Part shown: piece after piece, positions 1 through 57,372 of the stretch
How positions within the stretch are numbered: the stretch's first letter is position 1
Layout of the letters: every line of letters begins with the position of its first letter
DNA from: a bacterium
Lineage (GTDB): Bacteria; Patescibacteriota; Minisyncoccia; Minisyncoccales; GWA2-46-15
Assembly (NCBI GenBank): GCA_030693425.1
Contig: JAUYAM010000003.1
Coordinates: 1-57,372 of the forward strand
Length of the DNA: 57,372 nt
Reading direction: 5' to 3'
Program-made: the position numbers and the translations under genes
Notes under the pieces: model-generated
Databases searched by the model: none
Told to the model about the DNA's origin: nothing
The model's input: the letters and a program-made list of their open reading frames with translations, nothing else

Positions 1-266
1 CGAGGAGCGAATAATTAAGTAATTGTCCTCCTCCGCTAAAGCTACGGAAGGACATCCTTCGCTGCCTGTTTGGTAAAACCTTTCAGGGCAAATAGAGGAT
101 GGCCTGCCATCCGTAGCTCCAAGCGAAGCGAGGAGCGAATAATTAAGTAATTGTCCTCCTCCGCTAAAGCTACGGAAGGACATCCTTCGCTGCCTGTTTG
201 GTAAAACCTTTCAGGGCAAATAGAGGATGGCCTGCCATCCGTAGCTCCAAGCGAAGCGAGGAGCGA
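1..266. repeat. Perfect tandem repeat with a 128-bp unit (1-128 = 129-256). A third unit starts at 257 and diverges after about 10 nt into the rpsR start.
   Basis: Read directly. The unit 'cgaggagcgaataattaagtaattgtcctcc...ccgtagctccaagcgaag' recurs with period 128 and no mismatch seen. The window starts exactly on a unit boundary. The unit contains nested inverted repeats (agctacgga/tccgtagct, ggatggc/gccatcc, gaagga/tccttc). Confidence 0.9.
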
Positions 267-269
267 AGG

Positions 270-467
270 ATGGATTGTTTTTTCTGCCAAAAAGGCATAG
301 ACAATATTGATTTTAAAGACCTTGAGATTTTGAGGAAGTTCACTTCGGGCTTGGCCAAAATCAGGGCAAAAAAAAGAACCGGCGTTTGCGCCGGCCATCA
401 GAGAAAGTTGGCCCGGGCGATCAAGAGAGCCAGGTTTTTGGGATTGCTCCCCTACATTACAAGGTAG
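270..467 (+). CDS. rpsR: 30S ribosomal protein S18
   Basis: 65-aa ORF from ATG 270, with GAGGAG at 258-263 as a Shine-Dalgarno sequence. The translation MDCFFCQKGIDNIDFKD...HQRKLARAIKRARFLGLLPY has the conserved S18 core. The longer track ORF from 198 reads through the tandem repeat and is not favoured. Confidence 0.93.
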   Translation: MDCFFCQKGIDNIDFKDLEILRKFTSGLAKIRAKKRTGVCAGHQRKLARAIKRARFLGLLPYITR

Positions 468-471
468 GCTT

Positions 472-1506
472 TTATTCTTTGGCTTTATCCTGCTCCTGCT
501 TTTCAAACAGGGCTTTTTTTATCGCCTCAGCCGTTTTTGGATTGTCTTTGAGAAACTTCTTGGCCGCTTCGGTTCCCTGACCAAGTCTGGTTTCGCCAAA
601 ATCCAGCCAGCTGCCGGACTTTTTAACCACTTCCTGTTTTATTCCCAAGTTCAAAAGATCGGTCAAGTAAGAAATGCCTTCGTTATAGTAAATGTCAAAC
701 TCAGCCATCCTGAAAGGAGCTGCCACTTTGTTCTTGACCACTTTGGCTCTGATTCTTGAACCAATAATCTCGTCTCCGTGCTTTATCTGGGCAATTCTCC
801 TAAGATCAATTCTGACAGAAGCGTAGAACTTTAAGGCCAATCCTCCTGAAGTTGTCTCGGGGTTGCCGAACATAATGCCGATTTTCATCCTCAGCTGGTT
901 AAGGAAAATGACGATCGTCTTGGTTTTGGAAATGACTCCGGAAAGCTTTTGCAGGGCCGAAGACATTAATCTCGCCTGCAAGCCAATCTGAAATTCTCCC
1001 ATTTCCCCTTCAATGGCTGCCTTGGGAGCCAAAGCTGCTACCGAATCGATAACAATGACGTCAACTTCGCCTGACCTGACCAAGGTTTCAACGATCTGAA
1101 GACCTTGCTCGCCTGAGTCTGGCTGGGAAATGAGCAGGTCGTCAGTATTGACGCCGAGCCTTTTGGCGTAATCGGGATCTAAGGCGTGTTCGGCGTCGAT
1201 AAAAGCAGCCACGCCTCCGGCTTTCTGGGCCTCGGCGCAGATGTGCAGAGCTAAAGTTGATTTTCCCGAACTTTCTGGGCCGAAGATCTCAATCACCCTG
1301 CCCCTGGGAACTCCGCCAACCCCAAGAGCTAAATCCAAAGAAGGCGAGCCCGTCGGAATAACGTCAACGTCAACCGCCCTGATATCATGGAGCTTCATGA
1401 TGGCGCCCTCGCCGAACCTCTGTTTGATTTCTTCAACCGCCTCCATTAAGCCCGTTTTTTCCTGTTTTTCTTCTTTTTCTTCTTTTTTTCGCTTAACCAT
1501 ATTCAA
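472..1506 (-). CDS. recA: Recombinase RecA
   Basis: Walker [10 protein letters not shown], plus [19 protein letters not shown] and the L2-like region [20 protein letters not shown]. Convergent with rpsR; only 4 nt separate the two ORF ends. Confidence 0.97.
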
Positions 1507-1603
1507 TAATAGAATAATGAAACTTTTGTATATTGTATCCTGTATTTAATATCTTGTATACGACGTCATACTAAATACTATATACAAAATACTAGATACT
1601 CGT

Positions 1604-3868
1604 TTAGACTTTCTCCCAGTCGCCGTCTCCATTATCGGAATCTTCTTTGTCTTCTGATTTTACCTTAATCTCAATATTCTGGCCCGGCGTTTCTCCGGTA
1701 AGGTAGACTTCTCTGGGCTTGGCCCCGTCAGCCGGGCCGACGACTCCTCTGTCCTCCAAGATATCCAAAAGCCGGGCCGCTCTGGCATAGCCGACTCTCA
1801 ATCTTCTCTGAAGCAGGGAGGCTGAAGCTTTCCTAAACTCGATCACCAGTTGTTTTGCCTGCAAATACAAGGGGTCTTCGTCGCTGGCGTAAAACTTTTC
1901 GCTTCCCGGCGGATGAATTTCCAGTTCTTTTTCCAACTCTTCGGCCAAAAAGTTTTCTTTCAGTGGCCCGAATTCTTCTCTTTGCGACTTTAAGAAATCA
2001 GTCACCTTTTTAACTTCCTTGTCGGTGACGTAAGCTCCCTGGATTCTCCTGGGCCTGGCCGTTTCCGAAGAGATGAAAAGCATATCGCCTGCTCCGAGAA
2101 GCTTTTCGGCTCCGGCCGAATCCATAACCGTTCTGGAATCGACTTGAGAAGCGACCTGAAAAGTGATTCTCGAAGTGATGTTCGCCTTGATTAATCCTGT
2201 GACCACCTCAACCGACGGCCTTTGGGTGGCGACGACCAAATGAATGCCCACGGCTCTCGCCATCTGGGCCAAACGAACAATGCCGCCCTCAATCTCTTTG
2301 CCTCTGGCAGCCATCAGATCGGCCAGTTCGTCAACGATGATGACGATGTAAGGAATTGCCTCTAAATCCTCCTCCTGGCCCTTAACAGCCGCTTTTGACA
2401 GCCTGAAATTGGCTTCCCGGTTGTAGGAGGCGATGTCCCTGGCCTTGGCCGAAGCCAAAACCTCAAAACGCCTTTCCATTTCCTTGACCAGCCACTTGAA
2501 AACATTGACGGTTTTTTGGCTGTCGAAAATGACTGGCGACAAAAGATGGGGGATTTCCTGGTAGACCGGGAATTCCACCCTTTTGGGATCAATCATGATC
2601 AATCTCAAGGTTTCCGGCGAGTTCCGGTAGAGCAGGCTCAAAACAATGCTGTTCAAACAAATTGTTTTGCCAGTGCCCGTGGAGCCGGCTATCAACAAGT
2701 GCGGCATTCTTGCCAAGTCGGCGAAACAGGGATTGCCGGCAACGTCCCTGCCAAGACTGAAAAGAAGCGGGGAAGGCGAGCCTTGGAACTCCGGAGTCTC
2801 GAAAATATTCCTCAACCTGACTTGAGTCCTGACTTTGTTAGGTACCTCAATTCCAACCAGAGATTTGCCGGGAATCGGCGCCTCAATCCTAATCGGGTGA
2901 GTCGCCAAAGCCAGAGACAGATCGTTGCTCAAAGCGGTAATCTTGGAAAGTTTTATGCCCTCGGCCGGCTTTAAGGTGTACCGGGTGACGGTCGGACCAA
3001 TATTGACTTCGCCCATCTCCACCGGAATGCTAAAGGTTTCCAGGGTATTTTTGATAATGGCCATGTTGTTCCTGATATCCCCGGTCGTCGGCTCGCCGCG
3101 ATCAACTTCCAAAAAGTCTAAGGAAGGTTTTTTGTAAACGGAAGATTTGACTCCCTGAAAGATCGGTTTTGTTTTGAGCTCGGGCGGCAAAGCGAGCTCC
3201 TTGCCAGTATTTCTAGTGGACCGGGAATCTTTGATTTCCTTTATTTTGAACCTGGGCTCAAAGATCTTTTTTAAAACCGGGGGCTGCTCGGCCAATTCTT
3301 CGGCTGTCTGGGGTTTTATCTTTTTAGCCACCTGCCAGAAAATGAAGAAGCCGAAAATGATCAGGCTTCCGAAAACAACGAGATTCACCCAAAAACCGAA
3401 AATTCTCAAAAAGGGTAGGCTAAGAAAATAGCCGACTAATCCCCCAAGAGCTTTTTGCTTTAAAGAGAAACTGACGCCGTCAAACGAATTCAAAACCGCG
3501 CTCAAGCCGACCAGGCAGGAAAAAAAAGCCAAGACAGTCATTTTCCAGATTTTCTGATGGTTTCGTCCGCCGGCGAAAAAAACGACTCCGGCCAAAACTA
3601 AAAACACCGGCAGGACAAAAGCGCTCCTGCCGAGCAGAAACAACAGGGCTTCTAAAATGCCTTGGCCGCCCTTGCCGGCTAATTCAAAAAAAGAAAGCAG
3701 GACTATTGCCGCCAGCAAAAGAAAGACCAAGCCAAAAATGTAACCTTGAACAAAAGGCGGCAGAAAATGACGGTCTTCTGCCTTTTTCTTCTTGGTAAAA
3801 GAGTTTTTCCGACTATGATTCCTCTTTTTAGCCACGAGACTTCGTTTAAAATTTAGATCGCAACCCAA
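1604..3868 (-). CDS. ftsK: DNA translocase FtsK/SpoIIIE
   Basis: N-terminal TM helices, Walker A GSTGTGKT, Walker B IVIIVDELADLM, and a C-terminal gamma winged-helix LLQRRLRVGYARAARLLDILEDRGVVG. Confidence 0.95.
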   Translation of the reverse strand: MGCDLNFKRSLVAKKRNHSRKNSFTKKKKAEDRHFLPPFVQGYIFGLVFLLLAAIVLLSFFELAGKGGQGILEALLFLLGRSAFVLPVFLVLAGVVFFAGGRNHQKIWKMTVLAFFSCLVGLSAVLNSFDGVSFSLKQKALGGLVGYFLSLPFLRIFGFWVNLVVFGSLIIFGFFIFWQVAKKIKPQTAEELAEQPPVLKKIFEPRFKIKEIKDSRSTRNTGKELALPPELKTKPIFQGVKSSVYKKPSLDFLEVDRGEPTTGDIRNNMAIIKNTLETFSIPVEMGEVNIGPTVTRYTLKPAEGIKLSKITALSNDLSLALATHPIRIEAPIPGKSLVGIEVPNKVRTQVRLRNIFETPEFQGSPSPLLFSLGRDVAGNPCFADLARMPHLLIAGSTGTGKTICLNSIVLSLLYRNSPETLRLIMIDPKRVEFPVYQEIPHLLSPVIFDSQKTVNVFKWLVKEMERRFEVLASAKARDIASYNREANFRLSKAAVKGQEEDLEAIPYIVIIVDELADLMAARGKEIEGGIVRLAQMARAVGIHLVVATQRPSVEVVTGLIKANITSRITFQVASQVDSRTVMDSAGAEKLLGAGDMLFISSETARPRRIQGAYVTDKEVKKVTDFLKSQREEFGPLKENFLAEELEKELEIHPPGSEKFYASDEDPLYLQAKQLVIEFRKASASLLQRRLRVGYARAARLLDILEDRGVVGPADGAKPREVYLTGETPGQNIEIKVKSEDKEDSDNGDGDWEKV

Positions 3869-3915
3869 AAACCCCTAATGATACATTATACCGCCTGAAA
3901 GCAGAATTTTCCAGG

Positions 3916-6900
3916 TTATTTCTTGTATCCGGTTCCGGCCGGAATTAATTTTCCGATGATGACATTTTCTTTCAATCCCTCAAGGCAATCTTCTTTGCCT
4001 TCAATAGCGGCCCGAATCAGAACTCTCGAAGTCTCGATGAAAGAAGCGGCCGACAGGAAACTGTCGGTGGCCAAAGCCACTTTGGAAATCCCGAGCAAAA
4101 CCGGCAAAGAAACCGCCGGCTTCTTGCCTTCTTTCTTCAGTCTCTTGTTCTCTCCAGAGAATTTGGTCTTGCTGACAATCTCTCCCTGGATAAAATCGCT
4201 GTCTCCGGAATCCTTGATTTTCAGTCTTGAAAACATCTGCCTGACGACGACTTCCAAGTGTTTGTCGTGAATAGCCGCTCCCTGGGAAGCATAAATCCGC
4301 TGAACTTCTCTAATAATATGGTTCTGGGTCTGGTCCTGGCCGACAATCTTGAAAAGCTCTTTTAAGTCGAGGTTGCCCTCGCACAAAGGCTGTCCGGGCA
4401 AGACTTTATCCCCGACTTTGACCAGAATGCCCCTGCCTTTAGGAATCTGGTACTCCAGAGTTTCCTGCTTCTTGGCTTTTGCCTTCTTTAAATCGTCTCC
4501 TTCCGGTTTAACCGTAATTATCATTTGGTCAACAATATCGGTGACGCTCCCCGACGCCTGAGAAATAACTCCTTTGCCGACAGGCACTCTGGTCTCGAAG
4601 ATCTCTTCGACTCTGGGCAAGCCCATGGTGATGTCTCCGCCCGAAGCCACTCCGCCCATATGGAATGTTTTCATTGTCAACTGAGTTCCCGGCTCTCCAA
4701 TTGCCTGGGCCGCCACCACCCCGACCGCTTCTCCGATCTCAACCATTTTTCCCTTGCCAAAATCCCAACCATAGCATTTGCGGCAAACTCCCTTTAAAAG
4801 CTTGCAGCTCAAAGGCGACCTGGCTCTTACCTGGTCAATTCCGACTCTGACGATTTCCTTGCCCTTTTCCCAGTCGATTATCTCCCCTTTTTTGACCATA
4901 CTGCCGATATCTTCTAAAGCGACTCTGCCGATAATTTTCATCAAAAAGTTCTGGCTAATTTCATCTGCTTCTCTGCGCAAAAGCAAAATTCCGTTGTCGT
5001 CGCCGCAATCGTCGTCTTTGACAATAACCTCGTGATTGACGTCAACCAGACGGCGAGTCAGATAACCTGCGGTCGAGGTTCTCAAAGCCGTGTCAGCCGT
5101 GCCTTTCCTGGCTCCGTGAGTCGAAAGGAAGTATTCCAGAACGTCAAAACCCTCCTTGTAAGAGTGCTTGATCGGCAGCTCAATAATCCGGCCGACCGGG
5201 TTGATAACCAAGCCTTTCATCCCTGCCATCTGGACCGGCTGGGCCCACGAACCCCTGGCGCCGGAGTCAATAATGGTAAAAACCGAACCTTGATCCGGCA
5301 AAGCTTTTGGCACCAGTTTTTCAATTTCCGACTTGGCTCTTTGCCAAACTTCGATCGACCTCTGGTATTTCTCCTCGCGGGACAAAAAGCCTTTCTGATA
5401 ATGGCTGTCTAAAGCGGCGATCTCTTTTTCTGCCGCCTCAATCAATTTCGGCTTTTCTGCGGGCACCTTCAAATCGTCCATGCCCCAGCTGATGCCAGAC
5501 CTGGTCGCCCCGTCAAAACCGGTCGTCTTGATCTTGTCTAAGATTGGCTGAGTTTTGCTAATGCCGTATTTTTCGATAACTTCTCTGATCAGTTCCTCTA
5601 ATCTCTTTGAATTCATCTCCTGGTTTTGGAAAGGGAAATCCTCGGGCAGAGCCTGGTTAAAAATCAGCCTGCCGGCAGAAGTCTCGATAAAATCGGCGGC
5701 GTTTTTACGGTCTCCTTTTGCCGGTTTTTTGTCGCCCTTGACTAAAAGCGAGGGAACTTTGATTTGAGCCTGTAAATCCAGTTCTCCAAATTCATGAGCC
5801 AAGAGAGCTTCATCAGGAGATCCAAAGATTTTGCCTTCTCCTTTTGCGCCTGCTCTTAATTTGGTGAACCAGTAGCATCCCAAGACAATGTCCTGAGTCG
5901 GACTGACAATCGGCAGTCCGGTGGCCGGCTTCAGTAAATTGAGAGAGGAAAGCATAATCTCTCTGGCTTCCTTCTGGGCTTCTTCGGAAAGAGGCAGGTG
6001 GACCGCCATCTGGTCGCCGTCAAAATCGGCATTAAAGGCCCTGCAGACCAAAGGATGAATTCGAATGGCCTCGCCTTCGATGAGAATCGGGTAAAAGGCC
6101 TGGATTCCCAGACGGTGCAGAGTCGGCGCCCGGTTGAGCAACACTAGTTTGTCTTTGACCACTTCCTCGAGAATCGCCCAGATATCGTCGGTTTCCTGAT
6201 CAATTAATCTCGATGCTCCCCGGACGTTATAGGCAAGCTCTTTGTCGAGAACTTTTTTAATGACAAAAGGCTTGAAAAGCTCCAAAGCCATTTTCTTGGG
6301 CAATCCGACTTGATGGAGCAAAAGTTCCGGCCCGACAACAATGACCGACCGTCCCGAATAGTCAACTCTTTTGCCCAAAAGATTCTGCCTGAACCTGCCT
6401 TGTTTTCCTTTTAAAATGTCTGCCAAAGACTTCAAAAGCCTTCTGCCGCCGGTGGTCGCCTGGGTCATCGTCCCTTTTCTCATGCCGTTGTCAATCAGGG
6501 CGTCAACTGCTTCTTGAAGCATTCTTTTTTCGTTTCTGACAATCACTTCCGGAGCCCCGATTTCTAAAAGATACTTCAGGCGGTTATTTCTGTTGATAAC
6601 TCTCCGGTAAAGATCGTTAAGGTCTGACGAAGCGTACCGGCCGCCGTCGAGCTGGACCATCGGCCTTAAATCCGGGGGCAAAACAGGCAGGACGGTCAAA
6701 AACATCCATTCTGGCCTGATATGGGCTTTTTCCATCCCCTGCAAAAGCTTTATTCTTTTTAAGACCTTCCTTTTGTTCAAAGGCGAAGCTGTTTCTAACT
6801 CCTGGCGGAGCCGGCTGACCTGCTTTTTCAAATCAACTCCGCCAAAAATCTTTCTCAAAGATTCAGCTCCCGACCCCGCTTCAAAACAGTGTCCGTATTT

Positions 6901-7614
6901 CAGGGACAAGTCGAAATAGTCGATCTCGGAAATAATTTTCAACACTTTCAGGTTTGAAACTTCGTCCCTGGCTGCGTCCCTGGCTCGTTTTAAATCATGT
7001 TCTGCTCCTTTTTTTTCTTTCGCTAAAACCTTTTCGGCGTCTCTCTTGTCTTTGTCCTGTTTTTTACCTTTGGCGCTTTCGGCTTTTGCCTGCCCGCCCG
7101 AATCCGCCGACTGGCGGAGTAGGCGGGACTTTTGAATTTTGAGTTTGCTCTGGTATTCCTTGTCGATTTGCTCCAAGATCTTTTTCTTGGTTTCCTCGTC
7201 AACTTTGGTAATAATGTAAGCGTTGAAATAAATGACTTTTTCCAACTGGGACATCGGCAAATCCAAAACCTGCCCCATTCTTGAGGGAACGCCTCTTAAA
7301 AACCAGATGTGGGAAACGGGAGAGGCCAGCTTGATATGGCCCATCCTTTCCCTTCGAACCTGGGCTTTGGTGACCTCGACTCCGCATTTGTCGCAAACAA
7401 TGCCTTTGTGGCGGATGCCCCGGTATTTGCCGCAGTAGCATTCATAGTCTTTTTCCGGCCCGAAGATCTTTTCGTCAAACAAGCCTTCTTTCTCGGGTTT
7501 TTGGGTGCGGTAGTTGATCGTCTCGGGCTTAGTCACTTCGCCGTGGCTCCAAGCCAAAATCTCCTCGGGCGAGGCGAGCTTGATGCGGATAGCTTGTAAA
7601 TCGGCGACTCTCAT
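3916..7614 (-). CDS. rpoC: DNA-directed RNA polymerase subunit beta'
   Basis: 1232 aa. Zn-finger CYCGKYRGIRHKGIVCDKCGVEV, catalytic NADFDGDQMAVH, and a conserved C-terminal GKLIPAGTG. Confidence 0.98.
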   Translation of the reverse strand: MRVADLQAIRIKLASPEEILAWSHGEVTKPETINYRTQKPEKEGLFDEKIFGPEKDYECYCGKYRGIRHKGIVCDKCGVEVTKAQVRRERMGHIKLASPVSHIWFLRGVPSRMGQVLDLPMSQLEKVIYFNAYIITKVDEETKKKILEQIDKEYQSKLKIQKSRLLRQSADSGGQAKAESAKGKKQDKDKRDAEKVLAKEKKGAEHDLKRARDAARDEVSNLKVLKIISEIDYFDLSLKYGHCFEAGSGAESLRKIFGGVDLKKQVSRLRQELETASPLNKRKVLKRIKLLQGMEKAHIRPEWMFLTVLPVLPPDLRPMVQLDGGRYASSDLNDLYRRVINRNNRLKYLLEIGAPEVIVRNEKRMLQEAVDALIDNGMRKGTMTQATTGGRRLLKSLADILKGKQGRFRQNLLGKRVDYSGRSVIVVGPELLLHQVGLPKKMALELFKPFVIKKVLDKELAYNVRGASRLIDQETDDIWAILEEVVKDKLVLLNRAPTLHRLGIQAFYPILIEGEAIRIHPLVCRAFNADFDGDQMAVHLPLSEEAQKEAREIMLSSLNLLKPATGLPIVSPTQDIVLGCYWFTKLRAGAKGEGKIFGSPDEALLAHEFGELDLQAQIKVPSLLVKGDKKPAKGDRKNAADFIETSAGRLIFNQALPEDFPFQNQEMNSKRLEELIREVIEKYGISKTQPILDKIKTTGFDGATRSGISWGMDDLKVPAEKPKLIEAAEKEIAALDSHYQKGFLSREEKYQRSIEVWQRAKSEIEKLVPKALPDQGSVFTIIDSGARGSWAQPVQMAGMKGLVINPVGRIIELPIKHSYKEGFDVLEYFLSTHGARKGTADTALRTSTAGYLTRRLVDVNHEVIVKDDDCGDDNGILLLRREADEISQNFLMKIIGRVALEDIGSMVKKGEIIDWEKGKEIVRVGIDQVRARSPLSCKLLKGVCRKCYGWDFGKGKMVEIGEAVGVVAAQAIGEPGTQLTMKTFHMGGVASGGDITMGLPRVEEIFETRVPVGKGVISQASGSVTDIVDQMIITVKPEGDDLKKAKAKKQETLEYQIPKGRGILVKVGDKVLPGQPLCEGNLDLKELFKIVGQDQTQNHIIREVQRIYASQGAAIHDKHLEVVVRQMFSRLKIKDSGDSDFIQGEIVSKTKFSGENKRLKKEGKKPAVSLPVLLGISKVALATDSFLSAASFIETSRVLIRAAIEGKEDCLEGLKENVIIGKLIPAGTGYKK

Positions 7615-7624
7615 TTGTTTAGGG

Positions 7625-7684
7625 TCTAGCGTCTAGTTGTTTAGCGTCTAGTCAACTTACTAGACGCTAGCCGCTAGACGCTAA
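7625..7684. repeat. Nested inverted repeat built from four copies of the 10-mer TAGCGTCTAG (two direct, two inverted) in the rpoB-rpoC spacer
   Basis: Inner stem 7642-7652 / 7659-7669 (tagcgtctagt / actagacgcta). Outer stem 7627-7636 / 7674-7683. Read directly. Confidence 0.85.
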
Positions 7685-7688
7685 TAAA

Positions 7689-10600
7689 CTAGTTATCTTC
7701 TTGCTTCTCTTCCCTTATTTTCTCTTTTACTTCCACTGCCAAGCCTAAAGATTTCAGTTCTGCCACCAGCAGGTTAAAGGAAGCCGGAATATTCGGATGC
7801 CTGATCTGTTCTCCTTTAAGAATCGATTCATAGGCGGCAGCCCGGCCCGAAACATCGTCTGATTTGATAGTTAAAATTTCCTGCAAGGTGTGGGAAGCGC
7901 CGTAGCCTTCAAGGGCCCAGACTTCCATTTCTCCGAATCTTTGGCCGCCAAACTGGGATTTTCCTCCCAGCGGCTGCTGGGTAATCAAAGAATAGGGTCC
8001 GATTGACCTCATGTGGATCTTATCCTCGACCATGTGGATCAGCTGCATCATGTAGATGTAGCCGACGGTGGCTTTTCCAAGAAAACCTTCTCCGGTCCGG
8101 CCGTCAAAAACCTTTAATTTCCCGTCTTCCGGAAACCCGGCCTCTTTTAGCTCCTTTTTGATGTCTTCTTCGTTGGCTCCCAAAAGAGCCGGGGAAACCG
8201 CCCGGTACCCTAAAGTTTTGGCCGCCAGCCCTAAATGAGTTTCCAAGATTTGGCCAAGGTTCATTCTCGAAGCAACGCTCAAAGGATTCAAAACAATATC
8301 AACCGGGGTGCCGTCTTCTAAGAAAGGCATTTCTTCCTCTGGCAGAACGAAAGAAACCACGCCTTTGTTGCCGTGGCGCCCTGCCAATTTGTCGCCGGCC
8401 TGGATCTTGCGGAATTCCGCCACCTCGACCTGAATCCTTTTAATGATCCCCGGTTCCAGCTGAGCTCCTTTTTCCCTTTCCCAGACTTTGACGTCGACAA
8501 CCCTTCCTCTTTTCCCGTATTCCAGCAAGAGCGAGGTGTCTTTGACTTCCCTGGCCCGCTCTCCGAAAATGGCTCTTAAAAGCCTTTCTTCCGGAGTCAG
8601 ATCGGTTTCGCCCTTGGGCGAGATTTTGCCGACCAGGATATCATGGGAGCCGACCTCGGCCCCGATCCTGATTACTCCTTCCGAGTCAAGGTCTTTTAAT
8701 TTATCCTCGCTGACGTTGGGAATGTCTGAAGTGGTGATTTCGGGACCCAATTTTGTTTCCCTGACGTCGCAGAAGAAATCCTCAAGATGGATTGAAGAAA
8801 AAACGACGTCTTTGACCAACCTTTCAGAAATAATGATGGCGTCCTCGTAATTCCCGCCTCTCAAGGACAGAAAGGAAACCAAAACGTTTCTGCCCAAAGC
8901 CAGCCAGCCGTCTTCAATGGCGGCTCCGTCGGTCAAAACCTGGCCTTTCTTGACGTGCTCGCCCTTTTTGACAATCGGCCTCTGGTGGAAACAGGTATAC
9001 TGGTTAGTCCTGACAAAAGTTCTTAAAAAGTAATCCGTATGGACGCGAGTCTTTTGGTTCTGGATCCTGATATGCCGGGCGTCCGCCTCGGTAACAACGC
9101 CGTCGTCTTTGGCCAAAAGAACCTGGCCGGAATCTTCAGCTACTCTCGGTTCGACTCCGGTGCAGACCAAAGGAGCTTCGGGATTCAGCAAAGGCACTGC
9201 CTGCCTCTGCATATTGGAACCCATTAGAGCTCTGTTGGCATCGTCATTCTGCAGAAAGGGAATCAGGGCCGTGGCCGCCGAAACCGTCTGCTTTGAAGAA
9301 ACGTCCATGAAATCGATCATGCTTTTATCAATCTCTCCAGGCTCGCCTTTGATCCTGGCAGCCACCTTTTCTGGAATAATCTGGCTGTCTTTGCCAACCG
9401 GAACGCCGGCATGAGCAATATTGTACCTTTCCTCTTCGTAAGCGTTTAGGTAATGGATCTCGGAAGTGACTTTTCCCTTCTCCACTTTGAAATAAGGAGT
9501 TTCTAAAAAGCCCAGGGAATTGATTCTGGCAAAACAGGCCAGGTGAGAGATCAGGCCGACGTTCTGTCCTTCAGGAGTCTGAATCGGACAGATTCTGCCG
9601 TAGTGCGACGGCTGAACGTCCCTGACCTCCAGCCCCGCCCTTTCCCTGGTCAATCCCCCGGGGCCGGTAGCAGCCAAACGTCTTTTGTGCTCCAGTTCGG
9701 CCAAGGGATTTTCATTGTCCATAAACTGACAAAGCTGGCTCGAAGTGAAGAATTCTTTGATGACGGCCATTAGGGGCCTGGGATTAATTACCTGGGACGG
9801 CGCCATCATTCCCTCTTCAAGAGTCGACATTCTGTCTTTGATAATCCTTTCCATTCTTAATAAACCGACTCTCATTCTATTCTGAAGAACCTCTGCCGAA
9901 GTCCTGACTCTTCTGTTTCCCAAATGATCAATCGGATCGGCCAGGGCTCCGGGAGTGTTGTTGAGGCGAATCACCTCGTGGACGACTCCGACAATATCTT
10001 CCGGTTTCAAAACTCTTTCTTTGACGGTGATTTCCTCTCCGTCACTGATTTGCGCGGATTTTAGATTGATTTTCACAGATTCACGGATCAGTGAATCCGT
10101 GGTTATCCGTCTTTTATCCGTGCCCATCGGTCGGAGTAGCCTTTGGTTCATTCTCCATCGGCCAACTCTGGACAAATCGTATCTTTCAAAATTGAAGAAC
10201 ATGTTCTCGATCAGTTCCCTGGCGGTGTCGGGCGTCACCAAATCCCCCGGCCTCAATCTCTGGTATATTTCCACCAAGGCTTCGGCCTGGTTGTGACTGG
10301 AGTCTTTTTTGATGGTTTCTTCAACATAGTTAAGATCAGGGTCATTGTTGACGTCTTGAAAAAGCTCTTTGATGGCCTGGTCTTTATCGATGCCGAAAGC
10401 CCTTAACAAAGCGGTCACCGCCACCTTTCTCTTCCTGTCAATTTTCATTCCCATAAAGCCCGAAGCGTCTGTCTCTATTTCCAGCCAGGCGCCCCGGTTG
10501 GGGATGATTTTGGCGCCGAAATACTGCCGACCGCCAATCTGCTGGCTGGTGAAAAAAACTCCCGGAGAGCGGATGAGCTGGGCGATGGCCACCCTTTCGA

Positions 10601-10970
10601 CTCCGTTGACAATAAAAGTGCCTCTTTCGGTCATAATCGGAAAATCGGCCAGGAAAACCTCCTGCTCTTTGACTTCCTTGGTTTTGAGGTTGACCAGCCT
10701 GGTTTTTACTCTCAAGGAAGCTTCGTACGAACCGTTGTCATTCTTGGCCTCAAGGTCGTCTTTGTATTTCGGCTCGTCGAGTTTGTAACCCAAAAACCAG
10801 AGTTCGAACTCTTTCTTGGTATAGTCTCTGATCGGCGAAACTTCAGAGAAAAGCTCGCCCAGGCCCTTTTGCAAAAGCCACTGCCAGCTGTCTCTTTGAA
10901 GCGAACAAAGATAGGGGAGGCGAAAAGAGACGTTTGATTTAGAGAAAGATTTTACCTTCATCTTTGCCAA
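7689..10970 (-). CDS. rpoB: DNA-directed RNA polymerase subunit beta
   Basis: 1093 aa with conserved blocks GRHGNKGVVS and RFGEMEVWALEGYGA. The codon at 10970 is TTG; the first ATG is at 10961 (MKVKSF...), so the true start is 10970 or 10961. Confidence 0.97.
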   Translation of the reverse strand: MAKMKVKSFSKSNVSFRLPYLCSLQRDSWQWLLQKGLGELFSEVSPIRDYTKKEFELWFLGYKLDEPKYKDDLEAKNDNGSYEASLRVKTRLVNLKTKEVKEQEVFLADFPIMTERGTFIVNGVERVAIAQLIRSPGVFFTSQQIGGRQYFGAKIIPNRGAWLEIETDASGFMGMKIDRKRKVAVTALLRAFGIDKDQAIKELFQDVNNDPDLNYVEETIKKDSSHNQAEALVEIYQRLRPGDLVTPDTARELIENMFFNFERYDLSRVGRWRMNQRLLRPMGTDKRRITTDSLIRESVKINLKSAQISDGEEITVKERVLKPEDIVGVVHEVIRLNNTPGALADPIDHLGNRRVRTSAEVLQNRMRVGLLRMERIIKDRMSTLEEGMMAPSQVINPRPLMAVIKEFFTSSQLCQFMDNENPLAELEHKRRLAATGPGGLTRERAGLEVRDVQPSHYGRICPIQTPEGQNVGLISHLACFARINSLGFLETPYFKVEKGKVTSEIHYLNAYEEERYNIAHAGVPVGKDSQIIPEKVAARIKGEPGEIDKSMIDFMDVSSKQTVSAATALIPFLQNDDANRALMGSNMQRQAVPLLNPEAPLVCTGVEPRVAEDSGQVLLAKDDGVVTEADARHIRIQNQKTRVHTDYFLRTFVRTNQYTCFHQRPIVKKGEHVKKGQVLTDGAAIEDGWLALGRNVLVSFLSLRGGNYEDAIIISERLVKDVVFSSIHLEDFFCDVRETKLGPEITTSDIPNVSEDKLKDLDSEGVIRIGAEVGSHDILVGKISPKGETDLTPEERLLRAIFGERAREVKDTSLLLEYGKRGRVVDVKVWEREKGAQLEPGIIKRIQVEVAEFRKIQAGDKLAGRHGNKGVVSFVLPEEEMPFLEDGTPVDIVLNPLSVASRMNLGQILETHLGLAAKTLGYRAVSPALLGANEEDIKKELKEAGFPEDGKLKVFDGRTGEGFLGKATVGYIYMMQLIHMVEDKIHMRSIGPYSLITQQPLGGKSQFGGQRFGEMEVWALEGYGASHTLQEILTIKSDDVSGRAAAYESILKGEQIRHPNIPASFNLLVAELKSLGLAVEVKEKIREEKQEDN

Positions 10971-10978
10971 CGCTCTAA

Positions 10979-11135
10979 ACCCCGCACCAACTTTGCTTAA
11001 TTATTAGATTGCGCAGTGCGGGCAGCGAATAGCTGCACCCCGAACTGGAGCGAAGCGCTGCGCCCAATTACGGGGGTTTGCCTATTCGGCAAGCGCACTT
11101 CGCAAGATGCTTTTCTGGCAAAGTTGGTGCGGGGT
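10979..11135. repeat. 157-bp hairpin element with perfect 18-bp terminal inverted repeats (ACCCCGCACCAACTTTGC / GCAAAGTTGGTGCGGGGT), 9 nt upstream of the rpoB TTG
   Basis: Arms at 10979-10996 and 11118-11135, read directly. The interior holds two small hairpins with GAATAG-type loops (gcagc-gaata-gctgc; ttgcc-tattc-ggcaa). Termini and flanks (TAAA|CCCC...GGGG|TAAAA) resemble the 115-bp elements at 31594, 50256 and 50902. Confidence 0.8.
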
Positions 11136-11289
11136 AAAAAGCGAAAAAACCCCGCCAGGATTGGGGCTACTAAAAGTTAAGCTTTTAATCTAGCCGAAGA
11201 GGCTTCAAGTTACCTCTGAAATTATTTAAAACGCTAATGCTTTTAAACTATATCAAAAAACCCAAATTGTCTAGGGCGCGTATAGAAGT

Positions 11290-11319
11290 ATTATATTACA
11301 AGCCAATGACTGTTGTCAA
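11290..11319 (-). promoter_or_regulatory. Sigma70-like promoter for the rpoBC transcript (TTGACA-N18-TATAAT on the minus strand)
   Basis: Reverse complement of 11314-11319 is TTGACA and of 11290-11295 is TATAAT. It lies just downstream of the stop of the upstream gene. Sequence match only. Confidence 0.45.
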
Positions 11320-11325
11320 GAGTTT

Positions 11326-13551
11326 TTAATGTTTCTCCAATTGCTCCAGTTTGTCTTTCAGAATCTGGTTGTTAGGACTGATTTTCAAGGCCCGTTCCAA
11401 AAAGCTGATCGCCTGAGTTTTGTCCCCCTTTTTCTCAAGAGCCAGAGCCAGAGAATAAAGGCTATCTAAATGCGAGGGGTTAAGCTTCAAAGCTCTTTCA
11501 AATTCTAAAATCGCCTCATTGGTCTTGTTCTGGTTAAAATAAAGCCTGCCCAATTGAAAAGCAATGTCAGTGTTCAAAGGATAGAGCTGACCGAGATGAG
11601 ACATGTAGCTTAAAGCTCCTTTAAGATCTCCCTGTTTTTCTCTGACCAGTCCTAAAAATATCCGGGGTTCCAAAAAGTCGGGTTTTAAGGCTCTGGCTTT
11701 CACGAGCTCTTCCTTTGCCTTATTCAAATCTCCCTTGGCAAAGTAAACCCGCCCCAGCCTCGAATGGAGCAAGGGATTGGCCGGCTCCAAGTCCACCGCT
11801 CTTTCAAAGGATTTTATCCCCCAATCCTCGGTCCCCGAAACCAGTCCCTGGACCTCCTGATAAATCATGCCCAGGGTCTCCCACGAAGCTACCCAGTTCG
11901 GAGAAATCTCGGTTGCCCTTCTGGCAGAATCTACGGCTGAAACGACTGTCTGGAAAACGTTTTTAGTATCAGCTTTTTGCGACTCTTGGATTGCCAGATT
12001 GATCAGGCTCCGGCTCAAAACTATCTGGTACTCGGCAAAGTAAGGATTGACGGAAACCGCCTTTCGATTCAAGGCGACTTTGTCGTCTATCTTGGCTTTT
12101 CCAAGCGCCTGATAGTAAAGGAAATCCCCCCAATAAATCCTTGAGGCCCAGAAAACAACGAAGATCAAGGCCAGGCTTAAAAACAAAATAAAGACTAGCA
12201 GGAGAATTCTTTTTCCGGAACCGTCTTTGTCAAAAATAGTTCTCGGGATTCTGAACTTTCCCAGAAAGCCTATTAAATTGAAACCCTTCTCTTTTGCCGT
12301 CAGTCCCGTAATCAGCCCCAAAAACAGCCAGAAGCTGAATCCCAAGACCACATTCTGGTAATAGAACGCCTGGGCAAAAACAGAGGAAATAAAGGCAAAA
12401 ACCAGATTCAAAAACGGCAAATCAGGGCTTGGCCGAAAGACATGGCCAAGGCTTGGGAAAGGGGACTTAATCGCCAAAACCGCCAAAACAAGAAAAATCA
12501 GGAGGCTAAACAAGCCCGTCGTCGACATCATCTCTAAAATATGGCTGACGGGACGGTCAAATCTTATCTGCCACAAAGGGTCCCGGTTAAAACTCTCCTG
12601 CTTGAATTTGGAGAAGTTGTAGAAAAAGGTGCCGGGACCAGATCCCAGAATCGGCCTTGACTTGAAAGCCTCCAGGCTGATCTGCCAGCTCGTCTGCAAA
12701 TCCAGAGTCACTTCGCGAGGAAAAGAAACCAAGCTCTTTGGAAAAATCTTGGAGATATCCAAACTCATTCCAGCCGCAGACAAAGTCAAAAACAATAACA
12801 AGATCAAAGCCAAGCTTTTTATTCCCTCCGATTTTTTCTTGAAAGAAATCAGTCCCAAATATAACAGAGAGGTCAATCCAAGGACGATCAGGCTCGGGGC
12901 ATAGTCAACCAGAAGTATCAATCCTGCAGAAAAAGCGAGGAAAACCCAGGCCAGTTTTTTCTCCCTAAAGCCAATGCTCAAGAACATCAGAGGCGCCAGG
13001 AACATAACCAGCCCTTCGAGAGAAGGAGAGACTAAATTGAAGTTTCTTTGCAAAAGAGCCGGGGAAAAACTGACCAGTTTTGCCAAAATCCCCGTCAAAG
13101 ACAAATAGGCAATAAGGACAATAAAGCTGGCCGACCAGAGAATGGTTTTTATAACCCTGTCTGCCTTGTCTTTCGGCAGGCGGCTGGCCAGAAAATAGAC
13201 AAGGGCAAAAGAAATTAAGCCAATCAGGCCGTTTGAGAACCGGCCGTAAAAACCAAAGATGCTGGAAACCTTGTCAACCGAAAACAAGGCGGAAACAGCA
13301 GCGACTATCAAGAATCCCAAGACTAACAAGTCAAACGGCCAGAAAATTTTTAACTTAGGCCTCTCTTCTGGCGAAAAATTGCTGAAAAAATAGACAATCA
13401 GAAGTGCTAGATTTAAGAAAAACAGCAAAAACTCCTTTGGGAACTCCCAGGCCTCAAAGGAAAAAGGCAGCCAGAAAAGAGGCACTAAAAAGACGAGGGC
13501 AGAAAACCCGTAGAGGAAAATACGGCCCAGTTTAAGATTCATGGATAACAA
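11326..13551 (-). CDS. Wzy/O-antigen-ligase-like polytopic membrane protein with C-terminal TPR repeats
   Basis: 741 aa with more than 10 predicted TM helices, a GSGPGTFFYNF motif, and a C-terminal run of TPR-like repeats (ALKLNPSHLDSLYSLALALEKKGD...). Paralog of the next gene. Confidence 0.85.
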   Translation of the reverse strand: MLSMNLKLGRIFLYGFSALVFLVPLFWLPFSFEAWEFPKEFLLFFLNLALLIVYFFSNFSPEERPKLKIFWPFDLLVLGFLIVAAVSALFSVDKVSSIFGFYGRFSNGLIGLISFALVYFLASRLPKDKADRVIKTILWSASFIVLIAYLSLTGILAKLVSFSPALLQRNFNLVSPSLEGLVMFLAPLMFLSIGFREKKLAWVFLAFSAGLILLVDYAPSLIVLGLTSLLYLGLISFKKKSEGIKSLALILLLFLTLSAAGMSLDISKIFPKSLVSFPREVTLDLQTSWQISLEAFKSRPILGSGPGTFFYNFSKFKQESFNRDPLWQIRFDRPVSHILEMMSTTGLFSLLIFLVLAVLAIKSPFPSLGHVFRPSPDLPFLNLVFAFISSVFAQAFYYQNVVLGFSFWLFLGLITGLTAKEKGFNLIGFLGKFRIPRTIFDKDGSGKRILLLVFILFLSLALIFVVFWASRIYWGDFLYYQALGKAKIDDKVALNRKAVSVNPYFAEYQIVLSRSLINLAIQESQKADTKNVFQTVVSAVDSARRATEISPNWVASWETLGMIYQEVQGLVSGTEDWGIKSFERAVDLEPANPLLHSRLGRVYFAKGDLNKAKEELVKARALKPDFLEPRIFLGLVREKQGDLKGALSYMSHLGQLYPLNTDIAFQLGRLYFNQNKTNEAILEFERALKLNPSHLDSLYSLALALEKKGDKTQAISFLERALKISPNNQILKDKLEQLEKH

Positions 13552-13554
13552 AAT

Positions 13555-15981
13555 TTACTTCGTCGGAGACGGAGAAGGCGTCACTTCCAACTCTTCGGGC
13601 AGCTTCTCCTGAATCGGCGGCTGCTCGGCCTGAATCACTCCTTCAAGGGCTTTCTTGCCGGCTTTTAGGTTCTCTAAGATCTTTTTTACCTGATCATTGT
13701 CCGGATTGAGCTGGGAAACCTTTCCAAACTGCTCGATCGCTTTCTGTTTTTCGTCAGCCTGATCGTATAAAAGACCGAGGAAGTACCTAGCGTTGGAATA
13801 ATTCGGGTCCAGGGCGACGGCTCTTTCAAACTCGGCCCTGGCATTCTTTATCTGATTGTCTGCCTGGTAAATGACTCCGAGCTGAAAGGCCAGCCCCGTG
13901 TCAAAAGGAGCAATTGCTTTTGTTTCTTCGAGCTTGGCGATGGCGTCTTTTGTCTTGTTTTCTCTGACATCAATCATGGCCAGTTGGAAGCGGGCCGGAG
14001 CGTAGTCTGATTTCAAATCAAGAGCTTTCTGGAATTTTCCTCTGGCAGTATCCAGGGCCTGCTGCCTGTCAGCGGCCTTAGTTTTGTCCAGAGCGAGATC
14101 ATCGGCCTGGCTGACATAAACCTGCCCTAAAACAGTGTAAATATAAGGACTGGTCGGTTCAAGCTTTATCGCCTCCTCGTAAGCACTGATTGCCCAGCCG
14201 TCGGCCCCCTTGATAATGGACAGGATATTGCTGTAAACAAAGCCTCTGACTGTCCAGTTGGCAATATTTTTCGGGGAGGCGTCGCTTGAAGATTTGGCGG
14301 CCGCCACCAGAGAAGAAATTAGGTTGGTGACGTTTTGGCCGACTTCCTGCTGAGTGATATCTTTCCTCTGCAGCTCTTCGTTGATCCTGAAAAGATAAAC
14401 CTGCGATAAATCTCTCCAGTAATTGTCCTGCTTAGATCCTGTCAAACGGATGGCGCTAGACAGATGGATGACGGCGGCGCTATTATCGCCCTTCTGAACA
14501 TCCCGCAAAGCTTTTACGTAGTTTACTTCGGCAAAATACCTTTGGCCCTGGGCGAAAAAGACGGTCATCGAAACAATCAAGACGACTATGAAAGCAAAGG
14601 AAACGCCGACAGTGATCCAAGGAGTAGATATCTTCCCTTTCGAGGCTTGCTCCGACGCCCGAGACGGCTGAAGGTCAAAAGTCTTAGTCTTGATGCCAAT
14701 CAGGCAGAAGATGAATGCCAAAAGCATCCAGAACAAAAACATGGAAGAAAGGTTGCTCGGATACATGAAAAAGCTGATAACAACCCCGATAAAGCTGGCG
14801 ACAACGCCCGTAAGCATTATCCAGACGAAATTTTCCTTCTTGGCCTCGCCGTAAATGACGCTTTTGAGCCCGAAAAAACCGGCCAGACCAATAACGGCCA
14901 GGAAAGAGAGAAATCCCAGAATACCGGTAGTTGCCAGACGGTCTGAAACCTCCGAAGACCCTGATCCGAATCTTGTCCCCCAAAAAACCGTCTGATTAAT
15001 GTCCACCGGCTTGTACATCGAGTAATCGTAAACAAAAGTGCCGGGACCGGATCCAAACATCCAGGAAATCGGCGGTTTAAAACTCTTGACCGTCTTCAGG
15101 GCGACGTTAAAGCTGGAGCCCAAAGTCGGAGAAACTTCAATCGGAAGATTGATCGTCGGGATAATCGAACTCCTCATCATCAAGGCAAATAAAGAAAAGG
15201 CCAGAATCAGCATCGGCAGAAACAGCCAGCTGAGATTGAAAACTTCTCTTTTAGCAATGCCGAAGATAAGAATCAGGGAAGCTTCAACCATAAGAATCTG
15301 CCAGGCGGTCTGAAAATTAATCGCCAGAAGCAGAAAGAGAGAAACGATGACAAACAGCCAGACCAGAACCTTAACCAATTTCTTTTTAGAGATGAATATC
15401 AGGCTGGCGGCCAAGGGCAGAAAGGCTGCCAGAAAAACAGCCAAGCCGTTCGCAGATCCAACCGTGTTGAACGAGGTTGACTTGGCAAAATCAAAGGGCA
15501 AAGGAAACTTGCCGAGAATTTGGGGCAGAGCAATCAGAGCCACCAACAATCCAGAAACCACCAGAATAAAGATCAATCCGAAGACGTCTTCCGGTTTTCG
15601 GTAAAGGTTGACTATCAGAAAGTAAAGCAGGATTAAAACTAGAGTGCTCAAAAAACTTGAGGAAATGACTAGAGGCCAGCCCCAGAAACTGCCGTATTTG
15701 TAGGCGGAAAACAAGGTTGACAGGGCGGTGACGACTAAAAGAGCTGCCGGGGCCAGATTAAACCAGCTGACGTCCAAAGAAATCTTTTCTTCGATCAAGG
15801 ACTTCAATAGCCAGGCAAAAAGCGAAGCCAAGACGAAAACCACCAAAAGAGCCTGCTTGTTGAAATCTAAGACGTTTGAGGTAAAAGGCAGGAAGAACGA
15901 GGGCAGCAAGAAGACCAATACTAAAATTGCTGTCTTGGAGACCTTTTGCCAAACCTTAGTTGAATCTTGTGCGTCTGCCAT
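13555..15981 (-). CDS. Wzy/O-antigen-ligase-like polytopic membrane protein with C-terminal TPR repeats (tandem paralog)
   Basis: 808 aa with the same architecture (GSGPGTFVYDY motif, TPR-rich C-terminus, Pro-rich tail). Confidence 0.85.
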   Translation of the reverse strand: MADAQDSTKVWQKVSKTAILVLVFLLPSFFLPFTSNVLDFNKQALLVVFVLASLFAWLLKSLIEEKISLDVSWFNLAPAALLVVTALSTLFSAYKYGSFWGWPLVISSSFLSTLVLILLYFLIVNLYRKPEDVFGLIFILVVSGLLVALIALPQILGKFPLPFDFAKSTSFNTVGSANGLAVFLAAFLPLAASLIFISKKKLVKVLVWLFVIVSLFLLLAINFQTAWQILMVEASLILIFGIAKREVFNLSWLFLPMLILAFSLFALMMRSSIIPTINLPIEVSPTLGSSFNVALKTVKSFKPPISWMFGSGPGTFVYDYSMYKPVDINQTVFWGTRFGSGSSEVSDRLATTGILGFLSFLAVIGLAGFFGLKSVIYGEAKKENFVWIMLTGVVASFIGVVISFFMYPSNLSSMFLFWMLLAFIFCLIGIKTKTFDLQPSRASEQASKGKISTPWITVGVSFAFIVVLIVSMTVFFAQGQRYFAEVNYVKALRDVQKGDNSAAVIHLSSAIRLTGSKQDNYWRDLSQVYLFRINEELQRKDITQQEVGQNVTNLISSLVAAAKSSSDASPKNIANWTVRGFVYSNILSIIKGADGWAISAYEEAIKLEPTSPYIYTVLGQVYVSQADDLALDKTKAADRQQALDTARGKFQKALDLKSDYAPARFQLAMIDVRENKTKDAIAKLEETKAIAPFDTGLAFQLGVIYQADNQIKNARAEFERAVALDPNYSNARYFLGLLYDQADEKQKAIEQFGKVSQLNPDNDQVKKILENLKAGKKALEGVIQAEQPPIQEKLPEELEVTPSPSPTK

Positions 15982-16062
15982 ATTTTTGACTTAAATTTGT
16001 TAATAATAATTACTTTATAATAATAGCTTAATTTTAAGCTGAAAGCAAGGTTTCATTTTCGT

Positions 16063-16452
16063 TTAGCCGCCGACGATGTTTTCGTAATGATTTAAACGAT
16101 CTAAAGAATAATCTTTTTTCAAAACAATACATATAGCGTCTATCCTGTAAAAACCTTTCCATTTTGCCCTAGCCGCATAGGCCACCGCATTACCCCAAAG
16201 TTTTCTCAGTTTTCTCTTGTTAATCGTTTCCTCCGGAGTTCCGAAATTATTCCCCATTCTTGTTCTAACTTCTACAAAAACCAAATCATTTTTCCTTTTG
16301 GCCACCAGATCAATCTCCGCATATTTTGTCTTGTAATTCCGCTCAACTATCTTATATCCTTTTCTCTCCAAATGTTCTTTGGCTATTTCCTCGCCCCTCT
16401 TTCCTGTATCCAAGTGCGCGCTCCTGTTAAAGAAGCTTAACTCCTTTTCCAT
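16063..16452 (-). CDS. yraN: YraN-family (UPF0102) endonuclease-like protein
   Basis: GKRGEEIAKEHLERKGYKIVERNY...EIDLVAKRKNDLVFVEVRTR matches the YraN core. The maximal ORF extends to 16560, but the extra 36 codons consist of palindromic-repeat sequence. ATG 16452 gives the family-typical length of about 129 aa. Confidence 0.8.
   Translation of the reverse strand: MEKELSFFNRSAHLDTGKRGEEIAKEHLERKGYKIVERNYKTKYAEIDLVAKRKNDLVFVEVRTRMGNNFGTPEETINKRKLRKLWGNAVAYAARAKWKGFYRIDAICIVLKKDYSLDRLNHYENIVGG
16429..16447. repeat. Degenerate copy (2 mismatches) of palindrome AAAGGAGCTTAGCTCCTTT
   Basis: 'aaagaagcttaactccttt', read directly. Lies at the 5' end of yraN and encodes EKELSFF. Confidence 0.7.
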
Positions 16453-16473
16453 AAACCCCTTCTCCTTTCCGCT

Positions 16474-16492
16474 AAAGGAGCTTAGCTCCTTT
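16474..16492. repeat. Perfect 19-bp palindrome AAAGGAGCTTAGCTCCTTT
   Basis: Read directly. Translates as KELSSF in the extended yraN ORF. Confidence 0.9.
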
Positions 16493-16577
16493 TTCTTATT
16501 TCTGCCCATTAAGTTGTTTAAGCCGGTTAAACAACTGTCTAAAATTTGCTTTATGCGCATATATACATCTATTTGAC

Positions 16578-16602
16578 CCCATTGACGACAGTCGTCAATG
16601 GG
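16578..16602. repeat. REP-like perfect palindrome, family 1 (CCCATTGACGACAGTCGTCAATGGG)
   Basis: 25-bp perfect palindrome in the comM-yraN spacer. Same core (TTGACGACWGTCGTCAA) as the copies around the transposase gene at 19781-20494. Confidence 0.9.
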
Positions 16603-16606
16603 CTAT

Positions 16607-16625
16607 AAAGGAGCTTAGCTCCTTT
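16607..16625. repeat. Perfect 19-bp palindrome AAAGGAGCTTAGCTCCTTT
   Basis: Read directly, 4 nt after the family-1 palindrome. Confidence 0.9.
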
Positions 16626-16634
16626 TAACCTGGT

Positions 16635-18176
16635 TTAAATGTCTTCGTATATTTTTGGTCGGTACTGCAGGGCTTCGGCCATATGGGAAATGCCTATATC
16701 CTCTATTCTTTCTAAATCGGCAATGGTTCGGGCTACTTTTATCATTTTCATGTAAGACCGGGCGGATAATTGGAATTTCAGGCCGGCCTGCCTTAAAAGC
16801 TGTTCCACTTCTTTCGTCAGTTGACAGTATTTTTTAATGTGGCTGTTCTTCATTTGGGCGTTTGTATAAATATCCTTTCTCTTAAAGCGTTTTTGCTGGA
16901 TTTTTCGGGCCACCACCACTCTTTTTTTGACTTTTTCCGACGATTCTAAAAACTCTGAGGCTTTTTGATTTTCCGAAAATTCCCCAACATCAACCGGCTG
17001 AACAACCACGTGCAAATCGATTCTATCGAGAATTGGCCCGGAAATTCTTCTCTGGTATTTCCTGATCTGACGGGGAGAACAAATGCAATTTTTCCTTGGA
17101 TGATTCAGGTAGCCGCAGGGACAGGGATTGGCCGAGGCCACGAGCATGAAATCGGCCGGATACCTCACCCTTTCTTTGCTTCGAGATATCGTCAGATAGC
17201 CGTCTTCCAAAGGCTGACGAAGAGCCTCCATCACCGATCTGGGAAATTCATTAAACTCATCCAGAAAAAGAACTCCTCTGTGCGCTAAACTGATTTCTCC
17301 AGGCTGGGGTCTGGTTCCCCCGCCGATCAGACCAACTAGAGAAGCCGTATGGTGCGGCGCCCTGAATTGGCGACTAGTAACCAGAGAACCTCCAGGCGGT
17401 ATGTTGCCCGAGGCAGAATACAGTTTCGTCACTTCCAAAGACTCTTCTTCGCTTAATGGCGGCAAGATTCCAGGAAGAGCTCTAGCCAGCATGGTTTTTC
17501 CCGAGCCCGGAGAGCCTACCATAATAATATTGTGACTGCCCGAGGCCGCTATTTCTATGGCACGTTTGGCCTGTTCCTGGCCCAAGATTTCTTTCATGTC
17601 AAACTCGGCCGGAGCGGGAAGTCGGTCATCGATTTCGCTCTTTTTGAAAATCGCTGGTTCAATCAGCTTCCTGCCTAGGAAATGAGCCGTCAGTTCAAAA
17701 AGATTTTCCACGGGATACACCTTAATTCCTTTGATGACCGCCGCCTCGTTGGCCGAATCCTTGGGGACAAATAAATTTTCAAAACCGGCCTCTTTGGCAA
17801 AAAGCGCCAGCAAAAAAGCTCCCCGAGTATGGCGTAACGAACCGTCCAGCGACAGCTCGCCAAAGAATAAAGATTTTTCCGGCAAAGAAAAGGGCAAAAC
17901 ACTTCTCAGTATTCCCAGAGCGATCGGCAAATCATAAAAAGAGCCTTCCTTGGGAATATCGGCCGGCGCCAAGTTAACGGTGATTTTCTTTGGAGGAAAC
18001 TCAATGCCTGAACTCAAAATGGCCGCCCTCACCCTTTCTTTGCTTTCGTCCACGGCTTTGTCGGGCAAACCAACGATTTCAAAACCGGGCAATCCTCGGT
18101 TGGCTAAATGCACTTCAACGTCGACTTTAATTGTTTCCAGCCCTAAATTGGCGGCTGATGGAACTTTAACTAACAT
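16635..18176 (-). CDS. comM: YifB/ComM-family Mg-chelatase-like AAA+ ATPase
   Basis: 513 aa with an N-terminal Lon-like domain, Walker A GSPGSGKTMLA, Walker B VLFLDEFNEF and a C-terminal ChlI-like domain. Confidence 0.93.
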   Translation of the reverse strand: MLVKVPSAANLGLETIKVDVEVHLANRGLPGFEIVGLPDKAVDESKERVRAAILSSGIEFPPKKITVNLAPADIPKEGSFYDLPIALGILRSVLPFSLPEKSLFFGELSLDGSLRHTRGAFLLALFAKEAGFENLFVPKDSANEAAVIKGIKVYPVENLFELTAHFLGRKLIEPAIFKKSEIDDRLPAPAEFDMKEILGQEQAKRAIEIAASGSHNIIMVGSPGSGKTMLARALPGILPPLSEEESLEVTKLYSASGNIPPGGSLVTSRQFRAPHHTASLVGLIGGGTRPQPGEISLAHRGVLFLDEFNEFPRSVMEALRQPLEDGYLTISRSKERVRYPADFMLVASANPCPCGYLNHPRKNCICSPRQIRKYQRRISGPILDRIDLHVVVQPVDVGEFSENQKASEFLESSEKVKKRVVVARKIQQKRFKRKDIYTNAQMKNSHIKKYCQLTKEVEQLLRQAGLKFQLSARSYMKMIKVARTIADLERIEDIGISHMAEALQYRPKIYEDI

Positions 18177-19053
18177 AGTATTTGTTACCTTCTTGTTTTA
18201 TAAAGCCTTTGATTTGCATTAAAGATAGGTCAGCGCTGATTTTTGAAACCGGCAGAGACAGGAGCCGGGCTAAGCCATCGGCTTCCATAGGCTCTCTCTT
18301 TAGATTTTCCATTATTTTCCTTTCCAGATCGCTCATTCTAACCAAACCGGTCTTGACTCCGACCAAACTCGGCTTAGTCAAGGAGATGTTGAAAAAACTC
18401 AAAATGTCTTGGGCTTGGGTTACCACCGCGGCTCCATCCTTGATTAACTTGGCCGTTCCCTGAGAAACTTCGCTCGTCAATGGTCCTGGCACGGCAAATA
18501 TCTTCCGGCCAAAACTTTTGGCGTGTCCCACCGTAATGAAAGTGCCAGAAACAAGACCAGCCTCGACTACCAAAACGGCCTGGGAGAGTCCGGCCACAAT
18601 TCTGTCCCTTTTGGGATAGGTCCACAGGGCCGGCGAAAAACTTCCTTCGAATTCCGAGAGAATTAAGCCCCTGTTCTCTAAAATTTTTTGGTAAAGTTCT
18701 TCTTGATATTCGGGATGGATTAAATCTATACCGCAGGGCATAACGGCAATGGTCCTGCCGCCAACTGTCACCGTCGCCCGATGGGCCGCTTCGTCCCCGC
18801 CGTACATGAAACCGGAAACAATCGTCACTCCTGCTGCGGCAATTTCTGAAACCAGAAGTTCGGTCATCCGCCGGCCATAGCTCGTGAATCTCCGAGAACC
18901 CACCACCGCCAGACAATTTTCAAAAATATCATTGTCCCACTCGCCTTTATAATAAAGCTTCTTGGGCGCCCCCTTAATTTTCTTCAACAACCTCGGGTAT
19001 CTTTTGTCTTTTAATTCGACAGAATTAAACTTATTTATTTCAATAACATTCAC
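18166..19053 (-). CDS. dprA: DNA-processing protein DprA (Smf)
   Basis: VVGSRRFTSYG...VSGFMYGGDEAAHRA...VVEAGLVSGTFITVGHAKSFGRKIFAVPG Rossmann core plus a C-terminal winged helix. GTG start. Overlaps comM by 11 nt. Confidence 0.93.
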   Translation of the reverse strand: MNVIEINKFNSVELKDKRYPRLLKKIKGAPKKLYYKGEWDNDIFENCLAVVGSRRFTSYGRRMTELLVSEIAAAGVTIVSGFMYGGDEAAHRATVTVGGRTIAVMPCGIDLIHPEYQEELYQKILENRGLILSEFEGSFSPALWTYPKRDRIVAGLSQAVLVVEAGLVSGTFITVGHAKSFGRKIFAVPGPLTSEVSQGTAKLIKDGAAVVTQAQDILSFFNISLTKPSLVGVKTGLVRMSDLERKIMENLKREPMEADGLARLLSLPVSKISADLSLMQIKGFIKQEGNKYYVS

Positions 19054-19069
19054 GATATTCGTTCTCTTT

Positions 19070-19088
19070 AAAGGAGCTTAGATCCTTT
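19070..19088. repeat. Palindrome AAAGGAGCTTAGATCCTTT (1 mismatch) in the comFC-dprA spacer
   Basis: Read directly, 17 nt upstream of the dprA start. Confidence 0.8.
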
Positions 19089-19107
19089 CTTCTTAATTGT
19101 GCTTTTC

Positions 19108-19740
19108 CTACATGGTACGAGCCAGGGTGAAGCCAAAAACCCTCTTTACTCCCGACTTTCTTAAAACCTTGGCACATTCTTTCATTGTCGCTCCGCTTGT
19201 CCAAATATCATCTACTAGTAGAACATTGTCACTAAAGGAGCTAAGCTCCTTTCTTCGAAAGGAATCTTTGACGTTGACTAACCGCTTTGTCTTGTCTAAT
19301 TTTGTTTGGGACGGCGTGTCTTTTATTTTTTCCAGCAGAGGTAATATCTTTTTCCTTGTAATTTCTCCGATTTTTTTGGCTATTAATTCCGCCTGGTTAA
19401 ACCCTCTCCGTCTTTCTTTTTTCTTGAAAAGGGGCACAAAAGTTATTATTGTGTCTTCCGGAACATACGGTTCTCTTGTTTCAAAAGCCTTTTCAACAAG
19501 CTCGTCGATGGCGTCAAACATCCCGTCGTATTTAATTTTAAAAATAATCTCTTTGATCAACCCTTCGTACTCCCAACAACTAACCACTTCCTCCACGCTT
19601 CCCTGTTGAAAAAGACTGGGGGCTTCGGAAAGAAATAAGCTGCATTTTTCGCAAATATACTTTCCCTCTTTGCCGCAACCAACGCAACTTCTCGGCAAAA
19701 TTATATCCAAAACCGTCTCTTTTAATTTCTCCCACATCAT
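19108..19740 (-). CDS. comFC: ComF-family phosphoribosyltransferase-like competence protein (ComFC)
   Basis: N-terminal Cys4 (CVGCG...CEKC) and the PRTase motif VLLVDDIWTSGATM. Confidence 0.9.
   Translation of the reverse strand: MMWEKLKETVLDIILPRSCVGCGKEGKYICEKCSLFLSEAPSLFQQGSVEEVVSCWEYEGLIKEIIFKIKYDGMFDAIDELVEKAFETREPYVPEDTIITFVPLFKKKERRRGFNQAELIAKKIGEITRKKILPLLEKIKDTPSQTKLDKTKRLVNVKDSFRRKELSSFSDNVLLVDDIWTSGATMKECAKVLRKSGVKRVFGFTLARTM
19234..19252. repeat. Perfect 19-bp palindrome AAAGGAGCTAAGCTCCTTT inside comFC coding sequence
   Basis: Read directly. Encodes KELSSF just before the PRTase motif. The central base is A, so it is inverted relative to 16474. Confidence 0.9.
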
Positions 19741-19756
19741 CTTTTAAAACTTGGCC

Positions 19757-19779
19757 TCATTGACGACAGTCGTCAATGA
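19757..19779. repeat. REP-like palindrome family 1 (TCATTGACGACAGTCGTCAATGA), immediately 3' of the transposase gene
   Basis: 23-bp perfect palindrome, ending 2 nt before the stop codon at 19781. Confidence 0.9.
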
Positions 19780-19780
19780 A

Positions 19781-20494
19781 CTAATCTTCTAATGTTAATT
19801 TCCCTAATTCATTATCTAAATTTACTTGTTCTAAACATTGTTTTGCAAATTCTTTATATTGTTCCGGGCCTAAAAATAATTCTCCTAAAATATCTTTATC
19901 GATAATTGGAGAATCTCTTTTGCCCGCATAATCTGCCAAACTGCAATAAGGATATTTAATCGCCCAATCATAAGCTTTTTCAAATTCATTAACCGCTTTT
20001 TTGTATCCCCCTGGATACATTTCAAAAACATTTTTTACTTGAATGTACACGCTAAGATACTTAAAATATATTTCTTCATCTATTATTTTTGACCTATACG
20101 GACCCTGAAATAGTCTTCCATTTTCTTGGTGTCTTGTATTAAAATATTTTGCCATGCTTGTCCCGAACCTTTTCATAAAAAAACTTATACCGTTCTCCCT
20201 GATTTCTTTCAGAAACAAATGATAATGATTTTCCAATAAGGAAAAGCTAATAATCTTTACAAGCGGTTTTCTTTCCGGCCAGTTGCCCGGCCAAATAAAT
20301 GGCTTATTGACGACAGTCGTCAATGAAGTCTGTATTTTATAAAAGGGGTTGGCCGCTACAAATTCATCGTTAAGATAATATAGTATTTCTAAAAAGTGCC
20401 ACTTGTCCTTATTATCTCTAACAATTTCTTGCTTTCTGTTCCCGCGATTATATACATGCACGAACGAACCAATTGTAATTTTTTCTCTTTGCAT
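19781..20494 (-). CDS. IS200/IS605-type Y1 HUH transposase-like protein (REP-associated tyrosine transposase-like)
   Basis: 237 aa. An N-terminal VHVYNRGN strand, an HUH motif in LLENHYHLFLKE, and a Tyr-containing helix YLSVYIQVKN. Flanked by cognate palindromes. Confidence 0.85.
   Translation of the reverse strand: MQREKITIGSFVHVYNRGNRKQEIVRDNKDKWHFLEILYYLNDEFVAANPFYKIQTSLTTVVNKPFIWPGNWPERKPLVKIISFSLLENHYHLFLKEIRENGISFFMKRFGTSMAKYFNTRHQENGRLFQGPYRSKIIDEEIYFKYLSVYIQVKNVFEMYPGGYKKAVNEFEKAYDWAIKYPYCSLADYAGKRDSPIIDKDILGELFLGPEQYKEFAKQCLEQVNLDNELGKLTLED
20306..20324. repeat. REP family 1 palindrome (ATTGACGACAGTCGTCAAT) inside the transposase ORF
   Basis: Read directly. In frame, encodes SLTTVVNK about 30 aa upstream of the HUH motif. 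Confidence 0.9.
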
Positions 20495-20509
20495 TTTAGT
20501 TTATCAGTG

Positions 20510-23500
20510 TCATTGACGACTGTCGTCAACTGTCATTGGGCTTGGCACGGTTTCTAGCGACGCTAAAGGCTCGGGCGAGGGTTCGGGGCTGGGCGCGGGC
20601 GACGCTGCCGGGGTTTCACTTGGGGATGGTCCTTCGACAGGCTCAGGATAAACTACAGGCGATTCGCTCGGCGCCGGAGAAGGTTCTGGCGTTGGCGACG
20701 GCGTTTCCGGCGGCAGTGCGTTAACACCTGACGTTAAATCGGGCGCACCAACGTCAGGTGTTGGCGCGGCTGGTAAAACCGAATTATTAGACTGCGGGAA
20801 GGGCTGGTTGGCAGCGGATTTATCGCAATCCCCACGGAATTTCTGCCACTCGCCGTTCTCAATCCAGGTGCACCAGATCTCTCCGGTAGCCCGGTCAACC
20901 ATTTCAATCTTGTCCACGCGGGCGGTCTCGGCCGTGACTTTTCCGACAATGATTTCTTTGAGCTGAGCAATGCCGTTTTCCAGAATCAGGCCTAGAGAAG
21001 CTAAAACCTGCTTGATTTTCGCTTCCAGCCAAGGCATGGGCGTTTCCGAGCCGATGCCGCCTTCAGAATTCAAGTCAATGCCTAAAATTGTTTTAATCTC
21101 GGCAATGTCCTGATTTTGTTTCTTGGCCACTTCCAAGAGATAAAGCGGGATCTTGTCGTATTTCAAGCCATTGGGAAGGCCGTCTTTGTCGTAAATAACC
21201 AACTCGCCCAAACCGACATTGGCAAATTCTTCGGCAATAAAGCCGATTTCTTCATGGCCAGAGGCCTTGTCAGTAAAGAGTTTCGGCGAAACTTCTAAGA
21301 TTTTATTAAAGTCGACTTCAAATAAACGGATGTTATCTTTGTATCTTTGAGAAGAGGAATCGTAATAGAAGTTGCCGGTAGCAGTGTCAACCCTGACAAG
21401 ATTGTAACTGGCTGTGCCGGTCAGGCCGGCAACGGCAAATTTGGTTCCAGGAGCTGTCGTCCCGATGCCGACGTTGCCGCCTGCCAAAATGACAAACTTG
21501 TCTCCGCCGACACCAGTAGATGAGTTTACTTCAAAAGCATTGGCAGTGGCGCCATCGGCCAAAACAATCTTTTGGCCAACCACAGCCGTAGAGCCGATAT
21601 TCAAAGTTAAGCTGGCCCCGGCTAAAGTCACCACGTCGCCAGCTTGAGTAAGCGTGGCATCGCCATTGTCCCAGTTAACCACCCCGCCTTCAGCTAAGAA
21701 CAGATCTGAGAATTGTAAAGCGGTTGTGCCTAAATAAGCGCCGTCATTGGCATCGGGAACGAAACCGGTGGCAGCGGAAACCAATATTGATTGCAGTTGC
21801 GCCGTAGAAGCATTGAATATCAAGCCGGCATTTGTTCTAGCGCCTAAACTACCGGACGCCGCTGTCGCAAACAAAGGAAAAGAGGTGGTGTCAGCCGCTT
21901 CATCTGCCACTGTCACAGTGACGGCGTTGCCCGTGATTGAACCGGCAATGACATTGGTAACTTCCAGGTCAGTAAACCAGCCTTTTACCACGCGGGTGCC
22001 TGTCGCGCCTAAAGAACCTGTAATGTAAGATGTCCCAACTACATGGAGCGGAGCGCCTGGATCTATTGTCCCGATGCCGACGTAGCCGGCAAAATAAGCG
22101 GCGCCGTCTGAATCAATGTTAGCCACTTCGCTTCCGTTTTTGGTTTGGATGGAGAGTTTGGTGTTTCCGGAATTATCGCCGAGTTTTAGGTTAAGGTTAG
22201 CCTGGTTATTGGCTTTAATGTTGGCGGCGGTGAGGGAATCAATTGCCAGTTCTCCCTCGGTCATGGTCAGGCTGCCGGTGAGGGTTAAGTCTTTAGTAGT
22301 AATGGATTTTTGGACAGTTAAATCACCGGACTGGCTCATGGAAAACTTCCCGCCGGCGACACCGAAATCAAACTCTTTGGATTTAAGCTTGCCGGAAAAA
22401 TTGGCAGTCACAGCGTTTAAGTCTTTGACAACAGTCAAATCTCCGTTTCCGGAGAGGTTGGCTAACTGGGTCTTAACTCCTAGATTATCTAGTTTATAAA
22501 ATGTAATATTTCCGTCAGTATCAACAGCCAAATTCGGGTTGTACCAGGAAATATTTACCAGCATTGATATTTTTCCACAGGTTATAGAAGGATCGGTGCC
22601 GGAAGGACAGTTAATTATTTGCTCCGGATGATTAATTGGGTCAAAAGCCTCTAAGGCCTTGCCCACTGACGGTCCGACGTTGGTGGCTTTCATGCCAAAG
22701 CCGGGAATGGCGGAAGAGGTAAGAATATCGCCGATGTTGACTTGACCATTGGCAGTAGAGACTTTTATAGGAACTCTACCAGACATGGCAATGGGTTGAG
22801 GATTAGTGGAAAAATTAATTACTGCTCTCCCGAATGTTTGGACCGGAGAAGTTGAAACAATTCCTAATACCTCTTTCTGATAAGATTGATCAGCTTTTTT
22901 TACAATAGTTACTGTTTTTTGTTCGTTTTCGCCAAGAAGTTCTCCAGTTAGAGCGTTTACCTTAGGAGATTCGTAGTTCAAGGTTTGATTTGTGGCTGAA
23001 ACAATGTCAGCCGGCTCAACTCCGGTTTCTGCAGGATACCACTCGGCAATGTCTCCCGGCGCTGCTGAGCAAGCAACAATATCACGGTCGACAAAAGTGG
23101 TATCAGAGTCGGCACCTGAATGGCACAGTCCATTGGTGGTGGCGGTACCATTAGAATCAAGTTGAATATCCCCATTAACCTCAAATTCTTGACTCGGTGC
23201 CACCCCGATGCCGACGTAGCCGGCAGCGGTTATTGTCATTCTTGTAGAAACAGCGGCGCTGCTTTCAGTAGTTTGAAGATAAATTGCTCCGCCAGTGCCA
23301 TCAGTTGTTACGCTTACACCGCCAACTCCACCCCTTAAATATAAAACTCCTCCTGTGCCGCCAAGTGTATCTCCAGTCCCGCCTATTCCACCATATACAT
23401 AAGCATTTCCGCCAGCGCTACCTTGTAGCCCACCAGCTCCCCCAGTTCCACCCCTTAAATATGAAGCCCCGCCAACGCCAGAAGTATCTGAAGTCCCGCC

Positions 23501-26500
23501 AGAAGCCACTCCGCCTGTTCCTCCAGTTAAAGTAATTCCTCCGCCTGCTCCGCCCACCCTTGTTGTTCCTATCGTAGTTGCCGTCCCGCCAGTTCCTCCT
23601 GTAATAGTTGCAGTTCCACCTTTACCGCCAGTAGAGGAGGTCGCAGCCGAACTGGCAACACCTCCAACTCCACCCGCAAAAGTAAAGTCTGCTCCTATTC
23701 CGCCAACTCCAGTTGAAGCAATTGAGGTTGTCCCGCCTATTCCGCCTGAAATTACCAAAGTATCTGTTGCCGCAGTCCCCGGAGTTGTGCCGGCATCCGC
23801 GGGTTGTGATCCGGCAATGTTGAGCACTGCAGTTGGTGTCGCGTCTCCGATGCCGACGTTGCCAGTAGAATCTAATATCATTTTTTGATCCGCACCGATA
23901 TACCAGTTGAAGCCGGGACCCCTGAAATCAAGGCCTGTTGACGAAACACCTAACCCGTGTACCGCATTACTATCACCATCGTCATAGAGCTTAAGTTTCA
24001 TATTCGCTCCTCCAGTATTTGAATATGTGCCTCCGAGTGACAACGTAACAGGAGTAGCTGTTTCTACCGGGCTTTGTGTTCCAATCTGGAGAGTATTCAA
24101 CGGACTGGTCGTCCCGATGCCGACGTTACCAGCATTTGTAATTGTCACAGCAGCATTTGTCAAATCTGCACTTGTGACATCAGCGGCTGATTGAGCCAAA
24201 AAGTGTAATGACCCTCTACCATAAGTAGAAGTTCGCTCGAATACAATCGCTGACTTTATTGGATAATCAGAACCACTAGAATATGAAGCAAACCCCATGC
24301 CCACAAAAGCATTAGTAGCTATATTTCCTTGTATACGTAGGTCAAATGTGTTTGGCGCAGAGTACTGAATATGAAGTCTACCTTGTGGCGCTGTCGTCCC
24401 GATGCCGACGTTGCCGGCTCCTGCTTCTGAGACAAAAGCATAGGTGTTGGTTACAGACGATCCTCCACTGGTGGTTGGCGCGGCGGCATAGTTCAGGTAG
24501 AGATTGGTGACCACGCTGGTTGTCCCAATCCCGATGTTTCCGCTGGCATAGTTGACAAACAGATTGGTAAGTTGGGGCGATGTCCCTCCTATCCCAATGT
24601 TCGGTCTGTTGTATAAACCATAGATCGAAGTTACCGGAGTAGCCGAAGCCATTGTTCCCGTGTAACTGTTGTTGAGCTTGGTGGTGTAGTATGTTCCCGC
24701 ACTGACGGCTGTAACTGACTGACCAATATCCAAAGTTCCTCCTGGCCCCGTCGTCCCGATGCCGACGTTGCCACTGTTTGTTATTCTCATTCTCTCGTCG
24801 GCCATCCCCACTGGGCCTGCATCGGAAGCAGAATCATTTAAAAATACTATATCGCCCTTACCCCAAAAACCAGTAGTGTTAACGTATCCAATAGCACCCT
24901 TTCCCATTCTCCCCGCCGCACCATCCACAAGAAAATTTTGAAAAACGGTATATCCGATGTCATTGTAGGGATTTGCAAGGATTGAGGCGTAGACAACTCC
25001 CGATGCGGCGACAGGTGAAACGTGAAGTGTGGCTAATGGTCCCGTTGTCCCGATGCCGACGTTGCCGGCATTTGCTTCTGTGACAAAAGCATATTTGTTA
25101 GTCAAGGTGCCTGCGGTTACTGTAGGAGCGGCGATGTAAGAACCATACCAATTTGTTACCGTTGTCCCACTTTTATTTAAAGTAAAACCACTCTTTTGAT
25201 TGAATATGTTGGTAACAGTATTACCAGTGTATGTGGGATTGACATCCAAATAACCGCCCGGAGACCCTGTCGCGATGCCGACGTTGCCCCCACCTGTAAC
25301 TAGTGCGTAACCAGTAGTTGAAGTAAAGTAGCCCCCAATACCCGATGAAGCATTCTGTCCATACACGCCATAGCCGGTACTGCTGTTATATCCATGCACA
25401 CCTTTGCCGGCGGCGCCAGCGTTAGATCCATACACGCCGTAGCTGGTGCCGGTGCCATATATGCCGGCGTTGGCTACACCGGCACCTCCAACACTCAATG
25501 TCGATATGGGTCCCGTTGTCCCGATGCCGACATTCCCGCCTGCCAGGATAACAAACTTGTCCCCGCCCACTCCGGCTGAAGAATTGACTTCAAAAGCATT
25601 GGCAGTGGCGTTGGCAGCCAGGACAATCTTCTGGCCGACTACGGCAGTGGAACCGATACCAAGGTGCAAAAGGGCAGTAGGTGCCGTCGTCCCGATGCCG
25701 ACGTTGCCGCCTGTATTGAAATAACTGTTTCCGTTATACCCTCTAAAACGAATTGTTGGAGTTACGCTACTATCACTACTAAATAAGTCGAAATATCCGC
25801 CTGAGTTATTCCCTAACAAAGATCCTGCACGGATAGAGCCAGTTGTTAAATTTATTCCAGTACCTTCTGTTGCACCAACTATGTCTAACTTATACCCTGG
25901 CCCTGTCGTCCCGATGCCGACGTTGCCGCCGTCATACACTCCAAAAATTGTGGAGCCATTGTCCCTTGCCAAGAAAATTGGGGAAGTTTGAGTACCATTG
26001 TCTGCAATTAAAGCTGCTGATTCAAAAGTGGGTGTAGTATTTTGCAGCCCAAAATAACCAGCGATTTGTATCGGAGAGGTGCCGGTATTAAGTCCAAAAG
26101 CGGCTAATCCAATATTTGTGGCTGAGTTCTTGGCAATGGTAGCTCTGCCTAAGATGCCGAAATTTACATTGCCGTTTTCTCCCAAACCAAACAGACCAAT
26201 GTTTGTACCCGTTGTTGTACCATAAGCTAGACTGTTATTGCCTATATTGGTAGAAGGAGAAGTAGCTGCGGTAGAAAGATTCAAATTCGTCCCTGTTCCC
26301 GCGACCGAATTTCCGATAAATAATCCACGGGCACCAGAAGTACCCGTGTAACCAGCATTATATAATATTCTCATTGCTCCATTGTTAAAACTGGAACTTC
26401 CAGCACTGGTAACATTAACATCGATTCCAAATTGCACATTTGTTATAACTGTGGGTTGGGTGGCGGTTATACTTAAACTATTAGTCTGGTCAGTAAGTGT

Positions 26501-29500
26501 TCCACTTGCAATATCCAGTGTTGCCCCCGGTGCCGTCGTCCCGATGCCGACGTTGCCGCTACTATCAATTCTCATTCTTTCGGTAGAACTTTCCGAGCCG
26601 TCGGCAGTTGTCCAAAAACTTAAACGCCCTGGCATATCTCCTGCACCTGGTGTGCCATCTACGTAAGCAGCGATGTATGCGGCAGTTGACTGATAGTCAA
26701 CACCATCATCTCCGCCCCAAGCAATCATTCCTAACTGGTCATTGTTTTGTGCGATTGTGTAGCTACCGATGGCAGCATTACGGCTTTTGCCAAAAATTAA
26801 CTTAGGCGCAAGGGCATCTGCTGATGCTCGAAATATACCAATTGATGAATCTACCGCACCCGTTCCCAATACTTGCAATTCTGGTATCTGACCGGCTCCT
26901 GAGCCAGCCGTTAGTGTCACCTGTGATGAGTTGCCAATGATTAAACCAAATCCATTTGATATTTCAGTATCCCCATTAACCGTTAATACATTACCAGGTA
27001 AAGTCGTCCCGATGCCGACGTTGCCGGCTCCTGCTTCTGAGACAAAAGCATAGGTGTTGGTGACCGATGACCCACTATTTAAAGTTGGCGCGGCTGCATA
27101 GTTCAGGTAGAGATTGGTGACCACGCTGGTTGTCCCAATCCCGATGTTTCCACTAGTGTAGTTAACAAACAGATTGGTCAGCTGGGGTGATGTTCCTCCT
27201 ATCCCGACATTCGGCCGGTTATACAAACCATAGATACTCGTCACCGGAGTGGCTGAAGCCATTGTTCCCGTGTAACTGTTGTTGAGTTTGGCGGTGTAGT
27301 ATGTCCCAGCGCTTGCTGCCGTGACTGCCTGACCAATATCCAATGTCCCTCCCGGACTCGTCGTCCCGATGCCGACTAGGCCCGCCGAAGTGACAACGAA
27401 GGAGGCCGTTGCCGAACTATTGACTTGAAAAATTTGTGATGGCGCCGTCGTCCCGATGCCGACGTTGCCGGCTTTCAGATATAAAGTATTGACAATGGCG
27501 CCGGTGTTTACCGATGTGAAAGGCACGACCGAGTTTTGAGTCAGAGTAAAATCCGCGCCCGGAGCAATGTTGGCGATGACCGGAGAGGTAATAGTGGGCG
27601 AAGCGTTAAAAACTGCAAGCCCTGTGCCTGTTTCGTCGGTTACGGCAGCAATCAAGTTCGCAGATGTCGGGGTTCCGAGGAATGTCGCCACACCTGTGGC
27701 AAGTCCACTTACACCTGTGCTGATAGGCAACCCAGTGGCGTTGGTAAGCACACCTGAAGCAGGAGTGCCTAATGCTGGAGCCACAAACGTTTTATTACTC
27801 ATCGTCTGGGCTTTGGTTTTGAAAGTGAACTCATCCACTACATTGGCAAAATCTGGGATAGTCAGAGTCGTAGCCCCAACTGTTTGGGCGGTAAGTGCGA
27901 CATCTACAAGATACGCATTTGTTAATTTAAGAGGAGTAGCCGCGGAAGTTGCGAGAGAGGTTGCAGAAGCTACGCCGAGAGTTGGAGTTGTCAAAGCAGG
28001 CGAGGTTGAAAATACTAAATTAGTTGATGTAGTGCCAGTTGCGCCTGCGGCGGTATAACCCGTGATATTGTTAAATAAAGTAATTGAAGCAGTTGAACCT
28101 CCTGTCCCACCGTCTGCAACTGCAACATCATTTCCTCCTGTGCTGTAAATTGTTCCCGTTATTCCTTGTAGAGTTAGAGTTGTCGTTCCCGCTACTGCGG
28201 CGGCATTCAAAATAGATGAACCAGAAGTTGAACCGGCGAGAATAAACTTATCAACAGCCCCTCCGATAGTTCCAAATGTTTTAGCTCCTGTTACCGTTTG
28301 AACAGAAGCAAGAACCATATCTCCAGCCCCGGCAGTAGCCCAAGTTAATACTCCCGCACCATCTGTTTGCAATAATTGGTTCGCGGTTCCATCATCGATG
28401 GGTAGAGTAAGCGTGTAAGTTCCTGCTGCTGCGGCAGGTTGAATGATAATTTTACCAGAAGTATTGCCAGCAAATGAAATAACACCCTTAGTAGTTCCTG
28501 CTAATCCTAATGATAATAATTCAAGTGGTGCCGTCGTCCCGATCCCTACATTCCCGCCTGCCAGAATGACAAACTTGTCCCCGCCGACTCCGGCAGAAGA
28601 GTTGACTTCAAAAGCGTTGGCAGTAGCTCCCGAAGCCAAAACAATCTTTTGACCGACAACAGCGGTGGAACCGATGCCTAAATGTAATAAAGCGGTGGGA
28701 GCGGTAGTGCCGATGCCCAGATTGCCGTTAATTCCTACAACATCTGTCGAAAAATCTCCCCAGATTAAAGGCGAGGAGGAATTTGAATTTTCAATGTATA
28801 GTTTATTAGAGCCCGTTTCGTTATATCCTGCTTGATAGCCAAAAAATATGTTGCTGGAACCATCGCCATTGTAACCAGCTGCATAACCTATCAAGACATT
28901 ATTAGTGCCGGTATTAAGGGCGGCAGTAGTATAGCCAATAGCAATACTATTGCCTCCAGCAATGGCATTTTTACCCACAGCCACAGCTTGATTGCCGGTC
29001 GTGCTCGCATCGGATCCTATGGCCACGCCCCTGTAAGCAGCAGAAGCGTTGGAACCAATAGCAACGGCTCTGCTGTTAGTAACGGTAGCAACGTACCCTA
29101 TTGCCACTGATTCGGTAAAAGAACCGACAGAAGCAAGATAACCAAACTTTTCGCTCGAACTATTGGTCAAACTTGTAATATTTCCGACCACCTGCAAGGC
29201 TGCTATCGGTTCCGTCGTCCCGATGCCGATGTTGCCGCTTCCTAAAATTGTCATTGCTTGGGCCAGAGCACTGTCTGTGGTGCTGGTGATGGCGGTAATG
29301 CTGACAGTTGCTCCTGTCCCTGTTCCGCCGGTGGTTACCTTGCCCGTGCCGGTCGTGTAGCCTGTTCCTGCCGCCGCCGGAGCCGTGTTCAAGGTTAGAA
29401 CCACGCCGCTTCCATCAACTGTGGCTACCGTCACTGTTCCACCCGTTCCTCCAGTCGTAACCGTCAAAGTGTCAGCGGCAGTGTAACCAGTCCCGCCAGC

Positions 29501-30955
29501 GGTAGGTGTTGCGCTTATGGTGCTGATACCTCCTGTGGTTAGAGCAGAAGAAGTCCAGAACTGTATTTGTCCCGTCCCCGTTCCCGTGGAAAGACCAGAA
29601 GAAAGAACCAGTGACCCACCATTTTTATCTGTGGCCCCACTGGTTGCTCCACCGGCATTGACCGTCAAAGCATATCCGGCCGTATCGGCAACCGTCCCCC
29701 GTTCCATACCAAAACCTCTGGCCGCATCGCCGCCTAATCCAAGTAAACGAGTCGGTCCCGTCGTCCCGATGCCGACGTTGCCGGCAGTGGAATCAATGAT
29801 CAATCCATAAGAAGTGCCTGATGTGACTGTTCCTCCGGTTATCTTTAAGCCGGTAGAGGTGACTGTACCCGTTGTTTGAGTGATATTCGGCATCGTGACG
29901 TCAAGCCCTGTCCAGGTGTCTGTGCCGGTGAGTGTGTTCTGGACCAAGGCGCCGCCGGTAATAACCAGGCCTTTGTAAGCATAGGTTGAGGCGCCGGTGT
30001 TGGTGACAGCCGGCAAGCTAATGGTTTGGCCGGTCGCGGAATAACCCGTGGCCGTGATATTGGTTGACAAATCTATTGCCTGGCCAACCAAATTGCCTGC
30101 TAAAGTGGCGGCTGCTCCGTAAGCCAGGTTCAGGACAGTGCCCGAAGTATTCTTGGAGTTTAAATAAGCCAGGTTGGCAGAAGAGACATTGGTGCCGGTT
30201 AAAGTCAGGGCCGTGGCATTGGATCCTGGCACGGCTGACAGGATGGTGAAAGCGCCGGTTGAGGGTGTAGTAGAACCAATGCCGGCGGGCGAACCCCAGG
30301 TATAGCCGCTTAATTGCTTGGCTTCAAAGGCAGCCGGCACTGCGCCCAAAACTTTTCTCGGCTTCATTTCCGAGTCAGCGCCGACAGTGACGCCTAGATA
30401 AAGCGTCTGGTTGAAGTTGACTGAACTCAAAGATGTAATTGTCCCTAGCATTGTCGAGAACAAGCCGTTCTTAACATAAATCCGATTGGTAATGTCGTCG
30501 TTACTCACCCAGGTTGAAGCCGGATCGTAAAAGCAGACATAACCGCCAGCTCCTGCGGCGCTGACTGACTGAATGACGGCTGATTCCTTTTTGGTCGTGT
30601 TCCACAAATACTGGCCAGCTGCCAAAGCGCTTTCGTTGGTATCGGTGGTATATGCCATCTTATCCACCCCGGTAGCACAGCCGTCATTGGTAAAAGTGGT
30701 GGTGCCGGTTTCGGTAAACAAAGCAGCGCTGGTCCAAGACTCGGTCCAGCTGGTCGAACCGCCGCCGGCAACGGTATAAAGATTGAAAACAATGTCATAG
30801 GCATTGTCAGCCACTGCCTGACTGCTGGTATCAGTTAATTTTCCCTGGTAATTGATTTTTTCATTTATCGCTGCCAAAGACTCCTGGACAAAAACAGCCC
30901 TAAAGAGGAGAAGGAGCAGAAGGATAATACAGATTTTGGCAGCTTTGTTGTTCAT
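20510..30955 (-). CDS. Giant secreted fibre/adhesin-like protein with about 24 GNVGIGTT repeats and a C-terminal tail-fibre-type intramolecular chaperone domain
   Basis: Uninterrupted ORF. Start chosen at ATG 30955 (MNNKAAKICIILLLLLLF... signal peptide). The track start at 31015 would overlap the upstream gene by 44 nt. The tail is Pro/Ser-rich. Confidence 0.9.
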   Translation of the reverse strand: MNNKAAKICIILLLLLLFRAVFVQESLAAINEKINYQGKLTDTSSQAVADNAYDIVFNLYTVAGGGSTSWTESWTSAALFTETGTTTFTNDGCATGVDKMAYTTDTNESALAAGQYLWNTTKKESAVIQSVSAAGAGGYVCFYDPASTWVSNDDITNRIYVKNGLFSTMLGTITSLSSVNFNQTLYLGVTVGADSEMKPRKVLGAVPAAFEAKQLSGYTWGSPAGIGSTTPSTGAFTILSAVPGSNATALTLTGTNVSSANLAYLNSKNTSGTVLNLAYGAAATLAGNLVGQAIDLSTNITATGYSATGQTISLPAVTNTGASTYAYKGLVITGGALVQNTLTGTDTWTGLDVTMPNITQTTGTVTSTGLKITGGTVTSGTSYGLIIDSTAGNVGIGTTGPTRLLGLGGDAARGFGMERGTVADTAGYALTVNAGGATSGATDKNGGSLVLSSGLSTGTGTGQIQFWTSSALTTGGISTISATPTAGGTGYTAADTLTVTTGGTGGTVTVATVDGSGVVLTLNTAPAAAGTGYTTGTGKVTTGGTGTGATVSITAITSTTDSALAQAMTILGSGNIGIGTTEPIAALQVVGNITSLTNSSSEKFGYLASVGSFTESVAIGYVATVTNSRAVAIGSNASAAYRGVAIGSDASTTGNQAVAVGKNAIAGGNSIAIGYTTAALNTGTNNVLIGYAAGYNGDGSSNIFFGYQAGYNETGSNKLYIENSNSSSPLIWGDFSTDVVGINGNLGIGTTAPTALLHLGIGSTAVVGQKIVLASGATANAFEVNSSAGVGGDKFVILAGGNVGIGTTAPLELLSLGLAGTTKGVISFAGNTSGKIIIQPAAAAGTYTLTLPIDDGTANQLLQTDGAGVLTWATAGAGDMVLASVQTVTGAKTFGTIGGAVDKFILAGSTSGSSILNAAAVAGTTTLTLQGITGTIYSTGGNDVAVADGGTGGSTASITLFNNITGYTAAGATGTTSTNLVFSTSPALTTPTLGVASATSLATSAATPLKLTNAYLVDVALTAQTVGATTLTIPDFANVVDEFTFKTKAQTMSNKTFVAPALGTPASGVLTNATGLPISTGVSGLATGVATFLGTPTSANLIAAVTDETGTGLAVFNASPTITSPVIANIAPGADFTLTQNSVVPFTSVNTGAIVNTLYLKAGNVGIGTTAPSQIFQVNSSATASFVVTSAGLVGIGTTSPGGTLDIGQAVTAASAGTYYTAKLNNSYTGTMASATPVTSIYGLYNRPNVGIGGTSPQLTNLFVNYTSGNIGIGTTSVVTNLYLNYAAAPTLNSGSSVTNTYAFVSEAGAGNVGIGTTLPGNVLTVNGDTEISNGFGLIIGNSSQVTLTAGSGAGQIPELQVLGTGAVDSSIGIFRASADALAPKLIFGKSRNAAIGSYTIAQNNDQLGMIAWGGDDGVDYQSTAAYIAAYVDGTPGAGDMPGRLSFWTTADGSESSTERMRIDSSGNVGIGTTAPGATLDIASGTLTDQTNSLSITATQPTVITNVQFGIDVNVTSAGSSSFNNGAMRILYNAGYTGTSGARGLFIGNSVAGTGTNLNLSTAATSPSTNIGNNSLAYGTTTGTNIGLFGLGENGNVNFGILGRATIAKNSATNIGLAAFGLNTGTSPIQIAGYFGLQNTTPTFESAALIADNGTQTSPIFLARDNGSTIFGVYDGGNVGIGTTGPGYKLDIVGATEGTGINLTTGSIRAGSLLGNNSGGYFDLFSSDSSVTPTIRFRGYNGNSYFNTGGNVGIGTTAPTALLHLGIGSTAVVGQKIVLAANATANAFEVNSSAGVGGDKFVILAGGNVGIGTTGPISTLSVGGAGVANAGIYGTGTSYGVYGSNAGAAGKGVHGYNSSTGYGVYGQNASSGIGGYFTSTTGYALVTGGGNVGIATGSPGGYLDVNPTYTGNTVTNIFNQKSGFTLNKSGTTVTNWYGSYIAAPTVTAGTLTNKYAFVTEANAGNVGIGTTGPLATLHVSPVAASGVVYASILANPYNDIGYTVFQNFLVDGAAGRMGKGAIGYVNTTGFWGKGDIVFLNDSASDAGPVGMADERMRITNSGNVGIGTTGPGGTLDIGQSVTAVSAGTYYTTKLNNSYTGTMASATPVTSIYGLYNRPNIGIGGTSPQLTNLFVNYASGNIGIGTTSVVTNLYLNYAAAPTTSGGSSVTNTYAFVSEAGAGNVGIGTTAPQGRLHIQYSAPNTFDLRIQGNIATNAFVGMGFASYSSGSDYPIKSAIVFERTSTYGRGSLHFLAQSAADVTSADLTNAAVTITNAGNVGIGTTSPLNTLQIGTQSPVETATPVTLSLGGTYSNTGGANMKLKLYDDGDSNAVHGLGVSSTGLDFRGPGFNWYIGADQKMILDSTGNVGIGDATPTAVLNIAGSQPADAGTTPGTAATDTLVISGGIGGTTSIASTGVGGIGADFTFAGGVGGVASSAATSSTGGKGGTATITGGTGGTATTIGTTRVGGAGGGITLTGGTGGVASGGTSDTSGVGGASYLRGGTGGAGGLQGSAGGNAYVYGGIGGTGDTLGGTGGVLYLRGGVGGVSVTTDGTGGAIYLQTTESSAAVSTRMTITAAGYVGIGVAPSQEFEVNGDIQLDSNGTATTNGLCHSGADSDTTFVDRDIVACSAAPGDIAEWYPAETGVEPADIVSATNQTLNYESPKVNALTGELLGENEQKTVTIVKKADQSYQKEVLGIVSTSPVQTFGRAVINFSTNPQPIAMSGRVPIKVSTANGQVNIGDILTSSAIPGFGMKATNVGPSVGKALEAFDPINHPEQIINCPSGTDPSITCGKISMLVNISWYNPNLAVDTDGNITFYKLDNLGVKTQLANLSGNGDLTVVKDLNAVTANFSGKLKSKEFDFGVAGGKFSMSQSGDLTVQKSITTKDLTLTGSLTMTEGELAIDSLTAANIKANNQANLNLKLGDNSGNTKLSIQTKNGSEVANIDSDGAAYFAGYVGIGTIDPGAPLHVVGTSYITGSLGATGTRVVKGWFTDLEVTNVIAGSITGNAVTVTVADEAADTTSFPLFATAASGSLGARTNAGLIFNASTAQLQSILVSAATGFVPDANDGAYLGTTALQFSDLFLAEGGVVNWDNGDATLTQAGDVVTLAGASLTLNIGSTAVVGQKIVLADGATANAFEVNSSTGVGGDKFVILAGGNVGIGTTAPGTKFAVAGLTGTASYNLVRVDTATGNFYYDSSSQRYKDNIRLFEVDFNKILEVSPKLFTDKASGHEEIGFIAEEFANVGLGELVIYDKDGLPNGLKYDKIPLYLLEVAKKQNQDIAEIKTILGIDLNSEGGIGSETPMPWLEAKIKQVLASLGLILENGIAQLKEIIVGKVTAETARVDKIEMVDRATGEIWCTWIENGEWQKFRGDCDKSAANQPFPQSNNSVLPAAPTPDVGAPDLTSGVNALPPETPSPTPEPSPAPSESPVVYPEPVEGPSPSETPAASPAPSPEPSPEPLASLETVPSPMTVDDSRQ
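20513..20529. repeat. REP family 1 palindrome (TTGACGACTGTCGTCAA) between the giant ORF and the transposase gene
   Basis: Read directly. The central base is T, so it is inverted relative to 19757 and 20306. Lies 18 nt upstream of the transposase start and supplies the last codons (..DDSRQ) of the giant ORF. Confidence 0.9.
21060..21370 (-). other. Peptidase_S74-like intramolecular chaperone (endosialidase/tail-fibre C-terminal) domain within the giant ORF
   Basis: Translation YYDSSSQRYKDNIRLFEVDFNKILEVSPKLFTDK....EIGFIAEEFANVGLGELV fits the S-x-x-K-x-N-I ... IGFIAqE pattern of auto-cleaving tail-fibre chaperone domains. Coordinates are approximate. Confidence 0.6.
24393..24772. repeat. About 380-bp intragenic direct repeat, copy 1 (partner at 27003-27382)
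   Basis: Long blocks identical by eye (e.g. 'gtcgtcccgatgccgacgttgccggctcctgcttctgagacaaaagcataggtgttgg'). Encodes GGTLDIGQ.VTA.SAGTYYT.KLNNSYTGTMASATPVTSIYGLYNRPN.GIGGTSPQLTNLFVNY..GNIGIGTTSVVTNLYLNYAAAPT. Confidence 0.85.
25515..25708. repeat. About 190-bp intragenic repeat (copies at 21456-21606 partial, 25515-25708 and 28533-28726)
   Basis: Encodes GIGTTAPTALLHLGIGSTAVVGQKIVLA..ATANAFEVNSS.GVGGDKFVILAGGNVGIGTT three times. Nucleotide similarity seen directly. Confidence 0.8.
27003..27382. repeat. About 380-bp intragenic direct repeat, copy 2
   Basis: See 24393-24772. The mismatches are of all substitution types. Confidence 0.85.
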
Positions 30956-30971
30956 CAAAAATAATAAAAAG

Positions 30972-31442
30972 TTATGGCTGGGGAATGGTCGAACCCTGGA
31001 CCTCCTTAGTCTCATCTAAAGAATAATTGGTAAAAGCTGAAAGATTGAACCGGCCGATAGTCTCTCCGCCTGACCCGCCTAAAATGATTTTGTCAACTAT
31101 CATACTTTTAGGTTCGATAAAATCGCCAGCCCCGGCATTAATGTTCAAACCCAGGCCCAAAAAAATAAAAATACCAATACCCACCAAAACAAAAAACCAG
31201 GCCACTAAACCCAAAAGCCGGTCTGGTCTAAATAAACGCCTAAGCCTGACTGCCGGAAGAGAGATTTTTTTTAGGTGAAAATAGTTTTCAAGAGCTTGGT
31301 TAGCAATAAACCAGTCCCGACCGACCATTTTTCCTTTAAGTTTGCCTTTGCGGATTAATAAACCCAAATAATCCGGATGGTAGCCGGAAATATGCGACGC
31401 TTGCTTAAGGGAAAGAAACCCTTTTTCTGGAATAGTGGTCAT
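30972..31442 (-). CDS. Membrane-anchored protein with N-terminal excisionase/MerR-type helix-turn-helix
   Basis: LSLKQASHISGYHPDYLGLLIRKGKLKGKMVGRDWFI fits the HTH_17-type pattern, followed by one TM helix (LLGLVAWFFVLVGIGIFIFLGL). Paralogous N-terminus to 42392-43468. Confidence 0.75.
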   Translation of the reverse strand: MTTIPEKGFLSLKQASHISGYHPDYLGLLIRKGKLKGKMVGRDWFIANQALENYFHLKKISLPAVRLRRLFRPDRLLGLVAWFFVLVGIGIFIFLGLGLNINAGAGDFIEPKSMIVDKIILGGSGGETIGRFNLSAFTNYSLDETKEVQGSTIPQP

Positions 31443-31525
31443 CTTCCTTGGTTACGAACAAATATCGTTTTGGCGAGCTGAATAACTCATATCGTCTAAA
31501 CGATTTTGTTCTGGTATCTTAGTTA

Positions 31526-31554
31526 ATTATAATAAAGGCAAGCAGTAGCTGCAA
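31526..31554 (-). promoter_or_regulatory. Sigma70-like promoter (TTGCAG-N17-TATAAT, minus strand) for the HTH gene / giant gene operon
   Basis: Reverse complement of 31549-31554 is TTGCAG and of 31526-31531 is TATAAT. A plus-strand TTGTTC-N16-TATAAT (31506-31533) overlaps it divergently. Sequence match only. Confidence 0.45.
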
Positions 31555-31560
31555 GGGGTT

Positions 31561-31574
31561 GCTGTGGATAAGTC
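31561..31574 (-). promoter_or_regulatory. Conserved 14-nt motif GACTTATCCACAGC (contains a perfect DnaA-box 9-mer TTATCCACA) 6 nt upstream of the -35
   Basis: The same motif in the same geometry occurs at 43570-43583, upstream of the paralogous HTH gene. Confidence 0.5.
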
Positions 31575-31593
31575 CGGGCGCCTATGACAGTTT

Positions 31594-31708
31594 ACCCCGT
31601 TGCAATCCATAGCTTGGTTGATGTAATTATATTGACCAGAGCCGATAGGCGGCTACCGCCTCTTGGCCATAATATTCTCATTGGTTGTTGGCGGGATTGC
31701 TACGGGGT
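31594..31708. repeat. 115-bp hairpin element, third copy (intergenic), flanked by TTTACC direct repeats at 31591 and 31708
   Basis: 15-bp terminal stem ACCCCGTTGCAATCC / GGATTGCTACGGGGT with one T:T mismatch. The core GCCGATAGGCGGCT is at the same offset (nt 48-61) as in the pilin-gene copies. Confidence 0.8.
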
Positions 31709-31843
31709 TTACCCGGTAGGTTCTGTCAAAGCGGGATCCTTTGGGGGTCGGTTAGCTAAAAGGTGTGGAATAAAACTATAATTGCCTAGCATTTTCCACA
31801 TTATTGGAAAAACATCTCTCTTTATTCCCTGTTTTATGAATCT

Positions 31844-31863
31844 CCCCGCAGCAAGCTGCGGGG
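31844..31863. repeat. Hairpin CCCCGCAGCAAGCTGCGGGG (twin at 31912-31931)
   Basis: Read directly. The twin differs by a compensatory A:T to T:A swap in the stem. Both are followed by TAT. Confidence 0.8.
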
Positions 31864-31911
31864 TATCTTCTCCCCCATAGTACTTGCTACGGACTTTATC
31901 GCGCCCTTCAT

Positions 31912-31931
31912 CCCCGCTGCAAGCAGCGGGG
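31912..31931. repeat. Hairpin CCCCGCTGCAAGCAGCGGGG
   Basis: Read directly, 68 bp after its twin. Confidence 0.8.
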
Positions 31932-31949
31932 TATTCGGGCGACTCTGAG

Positions 31950-31977
31950 ATAAAAACTCCCCGTCTGTTAAACGGGG
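31950..31977 (-). terminator. Rho-independent terminator after gene 32008-32775
   Basis: Minus-strand CCCCGTTT-AAC-AGACGGGG (8-bp stem including one G:U) followed by AGTTTTTA, about 30 nt downstream of the stop. Confidence 0.65.
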
Positions 31978-32007
31978 CGGGGCATTTGGGCGATTTTGAG
32001 ATGAATA

Positions 32008-32775
32008 TTATTGGGTCGTTGCCGTGCCGGTAATGTCGGCGGTATAGGAACCGTTAGGCGCGTAAACATTTTTTTGCTCGGCGGCAACGCAAAAAGAGGT
32101 GTCGGTACCAGAAGACGGATCGGTTCTCGCGTTTGAAGAAGCGATTTGAATAACGGTTGTGCTGGTAAAACCGCGATATTTAAGATTGTTCGCAGAAGGA
32201 CTGGTGCAGCTGGAACCGGTTCCCCAGGTAGCAGTAGAAACATCATTGCCAAAGGCCGAAAAGCCAAACTGGTACTGGCTTTCATTAACATTCCAGGTTT
32301 CCGGCGTCCCGCTGGTGACTTCGGAATAGTCGGTAAAGCACTCGACATCGCCGGCAGTGCATAAGGTACTAGTTTTGTCGGTTTTTAAAGTCAGGGTATA
32401 GCCGCCGGGATTGTCGGTCTTAATATTCCAAGCAGCGCCGCCGGAAGCGTTAGTCACCGGCACGACCGTGCTCAAAGACATGTCCGAAAGCGAAAGATTG
32501 CTTGCGGGCACGGTTAAAGAGATATAGACTTCCTGAAGCTCTTGGTAACCGGCCTTGAGCTTATAGCTGGAGCTTGCCATCTCGCCGGTACCGACCTCGC
32601 CGATAGTGTCGCTGGAAAGATAATTAGTTGATTTCTGATCCACCCCGCCGACATTGACGCTATCGTCCTGGATAATATAGTTTTCGCTCTTCATGGCAGA
32701 AACAAAAGAGGCAATGACAAACAGCGTCGCCATGACTGCTAAAAAACGGTTTTTTAAGAATTCGATTTGCGTCAT
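32008..32775 (-). CDS. Secreted surface protein (paralog of 40858-41505)
   Basis: Signal anchor LAVMATLFVIASFVSA. Shares W.(I/V)KT...G..L.LK, FTDY(S/T)EVT..TPETW.V, Y.FGF, WG.G(S/T)SC, KY.GF and YAPNGSY.AD(I/V)TGTAT with the paralog. Confidence 0.8.
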   Translation of the reverse strand: MTQIEFLKNRFLAVMATLFVIASFVSAMKSENYIIQDDSVNVGGVDQKSTNYLSSDTIGEVGTGEMASSSYKLKAGYQELQEVYISLTVPASNLSLSDMSLSTVVPVTNASGGAAWNIKTDNPGGYTLTLKTDKTSTLCTAGDVECFTDYSEVTSGTPETWNVNESQYQFGFSAFGNDVSTATWGTGSSCTSPSANNLKYRGFTSTTVIQIASSNARTDPSSGTDTSFCVAAEQKNVYAPNGSYTADITGTATTQ

Positions 32776-34073
32776 TTAATTAGTTTTGAAGCCGCCTGAT
32801 AGATATAATTGATAAACGATTGGATTTTGGCAATAATTTCCTGATACCAGGACCCGACCGGGACAACCGGGATTGACGACTGCTCTTTTCTAACAAGCAA
32901 TTCGGAAGAGATTGTTTTCACCGAACGGTTTTTGTGATCCAACACGGTAATAATTAAAGGATACATTCCCGGGTCTTCTGGCGGCAGGAAAACCGCAGAA
33001 TAAAAAGTTTTTTCCTTGTTGACTCTCAAAAGATATAAAAACTCTTTGCCGCCTTTTTGTAAACTTATTGTTATCGTTTTAAGGATTTCCGGCATTCTCT
33101 CATATCCAACGAAAACTTTAACCGGCGCCTTATTGTTGACGCGGATTTTTGCCCTGCCCGTAGGAATAATATTTTTGCCTTCCTGTCTAAACTCAAAATC
33201 TTTCAGCGAGAGTTTTTGGATAGACGAAACCGGCGCCGTCGGCGAAGGAGAAACAGACGGAGTCGGCGAGGGCGAGGGGGTAACAAAAACCGCTGTCGGA
33301 AGAAACGCCGAAGCCATTGCTCCCGAAGAATAATTTTCTGATTCGTCATAGGAAAAAGCGGTATAGTAATAAGTCATGCCTTCTTCCACCTCTCTGTCAA
33401 CAAAAGAACTTCCCTTTCCGCTGTAGACGGTAATGCCGGAAAAAGGATCTAAGGGATAAAACTGGTCGTTCCTCATTATTTTGACGCCTTTAAAATCGGC
33501 GTCGGGCGGATTTTTCCAGCGCAGCGTAATTTTGCCGCGACCGGCAACGGCTTCAAAATCGGCGGTGTTTGCCGGCGAAGTCGTGTCCGGCAGAGAAAGC
33601 GTGGTGAACTGATAATTAGACGTTTTGGCAGTATTCCCCTTTTTATCATGGACGGTTATCTGGAAATAATAAAGAGTTGAGGGCGAAAGATTCGACAAAA
33701 GGAAAGAGTGGGCGGCATTAAGACCGGTTTCAGAGATTGTTTCAATTTCATAATCAATGGTTTTGCCCCAGGATAACTGGGAAAGAGCAAGCTCAGAAGT
33801 ATCAAATTTGATTATTGCCGAAGAGGTAGAACGGAAAATATAGAGATTGGAGATGCCTGGCGGCGTCGTGTCAAAAATCTCGGCAAGAAGAAGCGGGTTG
33901 CTGCCGCCGAATATAGGATTGGTTACCTCAAGGGTAATATGGACGACATCGCTTTCAGATGCTGCCCCGATGCTTCGAAGATCGGCAAAAAACAAAATAA
34001 CGACAATAACAAGAAAAACTGCCGGAATGCTAACTAGCTTCTTTAATTTTAAAAACCGGGGGAGCTGGTTCAT
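32772..34073 (-). CDS. Membrane-anchored secreted protein with fibronectin-III-like domains and a Pro/Ser linker
   Basis: 433 aa. N-terminal TM helix, Fn3-like segments (ITLRWKNPPDADFKGVKIMR...YYYTAFSYD) and the linker TPSPSPTPSVSPSPTAP. Confidence 0.75.
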   Translation of the reverse strand: MNQLPRFLKLKKLVSIPAVFLVIVVILFFADLRSIGAASESDVVHITLEVTNPIFGGSNPLLLAEIFDTTPPGISNLYIFRSTSSAIIKFDTSELALSQLSWGKTIDYEIETISETGLNAAHSFLLSNLSPSTLYYFQITVHDKKGNTAKTSNYQFTTLSLPDTTSPANTADFEAVAGRGKITLRWKNPPDADFKGVKIMRNDQFYPLDPFSGITVYSGKGSSFVDREVEEGMTYYYTAFSYDESENYSSGAMASAFLPTAVFVTPSPSPTPSVSPSPTAPVSSIQKLSLKDFEFRQEGKNIIPTGRAKIRVNNKAPVKVFVGYERMPEILKTITISLQKGGKEFLYLLRVNKEKTFYSAVFLPPEDPGMYPLIITVLDHKNRSVKTISSELLVRKEQSSIPVVPVGSWYQEIIAKIQSFINYIYQAASKLIK

Positions 34074-34077
34074 TACT

Positions 34078-34962
34078 TCATTTTATCACAACCGCGGGGT
34101 TTTTGGCACTCTCAATGTTCTGCCAGATATAATGATTTCTTCCCAGGCAATAATCAAGCCAGCCTAAAAATCTTGCCAAGGCCTCAAGAAGTACTATCAG
34201 AGAAACAAACGCCAAAAAGCGGATACTCGGCTTAAGATTCTTAAAAATAAGGGCAAAAATCTTTTGCCAATCCATGGTGGAAACTTTATGCCCCAGCTGT
34301 TTTCTCAAAGCCAGGTGGCCGCAGAAAATCCGGCGCCGCTGTTTTAGAAAATCAAAAAGGCTTTCCGGCCCTTTGTTGTAAACAATGGCGTCAGGCACAT
34401 AGACAACTTTAAAGCCGGCCGAGGAAATAATCGCTTCAATCACGGCTTCGTCAACCGCAGTTGGCGGAATTTTGTCAAAAATCTTCCTGAAAGCGACCAG
34501 TTCCCCCATTTTCGGCTCTGCCAGAGAAAGTTGATGGTGCAGTTCCCAAAGGAAATGGCTGGCAAAGCCCCAAAAACCGCTTTCATTGTTTGTCGGCATG
34601 GGTCTGGCGCCAGCCATGCCAACCAGGGAATCCTCAAACGGCTTGATTAATCTTTCCAAGACGTCCTCGCTAGGCAGGGTATCGGCGCTCTCAATTGCCA
34701 GAATTTCGTTTTTGGCGGTCTTCAAAAACAGGTTGATGGCCGAGAACTTGCCCTCTCTTTTTTCCTGAACCAAAACCCTGACTCGACCGTCTTTAGCGGA
34801 AAAACCCCGGGAGATCTCCACCGTCTTGTCAGTGCAGCCGGAAGCGACAACTATAATTTCCTCAAGCTCAACCTTATTTAATTTCTGGCCCAAAACCGCC
34901 CCGAGCAGCTTGGCGACGTTTTTTTCCTCGTTATAGGCGAAAATTCCTAAAGAAATTTTCAT
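34078..34962 (-). CDS. Family 2 glycosyltransferase
   Basis: ISLGIFAYNEEKNV...IIVVASGCTDKT...ESADT GT-A signature, with C-terminal TM helices. Confidence 0.85.
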   Translation of the reverse strand: MKISLGIFAYNEEKNVAKLLGAVLGQKLNKVELEEIIVVASGCTDKTVEISRGFSAKDGRVRVLVQEKREGKFSAINLFLKTAKNEILAIESADTLPSEDVLERLIKPFEDSLVGMAGARPMPTNNESGFWGFASHFLWELHHQLSLAEPKMGELVAFRKIFDKIPPTAVDEAVIEAIISSAGFKVVYVPDAIVYNKGPESLFDFLKQRRRIFCGHLALRKQLGHKVSTMDWQKIFALIFKNLKPSIRFLAFVSLIVLLEALARFLGWLDYCLGRNHYIWQNIESAKNPAVVIK

Positions 34963-34974
34963 AAAAACACAAAT

Positions 34975-35715
34975 TTATTTATCTTTTATCCCCCGACAAT
35001 ACGCCATATGGCCAAGGATATTCTGCCGCTTTTCAATCCAGAAACTTATTTTTCTCGCTATCGTTCCTAAGGACTTGCCCAAAAAAGGAAGGAAACGGTA
35101 AAAATCTCCCAAGAGAACGCCATCGGGAAGAATGCCGCATTTTAAATGCTTAAAACCGGCTCTCTCCATCATTTTTGCCAGTTGCTTTGGACGATATGAT
35201 TTTTCATAACCCTGATAGCCAAATTGAGGGGTTTTTAAAATATTTAATATCGGCCGGGTGATAAGAGTTCTTATTGAAAAGACATTGGGGACTGTAATTA
35301 AAGCTGTGCCGCTGTTCTTTAAAACCCTGTAAATTTCAGCTATGGCTTTTTCGGTTTCCGGAAAATGTTCTATGGCCCCGAAACTGACGATTGCGTCAAA
35401 AAAATCATCTTCAAAAGGCATTTGCCGGATATCGCCGACACGAAAGTCGCTGCCGGAATTTTCCGCTTCGGCTTTGGCCAAACATCTCTTGACCGCCTCT
35501 TTGACAATATCAATTCCATATCCCTTATAACCGAGCCTTTCAAAATAAAAAACCCATTGGCCCAGGCCGCTGCCCGCATCCAAAGCCATAGAACCCTTGG
35601 GATATCTTGCCAAAATAGAATTGACAATTCCGAAGACCAGGCTCCTTTCATCAACCTCGCGGAACTCTTCTAAATTCCAAACATTTTCCCAGTCCTGTTT
35701 TAAATCGCTTGCCAT
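34975..35715 (-). CDS. Class I SAM-dependent methyltransferase
   Basis: Motif I ALDAGSGLGQWVFYF and FDAIVSFGAIEHF. Confidence 0.85.
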   Translation of the reverse strand: MASDLKQDWENVWNLEEFREVDERSLVFGIVNSILARYPKGSMALDAGSGLGQWVFYFERLGYKGYGIDIVKEAVKRCLAKAEAENSGSDFRVGDIRQMPFEDDFFDAIVSFGAIEHFPETEKAIAEIYRVLKNSGTALITVPNVFSIRTLITRPILNILKTPQFGYQGYEKSYRPKQLAKMMERAGFKHLKCGILPDGVLLGDFYRFLPFLGKSLGTIARKISFWIEKRQNILGHMAYCRGIKDK

Positions 35716-36896
35716 AGTTTTTCATTTTCTTTATTCGTTTCTTCCAATATTTTTTCAATTCTTTCTCTTCCCGCCTCGCCCATTTTTTTTCTTAAATCCG
35801 GATTTTCCATTAAAATCTTGATTTTTTCTTTAAGCGCTAGCGGATCTTTAATGGGAACAAGGAAGCCGGTTTTTCCGTCTTCCACCAAATCTTTGGCGCC
35901 GCTGGTTTGAGTGGCTATTACCGGCAAGCCCGAAGCCATTGCCTCCATCATTGCCATACCCAAAGCCTCGGTAAAGGAGGGGTTGACAAAAACATCGGCT
36001 CGCTGAAAAACTTCGGCCAGATTTAAATGGGGAACATGACCCAAAAACTCAATGTCAAGACCGTCTGCCATTGTCTTTAATTGCCGGCTGAAAATCTCGT
36101 CTTTGGGATTGGTGACCGAGCCTGCTATTTCCAGCCGAAAAAGACAGCCTTCGGATTTTAAAGCTTTTGCCGCCAAAACTAAAGTTTCCAAACCCTTGAT
36201 CTTTTTTATCTGGCCCACGTATAAAATCCGGGGCGGACCAAAATAATCTCCTTTTCTTTCTAGCGATAAAAACGGTTCGGCATTTATCAGAATCGGGATT
36301 TTAACCGTTTTTCTGGCACCGTATTTTTTTGCCTCCCTGATCAACCCTTGAGAAATGCCGATCACCAAATCGTAAAAAGGCAGGGAAAGACGATAGATGA
36401 GTTTGAGGATAAAAACTTTCAGAACCAGGCCCGGGCCGGAATGACCTTCCAGTTCTGACTCAATTTCAAAGTAATCTATTTTGTGGGCTTCCAGCCGCAA
36501 AACCACCTTTTTCCCTTTTAACTTTCCGACAACCAAGGCTGGCAGGCCGGCCCATAAAGGGATGACCGGCATAAAAACTAATTTAGCTTCTTTGGGGATG
36601 CTTTGACAAATTTTCCAAAGCGTTCTTCCAATCCAAATCATAAATTTAATACCGGCAATATATCCTGAATTATAGGGTTTTAAATAAGGATAAAAAATAA
36701 ACTTTCCTTCTTCTCTCTCAAAAATTTCCGGCACCTTTTCTTTTGACCAATAAGTAATATGAATTTTGTCAAAATATTTTAAATAATAAGCAAGATTATG
36801 AATGCTTATAATATGAGCGTGAGTCATGCTGGGAGTATCGTAGATTATAACTAATTCTTTAGACATTTTATGAAAACTAAATTTTTCTTCCCACAA
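35700..36896 (-). CDS. GT-B glycosyltransferase (family 4 / group 1)
   Basis: C-terminal E(x7)E-type region FVNPSFTEALGMAMMEAMASGLPVIAT...DLVEDGKTGFLV. Confidence 0.88.
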   Translation of the reverse strand: MWEEKFSFHKMSKELVIIYDTPSMTHAHIISIHNLAYYLKYFDKIHITYWSKEKVPEIFEREEGKFIFYPYLKPYNSGYIAGIKFMIWIGRTLWKICQSIPKEAKLVFMPVIPLWAGLPALVVGKLKGKKVVLRLEAHKIDYFEIESELEGHSGPGLVLKVFILKLIYRLSLPFYDLVIGISQGLIREAKKYGARKTVKIPILINAEPFLSLERKGDYFGPPRILYVGQIKKIKGLETLVLAAKALKSEGCLFRLEIAGSVTNPKDEIFSRQLKTMADGLDIEFLGHVPHLNLAEVFQRADVFVNPSFTEALGMAMMEAMASGLPVIATQTSGAKDLVEDGKTGFLVPIKDPLALKEKIKILMENPDLRKKMGEAGRERIEKILEETNKENEKLWQAI

Positions 36897-37479
36897 CTAA
36901 AATAGTAGGGGAAAGTAATGGAAAATACCACAATAGTTTTTGACTAAGTTTTTTAAGCCACTTAGGAATAGGTACATTTTCAAAGCCCAGTCCATAAATT
37001 TGATATTTCCAATTTTTTCTGTGTTCAAGATAAAATTTCAAACTTTTTAGTGAATATTTAAGTATATGACTAGGATCCTTTTTAAAATGAGGGGAAAAAG
37101 GATTTGGCAATGTAGCGATAATAAGATTAACGGTTAAATTTTCAAGCTGATCGAAAATATCTAATTTTGGCAAATGCTCAATAATTTCTGAAGCCCATAT
37201 AACTGTAAATTTAGTCTTGTAAGAAAGAGGATATATATCTTTCAGATGGACTTCATCATAATGAGGAAGAAGTTTGCACAAATTGACTAATTCTGGATTC
37301 TTATCAATACCAATAAGGTATTTGGTTTTTTGTTTAAGAAATTTGCTATAAAGACCGTTTCCACAACCGAGATCTAAAATTCGCTCACAATTATCAGGAA
37401 TAAAATTCTGAATAATTGCAATTTTTCTTTCTTCAGGTTTTATATTTATATACATTTTTGTCAATCTATTTCGATCCAT
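36877..37479 (-). CDS. Class I SAM-dependent methyltransferase
   Basis: Motif I ILDLGCGNGLYSKFL and VIWASEIIEHL. Confidence 0.8.
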   Translation of the reverse strand: MDRNRLTKMYINIKPEERKIAIIQNFIPDNCERILDLGCGNGLYSKFLKQKTKYLIGIDKNPELVNLCKLLPHYDEVHLKDIYPLSYKTKFTVIWASEIIEHLPKLDIFDQLENLTVNLIIATLPNPFSPHFKKDPSHILKYSLKSLKFYLEHRKNWKYQIYGLGFENVPIPKWLKKLSQKLLWYFPLLSPTILVVGRKI

Positions 37480-37613
37480 ATTAATTATTTAAACTTTGAA
37501 GAAAAATAAAGAACCCCCCGGAAATGCTAATATTGTAAAGATTAAACTAATTGAAACCTTCGAAATAAAAATAGGAATTGGTGATTAAATTCTTCATGTT
37601 CTTGATTCTTTTT

Positions 37614-39659
37614 TCATCTTGATTTGGCCTGAAGGTATTTTTCGGTGTACTCCAAGGCTTTCTCCGGATCATTTAAATGCTTAGAAAGAATCACGATCAG
37701 GTTTTCGTAGGCCTTCAGCTCGCCCGGATAAAGCTCGATCGCAATTTCATAATTTCTGGCCGCTTCCTCGTATTGCTTGTTTTTATAAGCGATGTTTCCG
37801 AGAGTGAAATAAGCTTTTTCAAACGAGGGATCGGCCGCCTCTGCCAGTCGGCATTCCTTTTCTGCTTCTTTGAAAAAACTGGAGTTATAGAAAAAGACGC
37901 ATTTATTATAATGGGAAATAACATAAGCTGAAGCAATTTCCGTGTCCCAAGCGGAAAAAGGGTATTTTAAATTAAAGCCTGCCTGGTAGAGCTTCTTGTT
38001 TTTAGCAACCCGCGAATCGCGGTTAAAATCATGGCTCTGGCGGATATAATCTTGGGGGCTGAAAGGGGGCTCTCCCTTGAATACCTGGAAAAGGAAATCC
38101 CGCTGGAGCAAAAAATAATCCGGCCTCAATTTATCGGCAACTTCAACTATTGGATAATAAACCGTTGTCTTTTCAATATTGGCGGCGATGAGCTCTTTTA
38201 GTTTTTCATCCCAGTTTTCACCCTTTCTAACTCTTTCAAAAGGAATTTTAATGTCGGGGTGACGCTTTCTCAAGTAATCAATATACCACTGGCTGGTCAA
38301 AAGACGCTCTTGGACAACTTTAACATCGGTTCTCACTCCCTCGACTTCCTGCAGATAAAGGGTGGAAAAAAACATCATGTCGCCCAGGGAAATAATGAGG
38401 CTGTTTTTGTCTGCCGGGCTTAAAATGTCTTGGCCGAAATCATAAAGAAGCGTGTTTTGGCTTTGGTCGACAAAAGGATAATGCAAAAACAAGGGGAAAA
38501 GAAAAGAACAAGATAAAAAAACCAAAGCCAAACGCTTTAAAAGACCTCTGTTTTGGAAAACCCGTCCCAGCCTCTCTGCCAGAAAGTGAATGCCGTAACC
38601 GATAAAAATAGCGAAAACCACCATTGGCAGGATAGTGAATCTTTCGCCAACCGCCCGGGTTATCCGGTCATCAAGCTTTAAGTTTCCAAGATAAAATAAG
38701 AGCAAAAGGCCGCTGGATAAAAATGCCAGGGTGAAAAAAGCAAAAAGTTTTTTGTCTTTGAATAAAAGAGAAAGGCCGAAAACGCCCAAGGCCGCGCCAA
38801 CAGCGGTGAATTGGATATAAAGGGACTTGAAATAAAATTCAAAATTCTCAACCATCATTTTCCAGATTGACAAAAAATTGCCCTGTGGCCCGAATGGAAC
38901 CCCGCCATAGTTCTCTCTCAATATGGCGCCCGCCATTTTCCGTAAAGTGTCTGGCTCTCCCCAGTGAAAAGACTGGTTTAGGTTGGTGGCGAGGGGCAGA
39001 TAAAGATAGAAGCTCAAGCCCAAAAGCAGGAAAATAGACATTAACAAAAGTTTTTTGGGGTTAACAAGGATTTCTTTTTTAGTCGCCAGCAAAAGAAAGA
39101 GAAAAGCCGGGCCCAAAAAGACAATTGCTTCCTGATTGGCAAAAGCCAGACCACAAACAAAGCAAAAAAGATAAAGATATCTATCAGCGGTTCTGTCTGC
39201 CAGAAGAATTTTCTCTCTCCAGATTAAAAGAAGGAAAATTAAAACGGCAGCCAAAAGATGATGGAGAGCAAAGACCTCGGCGGTAATGGAATAGAGCCAA
39301 AAAGCAGAGGAAAAAGCCAAAAATAGGCTGCCGGCCAAAGAAGGAACTATTTTTTTTGTCAGCCGGAAAATAATCAAGTAGACAACCAGGGCGGTAAGAG
39401 CGCCGAAAATGGCGTTCAGCAGATTAACTCGCCAAGCAACGCTCCCAAAAGGAAAAATTTCAATGAAAAACTTGGAAAGGAGCGTCAATAAAGGATAACC
39501 GGGCTGATGAGCGACCCCCAGTTTATAGGCAGCGGCAATCAGCTCCGGGCCGTCGCCCGGAGAAATTGTCGGCGCCAGCGTCAAAATATAAACAAAAAAG
39601 GGGATGAAAAATACCAGCATCCCTCCTAACAAAACCGGTTTTTTGAGGAAATTTTTCAT
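37614..39659 (-). CDS. DUF2723/PMT-like GT-C membrane glycosyltransferase with C-terminal TPR repeats
   Basis: 681 aa. N-terminal loop motif SPGDGPELIAAAYKLGVAHQPGYPL, more than 10 TM helices, and a TPR tail (YFTLGNIAYKNKQYEEAARNYEIAIELYP). Confidence 0.85.
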   Translation of the reverse strand: MKNFLKKPVLLGGMLVFFIPFFVYILTLAPTISPGDGPELIAAAYKLGVAHQPGYPLLTLLSKFFIEIFPFGSVAWRVNLLNAIFGALTALVVYLIIFRLTKKIVPSLAGSLFLAFSSAFWLYSITAEVFALHHLLAAVLIFLLLIWREKILLADRTADRYLYLFCFVCGLAFANQEAIVFLGPAFLFLLLATKKEILVNPKKLLLMSIFLLLGLSFYLYLPLATNLNQSFHWGEPDTLRKMAGAILRENYGGVPFGPQGNFLSIWKMMVENFEFYFKSLYIQFTAVGAALGVFGLSLLFKDKKLFAFFTLAFLSSGLLLLFYLGNLKLDDRITRAVGERFTILPMVVFAIFIGYGIHFLAERLGRVFQNRGLLKRLALVFLSCSFLFPLFLHYPFVDQSQNTLLYDFGQDILSPADKNSLIISLGDMMFFSTLYLQEVEGVRTDVKVVQERLLTSQWYIDYLRKRHPDIKIPFERVRKGENWDEKLKELIAANIEKTTVYYPIVEVADKLRPDYFLLQRDFLFQVFKGEPPFSPQDYIRQSHDFNRDSRVAKNKKLYQAGFNLKYPFSAWDTEIASAYVISHYNKCVFFYNSSFFKEAEKECRLAEAADPSFEKAYFTLGNIAYKNKQYEEAARNYEIAIELYPGELKAYENLIVILSKHLNDPEKALEYTEKYLQAKSR

Positions 39660-39661
39660 AA

Positions 39662-39692
39662 AAAATATGCGTAGGGAGTCTACGCATATTTT
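39662..39692 (-). terminator. Strong A-tract/13-bp stem/T-tract hairpin between gene 39727-40710 and the ATG of 37614-39659
   Basis: AAAATATGCGTAG-ggagt-CTACGCATATTTT, perfect. On the minus strand the T-run reaches to within 2 nt of the ATG at 39659. Confidence 0.5.
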
Positions 39693-39726
39693 ATCATCAG
39701 ATTGTTTTAAAAGATATCCTAGCTGC

Positions 39727-40710
39727 CTATCTTTTTACCCTTATTTCCACCTTAGACAGCAGCCATCTCAACAGAAACGCGAACAAGCCCAAAATAATGA
39801 TGCCTGCAGCCAGGAATTTCCAGGGGATTACCCAAAAATTGACTGATTTTTGGTCAACAATGTCATCGTATCCGCGGTTAATGCTTGCCAAAGCAGTATA
39901 GCGGCCGAATAAAAGCGATCGGTCAAATTTAACCACTCTGGATCTCAAGGATTGCGGCATGGCAAACCAGGGATCCAATTTTATTTCCCCGACCTTCTTA
40001 TTGAAAAGATTCCTGATTTCAATAACGCCGTAAAGGTTTAAATGGACGCTGCCGCGGTTTTCAAATAAAAGCTCAAGGGAAATCGGGCCTTTGTCGTAAA
40101 ACCATTTTTTGGGTCCGACAGTCCTGATTTCTCTCAAAAACCCGTCTTCCTCGACATCACCCCTGACCCTGACTAGATATAAAGCCGCCACCCGGCCGGT
40201 AACATTGATGCCGCCGACAACTTCGCCCTCTTGCGACTTAATCTCTACCGGATTGGTGATGGAAACCAAAACAGCGCCGTAGCGGCCGCCCGGCTCGGCA
40301 TCTGCAGGAATAGAAATCTTAATCGGCAGAGCGATCCTCTCTCCGTGGTTAAGGGTAAACTCCGTTGTTTCAGGTTTTAAATAATCTATCAAAGAATATG
40401 GTCCGTTCCGTTCCCCGCCCAAAAGCAAAGCTGAAGTTTCCCCGGTTGTGGTGCCCTTGAAGTCTTCAAGAGTGATTATAAAACTCGTTGTTTTTCCCAA
40501 CCGGCTGGTAACCATTAAATTCTTAGTTGCTTCGGCTCCCGGATCCAAGAAAACCTCGTTCTGGGCCGGACCAACGGTAAAATCTTTCTCAACAGCGACA
40601 TCGGGCAGTTTTTCTATGGTGTAAGCCGACGCGGATAAGGCCCAGCTCAATGCCAGAAAAATAGACAGCAGCAGAAAATAATTTTTAAAAAAACTCGTTC
40701 TTTTTCTCAT
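39727..40710 (-). CDS. DUF916/DUF3324-like cell-surface protein (signal peptide, two beta-sandwich-like domains, C-terminal TM anchor)
   Basis: 327 aa. The architecture, plus segments such as FTVGPAQNEVFLDPGAEATKNLMVTS..., PGGRYGAVLVS, LLFENRGSVHLNLYGVIEI and the C-terminal WKFLAAGIIILGLFAFLL, resembles Firmicutes CscA-type proteins. Remote, by pattern only. Confidence 0.6.
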   Translation of the reverse strand: MRKRTSFFKNYFLLLSIFLALSWALSASAYTIEKLPDVAVEKDFTVGPAQNEVFLDPGAEATKNLMVTSRLGKTTSFIITLEDFKGTTTGETSALLLGGERNGPYSLIDYLKPETTEFTLNHGERIALPIKISIPADAEPGGRYGAVLVSITNPVEIKSQEGEVVGGINVTGRVAALYLVRVRGDVEEDGFLREIRTVGPKKWFYDKGPISLELLFENRGSVHLNLYGVIEIRNLFNKKVGEIKLDPWFAMPQSLRSRVVKFDRSLLFGRYTALASINRGYDDIVDQKSVNFWVIPWKFLAAGIIILGLFAFLLRWLLSKVEIRVKR

Positions 40711-40857
40711 TTTTTATTTATTTCTTGTTATATTCTGTTATTTCTCCAGACTAACAGTTAATTGCCTTTTGTCAAATAGAAACACACGAACATCCCCTCC
40801 TCGGCATTCAAACGCTTCAATGTCAAGGAAGGGGATATCCACCTGTTTTAAAGAATC

Positions 40858-41505
40858 TTATGGTGTTGACGTGGCTGTCCCAGTTACATCGGCGATGTAA
40901 GAACCGTTCGGGGCATAAACGCTACTACCCTCTTCTGCCTTAACGCACAAGCTGACAAGGGCACCTGTAGTAGAAGTTTCCGTCGCATCATCAGAAACCT
41001 CAATCGCGGTCACGCCCTTGAATCCTTGGTATTTCTTATCTGTACCGGTTGCGCAACTAGTGCCGGCCCCCCAAACAGCAGTATCAACGCCATCACCGTC
41101 AACATTAAACCCAAATTCATAGGCGCCGGCGGCAACGCTCCAGGTTTCCGGAGTATTAGCGGTTACTTCGGTATAGTCGGTAAACGCTTCTGCCGGACTC
41201 GCCTGCGCCAAGATATTGGCATTGTCTCCTTTCAGTTCCAGTTTCCAGCCGTCCTGGGAGTTGGTTTTAACGGTCCAGTCAGCGCCGGCCGCTGGGTTGT
41301 ATGAAGTGGTGGTTGTCATGGTCATTGCCGTCATCACCAGACCGGCTCCAGTGGGTACGGTCAAGGTAAGTTCTTCGGTCACGGTCAGGGTGACGTCCAC
41401 TTCGCCGGAGGCAGCAACGGCATCTGCTATTTCCGGCTCAAACATCATAAAAGCGATTGGCAGAAGCAGGCCTAAGGCTAGAATAAAACTTAGTGTTTTT
41501 TTCAT
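40858..41505 (-). CDS. Secreted surface protein (paralog of 32008-32775)
   Basis: Signal peptide MKKTLSFILALGLLLPIAFMM. Shared motifs are listed under the paralog. Confidence 0.8.
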   Translation of the reverse strand: MKKTLSFILALGLLLPIAFMMFEPEIADAVAASGEVDVTLTVTEELTLTVPTGAGLVMTAMTMTTTTSYNPAAGADWTVKTNSQDGWKLELKGDNANILAQASPAEAFTDYTEVTANTPETWSVAAGAYEFGFNVDGDGVDTAVWGAGTSCATGTDKKYQGFKGVTAIEVSDDATETSTTGALVSLCVKAEEGSSVYAPNGSYIADVTGTATSTP

Positions 41506-41646
41506 TTTTTATTTCTTGGTCAATTCAGTATCTTTATAACACTCGACCTTTTAAATAAATGTTAACGCAAATAAGCAAACTTTAAAAATCAGCCCTTATC
41601 ACATTTTACCTCAAAACAACAGGGGATGTAAGGATGTAAATAGAAA

Positions 41647-41658
41647 GTTATCCACAGC
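41647..41658 (+). promoter_or_regulatory. Third TTATCCACA-containing site (GTTATCCACAGC)
   Basis: Perfect 9-mer. Its orientation is opposite to the two sites upstream of the HTH genes. Confidence 0.3.
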
Positions 41659-41666
41659 CCTAAATT

Positions 41667-42374
41667 TCAGGGTTTCAACTTCATTTTCCAGAGAATCCAC
41701 AGGCCTTCTCTTATTATGCCTGCCGACATTTTGGAGATTCCGAAACGGCGCTCGTAAAAAATGATCGGAATTTCACCGATTTTGAAGCCGGCTTTAAAAG
41801 CCCGCCAATTCATCTCAATTTGGAAAGAATAGCCTTCGGACAAAACCCGGTTAAGATCAATTGCCTCAAGAACCCGGCGCCGAAAGCACTTAAAACCGCT
41901 GGTGGCGTCGCCTATGGGCACGCCCGTAACCAATCTGGCATAAAAATTTCCCAGCAGAGAAAGGAAAACCCGCCTGATGTCCCAGTTGATAACGCTTAAG
42001 CGGCCTTGGTAATAACGGGAGCCGACAGCCAAGTCGCAATCCTTTATCTTCTCTAGGAGTTTAGACAGGTATTCCGCTCGGTGGGAACCGTCGGCATCCA
42101 TTTCAAAAATTAGCTCGTAATCGCGCTCCAGGGCCCATCTAAAACCGTCAAGGTAAGCTTTTGCCAATCCCTTTTTGCCCTGGCGCCTCAAGAGGAAAAC
42201 TCCCGGGAAAAGACCGGCCAGCCTTTCTGCTTCCAAAGCGGTGCCGTCAGGGGAATTGTCATCAACAACCAAAATATCAAACTTTTCTCCAAGGCCGAAG
42301 ATTTCCGGAATCAGTAGGCCTATATTTTCTTTTTCGTTATAGCAAGGAATGACGACTAAATTTTGGGCTGCCAT
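41667..42374 (-). CDS. Polyprenol-phosphate mannose synthase-like GT2 (Ppm1/DPM1 family)
   Basis: VVIPCYNEKENI...ILVVDDNSPDGT...FEMDADGSH...AVGSRY is the classical Dpm1-type pattern. Confidence 0.88.
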   Translation of the reverse strand: MAAQNLVVIPCYNEKENIGLLIPEIFGLGEKFDILVVDDNSPDGTALEAERLAGLFPGVFLLRRQGKKGLAKAYLDGFRWALERDYELIFEMDADGSHRAEYLSKLLEKIKDCDLAVGSRYYQGRLSVINWDIRRVFLSLLGNFYARLVTGVPIGDATSGFKCFRRRVLEAIDLNRVLSEGYSFQIEMNWRAFKAGFKIGEIPIIFYERRFGISKMSAGIIREGLWILWKMKLKP

Positions 42375-42391
42375 TTATTATATCTGATGAA

Positions 42392-43468
42392 TTATTTTCC
42401 GGGGATAACCATATAAAAATACTCTTCCTGTTTTCCGCTTTTAAAAACCGGTTTGATTATCCCCCAGCCGTCGTCTTTCATTTTCACCTCGATTTCGTCG
42501 GAAAAACCGGATTTGATTTTTTCTTCAAGCGCTCTTCCTTCATCCTCGGAATAAGGAATGATTAAAAGCCTTGAATTGCTTATGGCCGGCTTTTCAATTC
42601 CCAAAAAAAGGAAAGCTGTATTGACAATTTTGTCTGCGAGAAAATCACTAAATTTAGAATAAAAGAAAGAAACCCCATAACCAATATCAGTAATTTCCTG
42701 CTCGAGAGCGGCGTTAAGAAGAGTATATCTTTTGGGCAGGGCAAACCTCACCTCCGGCAAACGGATTCTCGTAATTATAGAGGTGTCGATTTTTGGCAGC
42801 TCAATCTTTGGCAGTCTAATTTTCGGCAAGCGCCACTCAAAGCCTAAATCTTCCTCTGCGAAAGAAAGCTGTTTAAAGGATCTGACGAAAACCTTAGTAA
42901 CGCTGATTGCTTTTTCACCGAGAAAAATCAGCTTTTCCTCGACGTAATCATTGGCTCTAGAATAGGCAAAAGCGATTTTCCTTACCGGGCCGAAAACCCC
43001 ATCCTCGAGCCAATTGCCGTATTCTCCTATATCAGCTCCCACGTTCTTGGCGCTGTTTTTAAGAGCCGGGGCGCTCAAGTTTTGGCTAACATTAGCAAGG
43101 GTTTCAGAAAAAGCTTCTTTAAAATCAACTTTACTGGCAGCAATTCCGCCAATAATTATAAAAACGGAAACCAAGCCCAGGATGAAAGCAGATTTCGCTA
43201 AAACAGAAGGGAATTGGGACGGCAGTTTTAACTCTGCCAATTTTTGTTCTTTTGGCTGAACGGAAATTTCTCCGGCGTTTATTCCTTGAACATACTCGCT
43301 GTACGACTGTGTCTGCCTAACATATTCTTGAACCCAATCTTTTGTCGTCACCCAGTTCCTGCCGACTTTAATTGCCTTAATCTTTCCCCGCCTGGCTCTT
43401 AAACTTAAATATTCCTGCGAGTAATGGCAGTATTTTGTGGCTTCTTGCAGAGAGATATATTGTGGCAT
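42392..43468 (-). CDS. Membrane-anchored protein with N-terminal excisionase/MerR-type HTH
   Basis: ISLQEATKYCHYSQEYLSLRARRGKIKAIKVGRNWVT, one TM helix, and an internal LPKI x3 short repeat (RLPKIRLPKIELPKI). Confidence 0.75.
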   Translation of the reverse strand: MPQYISLQEATKYCHYSQEYLSLRARRGKIKAIKVGRNWVTTKDWVQEYVRQTQSYSEYVQGINAGEISVQPKEQKLAELKLPSQFPSVLAKSAFILGLVSVFIIIGGIAASKVDFKEAFSETLANVSQNLSAPALKNSAKNVGADIGEYGNWLEDGVFGPVRKIAFAYSRANDYVEEKLIFLGEKAISVTKVFVRSFKQLSFAEEDLGFEWRLPKIRLPKIELPKIDTSIITRIRLPEVRFALPKRYTLLNAALEQEITDIGYGVSFFYSKFSDFLADKIVNTAFLFLGIEKPAISNSRLLIIPYSEDEGRALEEKIKSGFSDEIEVKMKDDGWGIIKPVFKSGKQEEYFYMVIPGK

Positions 43469-43533
43469 TTTAGAATTGCTTGCGGCCGATTGATCCTATT
43501 TCCTCATCTGATATCTTCCTTATAGCTTAGTTC

Positions 43534-43562
43534 ATTTTCCGATAAATAAAAATAGCCGTCAA
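43534..43562 (-). promoter_or_regulatory. Candidate promoter TTGACG-N17-GAAAAT (minus strand)
   Basis: Reverse complement of 43557-43562 is TTGACG and of 43534-43539 is GAAAAT (weak -10). Same geometry relative to the GACTTATCCACA motif as at 31526-31574. Confidence 0.35.
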
Positions 43563-43569
43563 GAAAGGC

Positions 43570-43583
43570 GTTGTGGATAAGTC
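43570..43583 (-). promoter_or_regulatory. Conserved motif GACTTATCCACAAC (perfect DnaA-box 9-mer) 7 nt upstream of the -35
   Basis: Read directly; 13/14 identical to 31561-31574. Confidence 0.5.
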
Positions 43584-43588
43584 AAGTC

Positions 43589-43835
43589 GTATCCGATATC
43601 ATTATCGGATACTAGAAATATTAAGGTAATTTTCTTATCTGTTGAGTTTCCGTTGAGGCCTAACCTCAACAGGAGTAAATCCCTACAACGAGGAATATAC
43701 GGTTCAGCTACGACCGTAGCTGAAAGTGAAGTTAATACCTTCTCCTTGACCTTATTTTTCTTAGTTGACGACTGTCGTCAACGAGGGCACATGATATTTC
43801 GGGTTAAGGCGTGTGCTTAACCTGGTTAAGCACAC
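43589..43835. repeat. Array of five different perfect palindromes spaced 47-63 bp apart
   Basis: 43589-43612 gtatccgata/tatcggatac; 43652-43670 gttgagg/cctcaac; 43703-43724 ttcagctacg/cgtagctgaa; 43764-43782 gttgacgac-t-gtcgtcaac (REP family 1); 43811-43835 gtgtgcttaac/gttaagcacac. Confidence 0.85.
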
Positions 43836-43915
43836 AAGTTACTGACCAACTGAAAAGAGATGACAGGCAAACAATATCTGTGTAAATGATACACATTAGC
43901 ACTATATTGCACAAT

Positions 43916-45016
43916 TCAAGGCCTCATCGCCATGCTCTGAATAATTCCCAAACCGATGAAGGTAGCTATCAGGCTGCTCCCCCCATAACTTATTAAGGGG
44001 AGAGGGATGCCAATAATCGGCAAAAGCCCCAGATTCATGCCGACGTTGATAATTATCTGGATAATCATAATAATTGCCAACCCGGCAGAAAACAGCCTCG
44101 GGAAATTGCTCTGACTGACCAGGCTAAGCCTGATCATTCTCCAGATTAAGACAATAAACGCCAAAAGAACCAGTCCGGCTCCGGCCAAGCCCCATTCTTC
44201 AACAACGCCGGCAAAAGCAAAGTCGGTCTGGCTGGCTGGCAGAAAACCGTATCTGATCTGGGTTCCGTTGCCAAAACCCTTGCCGAAAAGGCCGCCGGAA
44301 CCAATCGCCACCTTTGCCTGAGCCTGGTTCCAGCCGCTGCCTAAGGGCGCAAACGAAGGAGAAAGAAAGCTGGAAATCCTGTCCTTTTGGTACCCCTTAA
44401 GAAGAAAAGACCAGCTCAGAGCCAGAAGAATCAGGCCGCAAAGGCAGAGAATCAAAAAGTGCCTCAGTTTGATGCCGGAAACCAGAAGCGTTCCTATCCA
44501 AAGAAAAACCAGGATAATGACCGAACCGACTTCTGGCTGAAGCAAAATTAAGATAGCGGGAGCTAAAACATACAGTCCGGAAACCAGTATATGGCGTATC
44601 CGATAGACCTCTACGTGACGAGTGGAAAAATACTTAGCCAGCAGAATTATCAAAACTACCTTGGTAAACTCTATCGGATCGAATGAAACCGGACCGAAGC
44701 GGTACCAACTCCGGCTGCCGCGGATATGAGGAGCAAAGAACAAAAGACCGACTAGGCCGACCAGGCACAGAGAGTAGAGAATGACCAATAAATAGGGCCC
44801 GTCGCGAAGAACCCGCCAGTCAAGAAAGCTGAAAACAATCATCAAGGCAATCCCCGCGAGCAAGAAGACTGTCTGTTTCTGGAAGTTAAAAAAAATTCCC
44901 AGGTAATAGGAAGAGCTGAGAATAGTCGTCAGGCTCAATCCGGCCAGCAAAAGGCTGGGAATAATTATCAGCCAGTCAAGAGATTTAAGTTTTTGATAAA
45001 AACTGGTAAAAGACAT
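43916..45016 (-). CDS. SEDS-family peptidoglycan glycosyltransferase (FtsW/RodA/SpoVE)
   Basis: 366 aa, about 10 TM helices, with conserved GSGWNQAQAKVAIGSGGLFGKG and LPASQTDFAFA. Confidence 0.92.
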   Translation of the reverse strand: MSFTSFYQKLKSLDWLIIIPSLLLAGLSLTTILSSSYYLGIFFNFQKQTVFLLAGIALMIVFSFLDWRVLRDGPYLLVILYSLCLVGLVGLLFFAPHIRGSRSWYRFGPVSFDPIEFTKVVLIILLAKYFSTRHVEVYRIRHILVSGLYVLAPAILILLQPEVGSVIILVFLWIGTLLVSGIKLRHFLILCLCGLILLALSWSFLLKGYQKDRISSFLSPSFAPLGSGWNQAQAKVAIGSGGLFGKGFGNGTQIRYGFLPASQTDFAFAGVVEEWGLAGAGLVLLAFIVLIWRMIRLSLVSQSNFPRLFSAGLAIIMIIQIIINVGMNLGLLPIIGIPLPLISYGGSSLIATFIGLGIIQSMAMRP

Positions 45017-45054
45017 GAAGTTTTCGTGGAATATTCAAACTATTCTGAAATATT

Positions 45055-45636
45055 TCACGACTTTTGCTGCTCTTTTTCTGTTTTTTCTTCCAGCTTAAAA
45101 ACCTCCCTTAAAAACAGGTCTTGTTCTAGGTTTGCGGATTCGAATAATTTTAAGTTTTCTGCCGCCAAACCAAAAAAGCTGCGCAAAGCGCCAATTTCCT
45201 TCCGGCATGGAAAAGGAATTATACAAACGTCTTTTTGAAAGAAATGGAAACCGAGTTTTTTCAGCTTTTTGCGGATAGTTTCTTTCAAACGCTGATTTCC
45301 CAGAATGTCCAGAATCACCAGCCGCCATTCTTTATCCCAGCGTTTGGGGCGTCTAATTTCGAGCCAATCGATCTGGCACTTGGCCGCTTCTACTTTTCCT
45401 GCCGACGTCAGCTGGATGGAAAAATAATCCTCTTTCAGCTGTCCAACAAGCAGGTTTTTCTTTTTTAAATAATAAAAGGCGTCTTTGACGACTCTTTCTT
45501 TCAAGGGCTTGCCGCCGAAAAGCTGTCGGTAAACCTCGATCCAAAACCGGGGAGACTGTTTGTTGATAACAATCTCTTTTTTAGCCAATAGTTTTTTTAA
45601 GATTTCTTGGGAAATAACCCCTTTGATTCTAGCCAT
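45055..45636 (-). CDS. Putative PaaX-like / Cas2-fold regulator (hypothetical)
   Basis: Start chosen at ATG 45636 (MARIKGVISQ...); the track ORF extends to 45714. The segment KRWDKEWRLVILDIL...RKKLKKLGFHFFQKDVCIIP resembles the PaaX C-terminal/Cas2-like ferredoxin fold pattern. Weak. Confidence 0.55.
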   Translation of the reverse strand: MARIKGVISQEILKKLLAKKEIVINKQSPRFWIEVYRQLFGGKPLKERVVKDAFYYLKKKNLLVGQLKEDYFSIQLTSAGKVEAAKCQIDWLEIRRPKRWDKEWRLVILDILGNQRLKETIRKKLKKLGFHFFQKDVCIIPFPCRKEIGALRSFFGLAAENLKLFESANLEQDLFLREVFKLEEKTEKEQQKS

Positions 45637-45751
45637 GTTAATTAATTTGTGGAAAATGATAATGCTTATTACATATTCCACGGTTACAAGTTGTTTTATT
45701 GTACAATATAGCAAGATTGCCTGGCAAGCCCCGCCTGCTCTTTACGTATAA

Positions 45752-45790
45752 AAAAGGAACTTAGTTCCTTTTAAAGGAACTAAGTTCCTT
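45752..45790. repeat. Two adjacent palindromes AAAAGGAACTTAGTTCCTTTT and AAGGAACTAAGTTCCTT (variant of the AAAGGAGCTWAGCTCCTTT family with a compensatory G>A / C>T change)
   Basis: Read directly, in the ligA / PaaX-like spacer. Confidence 0.85.
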
Positions 45791-45809
45791 AGGAAGTTCC
45801 TTAGAAGAA

Positions 45810-47915
45810 TTATTTTAAGATCTTTAAAAACTCTGCTTCTGTTATAACTTTGACTTTCAGTTTTTCTGCTTTTTCTAATTTAGAGCCAGGGTTTTCCCCG
45901 ATGACCAAAAAGTCTGTATTTTTGGAAACCGATTCCGAAATTTTTCCGCCCAGATCCCTGATTTTTTGTTTTGCCTCTTCCCTCGTCATTGCTTTTAAGT
46001 TGCCTGTTAAAACAAAAGTTAAATTTTTCAGTCTTGTATCTGGTATCTGGTATTTAGTATTTTGGATAACAATGCCGGCCCTTTTCAGCTTTGCTAAAAA
46101 CGCCAAGTTTTTCTTGTCTTGGAAATATTCATAAATCGATTTGGCGACTATCGGCCCGATATCGTAAATGTTTTGCAAATCAGATAAAGTTGCTTTTTTT
46201 AAATTTTCTAAATTGCCGAAGCGTTCTGCCAAGTCTTGAACCGTTTCCTCTCCCGCGTTCCTGATTCCCAAAGCGAATATGAATCTCGGTAAATCAATTT
46301 CCTTTTTTGCTTGAATCGCTTCAATCAAATTCTTGGCCGACTTTTCCGCAAATCCGGATATTAAGGCTTTCGGCTTGCCCCGGGACAATCCCCTCCCTGA
46401 AAGCACGTCTCCTTCTTTCAAAGAAAACAGATCGGCCGGATCGCCAATCAAATCCGCGCTAAGGAGCTTGTCAATAATTCTCGGGCCCAATCCCTGAATG
46501 TCAAAAGCGCCCCGGGAAACAAAATGGGAAAACCACCGCCTGGTTCTGGCAAAACAATTTGGATCTTGGCACCGCCAGACGACTTCGGCATCCGGCTTGA
46601 CCAGCTCGGTCCGGCAGGAAGGGCACTTGTCGGGAAAACGGAAAGTTCTTTCCCTGCCGGTCCGCAATTCTGGCAAAACCTCGAGAACATCGGGAATGAC
46701 GTCTCCGGCCCTTCCCACCACCACCGTGTCTCCTACTTTTAATCCCAATCTTCTGACTTCGTCTTCGTTATGTAAAGTGGCTCTAGAAATGGTAACCCCT
46801 CCCACCTGGACGGGCTTTAAAATAGCTACCGGGGTGATGGCTCCGGTCCTTCCCACCTGGAAAATTACATCTTCAACTACGGTCGTTGCCTGTCTCAAAG
46901 GAAACTTAAAAGCAATCGCTCCCCTCGGCGCCTTGCCGGCGATCCCGAGCTTTTCAAAAATAGAATCTTCGTTGATGACAACGACGATGCCGTCGATCTC
47001 GTAGGGAAGTTGCTCGCGGTTCTTCAGCCAAGACTCCCGGAAAGAAACGACTTCCTCCAGATTTTTGCAGAACTTAGAGTATTTATTGTTGGTTTTAAAG
47101 CCAAGAATTTTTAAAATCTTATGCTCCTCTTCGTGAGTTTTCTGGCCAAGGTCAGAAACCAATTCATAGACATTGACGTCCAAGCTCCGGCCGGCAGTGA
47201 CCCTTGGATCCAGCTGGCGCACCGAGCCTGCGGCCAGATTTCTGGGATTGGCATAGAGAGACAAGCCCTTTTTCACCTGCTCCCGGTTTATCTTTAAAAA
47301 GTCTTTTGTCCTGATAATCGCCTCCCCCCTGACAATAACTTCGGCCAAACCCTTTTTTTTAACAACCCCGGCAATCTCGGGCAACCCTTCCTTGTTTAAA
47401 CCTTCTAAAACGTCCTTGAGGCGGCGCAGCCTCAAAGGAAGAGACTCGATCGTTCTTAGGCTTTGAGTGACATCTTCGCCCCAGACGCCATCGCCCCTGG
47501 TCGATCCGGTTTTCAAGATCTCTTTTTGGTAAACCAATTCTATGGCCAGGCCGTCGAGCTTGGGCTCGCAGTAAAAATTGATTCTTTCCTTTTCCGTCTC
47601 GGGTAAAAGCTTTCGATTCCTTTCCAGCCAATCCTCCATATCTTCTTTGGAAAAGGCATCGTTAAAAGAAAGCATTGGCTTTGCGTGCCTTACCTTTGAG
47701 AACTTTTCCAAGGGCTTGCCGCCTATCCTCTGGGTGGGTGAGTCGGGCGTTACCAGATCAGGAAATTTCTGTTCCAAATCAAAAAGCTCTTTTTTAAGAG
47801 AATCTAAAATCCCTTCGGAAATCTCTGTTTTATCGAGAACGTGGTAGAGATAACGGTAATGGTTAATCAGGGCTTTGAGCTTTTCGGTTCTTTGACGAGC
47901 CTCTAATTTGGTCAT
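45810..47915 (-). CDS. ligA: NAD-dependent DNA ligase
   Basis: 701 aa. Adenylation motif CEPKLDGLA, Zn finger CPSCRTELV...C..PNC, HhH repeats and a C-terminal BRCT (TFVLTGNL...REEAKQKIRDLGGKI). Confidence 0.97.
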   Translation of the reverse strand: MTKLEARQRTEKLKALINHYRYLYHVLDKTEISEGILDSLKKELFDLEQKFPDLVTPDSPTQRIGGKPLEKFSKVRHAKPMLSFNDAFSKEDMEDWLERNRKLLPETEKERINFYCEPKLDGLAIELVYQKEILKTGSTRGDGVWGEDVTQSLRTIESLPLRLRRLKDVLEGLNKEGLPEIAGVVKKKGLAEVIVRGEAIIRTKDFLKINREQVKKGLSLYANPRNLAAGSVRQLDPRVTAGRSLDVNVYELVSDLGQKTHEEEHKILKILGFKTNNKYSKFCKNLEEVVSFRESWLKNREQLPYEIDGIVVVINEDSIFEKLGIAGKAPRGAIAFKFPLRQATTVVEDVIFQVGRTGAITPVAILKPVQVGGVTISRATLHNEDEVRRLGLKVGDTVVVGRAGDVIPDVLEVLPELRTGRERTFRFPDKCPSCRTELVKPDAEVVWRCQDPNCFARTRRWFSHFVSRGAFDIQGLGPRIIDKLLSADLIGDPADLFSLKEGDVLSGRGLSRGKPKALISGFAEKSAKNLIEAIQAKKEIDLPRFIFALGIRNAGEETVQDLAERFGNLENLKKATLSDLQNIYDIGPIVAKSIYEYFQDKKNLAFLAKLKRAGIVIQNTKYQIPDTRLKNLTFVLTGNLKAMTREEAKQKIRDLGGKISESVSKNTDFLVIGENPGSKLEKAEKLKVKVITEAEFLKILK

Positions 47916-47949
47916 ATATTTCTCTTCTTTTCTATTATATCACTTCTCA

Positions 47950-47977
47950 TCTAAAAATCCCTGCCGAAACAGGGATT
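47950..47977 (-). terminator. Rho-independent terminator downstream of the second transposase gene
   Basis: Minus strand AATCCCTG-tttcgg-CAGGGATT followed by TTTTAG. Confidence 0.5.
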
Positions 47978-48000
47978 AAGAAGCTAGTATTTATAGTTGT

Positions 48001-48019
48001 CCCGAGGTCAGACCTCGGG
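48001..48019. repeat. REP-like palindrome family 2 (CCCGAGGTCAGACCTCGGG), 3' of the transposase gene
   Basis: Perfect 19-bp palindrome 20 nt downstream of the stop at 48039. Confidence 0.9.
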
Positions 48020-48038
48020 TTGCTTCTATTATTTATTA

Positions 48039-48749
48039 TTACTCCAAACCGATTTTTTCCGGGTCATAAAAACTACCCTTATAATCAATTTGTTGATTGA
48101 TAAGATCACGGCACCTTTTTTCTCCGCCAATCGTTTTTAATAAAAATTTCCTTTCGCTGACTGATGGAAAATTCTTCTTGCCAATATAGTCTAGATAACT
48201 CGACCAACGATAATTTTTTAGAAAATGTTTAGCCCTTGCTCGATTTCTGATGCCTTTTTCTTTCCATTTCGGCTCAATAATGGCAAGCGGGTTGGTGTGA
48301 ATATAAGTGAGAACCCTTTCCAGCTGTTTATCGGTCTTGATGTGAACGGCGTGAAACCGTCCCTGAAATAAATGACCGCTACGTTTGTATTTCCGATTAA
48401 AATAAGAGGCATAACCAGTACCCAATTTTTGGATAAATAGACTGATGCCCTTGGGTTTTATCTGCCGTAAAAGCAAATGAATATGATTGGGCATTAATAC
48501 AAAAACTAAAACCTCAACTAATAAAGTCCGTTCAAAATTACCCGAGGTCAGACCTCGGGCCATCTGTTTTTTAAAACGAAAACGCTCTTTTCTCCGATCT
48601 TTAATAGATACTGGTTTGGCATTATTGAACTCGAATAAGGAAAAAATCCCGCGGTAATGATCCGCTTCGTCCAAAAAAATCTGCCTCTGCTCAACTCCAC
48701 GGAGAACGATGTGGTAAATTTCTCCGTCAACTAGCTTTGGTCTTTTCAT
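48039..48749 (-). CDS. IS200/IS605-type Y1 HUH transposase-like protein (second, divergent RAYT-like gene)
   Basis: 236 aa with IYHIVLRGV, the HUH motif in LMPNHIHLLLRQ, GHLFQGRF, and the catalytic-Tyr helix LTYIHTNPL. Confidence 0.88.
   Translation of the reverse strand: MKRPKLVDGEIYHIVLRGVEQRQIFLDEADHYRGIFSLFEFNNAKPVSIKDRRKERFRFKKQMARGLTSGNFERTLLVEVLVFVLMPNHIHLLLRQIKPKGISLFIQKLGTGYASYFNRKYKRSGHLFQGRFHAVHIKTDKQLERVLTYIHTNPLAIIEPKWKEKGIRNRARAKHFLKNYRWSSYLDYIGKKNFPSVSERKFLLKTIGGEKRCRDLINQQIDYKGSFYDPEKIGLE
48541..48559. repeat. REP family 2 palindrome inside the transposase ORF
   Basis: Perfect copy, in frame, encoding ARGLTSG about 20 aa upstream of the HUH motif. Confidence 0.9.
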
Positions 48750-48779
48750 AAATTTGGAAAAGCGATCCGAGATCTAGCG

Positions 48780-48800
48780 TCCCGAGGTCTGACCTCGGGA
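48780..48800. repeat. REP family 2 palindrome (TCCCGAGGTCTGACCTCGGGA), 5' of the transposase gene
   Basis: 21-bp perfect palindrome. The central base is T, so it is inverted relative to the other two. Lies 31 nt upstream of the start. Confidence 0.9.
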
Positions 48801-48836
48801 CAATCTGGTTATTGGGTTATGGCGGGTCGCTTTAGA

Positions 48837-49190
48837 TTAACGGACAATGCGAATTCCTCGTTTGACGTCTTTGTAAGCGCCGATCGATTTAAGGCAATAA
48901 TTCAATCCCGGGCAATCGAGGCCGGGACTCAAATAGTCGACTCCGTAGCTGGCGCCGTTTAACTGCTCTTCCCATCGGGTCTGAGTCGATCCATTAACCA
49001 GAGCATAAAGGGATCTTTCGATCCCGGTTTCGGCGGCGTAAAAAGCGGCGACAGAATTTCCTATATTTCTCAGGCTTTTTATCTGGCTGGTCAAAAGGAT
49101 AGAAGATCCCAGAGCGACGCTCAAAACTAAAGCCAGAATCATGACCGTCAAATAAAGGGAAACTCCTCGGGAAAATTTGTTATTGGGCAT
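48837..49190 (-). CDS. PilX-like minor pilin (N-terminal PilX_N-type anchor)
   Basis: SRGVSLYLTVMILALVLSVALG followed by AAFYAAETGIERSLYAL, the typical PilX N-terminal pattern. Confidence 0.7.
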   Translation of the reverse strand: MPNNKFSRGVSLYLTVMILALVLSVALGSSILLTSQIKSLRNIGNSVAAFYAAETGIERSLYALVNGSTQTRWEEQLNGASYGVDYLSPGLDCPGLNYCLKSIGAYKDVKRGIRIVR

Positions 49191-49207
49191 ATATCCAAAA
49201 AATATTA

Positions 49208-49765
49208 TTACTTATCAAGCCTTCTTTGGGAAAGACTCGTCTGAACCGTCAGGAAAGGCTCCATCTCCGGTTTTGCGCTTTTCCTCTTCAGGGTCAGGGA
49301 AAAAGTGACTCTGGGCTGAAGGTCGTCTGCCTGGTCCTGGCCCGAAAGGCCGACGCCAAAAGCAACTGCTTGCGAGTTTTCCGACGTCAGAAACTGTTCC
49401 TGGGTGTCTTTTTTCTCCTTGAGCCTGCTGGTTGAGACATCCAAAAAGAATTCCTGGCAAACATTGTCAGAATTAACAAACTTTATCCCCTTGCCGCTCC
49501 TGGTAGTCTCATAGTTCAAATTGGGGGCTGAAAGACAGCCCGTCGTCTCTCTCTTTGCCATTCTCAAAGATCTGCTCATATATTCCATCAGGAAAGAGGT
49601 CTGGTCAAAAATAGTTTGAAAAGCCAGAGACCGGCGCTGGCTCTGAAAGTTAACCAGAAAGATATTGCCGACAATGGCAACGACAACAGAGAAAAGCGTT
49701 ACCGCCACCAGCAGTTCAACTATTGTCAGTCCCGCGTCACTTTTAGTTTTATCTTTAGAATTCAT
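49208..49765 (-). CDS. PilW-like minor pilin (prepilin-type N-terminal domain)
   Basis: Start chosen at ATG 49765 (MNSKDKTKSDAG|LTIVELLVAVTLFSVVVAIV), 9 nt after the upstream stop. The track ORF start at 49834 overlaps the upstream gene. Confidence 0.78.
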   Translation of the reverse strand: MNSKDKTKSDAGLTIVELLVAVTLFSVVVAIVGNIFLVNFQSQRRSLAFQTIFDQTSFLMEYMSRSLRMAKRETTGCLSAPNLNYETTRSGKGIKFVNSDNVCQEFFLDVSTSRLKEKKDTQEQFLTSENSQAVAFGVGLSGQDQADDLQPRVTFSLTLKRKSAKPEMEPFLTVQTSLSQRRLDK

Positions 49766-49773
49766 AATTGTTT

Positions 49774-50385
49774 TCACCAATTGTAAAGCTTTTCGCTGGC
49801 TAAAAAAGAATGCGTCCTGCCTTTTTCTTGCCAAAGAACCTGGACCTCGATTTTCAAGATATCTGTGTCTGGGTCCGGGTTTTCCGAAGCGTCTTCTGTC
49901 GTCAGAGTAATTTTCCTCTGGTAGCTCGTCGCCTGGCCTAAAGCATAATTGTAAAAACTGCCGTCGTTCAGCAAATTACGCCCTGTTGTCCAAGGAGTTA
50001 AAGACTGGCTGGAATAATCTGCTTCGCAGCCAGTAGCAGCGCATCCAGTCAGGCCGGTCAGCCAATCAACTTCTTTTACTTTATTGCTATCTCTTAAGTT
50101 CCTAATGATTTCTATTCCTTCCTGGGCCAGATAGCTTGCCATCAGCCTTTGCCCGGAAAGCGGCAAAAAACTCGTCGTTTGCTGGACCAGCGAGAAAACG
50201 GCGATAATGGCGACAACCATTATAAACAAAGAAAACAAAACTTCCAAAAGAGTGAACCCCCACACCAAGCCTTTATTGGGCTGTTTGTTTACACTAACCG
50301 AAGCCGATAGGCGGCTTCGCCTTATAGCCAATGGAGATTTACTAGTTAAACGCGGGTTTGGTGTGGGGGTGAATCCGTTTTTCAT
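49774..50385 (-). CDS. PilV-like minor pilin with a 39-codon insertion in its leader peptide
   Basis: MKNGFT-[insert]-WGFTLLEVLFSLFIMVVAIIAVFSL, then LAQEGIEIIRNL (PilV-like). Confidence 0.82.
   Translation of the reverse strand: MKNGFTPTPNPRLTSKSPLAIRRSRLSASVSVNKQPNKGLVWGFTLLEVLFSLFIMVVAIIAVFSLVQQTTSFLPLSGQRLMASYLAQEGIEIIRNLRDSNKVKEVDWLTGLTGCAATGCEADYSSQSLTPWTTGRNLLNDGSFYNYALGQATSYQRKITLTTEDASENPDPDTDILKIEVQVLWQEKGRTHSFLASEKLYNW
50256..50370. repeat. 115-bp hairpin element, copy A, inside the pilin leader-coding region
   Basis: Terminal stem ACCCCCACACCAAGCC / GGGTTTGGTGTGGGGGT, central hairpin GAAGCCG-ATAGG-CGGCTTC, and TTCAC direct repeats 117 bp apart (50373-50369 and 50256-50252, minus sense). 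Confidence 0.85.
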
Positions 50386-50386
50386 T

Positions 50387-51031
50387 TTAATAAATTTCGA
50401 TTAGACCGGCTTTGTTAACTCTAATCGTCTTATGCTTGCCTGAAACTTGTTTTATGGCGACGGTTGCCGTCGCCTCGTTGGCTCCGCCGGAAATCGTTAC
50501 CAAGGGGATCGGTGGCGTAAAAACGACGTTCAAAACTGAACCAGAAGACAGACTGCTGATTTCCAGTCTTTCTCCCAAACTAACTTCTTCTACTTTCTCC
50601 GAATATCCGCCTTCGCAAGGAGTGCCGGCAGCAGTATATTGGTAGTTTTGGTCGCAATCGGCAAAAAGAGTATAAAGGCTATCTCCTGCCCTTAAATAGA
50701 CGCCGTAGCCTCCTCTGGGGATTTTCCCGTGAAATTCTTTGGCAGACATGGCCATTTCCTCCATCCTTCTGAAATCCTGACCGAGCTTGGCCGCCGATTC
50801 TTCCAGGGAAAAACTTTTCTCTCCCAAGCGGTAATTTACCAGAACCAAAAAAAACAAAACCAAAATGATAGTCATCACCACCAGCAACTCGATCAGGGTA
50901 AACCCCCACACCAAACCTTTGTTAGGCTGTCTGTTTACACTGACTGAAGCCGATAGGCGGCTTCGCCTTATGGTCAATGAAGATTTACTAGCTAAACGCG
51001 GGTTTGGTGTGGGGGTAAAACCGTGTTTCAT
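50387..51031 (-). CDS. FimT/GspH-like minor pilin with the same 39-codon insertion in its leader peptide
   Basis: MKHGFT-[insert]-WGFTLIELLVVMTIILVLFFLV, then EESAAKLGQDFRRMEEMA (GspH/FimT-like). Confidence 0.82.
   Translation of the reverse strand: MKHGFTPTPNPRLASKSSLTIRRSRLSASVSVNRQPNKGLVWGFTLIELLVVMTIILVLFFLVLVNYRLGEKSFSLEESAAKLGQDFRRMEEMAMSAKEFHGKIPRGGYGVYLRAGDSLYTLFADCDQNYQYTAAGTPCEGGYSEKVEEVSLGERLEISSLSSGSVLNVVFTPPIPLVTISGGANEATATVAIKQVSGKHKTIRVNKAGLIEIY
50902..51016. repeat. 115-bp hairpin element, copy B, inside the pilin leader-coding region
   Basis: 16-bp perfect terminal stem. I count 10 mismatches to copy A over 115 nt. TTTACC direct repeats lie 117 bp apart (51019-51014 and 50902-50897, minus sense). 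Confidence 0.85.
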
Positions 51032-51034
51032 TTC

Positions 51035-51123
51035 AACATTTTAACATTTTAACATTTTAACAGCCAGAAACTTCCTAACCCATAATGTTAGAATGTTAGA
51101 ATGTTAGGATGCTAGGATGCTAG
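51035..51123. repeat. Two octamer arrays in inverted orientation: (AACATTTT)x3.5 at 51035-51062 and (AATGTTAG)x3 + (GATGCTAG)x2 at 51084-51123
   Basis: Read directly. The arrays fill the spacer between the FimT-like start (51031) and the upstream gene stop (51120). Confidence 0.85.
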
Positions 51124-52415
51124 AACGGCGCGATTTCTTCCCAGTCTGGAACCGGCATTTGAATCTTAAGATTATAGGTTTGGGAAGCGTTTCTGCCGGC
51201 GCTGTCTTCGATGGTCAGAGAAACGGTTTTGGTGCCGCTCTTAGTGAATTTTGTCTGAGGACTGCTGGTATTGGCAATCGGAGGCGTCGCGTCTTGAAAA
51301 ACCCAGCTCCAGGAAGTGATCGAGGCCCCTTCTGAAGCGGAAGATTGGCTCAAGAAATAAACTGTCTGGCCGGTTTTGGCTTTAAAGTTCTGACAAATTA
51401 CCCAAGTGGAATTATCAAGCGAGCATTTGAAATCGGCAATGGCGTCCTGCTTAATAGTTAGGGTTCTAGTCAAGTCATCTGTTTCGTTGAAGGCATCCTT
51501 AACAGTAAGCTTAATTTGATAATCTCCTGTACCTAGAATTGAAGACTGAACCGTATTATCGCAATCGCAAGAACCTGCTGGCGAGCCGCAGCCGGAAGAA
51601 GGACAGCTAAAATCCGGATCAGAATCAATATACCATTCCAGGCTGGTAATATTATTATCAATGTCAGCTGATCCATCATTCAGTGTCAGGTTCTCGCCTG
51701 TATAAATCGTGCAGTTTGTCGGCACGCAAGAAAAGTCAGCTACGGGCGGCTGATTGAAAGAAAAACTGGTAATCACTTTATAATTTGAGATAGGAGTACC
51801 GGCTGGAGGACAAGCGCCTATTCCTTTTGAAAATCCATTTTTATCAGGATCGCAGTTGGCTCTATTGAAAGAAACCCAGCCAATATTCATATCTGACCAG
51901 GCCCAATTCCGGAATTCAGCCGGGCTAACGATGTCATTTATCAAAACTCCATAGCTTGTATCTCTTAATCTTATCCAACCGTCCCAACCGCCACCATAAG
52001 CCAAAGCTCTTGACCAACCAGAAATTTGCTTTGTCAAAACATCTAATTTTGCCTGACAGGGAGAAGTCGGACAACCGGCCAGTTCCGACTCATTAAAAGT
52101 GAGCCAGCCAATGTTTTCTGACCAGGCATAACCTGAAAGAATTCCGGTTAAGGAATTAATATTCACTCCGTAATTATAGGTACAGCGAGGGGATGGTAAT
52201 TCGGGATTATTACAGTTAAAAGAAATCCAACCGATATTTTCCGACCAGGCCCAACCCAAAACATTGTCTTCCGTTCCCGCTTCCATCTTTCCAAAACTAA
52301 AACACAATATCAGAAAAACTATTAAAAAAATAAACCTGGTTAGAAATTTGCGATTTCCAACTTTTGCTAGTTTATAATTTAAATTTTCTAACGGGGCAAA
52401 AATTTCTTTTTTCAT
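51120..52415 (-). CDS. Secreted protein with a triple W-rich repeat and PKD domains
   Basis: Signal anchor, then GWAWSENIGWISFN / GYAWSENIGWLTFN / NWAWSDMNIGWVSFN, then two PKD-like domains (PPVADFSC..., ITSWSWVFQDATP...KSGTKTVSLTIEDSAG). Confidence 0.8.
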   Translation of the reverse strand: MKKEIFAPLENLNYKLAKVGNRKFLTRFIFLIVFLILCFSFGKMEAGTEDNVLGWAWSENIGWISFNCNNPELPSPRCTYNYGVNINSLTGILSGYAWSENIGWLTFNESELAGCPTSPCQAKLDVLTKQISGWSRALAYGGGWDGWIRLRDTSYGVLINDIVSPAEFRNWAWSDMNIGWVSFNRANCDPDKNGFSKGIGACPPAGTPISNYKVITSFSFNQPPVADFSCVPTNCTIYTGENLTLNDGSADIDNNITSLEWYIDSDPDFSCPSSGCGSPAGSCDCDNTVQSSILGTGDYQIKLTVKDAFNETDDLTRTLTIKQDAIADFKCSLDNSTWVICQNFKAKTGQTVYFLSQSSASEGASITSWSWVFQDATPPIANTSSPQTKFTKSGTKTVSLTIEDSAGRNASQTYNLKIQMPVPDWEEIAPF

Positions 52416-52419
52416 TTTT

Positions 52420-52466
52420 TTATTTCGTTAGAAACAAGCTTGCTTATTTCGTCAGAATCAAACTTG
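52420..52466. repeat. 24-bp direct repeat x2 (TTATTTCGTYAGAAWCAARCTTG) just upstream of the 51120-52415 start
   Basis: 52420-52442 and 52444-52466, 4 mismatches by eye. Confidence 0.7.
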
Positions 52467-52488
52467 TTTATTTTGGATTTTAAGAATC

Positions 52489-53715
52489 TTATGGAATTTG
52501 GTTTAAAATATAACCGCCTGTTAAATCAATCCTTCCTCCCTGCATTCTAATTTCTTTTCCAATATAAAAGACGACGGTGGCTCCGGAAGCAGCGGTTATT
52601 CTCCCTCCGCTATTCAATATCAAATTCCCTCCTACCGTTAACGCCGCTGATCCCGGGAAGGTGACGTTGTGCGAGATGGTGAAATCCAGACTTGACCGCA
52701 TATTTCCCGGAATGACGCAATTCCCAGAGGTTTGAGTATTTCCTGGATATTTTGAGGAACAGGAATTATTGTTTAAGGGGCAAACAGAGCATTCCCCGCC
52801 GGTATAACGAGTTGATTGCGTGCCGCAAGTGCTATTTCTAACGCAATCGCTATTATAATCTACCAATTGGTATCCAGTGCAAGAGTCATTGCAAGCCCCA
52901 GTAGTGGTAAAACTATGGCAAGAAGATCGGCTAAAAGCATTTGGCGTACTTGAATCCGACACATAGCATTTATTCATGGCCCAAACAAAGTAGCTATAGG
53001 TGGTATCAGCCGCAAGGCCGGTCACGTTTTTAGAACGAGTTAGAGAATCTGTTTCAAAAGACCAATGCTGCAAATAGCTGCTGCAAGTAGAACCAGAATG
53101 AAGATGAGTTTCGTACTCGCGAGCGCCACTACAAGAGCATTCTTCGCCCCAAGAGGAAAGGGCCCAATCCAAAGTCGCGGAATTGGCAGTAATATTACTG
53201 GAACCAACCGAAGACCAGACTGGCTTGGTCGTAGAGCAGCCAGGGGTATAGTCACACGTAATTGTACAGGTGCTTGGGTTAGCGACTCCTACCCAATGAT
53301 AACCCGACGCATAATAAGGGTAACCGCCCCAACCATCGCATCCGTCATAGCTACAGCTAGTAGTAACAGACCCCTCTTCAGCTGAAATCGTTACCCTAAA
53401 AGGATAACAGAGACAATCAAGGTCACTAACTGTACACGAATCATTTCCAGCTGAAATAGTGCAATCGCCAGACTCTGCCGCCCCGTCGCAAGGATACCAG
53501 TTACAATATGCGGTACAATTATTGGCATACTGCACAGAAACATCACAATCAACGCTATCTCCTGAAGCCACGTCTTCGTCAAGACGGCATCTGATTCCTG
53601 CAGTCCCGTTACAAGGGCAAGCCGCCTGAACATCTTTTTCCCCGGTTAAGGGCAAAACAAAAAGAAAACCAATAAAGAAAAAGTAAATGATTATAAGTGC
53701 TTTATTAGTCTTCAC
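52489..53715 (-). CDS. Cys-rich secreted protein with an Fn3-like domain
   Basis: 408 aa with a signal peptide, more than 35 Cys residues, and an Fn3-like segment (ITANSATLDWALSS...TGLAADTTYSYFVWAMN). Confidence 0.75.
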   Translation of the reverse strand: MKTNKALIIIYFFFIGFLFVLPLTGEKDVQAACPCNGTAGIRCRLDEDVASGDSVDCDVSVQYANNCTAYCNWYPCDGAAESGDCTISAGNDSCTVSDLDCLCYPFRVTISAEEGSVTTSCSYDGCDGWGGYPYYASGYHWVGVANPSTCTITCDYTPGCSTTKPVWSSVGSSNITANSATLDWALSSWGEECSCSGAREYETHLHSGSTCSSYLQHWSFETDSLTRSKNVTGLAADTTYSYFVWAMNKCYVSDSSTPNAFSRSSCHSFTTTGACNDSCTGYQLVDYNSDCVRNSTCGTQSTRYTGGECSVCPLNNNSCSSKYPGNTQTSGNCVIPGNMRSSLDFTISHNVTFPGSAALTVGGNLILNSGGRITAASGATVVFYIGKEIRMQGGRIDLTGGYILNQIP

Positions 53716-53719
53716 GGTT

Positions 53720-54790
53720 TTAATTAATATTAATCTCTATTTTTAAATTGTCTTTAGTCTGCTGAATGAGGCTTTCTAACGATTCGGCTGAACCGCTGAC
53801 CCTATCAATCTTTAAAAAACCGTAGGCAAAGGGCCTATGTTCATTGGAATTTGGATCTAAAATCGCTGAAAGTTCAAATATTTCACTTACCTGGTCAGAC
53901 GACAAACTTTTTATAACCTCTTTGATCTCCGGGCTAGAAAGAGATAGATCTATCAAAGCAGATTCATCAAGAATTATTGCCTGGGCGCGATCATTGAGTT
54001 CTATTATCCCTGAATCGTTATTGGCTAGCGCGGCCAAAGATATGGTTTCAACGCCCCTTTTTGCTTCTTGGTACAATTCATCTATCTTTTCTTTGGCCTT
54101 AACTTTGGGGTTAATCCCCCGATTCTTTAAATTAAAAGCTCCAGCGCTTTCAAACTTAACATAAACGAGAATCCCGGTATATCTTTGGACCAATTCTTTG
54201 TCGATTTTTTCCTTAAAAGCTCTTGTTCTGGCCCTGGCTTCCATTTCCAAATGAGAACTAAAGGGAAGCTCTTTGTAATTTTGACTAAAAGAATCTATTT
54301 TAGCTTTTTCTATCTCATTATCAGTTAAATCCAAAATGGCATAGCTTTTAACTATCTGTTCAATAATCTTTCTTTTTAAAAGAAGGTTTACAATTTCCTC
54401 TTTTTCATATTCATAGCCCTTCTTAGATATTAATGCTTTTATCTGCCAGTTTATCGGCCTATTTTTCCAAAGCATTTCTTCAAACTCCAGAACTTGATCC
54501 AATTCTTGCCAGCTAACAACTTTATCACCCACCATCATTGGATATTCTGAAGTTGACTTATGGAACTCCTTTTTTATCTCTCTGAAAACATTATCAACTG
54601 AAAAAGGTTTCTCGGGGGGAAATAAAAAATTCCCCAGATCTTTAAAGGAAAAGGAAATCAGGAAAATTGAGAAAATAAAGAAACAGAGGCCGATCAATAT
54701 CCAAAGTTTCTGATTTCTTTTGTAATTTTGGGGGCTTTCGGTCATCGATTTTAACAATCTTCGCGTTATTTTAACGCCTTTGGGCCTCAA
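53720..54790 (-). CDS. Membrane-anchored hypothetical protein, possibly a SurA/PrsA-like chaperone
   Basis: One N-terminal TM helix. The C-terminal part (SDQVSEIFELSA...FAYGFLKIDRV) weakly resembles a degenerate parvulin fold. Low certainty about function. Confidence 0.65.
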   Translation of the reverse strand: MRPKGVKITRRLLKSMTESPQNYKRNQKLWILIGLCFFIFSIFLISFSFKDLGNFLFPPEKPFSVDNVFREIKKEFHKSTSEYPMMVGDKVVSWQELDQVLEFEEMLWKNRPINWQIKALISKKGYEYEKEEIVNLLLKRKIIEQIVKSYAILDLTDNEIEKAKIDSFSQNYKELPFSSHLEMEARARTRAFKEKIDKELVQRYTGILVYVKFESAGAFNLKNRGINPKVKAKEKIDELYQEAKRGVETISLAALANNDSGIIELNDRAQAIILDESALIDLSLSSPEIKEVIKSLSSDQVSEIFELSAILDPNSNEHRPFAYGFLKIDRVSGSAESLESLIQQTKDNLKIEININ

Positions 54791-55284
54791 AATTGGACCT
54801 CAAAGGGAAAATTAAGTTTTGTTTCTTTTCCCTCTTCATTCTTTGCCAAAATCAAAATTGAATAGTGGCTTCCAGATGAAACGTCTTTAGTTTGCCAAGA
54901 GCCAAACCACCTTCCTTCCTCATTCCTTCCTTCAACCAACTTGAATCCAATTTTTTCCTTTCCTTTATTATCTGTTTCTATTTCCCCGGTCACTTCTTTT
55001 ATTCCCTTTGGATCCTTTGCCCAAATTGAAAATTTTTGGATTTCATTTAGTTTTGGTTTTAAGGGATCAACTATTAATTCCTTTTCAAAAGCCGGTCCAG
55101 GAATTTCTCCTCCGCTAACAGAAAACTTTCCCATCCTTTCAGAAGGTTTTTCAGCCGTTTCTGAAATTTCCTTCCCTTCTGGCTTTACTTGAGGAACTGA
55201 TTTAAGTTTCAGGTAAAGAACTGTTCCCAAAACCAAAATCGAGATCAAAATTAAGGCGAAAATAGTTATTCCTTTTTTTGACAT
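54787..55284 (-). CDS. Small membrane-anchored secreted protein (Ig-like?)
   Basis: 165 aa with an N-terminal TM helix. 4-nt overlap with the downstream gene. Confidence 0.7.
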   Translation of the reverse strand: MSKKGITIFALILISILVLGTVLYLKLKSVPQVKPEGKEISETAEKPSERMGKFSVSGGEIPGPAFEKELIVDPLKPKLNEIQKFSIWAKDPKGIKEVTGEIETDNKGKEKIGFKLVEGRNEEGRWFGSWQTKDVSSGSHYSILILAKNEEGKETKLNFPFEVQF

Positions 55285-55297
55285 AAGATTCTAACTT

Positions 55298-55334
55298 ATT
55301 ACGACTTACGACTTAACGACTTACGACTTACGAC
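55298..55334. repeat. Heptamer tandem array (TTACGAC)x5, one unit with an extra A
   Basis: Read directly. Overlaps the last codons and the stop of the four-helix-bundle gene. Confidence 0.85.
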
Positions 55335-55731
55335 ATGCAACCTTTAATGTCTTGCTCAATCCACCAAGTTGTTTTTTGATGCTTTCAGCTTTTTCATAAA
55401 GCTTCTGGTATTCTTCTTTCGAAATTAACTCGTTATCCAAGGCTATATCTAAACCAGCTACTACTTCATAAATTGATCCCAACCCTATTAAAATAAACCG
55501 ATTAAAATCCTTATCTGAATTTCGACCCGACCCTTCCGCTAAATTAAGTAAAATTGAAATAGCTGCTCTTCTTATTTGGGAACCTAAATCATATTGATAT
55601 TTTGTTGGAAATTTCGAGGTAATTGAAAAAATATCTTTAATGAATTTTCTAATATCGTTATAAACTGGGAATTTTTGAAATCTGAATTCTCGTTTGTTGT
55701 TAGTTGTTTGTTGCATGTTGCTAGTTATCAT
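55321..55731 (-). CDS. Four-helix-bundle protein (23S rRNA intervening-sequence protein / Avd-like family)
   Basis: FQKFPVYNDIRKFIKDIFSITSKFPTKYQYDLGSQIRRAAISILLNLAEGSGRNSDKDFNRFILIGLGSIYEV fits the family pattern (QirRAa.SI..NiAEG). The start may be M6 (55716). Confidence 0.88.
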   Translation of the reverse strand: MITSNMQQTTNNKREFRFQKFPVYNDIRKFIKDIFSITSKFPTKYQYDLGSQIRRAAISILLNLAEGSGRNSDKDFNRFILIGLGSIYEVVAGLDIALDNELISKEEYQKLYEKAESIKKQLGGLSKTLKVACRKS

Positions 55732-55816
55732 TTGTTAGTTGTCAGTTGTTTGTTGTTAGTTGTCAGTTGTTAGTTGTTAGTTGTCAGTTGTCAGTTGTAA
55801 AGTTGTTAGTTGTAGG
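55696..55816. repeat. Heptamer tandem array, about 17 units of GTTGTNA (GTTGTCA/GTTGTTA)
   Basis: Read directly. Spans the spacer 55732-55817 and the first codons of the four-helix-bundle ORF. Confidence 0.88.
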
Positions 55817-55817
55817 G

Positions 55818-57372
55818 TTAATAGTTGACTTTTATTCCCGTTAAATCTTGATCTTCGGCCAAGTTTGGCCAATCTTTGTAATCAATTCTTGGCGCCGATA
55901 ATCTGAAGGAAACCTCGCCCGCCCTTTCCCCGTAAATTATTATGGTATTTTTGCTTTTCTCATACCAAGTTTTTCCCTCAAACCCAGGAGTTAGTAAAAC
56001 CGCCACGTCTTTTATGTTTTTATTAGACACCTGCCAGAACAGCCACAAATCGGAACCAATTTCTAATTCATCGAAATTAATCGCGATTTCCGGTTGTAAG
56101 TTGTCAGTTGTAGGTTGCGAGTTGTCGGTCGTCAGTTGTAAGTTGTCAGTTGTCAGTTGTATAGTTCCGGCTGTTTCCATTCTTACTCCGCCGGCAAAAT
56201 CTGAAACATAGGTGGCATATTTCTTGCCGTTAATATCATAGACCGGGTCAATGGTCCCAACATTTAATTTTCCCCCACCACTGCTGCCAATCATAACTGC
56301 ACCACTGCCTCGAAATATCCACTGGCCACTATCAGAATCCTCTCCAAAGTAAAAATGTTTTGTCGAACCTGAAGTAGAATTGCGGTTCAAAACTCCGGCA
56401 ACAGTCGCATCCCCTGACATGAAATTTAATCGAGAATAACTGCCACCTCCATCTAATCTCAAAGATTCTCCTCCGCCATAAACGTGGAGTCTTACAACAG
56501 GACTCGCCGTGCCGATGCCGACATTGGTACCATTGTTGAAAATCAGGCTGTTTGCGATCCAATTTGTGCCATTATGCCTTAAGGTTTGGCCGGAAGTGCC
56601 AGTCGGTAGTCCGCTGGCTGGCGTAGTCCAAGTGGCTAAACCGACGGCATTTGAAGTCAAAACCTTGTTTGCGCCCGGCAAACCGCCGGTGATTTTAATT
56701 TGACCGGCAATTTCTAATTTTGCTCCCGGATTCGCCGTTCCGATGCCGACGTTGCCGGAAGTATTCCAGATGCCCGAACCCGGAAAATTGGTGTTCGCGG
56801 AAAAAGTTTGAGCACCTGTCCAGGTATTGACATTAGCAAGATTAATACCAACTGAGTCAGCAGCAACAGTCAAAGTTGAATTACCAGCAACATTGATAGT
56901 AGTAAAAGTCCCACCGGCTCCAACAGCAATTGCGCCGCCACCTCCAGTTAGCCCATTTCCAGCCGCAGGACCGGTAAGACTAACATTTCCTCGAGCTGCT
57001 GTTCCAGCAACTGAACCATAAACTACAGAGATATTATCAGCAGCCACTGAAATTCCGGTCCCCGCCCCCACATCCAAAGTAACATTCCCTGAAGTGCCTC
57101 CGCCAGTAAGTCCTGAGCCGGCACTAACTGCGGTGATGTCACCTCCTGCTGGCCAACTTGAACGGCAATCAGTATTAATACATAAACCCGAAGAGCCCCT
57201 TACATAACCTATTACATCCAATTTCTGAGTAGGCCCCGCCGTCCCGATGCCGACGTTGCCGCCTCTTAGACTAAGCGTCCTTGTATTGTCAGAATACAAA
57301 TCGAGCTGTCCACTTCCGGCCCAGTTCAATCCTGTATCGGTGTCTCCTATCGCTAATTTAATTGTTGGGTTC
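55818..57372 (-). CDS. Second GNVGIGT-repeat surface protein, 3' part only (ORF open to the window edge)
   Basis: The 'start' at 57329 is a TTG inside an open frame: upstream codons read ..NPTIKLAIGDTDTGL with no stop. Contains GNVGIGTAGP, GNVGIGTANP and TNVGIGTASP. Confidence 0.85.
   Translation of the reverse strand, partial: NPTIKLAIGDTDTGLNWAGSGQLDLYSDNTRTLSLRGGNVGIGTAGPTQKLDVIGYVRGSSGLCINTDCRSSWPAGGDITAVSAGSGLTGGGTSGNVTLDVGAGTGISVAADNISVVYGSVAGTAARGNVSLTGPAAGNGLTGGGGAIAVGAGGTFTTINVAGNSTLTVAADSVGINLANVNTWTGAQTFSANTNFPGSGIWNTSGNVGIGTANPGAKLEIAGQIKITGGLPGANKVLTSNAVGLATWTTPASGLPTGTSGQTLRHNGTNWIANSLIFNNGTNVGIGTASPVVRLHVYGGGESLRLDGGGSYSRLNFMSGDATVAGVLNRNSTSGSTKHFYFGEDSDSGQWIFRGSGAVMIGSSGGGKLNVGTIDPVYDINGKKYATYVSDFAGGVRMETAGTIQLTTDNLQLTTDNSQPTTDNLQPEIAINFDELEIGSDLWLFWQVSNKNIKDVAVLLTPGFEGKTWYEKSKNTIIIYGERAGEVSFRLSAPRIDYKDWPNLAEDQDLTGIKVNY
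56093..56162. repeat. The same heptamer family (GTTGTNA x10) inside coding sequence
   Basis: Encodes QLTTDNLQLTTDNSQPTTDNLQ. Read directly. Confidence 0.85.

Follow-up and report, generated by a model that had tools for sequence, protein, structure and literature searches.

Two interrupted minor-pilin genes

The window (the whole stretch of DNA analysed here, 57,372 nucleotides) carries two minor-pilin genes that, like the inserts within them, are read on the minus strand. Gene A (positions 49774–50385) encodes a PilV-like minor pilin of 203 aa starting MKNGFT-[33 aa]-WGFTLLEV, and gene B (positions 50387–51031) a GspH/FimT-like minor pilin of 214 aa starting MKHGFT-[33 aa]-WGFTLIEL. In both genes the prepilin motif MK(N/H)GFT-L(L/I)E is interrupted by 39 codons, the order being old start MKNGFT, 39 inserted codons and G↓FTLLEV in gene A, and MKHGFT, 39 codons and G↓FTLIELLVV in gene B (the arrow marks the cleavage site). 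The split motif, the 39 extra codons and the two starts had been pointed out in the original prediction and are all present in the sequence. Matches of gene A to NCBIfam models begin at residue 43, the best being type_IV_pilV (2e-7, below the curated cut-off). Gene B matches IV_pilin_GFxxxE above the curated cut-off over residues 43–63 and Pfam N_methyl below cut-off over residues 43–62; the matches to the PilV and GspH models also start at residue 43, below their cut-offs. The arrangement of class III signal peptides, G(-1)↓F(+1)-x-x-x-E(+5) with a hydrophobic helix, is found here. The window ORFs that were scanned include no recognisable prepilin peptidase gene.

Comparison with more than 120 relatives set the boundaries of the inserted unit at 113 bp, with CCCCC...GGGGG termini. 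The insert of 115 bp proposed originally is real, but the unit is best described as 113 bp plus a 4-bp target-site duplication (TSD), which together give the period of 117 nt. Copy 1 (positions 50257–50369, 113 bp, within gene A) has the termini CCCCCACACCAAGCC / GGTTTGGTGTGGGGG and the central hairpin GAAGCCG-ATAGG-CGGCTTC, and its 4-bp TSD (positions 50253–50256 and 50370–50373) reads TGAA on the plus strand, or TTCA in gene sense. Copy 2 (positions 50903–51015, 113 bp, within gene B) is 91% identical to copy 1, with a 4-bp TSD (positions 50899–50902 and 51016–51019) that reads TAAA on the plus strand, or TTTA in gene sense. The junction repeats TTCAC and TTTACC noted earlier do recur with a period of 117 nt, but only the 4-bp duplication in them is genuine, the additional bases agreeing by chance or because they overlap the repeat.

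As originally described, both copies have terminal inverted repeats (CCCCCACACCAA) and the central hairpin arms GAAGCCG/CGGCTTC; the repeats are 16 bp long and 94–100% matched in both copies, and extend to 27 nt at 81% in copy 2. A recount confirmed 10 differences among 115 positions between the two copies (50256–50370 and 50902–51016). It had been argued beforehand that an insert diverging like its flanks would simply be ancestral sequence; this is not the case, since the inserts are far more alike than the flanking pilin DNA (about 48% identical over the 27 nt beyond the repeat, counted by eye on the alignment). The two proteins can be aligned over residues 1–64 only, which bears out the earlier remark that the mature pilins are barely alignable. 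The 16-mer of the terminus occurs four times against 0.3 expected, and the 26-nt centre twice against 0 expected. RNA folds of 127-nt stretches gave -46.9 kcal/mol (z = -4.6) for copy 1 and -58.1 kcal/mol (z = -7.9) for copy 2. A scan of the window with Rfam 15 returned nothing at gathering score and only microRNA-like noise at E <= 10, and a tRNA scan of the window returned nothing.

Two more elements bring the window total to four copies in 57 kb. The third copy (positions 31595–31707, 113 bp) is intergenic, belongs to the same interior family with ~60% identity over its full length, and has a TTTA duplication (positions 31591–31594 and 31708–31711); its termini, CCCCGTTGCAATCC / GGGATTGCTACGGGG, are unlike those of copies 1 and 2 yet self-complementary. 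The fourth (positions 10980–11134), 155 bp long, is related but differs in its interior; it has the termini CCCCGCACCAACTTTGC / GCAAAGTTGGTGCGGGG and a TAAA duplication (positions 10976–10979 and 11135–11138), and lies directly upstream of an ORF at 7689–10970 on the minus strand. No additional copy with the exact termini of copies 1 and 2 was found in the window. An element occupies each of the two G-F-T pilin sites of the window, and the sole G-L-T pilin, which lacks TTYA, has none. The intergenic region 31,530–31,930, which holds the third copy, resembled RNase P RNA through GGATAAGTCCGGGCGCC, an identity that we rejected for want of Rfam support even at E <= 10.

Empty sites and a family defined by its termini

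Among 99 homologues of gene A, many have short leaders, for example MKQGFTLLEV or MAKGFTLLEV. In a relative, locus L135, the mature pilins are roughly 80% identical to those of the window by eye (81% for gene A by BLASTP). Its gene B site is empty and reads ...CGCGGTTTTACCCTAATTGAACTGCTGGTGGTGATG, as expected once the element and one TTTA are taken away, whereas its gene A site holds an unrelated element (termini ACCCCGTAAGAAAT/ATTTCTTACGGGGT) with an in-frame stop and a new internal ATG. Given the short-leader homologues, the empty gene B site and the unrelated element in gene A of L135, we conclude that the inserts are insertions and not ancestral sequence. A long leader conserved among orthologous pilins, which had been named in advance as evidence to the contrary, does not exist: the orthologues have no such leader in common. 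The same insert peptide is found in P0078, a different pilin in another MAG, and elements with this interior, their termini identical or variant, lie at unrelated metagenome sites with the duplications TTGA, TTGA, TTGA and TCAA. The copies and empty sites that the original prediction suggested looking for were thus found, the copies in the window, in metagenomes and in more than 120 genomes of several phyla. Its proposal of a non-autonomous palindromic element at a harmless spot, resembling those of Rickettsia, is supported by the empty sites and by further copies at unrelated sites.

The family extends far beyond a single genome, which adds to the earlier picture. The same 12-bp termini bound hairpin elements at 120 or more loci in Patescibacteria, Planctomycetota, Omnitrophota, Margulisiibacteriota and others, against ~2 chance matches expected for the terminus pattern (our own estimate from the size of the collection). 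Only 12–16 terminal bases are shared. The interiors are unrelated, with 105 clusters among 124 copies and a GC content from 9 to 65%, and the elements range in size from 30 to 190 bp; minimal versions, L105 and L112, consist of the two termini and no interior. That phyla as distant as Patescibacteria and Planctomycetota have such a terminus in common suggests a transposase or recombinase of very broad host range that has gone unrecognised, and the element can serve to trace horizontal exchange between uncultured bacteria of groundwater and sediment.

Identical 4-nt flanks were found at 43 of 102 copies compared with 7 expected, an excess of about six-fold (the maximum in 2000 permutations was 19). 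Read as inverted repeats, the 4-nt flanks showed no excess over permutation. The target logo drawn from the 44 perfect duplications is palindromic, with G (52%) at -1, T (84%), W, W and A (86%) in the duplication and C (48%) at +1, giving the family consensus G-TWWA-C. TTTA, TAAA and TATA dominate, and TTAA accounts for one of the 44.

Insertion sites and tRNA-bearing elements

Pilin G-F-T codons are a hot spot for insertion, the other addition to the earlier picture. Pilin starts of the form F-T-hydrophobic-x-E abut 7 of 118 copies compared with 0.06% of control TNNA sites, and pilin G-F-T codons are about 50-fold enriched among insertion sites. Promoters of the form TTGACA-N16-18-TATAAT also abut 7/118 copies, compared with 0.56% of controls; the sites hit besides pilins include -35 boxes, protein-coding genes (in frame), 23S rRNA and tRNA genes. 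In five of the seven pilin cases the frame stays open from the original ATG onwards; the other two have an internal ATG. Among 13 read-through insertions in long ORFs, two of them in UvrA by our own reading of the translations, the period is divisible by 3 in nine. Both window copies are likewise in frame and open to read-through, as is seen with Rickettsia palindromic elements. Signal peptides, -35 boxes, UvrA-like ORFs and 23S rRNA thus tolerate 100–190 extra bases in streamlined genomes. Pilin leaders elsewhere contain tandem arrays with TTTA between the units, and an insertion that recreates its own target would give rise to such arrays.

Eleven of the 124 elements contain a tRNA, and for at least five of these 11 the surrounding sequence can be reassembled into a host tRNA that agrees with it in identity and orientation. 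Where a tRNA gene is interrupted, the copy contains an intact tRNA with the same anticodon, and none of the 124 elements is a non-tRNA element within a tRNA gene. A possible, if doubtful, reading is that these elements represent an undescribed cross-phylum mobilisation system in which anything between CCCC...GGGG arms moves and landings in tRNA genes bring a working tRNA with the same anticodon. If so, gene replacement would be coupled to insertion, via homology between cargo and target or via in-situ capture during repair, and the enzyme could be a bacterial piggyBac-like or a hairpin-specific recombinase. Should the tRNA-within-tRNA arrangement be mechanistic, a selfish element would have in it a new route to becoming indispensable. 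Stem extension by wobble pairs in the tRNA cases, also considered, was inconsistent between loci by inspection.

Origin and mobilisation of the inserts

In all probability, each insert is a miniature, non-coding, hairpin-forming, MITE-like DNA transposon in prepilin G-F-T codons. Terminal inverted repeats, a TSD of fixed length, small non-coding bodies and copies at unrelated sites are all features of MITEs. Integration would proceed by a staggered 4-bp cut at the TTYA of the Gly-Phe-Thr codons (GGN-TTY-ACN). With the element end, ...TTGGTGTGGGGG, and the duplicated TTYA, the right junction runs TTG GTG TGG GGG TTY ACN (L-V-W-G-F-T), so that a complete G↓F-T-L-x-E cleavage site is restored beside the hydrophobic helix. 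With 113 + 4 = 117 bp and no stop in the copy, the frame is preserved; translation through the insert would yield a prepilin leader of 43 residues instead of 4. Prepilin peptidase would be expected to cut at the second G↓F, removing the lengthened leader and leaving the mature pilin unchanged, and the insertion would for that reason be close to neutral. Repeated hits may have two reasons, namely that G-F-T codons fit the palindromic target preference and that they are among the few harmless places for 117 extra bases in a gene-dense genome. Since CCC...GGG termini and a 4-bp T..A duplication recall piggyBac/IS1380, a DDE-type cut-and-paste enzyme probably acts in trans.

Some findings weigh against a transposon. 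In ~40% of copies the left and right flanks are unrelated; in copies with a shared interior the terminal repeats have changed on both arms and yet still pair (10 pairs), which suits selection on the hairpin no less than transposase recognition; and the 12-bp terminus is exactly conserved from AT-rich Patescibacteria to GC-rich Planctomycetales, which is unusual for MITEs.

In the interior family of the window copies, 8/10 loci (9 of them independent) are oriented like the neighbouring genes, which is not significant. Still, an element that is symmetric and moves by cut and paste would not be expected to show such a bias.

Neither about 1 Mb of loci nor viral contigs yielded a transposase bounded by these termini, and the 120 loci share no recurrent non-housekeeping ORF family. 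Pairs of termini 130–6000 bp apart enclose ordinary genes (ribosomal proteins, pilins) and no ORF of transposase size. IMG/VR yielded no paired termini; by our own estimate its 103 single-terminus matches are at chance level, and where a partner terminus exists, as in a few of them, phage structural genes lie in between. PLSDB and INPHARED gave only noise at E >= 1.

A RAYT-like gene lies 1.5 kb downstream of the pilin genes (positions 48039–48749), with a palindrome of its own, CCCGAGGTCWGACCTCGGG, on both flanks and inside. Its position raises the alternative that single-strand HUH mobilisation moved the inserts as REPIN-like hairpins, through a RAYT/IS200-type tyrosine transposase such as this one; recognition of structure would also account for the covarying arms and for the interior-less L105 and L112, and the weak strand or orientation bias points the same way. 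We nevertheless regard this as quite unlikely. The gene has a REP of its own that differs from the elements, and tblastn detected a homologue at one of the 120 element loci, so that RAYT was rejected as the mobiliser, being absent from the other 119. In addition, the flanks vary within one subfamily (TTCA, TTTA, TTGA, TCAA) and are true duplications, which insertion beside a fixed tetranucleotide does not give, and the 12–16-nt arms are not self-complementary and so are not palindromic REP units themselves. A function for the hairpin is less improbable, though still unlikely: a stable stem-loop 16 nt past the AUG may be retained as an exapted regulator that tunes minor-pilin expression through translation pausing, through cutting of the long, perfect stem by RNase III, or through initiation at the TTG/GTG within the right terminus to give M(V)WG↓FT. 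The fold energies lie far below those of shuffled sequences, changes in both arms preserve terminus complementarity, AAGG(A/C/T)-TTG-GTG is conserved beside the right terminus in this interior family, and copies are weakly co-oriented with local genes; the Correia elements of Neisseria, moreover, are RNase III substrates and promoter donors. However, members of the family also lie upstream of -35 boxes, outside the downstream transcript, orthologous pilins manage without the element, the AAGG-to-GTG spacing is merely 3–4 nt, and no common regulon ties the copies together. Such a role is compatible with a transposon origin.

Removal at the RNA level, an alternative raised with the original prediction, is disfavoured. 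Intron-like excision from the RNA, or ribosome hopping over the 117 nt by means of the duplicated TTY-AC codons, would restore MK(N/H)GFTL(L/I)E; the terminal stem brings two identical junctions together, the matching codons for take-off and landing are reminiscent of T4 gene 60, and copies in 23S rRNA need either removal or tolerance. Yet no Rfam ribozyme or intron matched even at E <= 10, many copies lie outside transcription units, and coding inserts are mostly in frame and open, others having gained internal starts; an open frame and a new start would both be needless if the RNA were repaired. Each tRNA gene that was hit has an intact replacement tRNA in the element, suggesting that the interruption is not repaired in RNA, and we consider removal or bypass very improbable. 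Slightly less probable still is that an ancestral leader spread from one pilin 5' end to the other through tandem duplication or gene conversion. Pilin loci commonly undergo conversion between the 5' ends of paralogues, and the two copies are adjacent, co-oriented, in the same codon and 91% identical, but the duplicated 4-mers differ (TTCA versus TTTA) and the similarity ends exactly at the element ends. The empty gene B site of the close relative L135 contradicts such copying; the unrelated element in the other gene of L135 also speaks against it, as do the occurrence of the same element at non-pilin sites elsewhere and the different minor-pilin types of the two genes, GspH-like and PilV-like.

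The MITE-like transposon that we favour has its closest known counterparts in the Rickettsia palindromic elements (RPE) and the Correia elements (CREE). RPE are palindromic non-coding repeats of about 100–150 bp, many of them in frame in protein and RNA genes, where they are tolerated at non-critical positions; they were reportedly described by Ogata et al. in 2000, and are not known to have a transposase. The present elements resemble RPE as short palindromic non-coding repeats that lie in frame in genes and are read through. RPE, however, are confined to Rickettsia and conserved over their whole length, whereas here 12–16 terminal bases are shared between unrelated interiors, several phyla are involved, the 4-bp duplication is clear and the target palindromic. 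The likeness is one of description, the hosts being Patescibacteria, Planctomycetota, Omnitrophota and others, and we claim no membership of RPE. Correia elements have a 26-bp repeat beginning TATAGTGGATTAA, duplicate TA, are genus-specific and do not typically lie in frame in ORFs. With these and other MITEs the present family shares a length of 100–160 bp, terminal inverted repeats, a TSD, the lack of an ORF, many copies near or in genes, an association with promoters and a transcribed hairpin that is a potential RNase III substrate; it differs from Correia elements in its CCCC(C/G)... termini, its 4-bp T-W-W-A duplication and its termini-only minimal versions. Searches of the literature by sequence and by topic, incomplete in coverage and thus compatible with an earlier description, found no account of the family.

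IS1380 elements in ISfinder have ends that start with CC and duplications of 4–5 bp. The 5'-CCC...GGG-3' ends, the 4-bp T..A duplication close to TTAA and the palindromic target recall piggyBac/IS1380, and copies whose two flanks differ could be accounted for if overhangs from the donor flanks travel with the element; in contrast, the target is not a strict TTAA (TTTA, TAAA, TATA, TTGA, TTCA and also CTTG occur). Assignment to this family is hypothetical, as a resemblance of signatures for which the transposase gene was not found. REP and REPIN sequences are also short hairpin repeats, sometimes doublets of about 100 bp, and a RAYT-like gene adjoins the pilin operon here, but REPINs lack target duplications and are species-specific, unlike the present elements with their 4-bp duplication, and the RAYT has its own palindrome and is unlinked to elements elsewhere.

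Finally, the canonical functional end of class III signal peptides (G at -1, F at +1, E at +5 and the hydrophobic helix), including that of long type IVb leaders, is also present in genes A and B; the 39 extra residues, however, form no conserved leader domain and correspond to a translated palindromic DNA element that is absent from orthologues. The 'long-leader' pilins of Patescibacteria and Planctomycetota may often be products of insertion and not a distinct leader class. Exact look-ups of gene B and P0078 returned no record, and the N-terminal 67 aa of gene B, used as a protein query, gave one candidate and no match. Full-length gene A as a query recovered insert-bearing proteins. Gene callers mis-start such pilins: the entry for gene A in the protein collection, P0001, is a fragment of 148 aa with an internal Met start.

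Insertions in two adjacent minor-pilin genes

The genes surrounding the two pilin inserts all lie on the minus strand, where a PKD-domain gene is followed by gene B (50387..51031, -; 214 aa), gene A (49774..50385, -; 203 aa) and further pilin-like ORFs at 49208..49834 (-) and 48837..49190 (-). In both the gene A and gene B proteins, NCBIfam matches begin at residue 43 and none earlier; residues 43–63 of gene B match the prepilin cleavage/methylation domain above its cut-off, and the best full-length models, GspH for gene B and PilV for gene A, stay below theirs. Upstream of residue 43, both N-termini read MK(N/H)GFT followed by PTPNPRL...NKGLVW, and the two proteins are alignable over residues 1–64 only. 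At the DNA level, the inserts (113 bp each; copy 1, 50257–50369 in gene A; copy 2, 50903–51015 in gene B) are 91% identical over 115 nt, with 10 mismatches. These stretches are contained in a 142-nt direct repeat of 89% identity, and in the 27 nt downstream of it 13/27 positions are identical between the genes, as counted on the alignment. Both copies end in 16-bp inverted repeats around a central GAAGCCG/CGGCTTC hairpin, and both fold far more stably than shuffled sequence (z = -4.6 for copy 1, z = -7.9 for copy 2). The ORFs, profile matches, mismatch count, inverted repeats and hairpin together confirm the original observation of a palindromic insert in two adjacent pilins. Both G-F-T pilins of the window carry the element, and the G-L-T pilin, without TTYA, is free of it. 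When a pilin bears an insert, automatic gene callers miss its signal peptide; gene A is represented in the protein collection by a 148-aa product from an internal Met (P0001). Between the PKD-domain gene and gene B there is also a long AT-rich hairpin (51024–51123), with arms of 8-nt tandem units (AACATTTT, 3–4 times) opposite their complement (AATGTTAG, 3–4 times), for which Rfam returned microRNA-like noise only.

Most of the gene A homologues (n = 99) have a leader of <15 residues, for example MKQGFTLLEV or MAKGFTLLEV. A contig of a close relative, L135, carries both pilin genes in the same order as the window; BLASTP gives 81% identity for gene A, and gene B looks similar in alignment. The L135 gene B ortholog reads ...CGC GGT TTT ACC CTA ATT GAA CTG CTG GTG GTG ATG, which is the window sequence minus the 113-bp element and minus one TTTA. 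In the L135 gene A ortholog, the old start ATGAGGAACGGTTTTA is kept and is followed by a different element of ~190 bp with termini ACCCCGTAAGAAAT...ATTTCTTACGGGGT and an in-frame TAA, the present start being an ATG within the element (MVQSFPKPQKPIRFLTG|FTLLEV). The same codons were thus struck independently by two different members of one kind of element. We conclude that the 113-bp sequences of the pilin leaders are insertions.

A family sharing only its termini

Searching one genome per species for CCCCACACCAA-N70-100-TTGGTGTGGGG, where we estimate ~2 chance matches, turned up at least 120 loci. Among the matches listed, with hosts assigned from record titles, are many Patescibacteria lineages, Planctomycetota (including GC-rich Planctomycetales, Phycisphaerae and Sedimentisphaerales), Omnitrophota, Margulisiibacteriota and Stahlbacteria, as well as MAGs labelled Gammaproteobacteria or Bdellovibrionales. 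The termini are the only part common to the family: 124 interiors among the matches listed form 105 similarity clusters, of which 91 are singletons, and range from 9 to 65% GC. The inverted repeat extends ~3 bp inward beyond the shared terminus with copy-specific bases, and minimal elements (L105, L112) consist of two termini and nothing else. At locus L098 (150–360 and 650–810), tandem 52-bp units each open with the left terminus CCCCACACCAA; a single right terminus closes each array, and the same terminator-like sequence follows both.

Scanning metagenomes with the central hairpin yielded six further independent copies of the window interior type, with termini CCCCCACACCAA, CCCCGCACCAA, CCCCGTACCAA, CCCCGTTAGAAACC or degenerate, arms complementary in each, and target duplications TTGA (three times), TCAA and TTAA/TTGA. 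In this interior type, 10 base pairs are preserved through changes on both sides (RNAalifold). The window itself holds a third 113-bp copy of the same interior family (31595–31707; termini CCCCGTTGCAATCC, TTTA duplication) and a fourth element with a different interior (10980–11134; TAAA duplication). The third copy sits in a gene-free 0.5-kb stretch (31530–31990), which also contains three short CCCCGC...GCGGGG hairpins with a duplicated tail (about 31845–31990) and GGATAAGTCCGGGCGCC, which we take to resemble the RNase P CR-I motif; no Rfam family matched this stretch even at E <= 10.

Target sites and the places where copies survive

Of 102 copies among the matches listed, 43 have the same four bases on either side, counted outward from the C-run and the G-run, compared with 7 expected and a permutation maximum of 19; inverted four-base flanks were not enriched in the permutation test of these 102 copies. 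Copies without identical flanks appear to mix decayed duplications and unrelated flanks, ~40% of copies being unlike-flanked. The 44 perfect duplications yield the target G(52%) | T(84%) W W A(86%) | C(48%), bordered by shoulders rich in G and in C, and this consensus is palindromic, as expected of a symmetric staggered cut.

Pilin starts (F-T-hydrophobic-x-E) and full TTGACA-N16-18-TATAAT promoters each adjoin 7/118 copies among the matches listed, compared with 0.06% and 0.56% of control TNNA sites, respectively. In the promoter cases, the duplicated TTGA forms the first bases of the -35 box, so that the promoter is intact on one side; many copies lie exactly on a -35 box (L122, L124/L125, L128, L131; L006, L009, L055, L062, L094), as do 4/6 metagenome copies of the window subfamily. 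In five of the seven pilin cases the frame stays open from the original ATG and shows a doubled G/A-F-T; the other two use an ATG within the element. At locus L134 (638–900 and 1445–1720), adjacent pilins each have 3–4 tandem elements in the leader with TTTA between them and the frame still open, pilin P0099 reading MKNNFKNLKKQKKGFTPTPNF...VWGFTPHPFAKKVRGFTLIE in one open frame; insertion recreates GGGGG-TTTA-C, which resembles the preferred target. In-frame read-through also occurs in long ORFs, for example ORFs that we read as UvrA, with a period divisible by 3 in 9/13 such cases. In L020, a 23S rRNA gene (Rfam LSU match 6541–8000) is interrupted ~220 nt in by a copy of the central-hairpin type (6764–6870), and a second copy lies within the 6-kb 16S–23S spacer (5247–5353).

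A whole tRNA gene lies inside 11/124 elements among the matches listed. In at least five cases (L002 804–906, L021 5102–5205, L044 4369–4479, L093 2636–2749, L121 6176–6286), the element splits a host tRNA gene within its D-loop or anticodon loop, and the tRNA it carries matches that gene in anticodon and orientation; the others are at L029, L052, L071, L099, L114 and L120, and by inspection two more of the 11 show remnants. No tRNA gene interrupted by a non-tRNA element was found among the 124 elements from the matches listed. The inner and outer tRNAs are almost the same in L121 and have clearly diverged at the other extreme, both copies still being foldable by eye. Most tRNA-carrying elements have CTTG...TGAA flanks in place of a clean duplication. 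Survivorship is the simplest reading, an insertion being viable only when it brings a replacement; in-situ capture or homology-guided insertion may also produce the pattern.

Mechanism, alternative explanations and other repeats

The non-coding hairpin element integrates at G|TWWA|C with a 4-bp duplication. Insertion into GGN-TTY-ACN rebuilds L-V-W-G-F-T at its right end, and 113 + 4 bp keeps the reading frame. A DDE enzyme would presumably mobilise the element in trans; its ends, CCC...GGG, and its 4-bp T..A target are reminiscent of piggyBac/IS1380. Translation would start at the original AUG and continue across the insert, and prepilin peptidase would cut at the second G|F, the only one with a hydrophobic helix after it and E at +5, so that the mature pilin would be unaffected. 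Starting 16 nt past the AUG, the stable hairpin might reduce or pace translation and may be cut by RNase III, which we rate as a possible by-product or exaptation and not as the cause of the sequence's presence.

Mobilisation as a REPIN by the neighbouring RAYT-like Y1 (HUH) transposase gene (48039..48749, -) was considered, the product scoring above the Pfam Y1_Tnp cut-off and matching the NCBIfam RAYT model below cut-off. However, this gene has its own perfect 19-bp palindrome, CCCGAGGTCWGACCTCGGG, on both sides (48001–48019 and 48781–48799) and in frame within it (48541–48559, encoding ...MARGLTSGNF...); it has no homolog in 119/120 element loci among the matches listed, and HUH insertion does not duplicate variable tetranucleotides. 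The gene and CCCGAGGTCWGACCTCGGG form a REP/RAYT system separate from the pilin elements. RNA-level removal of the insert or ribosomal bypass is disfavoured: the inserts lack any Rfam match, the frame is preserved and internal starts are acquired in element-bearing genes, copies exist outside transcripts, and interrupted tRNA genes are seen only with tRNA-carrying elements. Tandem duplication or gene conversion of the pilin 5' ends is excluded by the 4-bp duplications, which differ, by the abrupt ends of similarity and by the L135 empty site.

The element behaves like a MITE and, inside ORFs, also like a Rickettsia palindromic element, and we place the family in no named family; literature searches by sequence and by topic, of incomplete coverage, found no description of it. 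The features that could prove more than a variation on known elements are the tRNA coupling and the termini shared across phyla.

Other repeats were noted in the window. Two further families of small palindromes lie between genes, TAAAGGAGCTTAGCTCCTTT (7 copies) and TTGACGACAGTCGTCAATGA (4 copies), at 16428–16626, 19069–19253 and 45752–45792, and at 16573, 19751, 20298 and 20510. A 3501-aa ORF (20510..31015, -) holds 16/19 window copies of a repeat built on CCCGATGCCGACGTTGCC, a motif also present in ORF 55818..57329. Positions 1–128 are repeated exactly at 129–256 as a tandem direct repeat, possibly a contig-end assembly artefact, and short tandem-repeat blocks of the TTGT(C/T)AGTTG type lie upstream of genes at 55683–55825 and 56080–56180.
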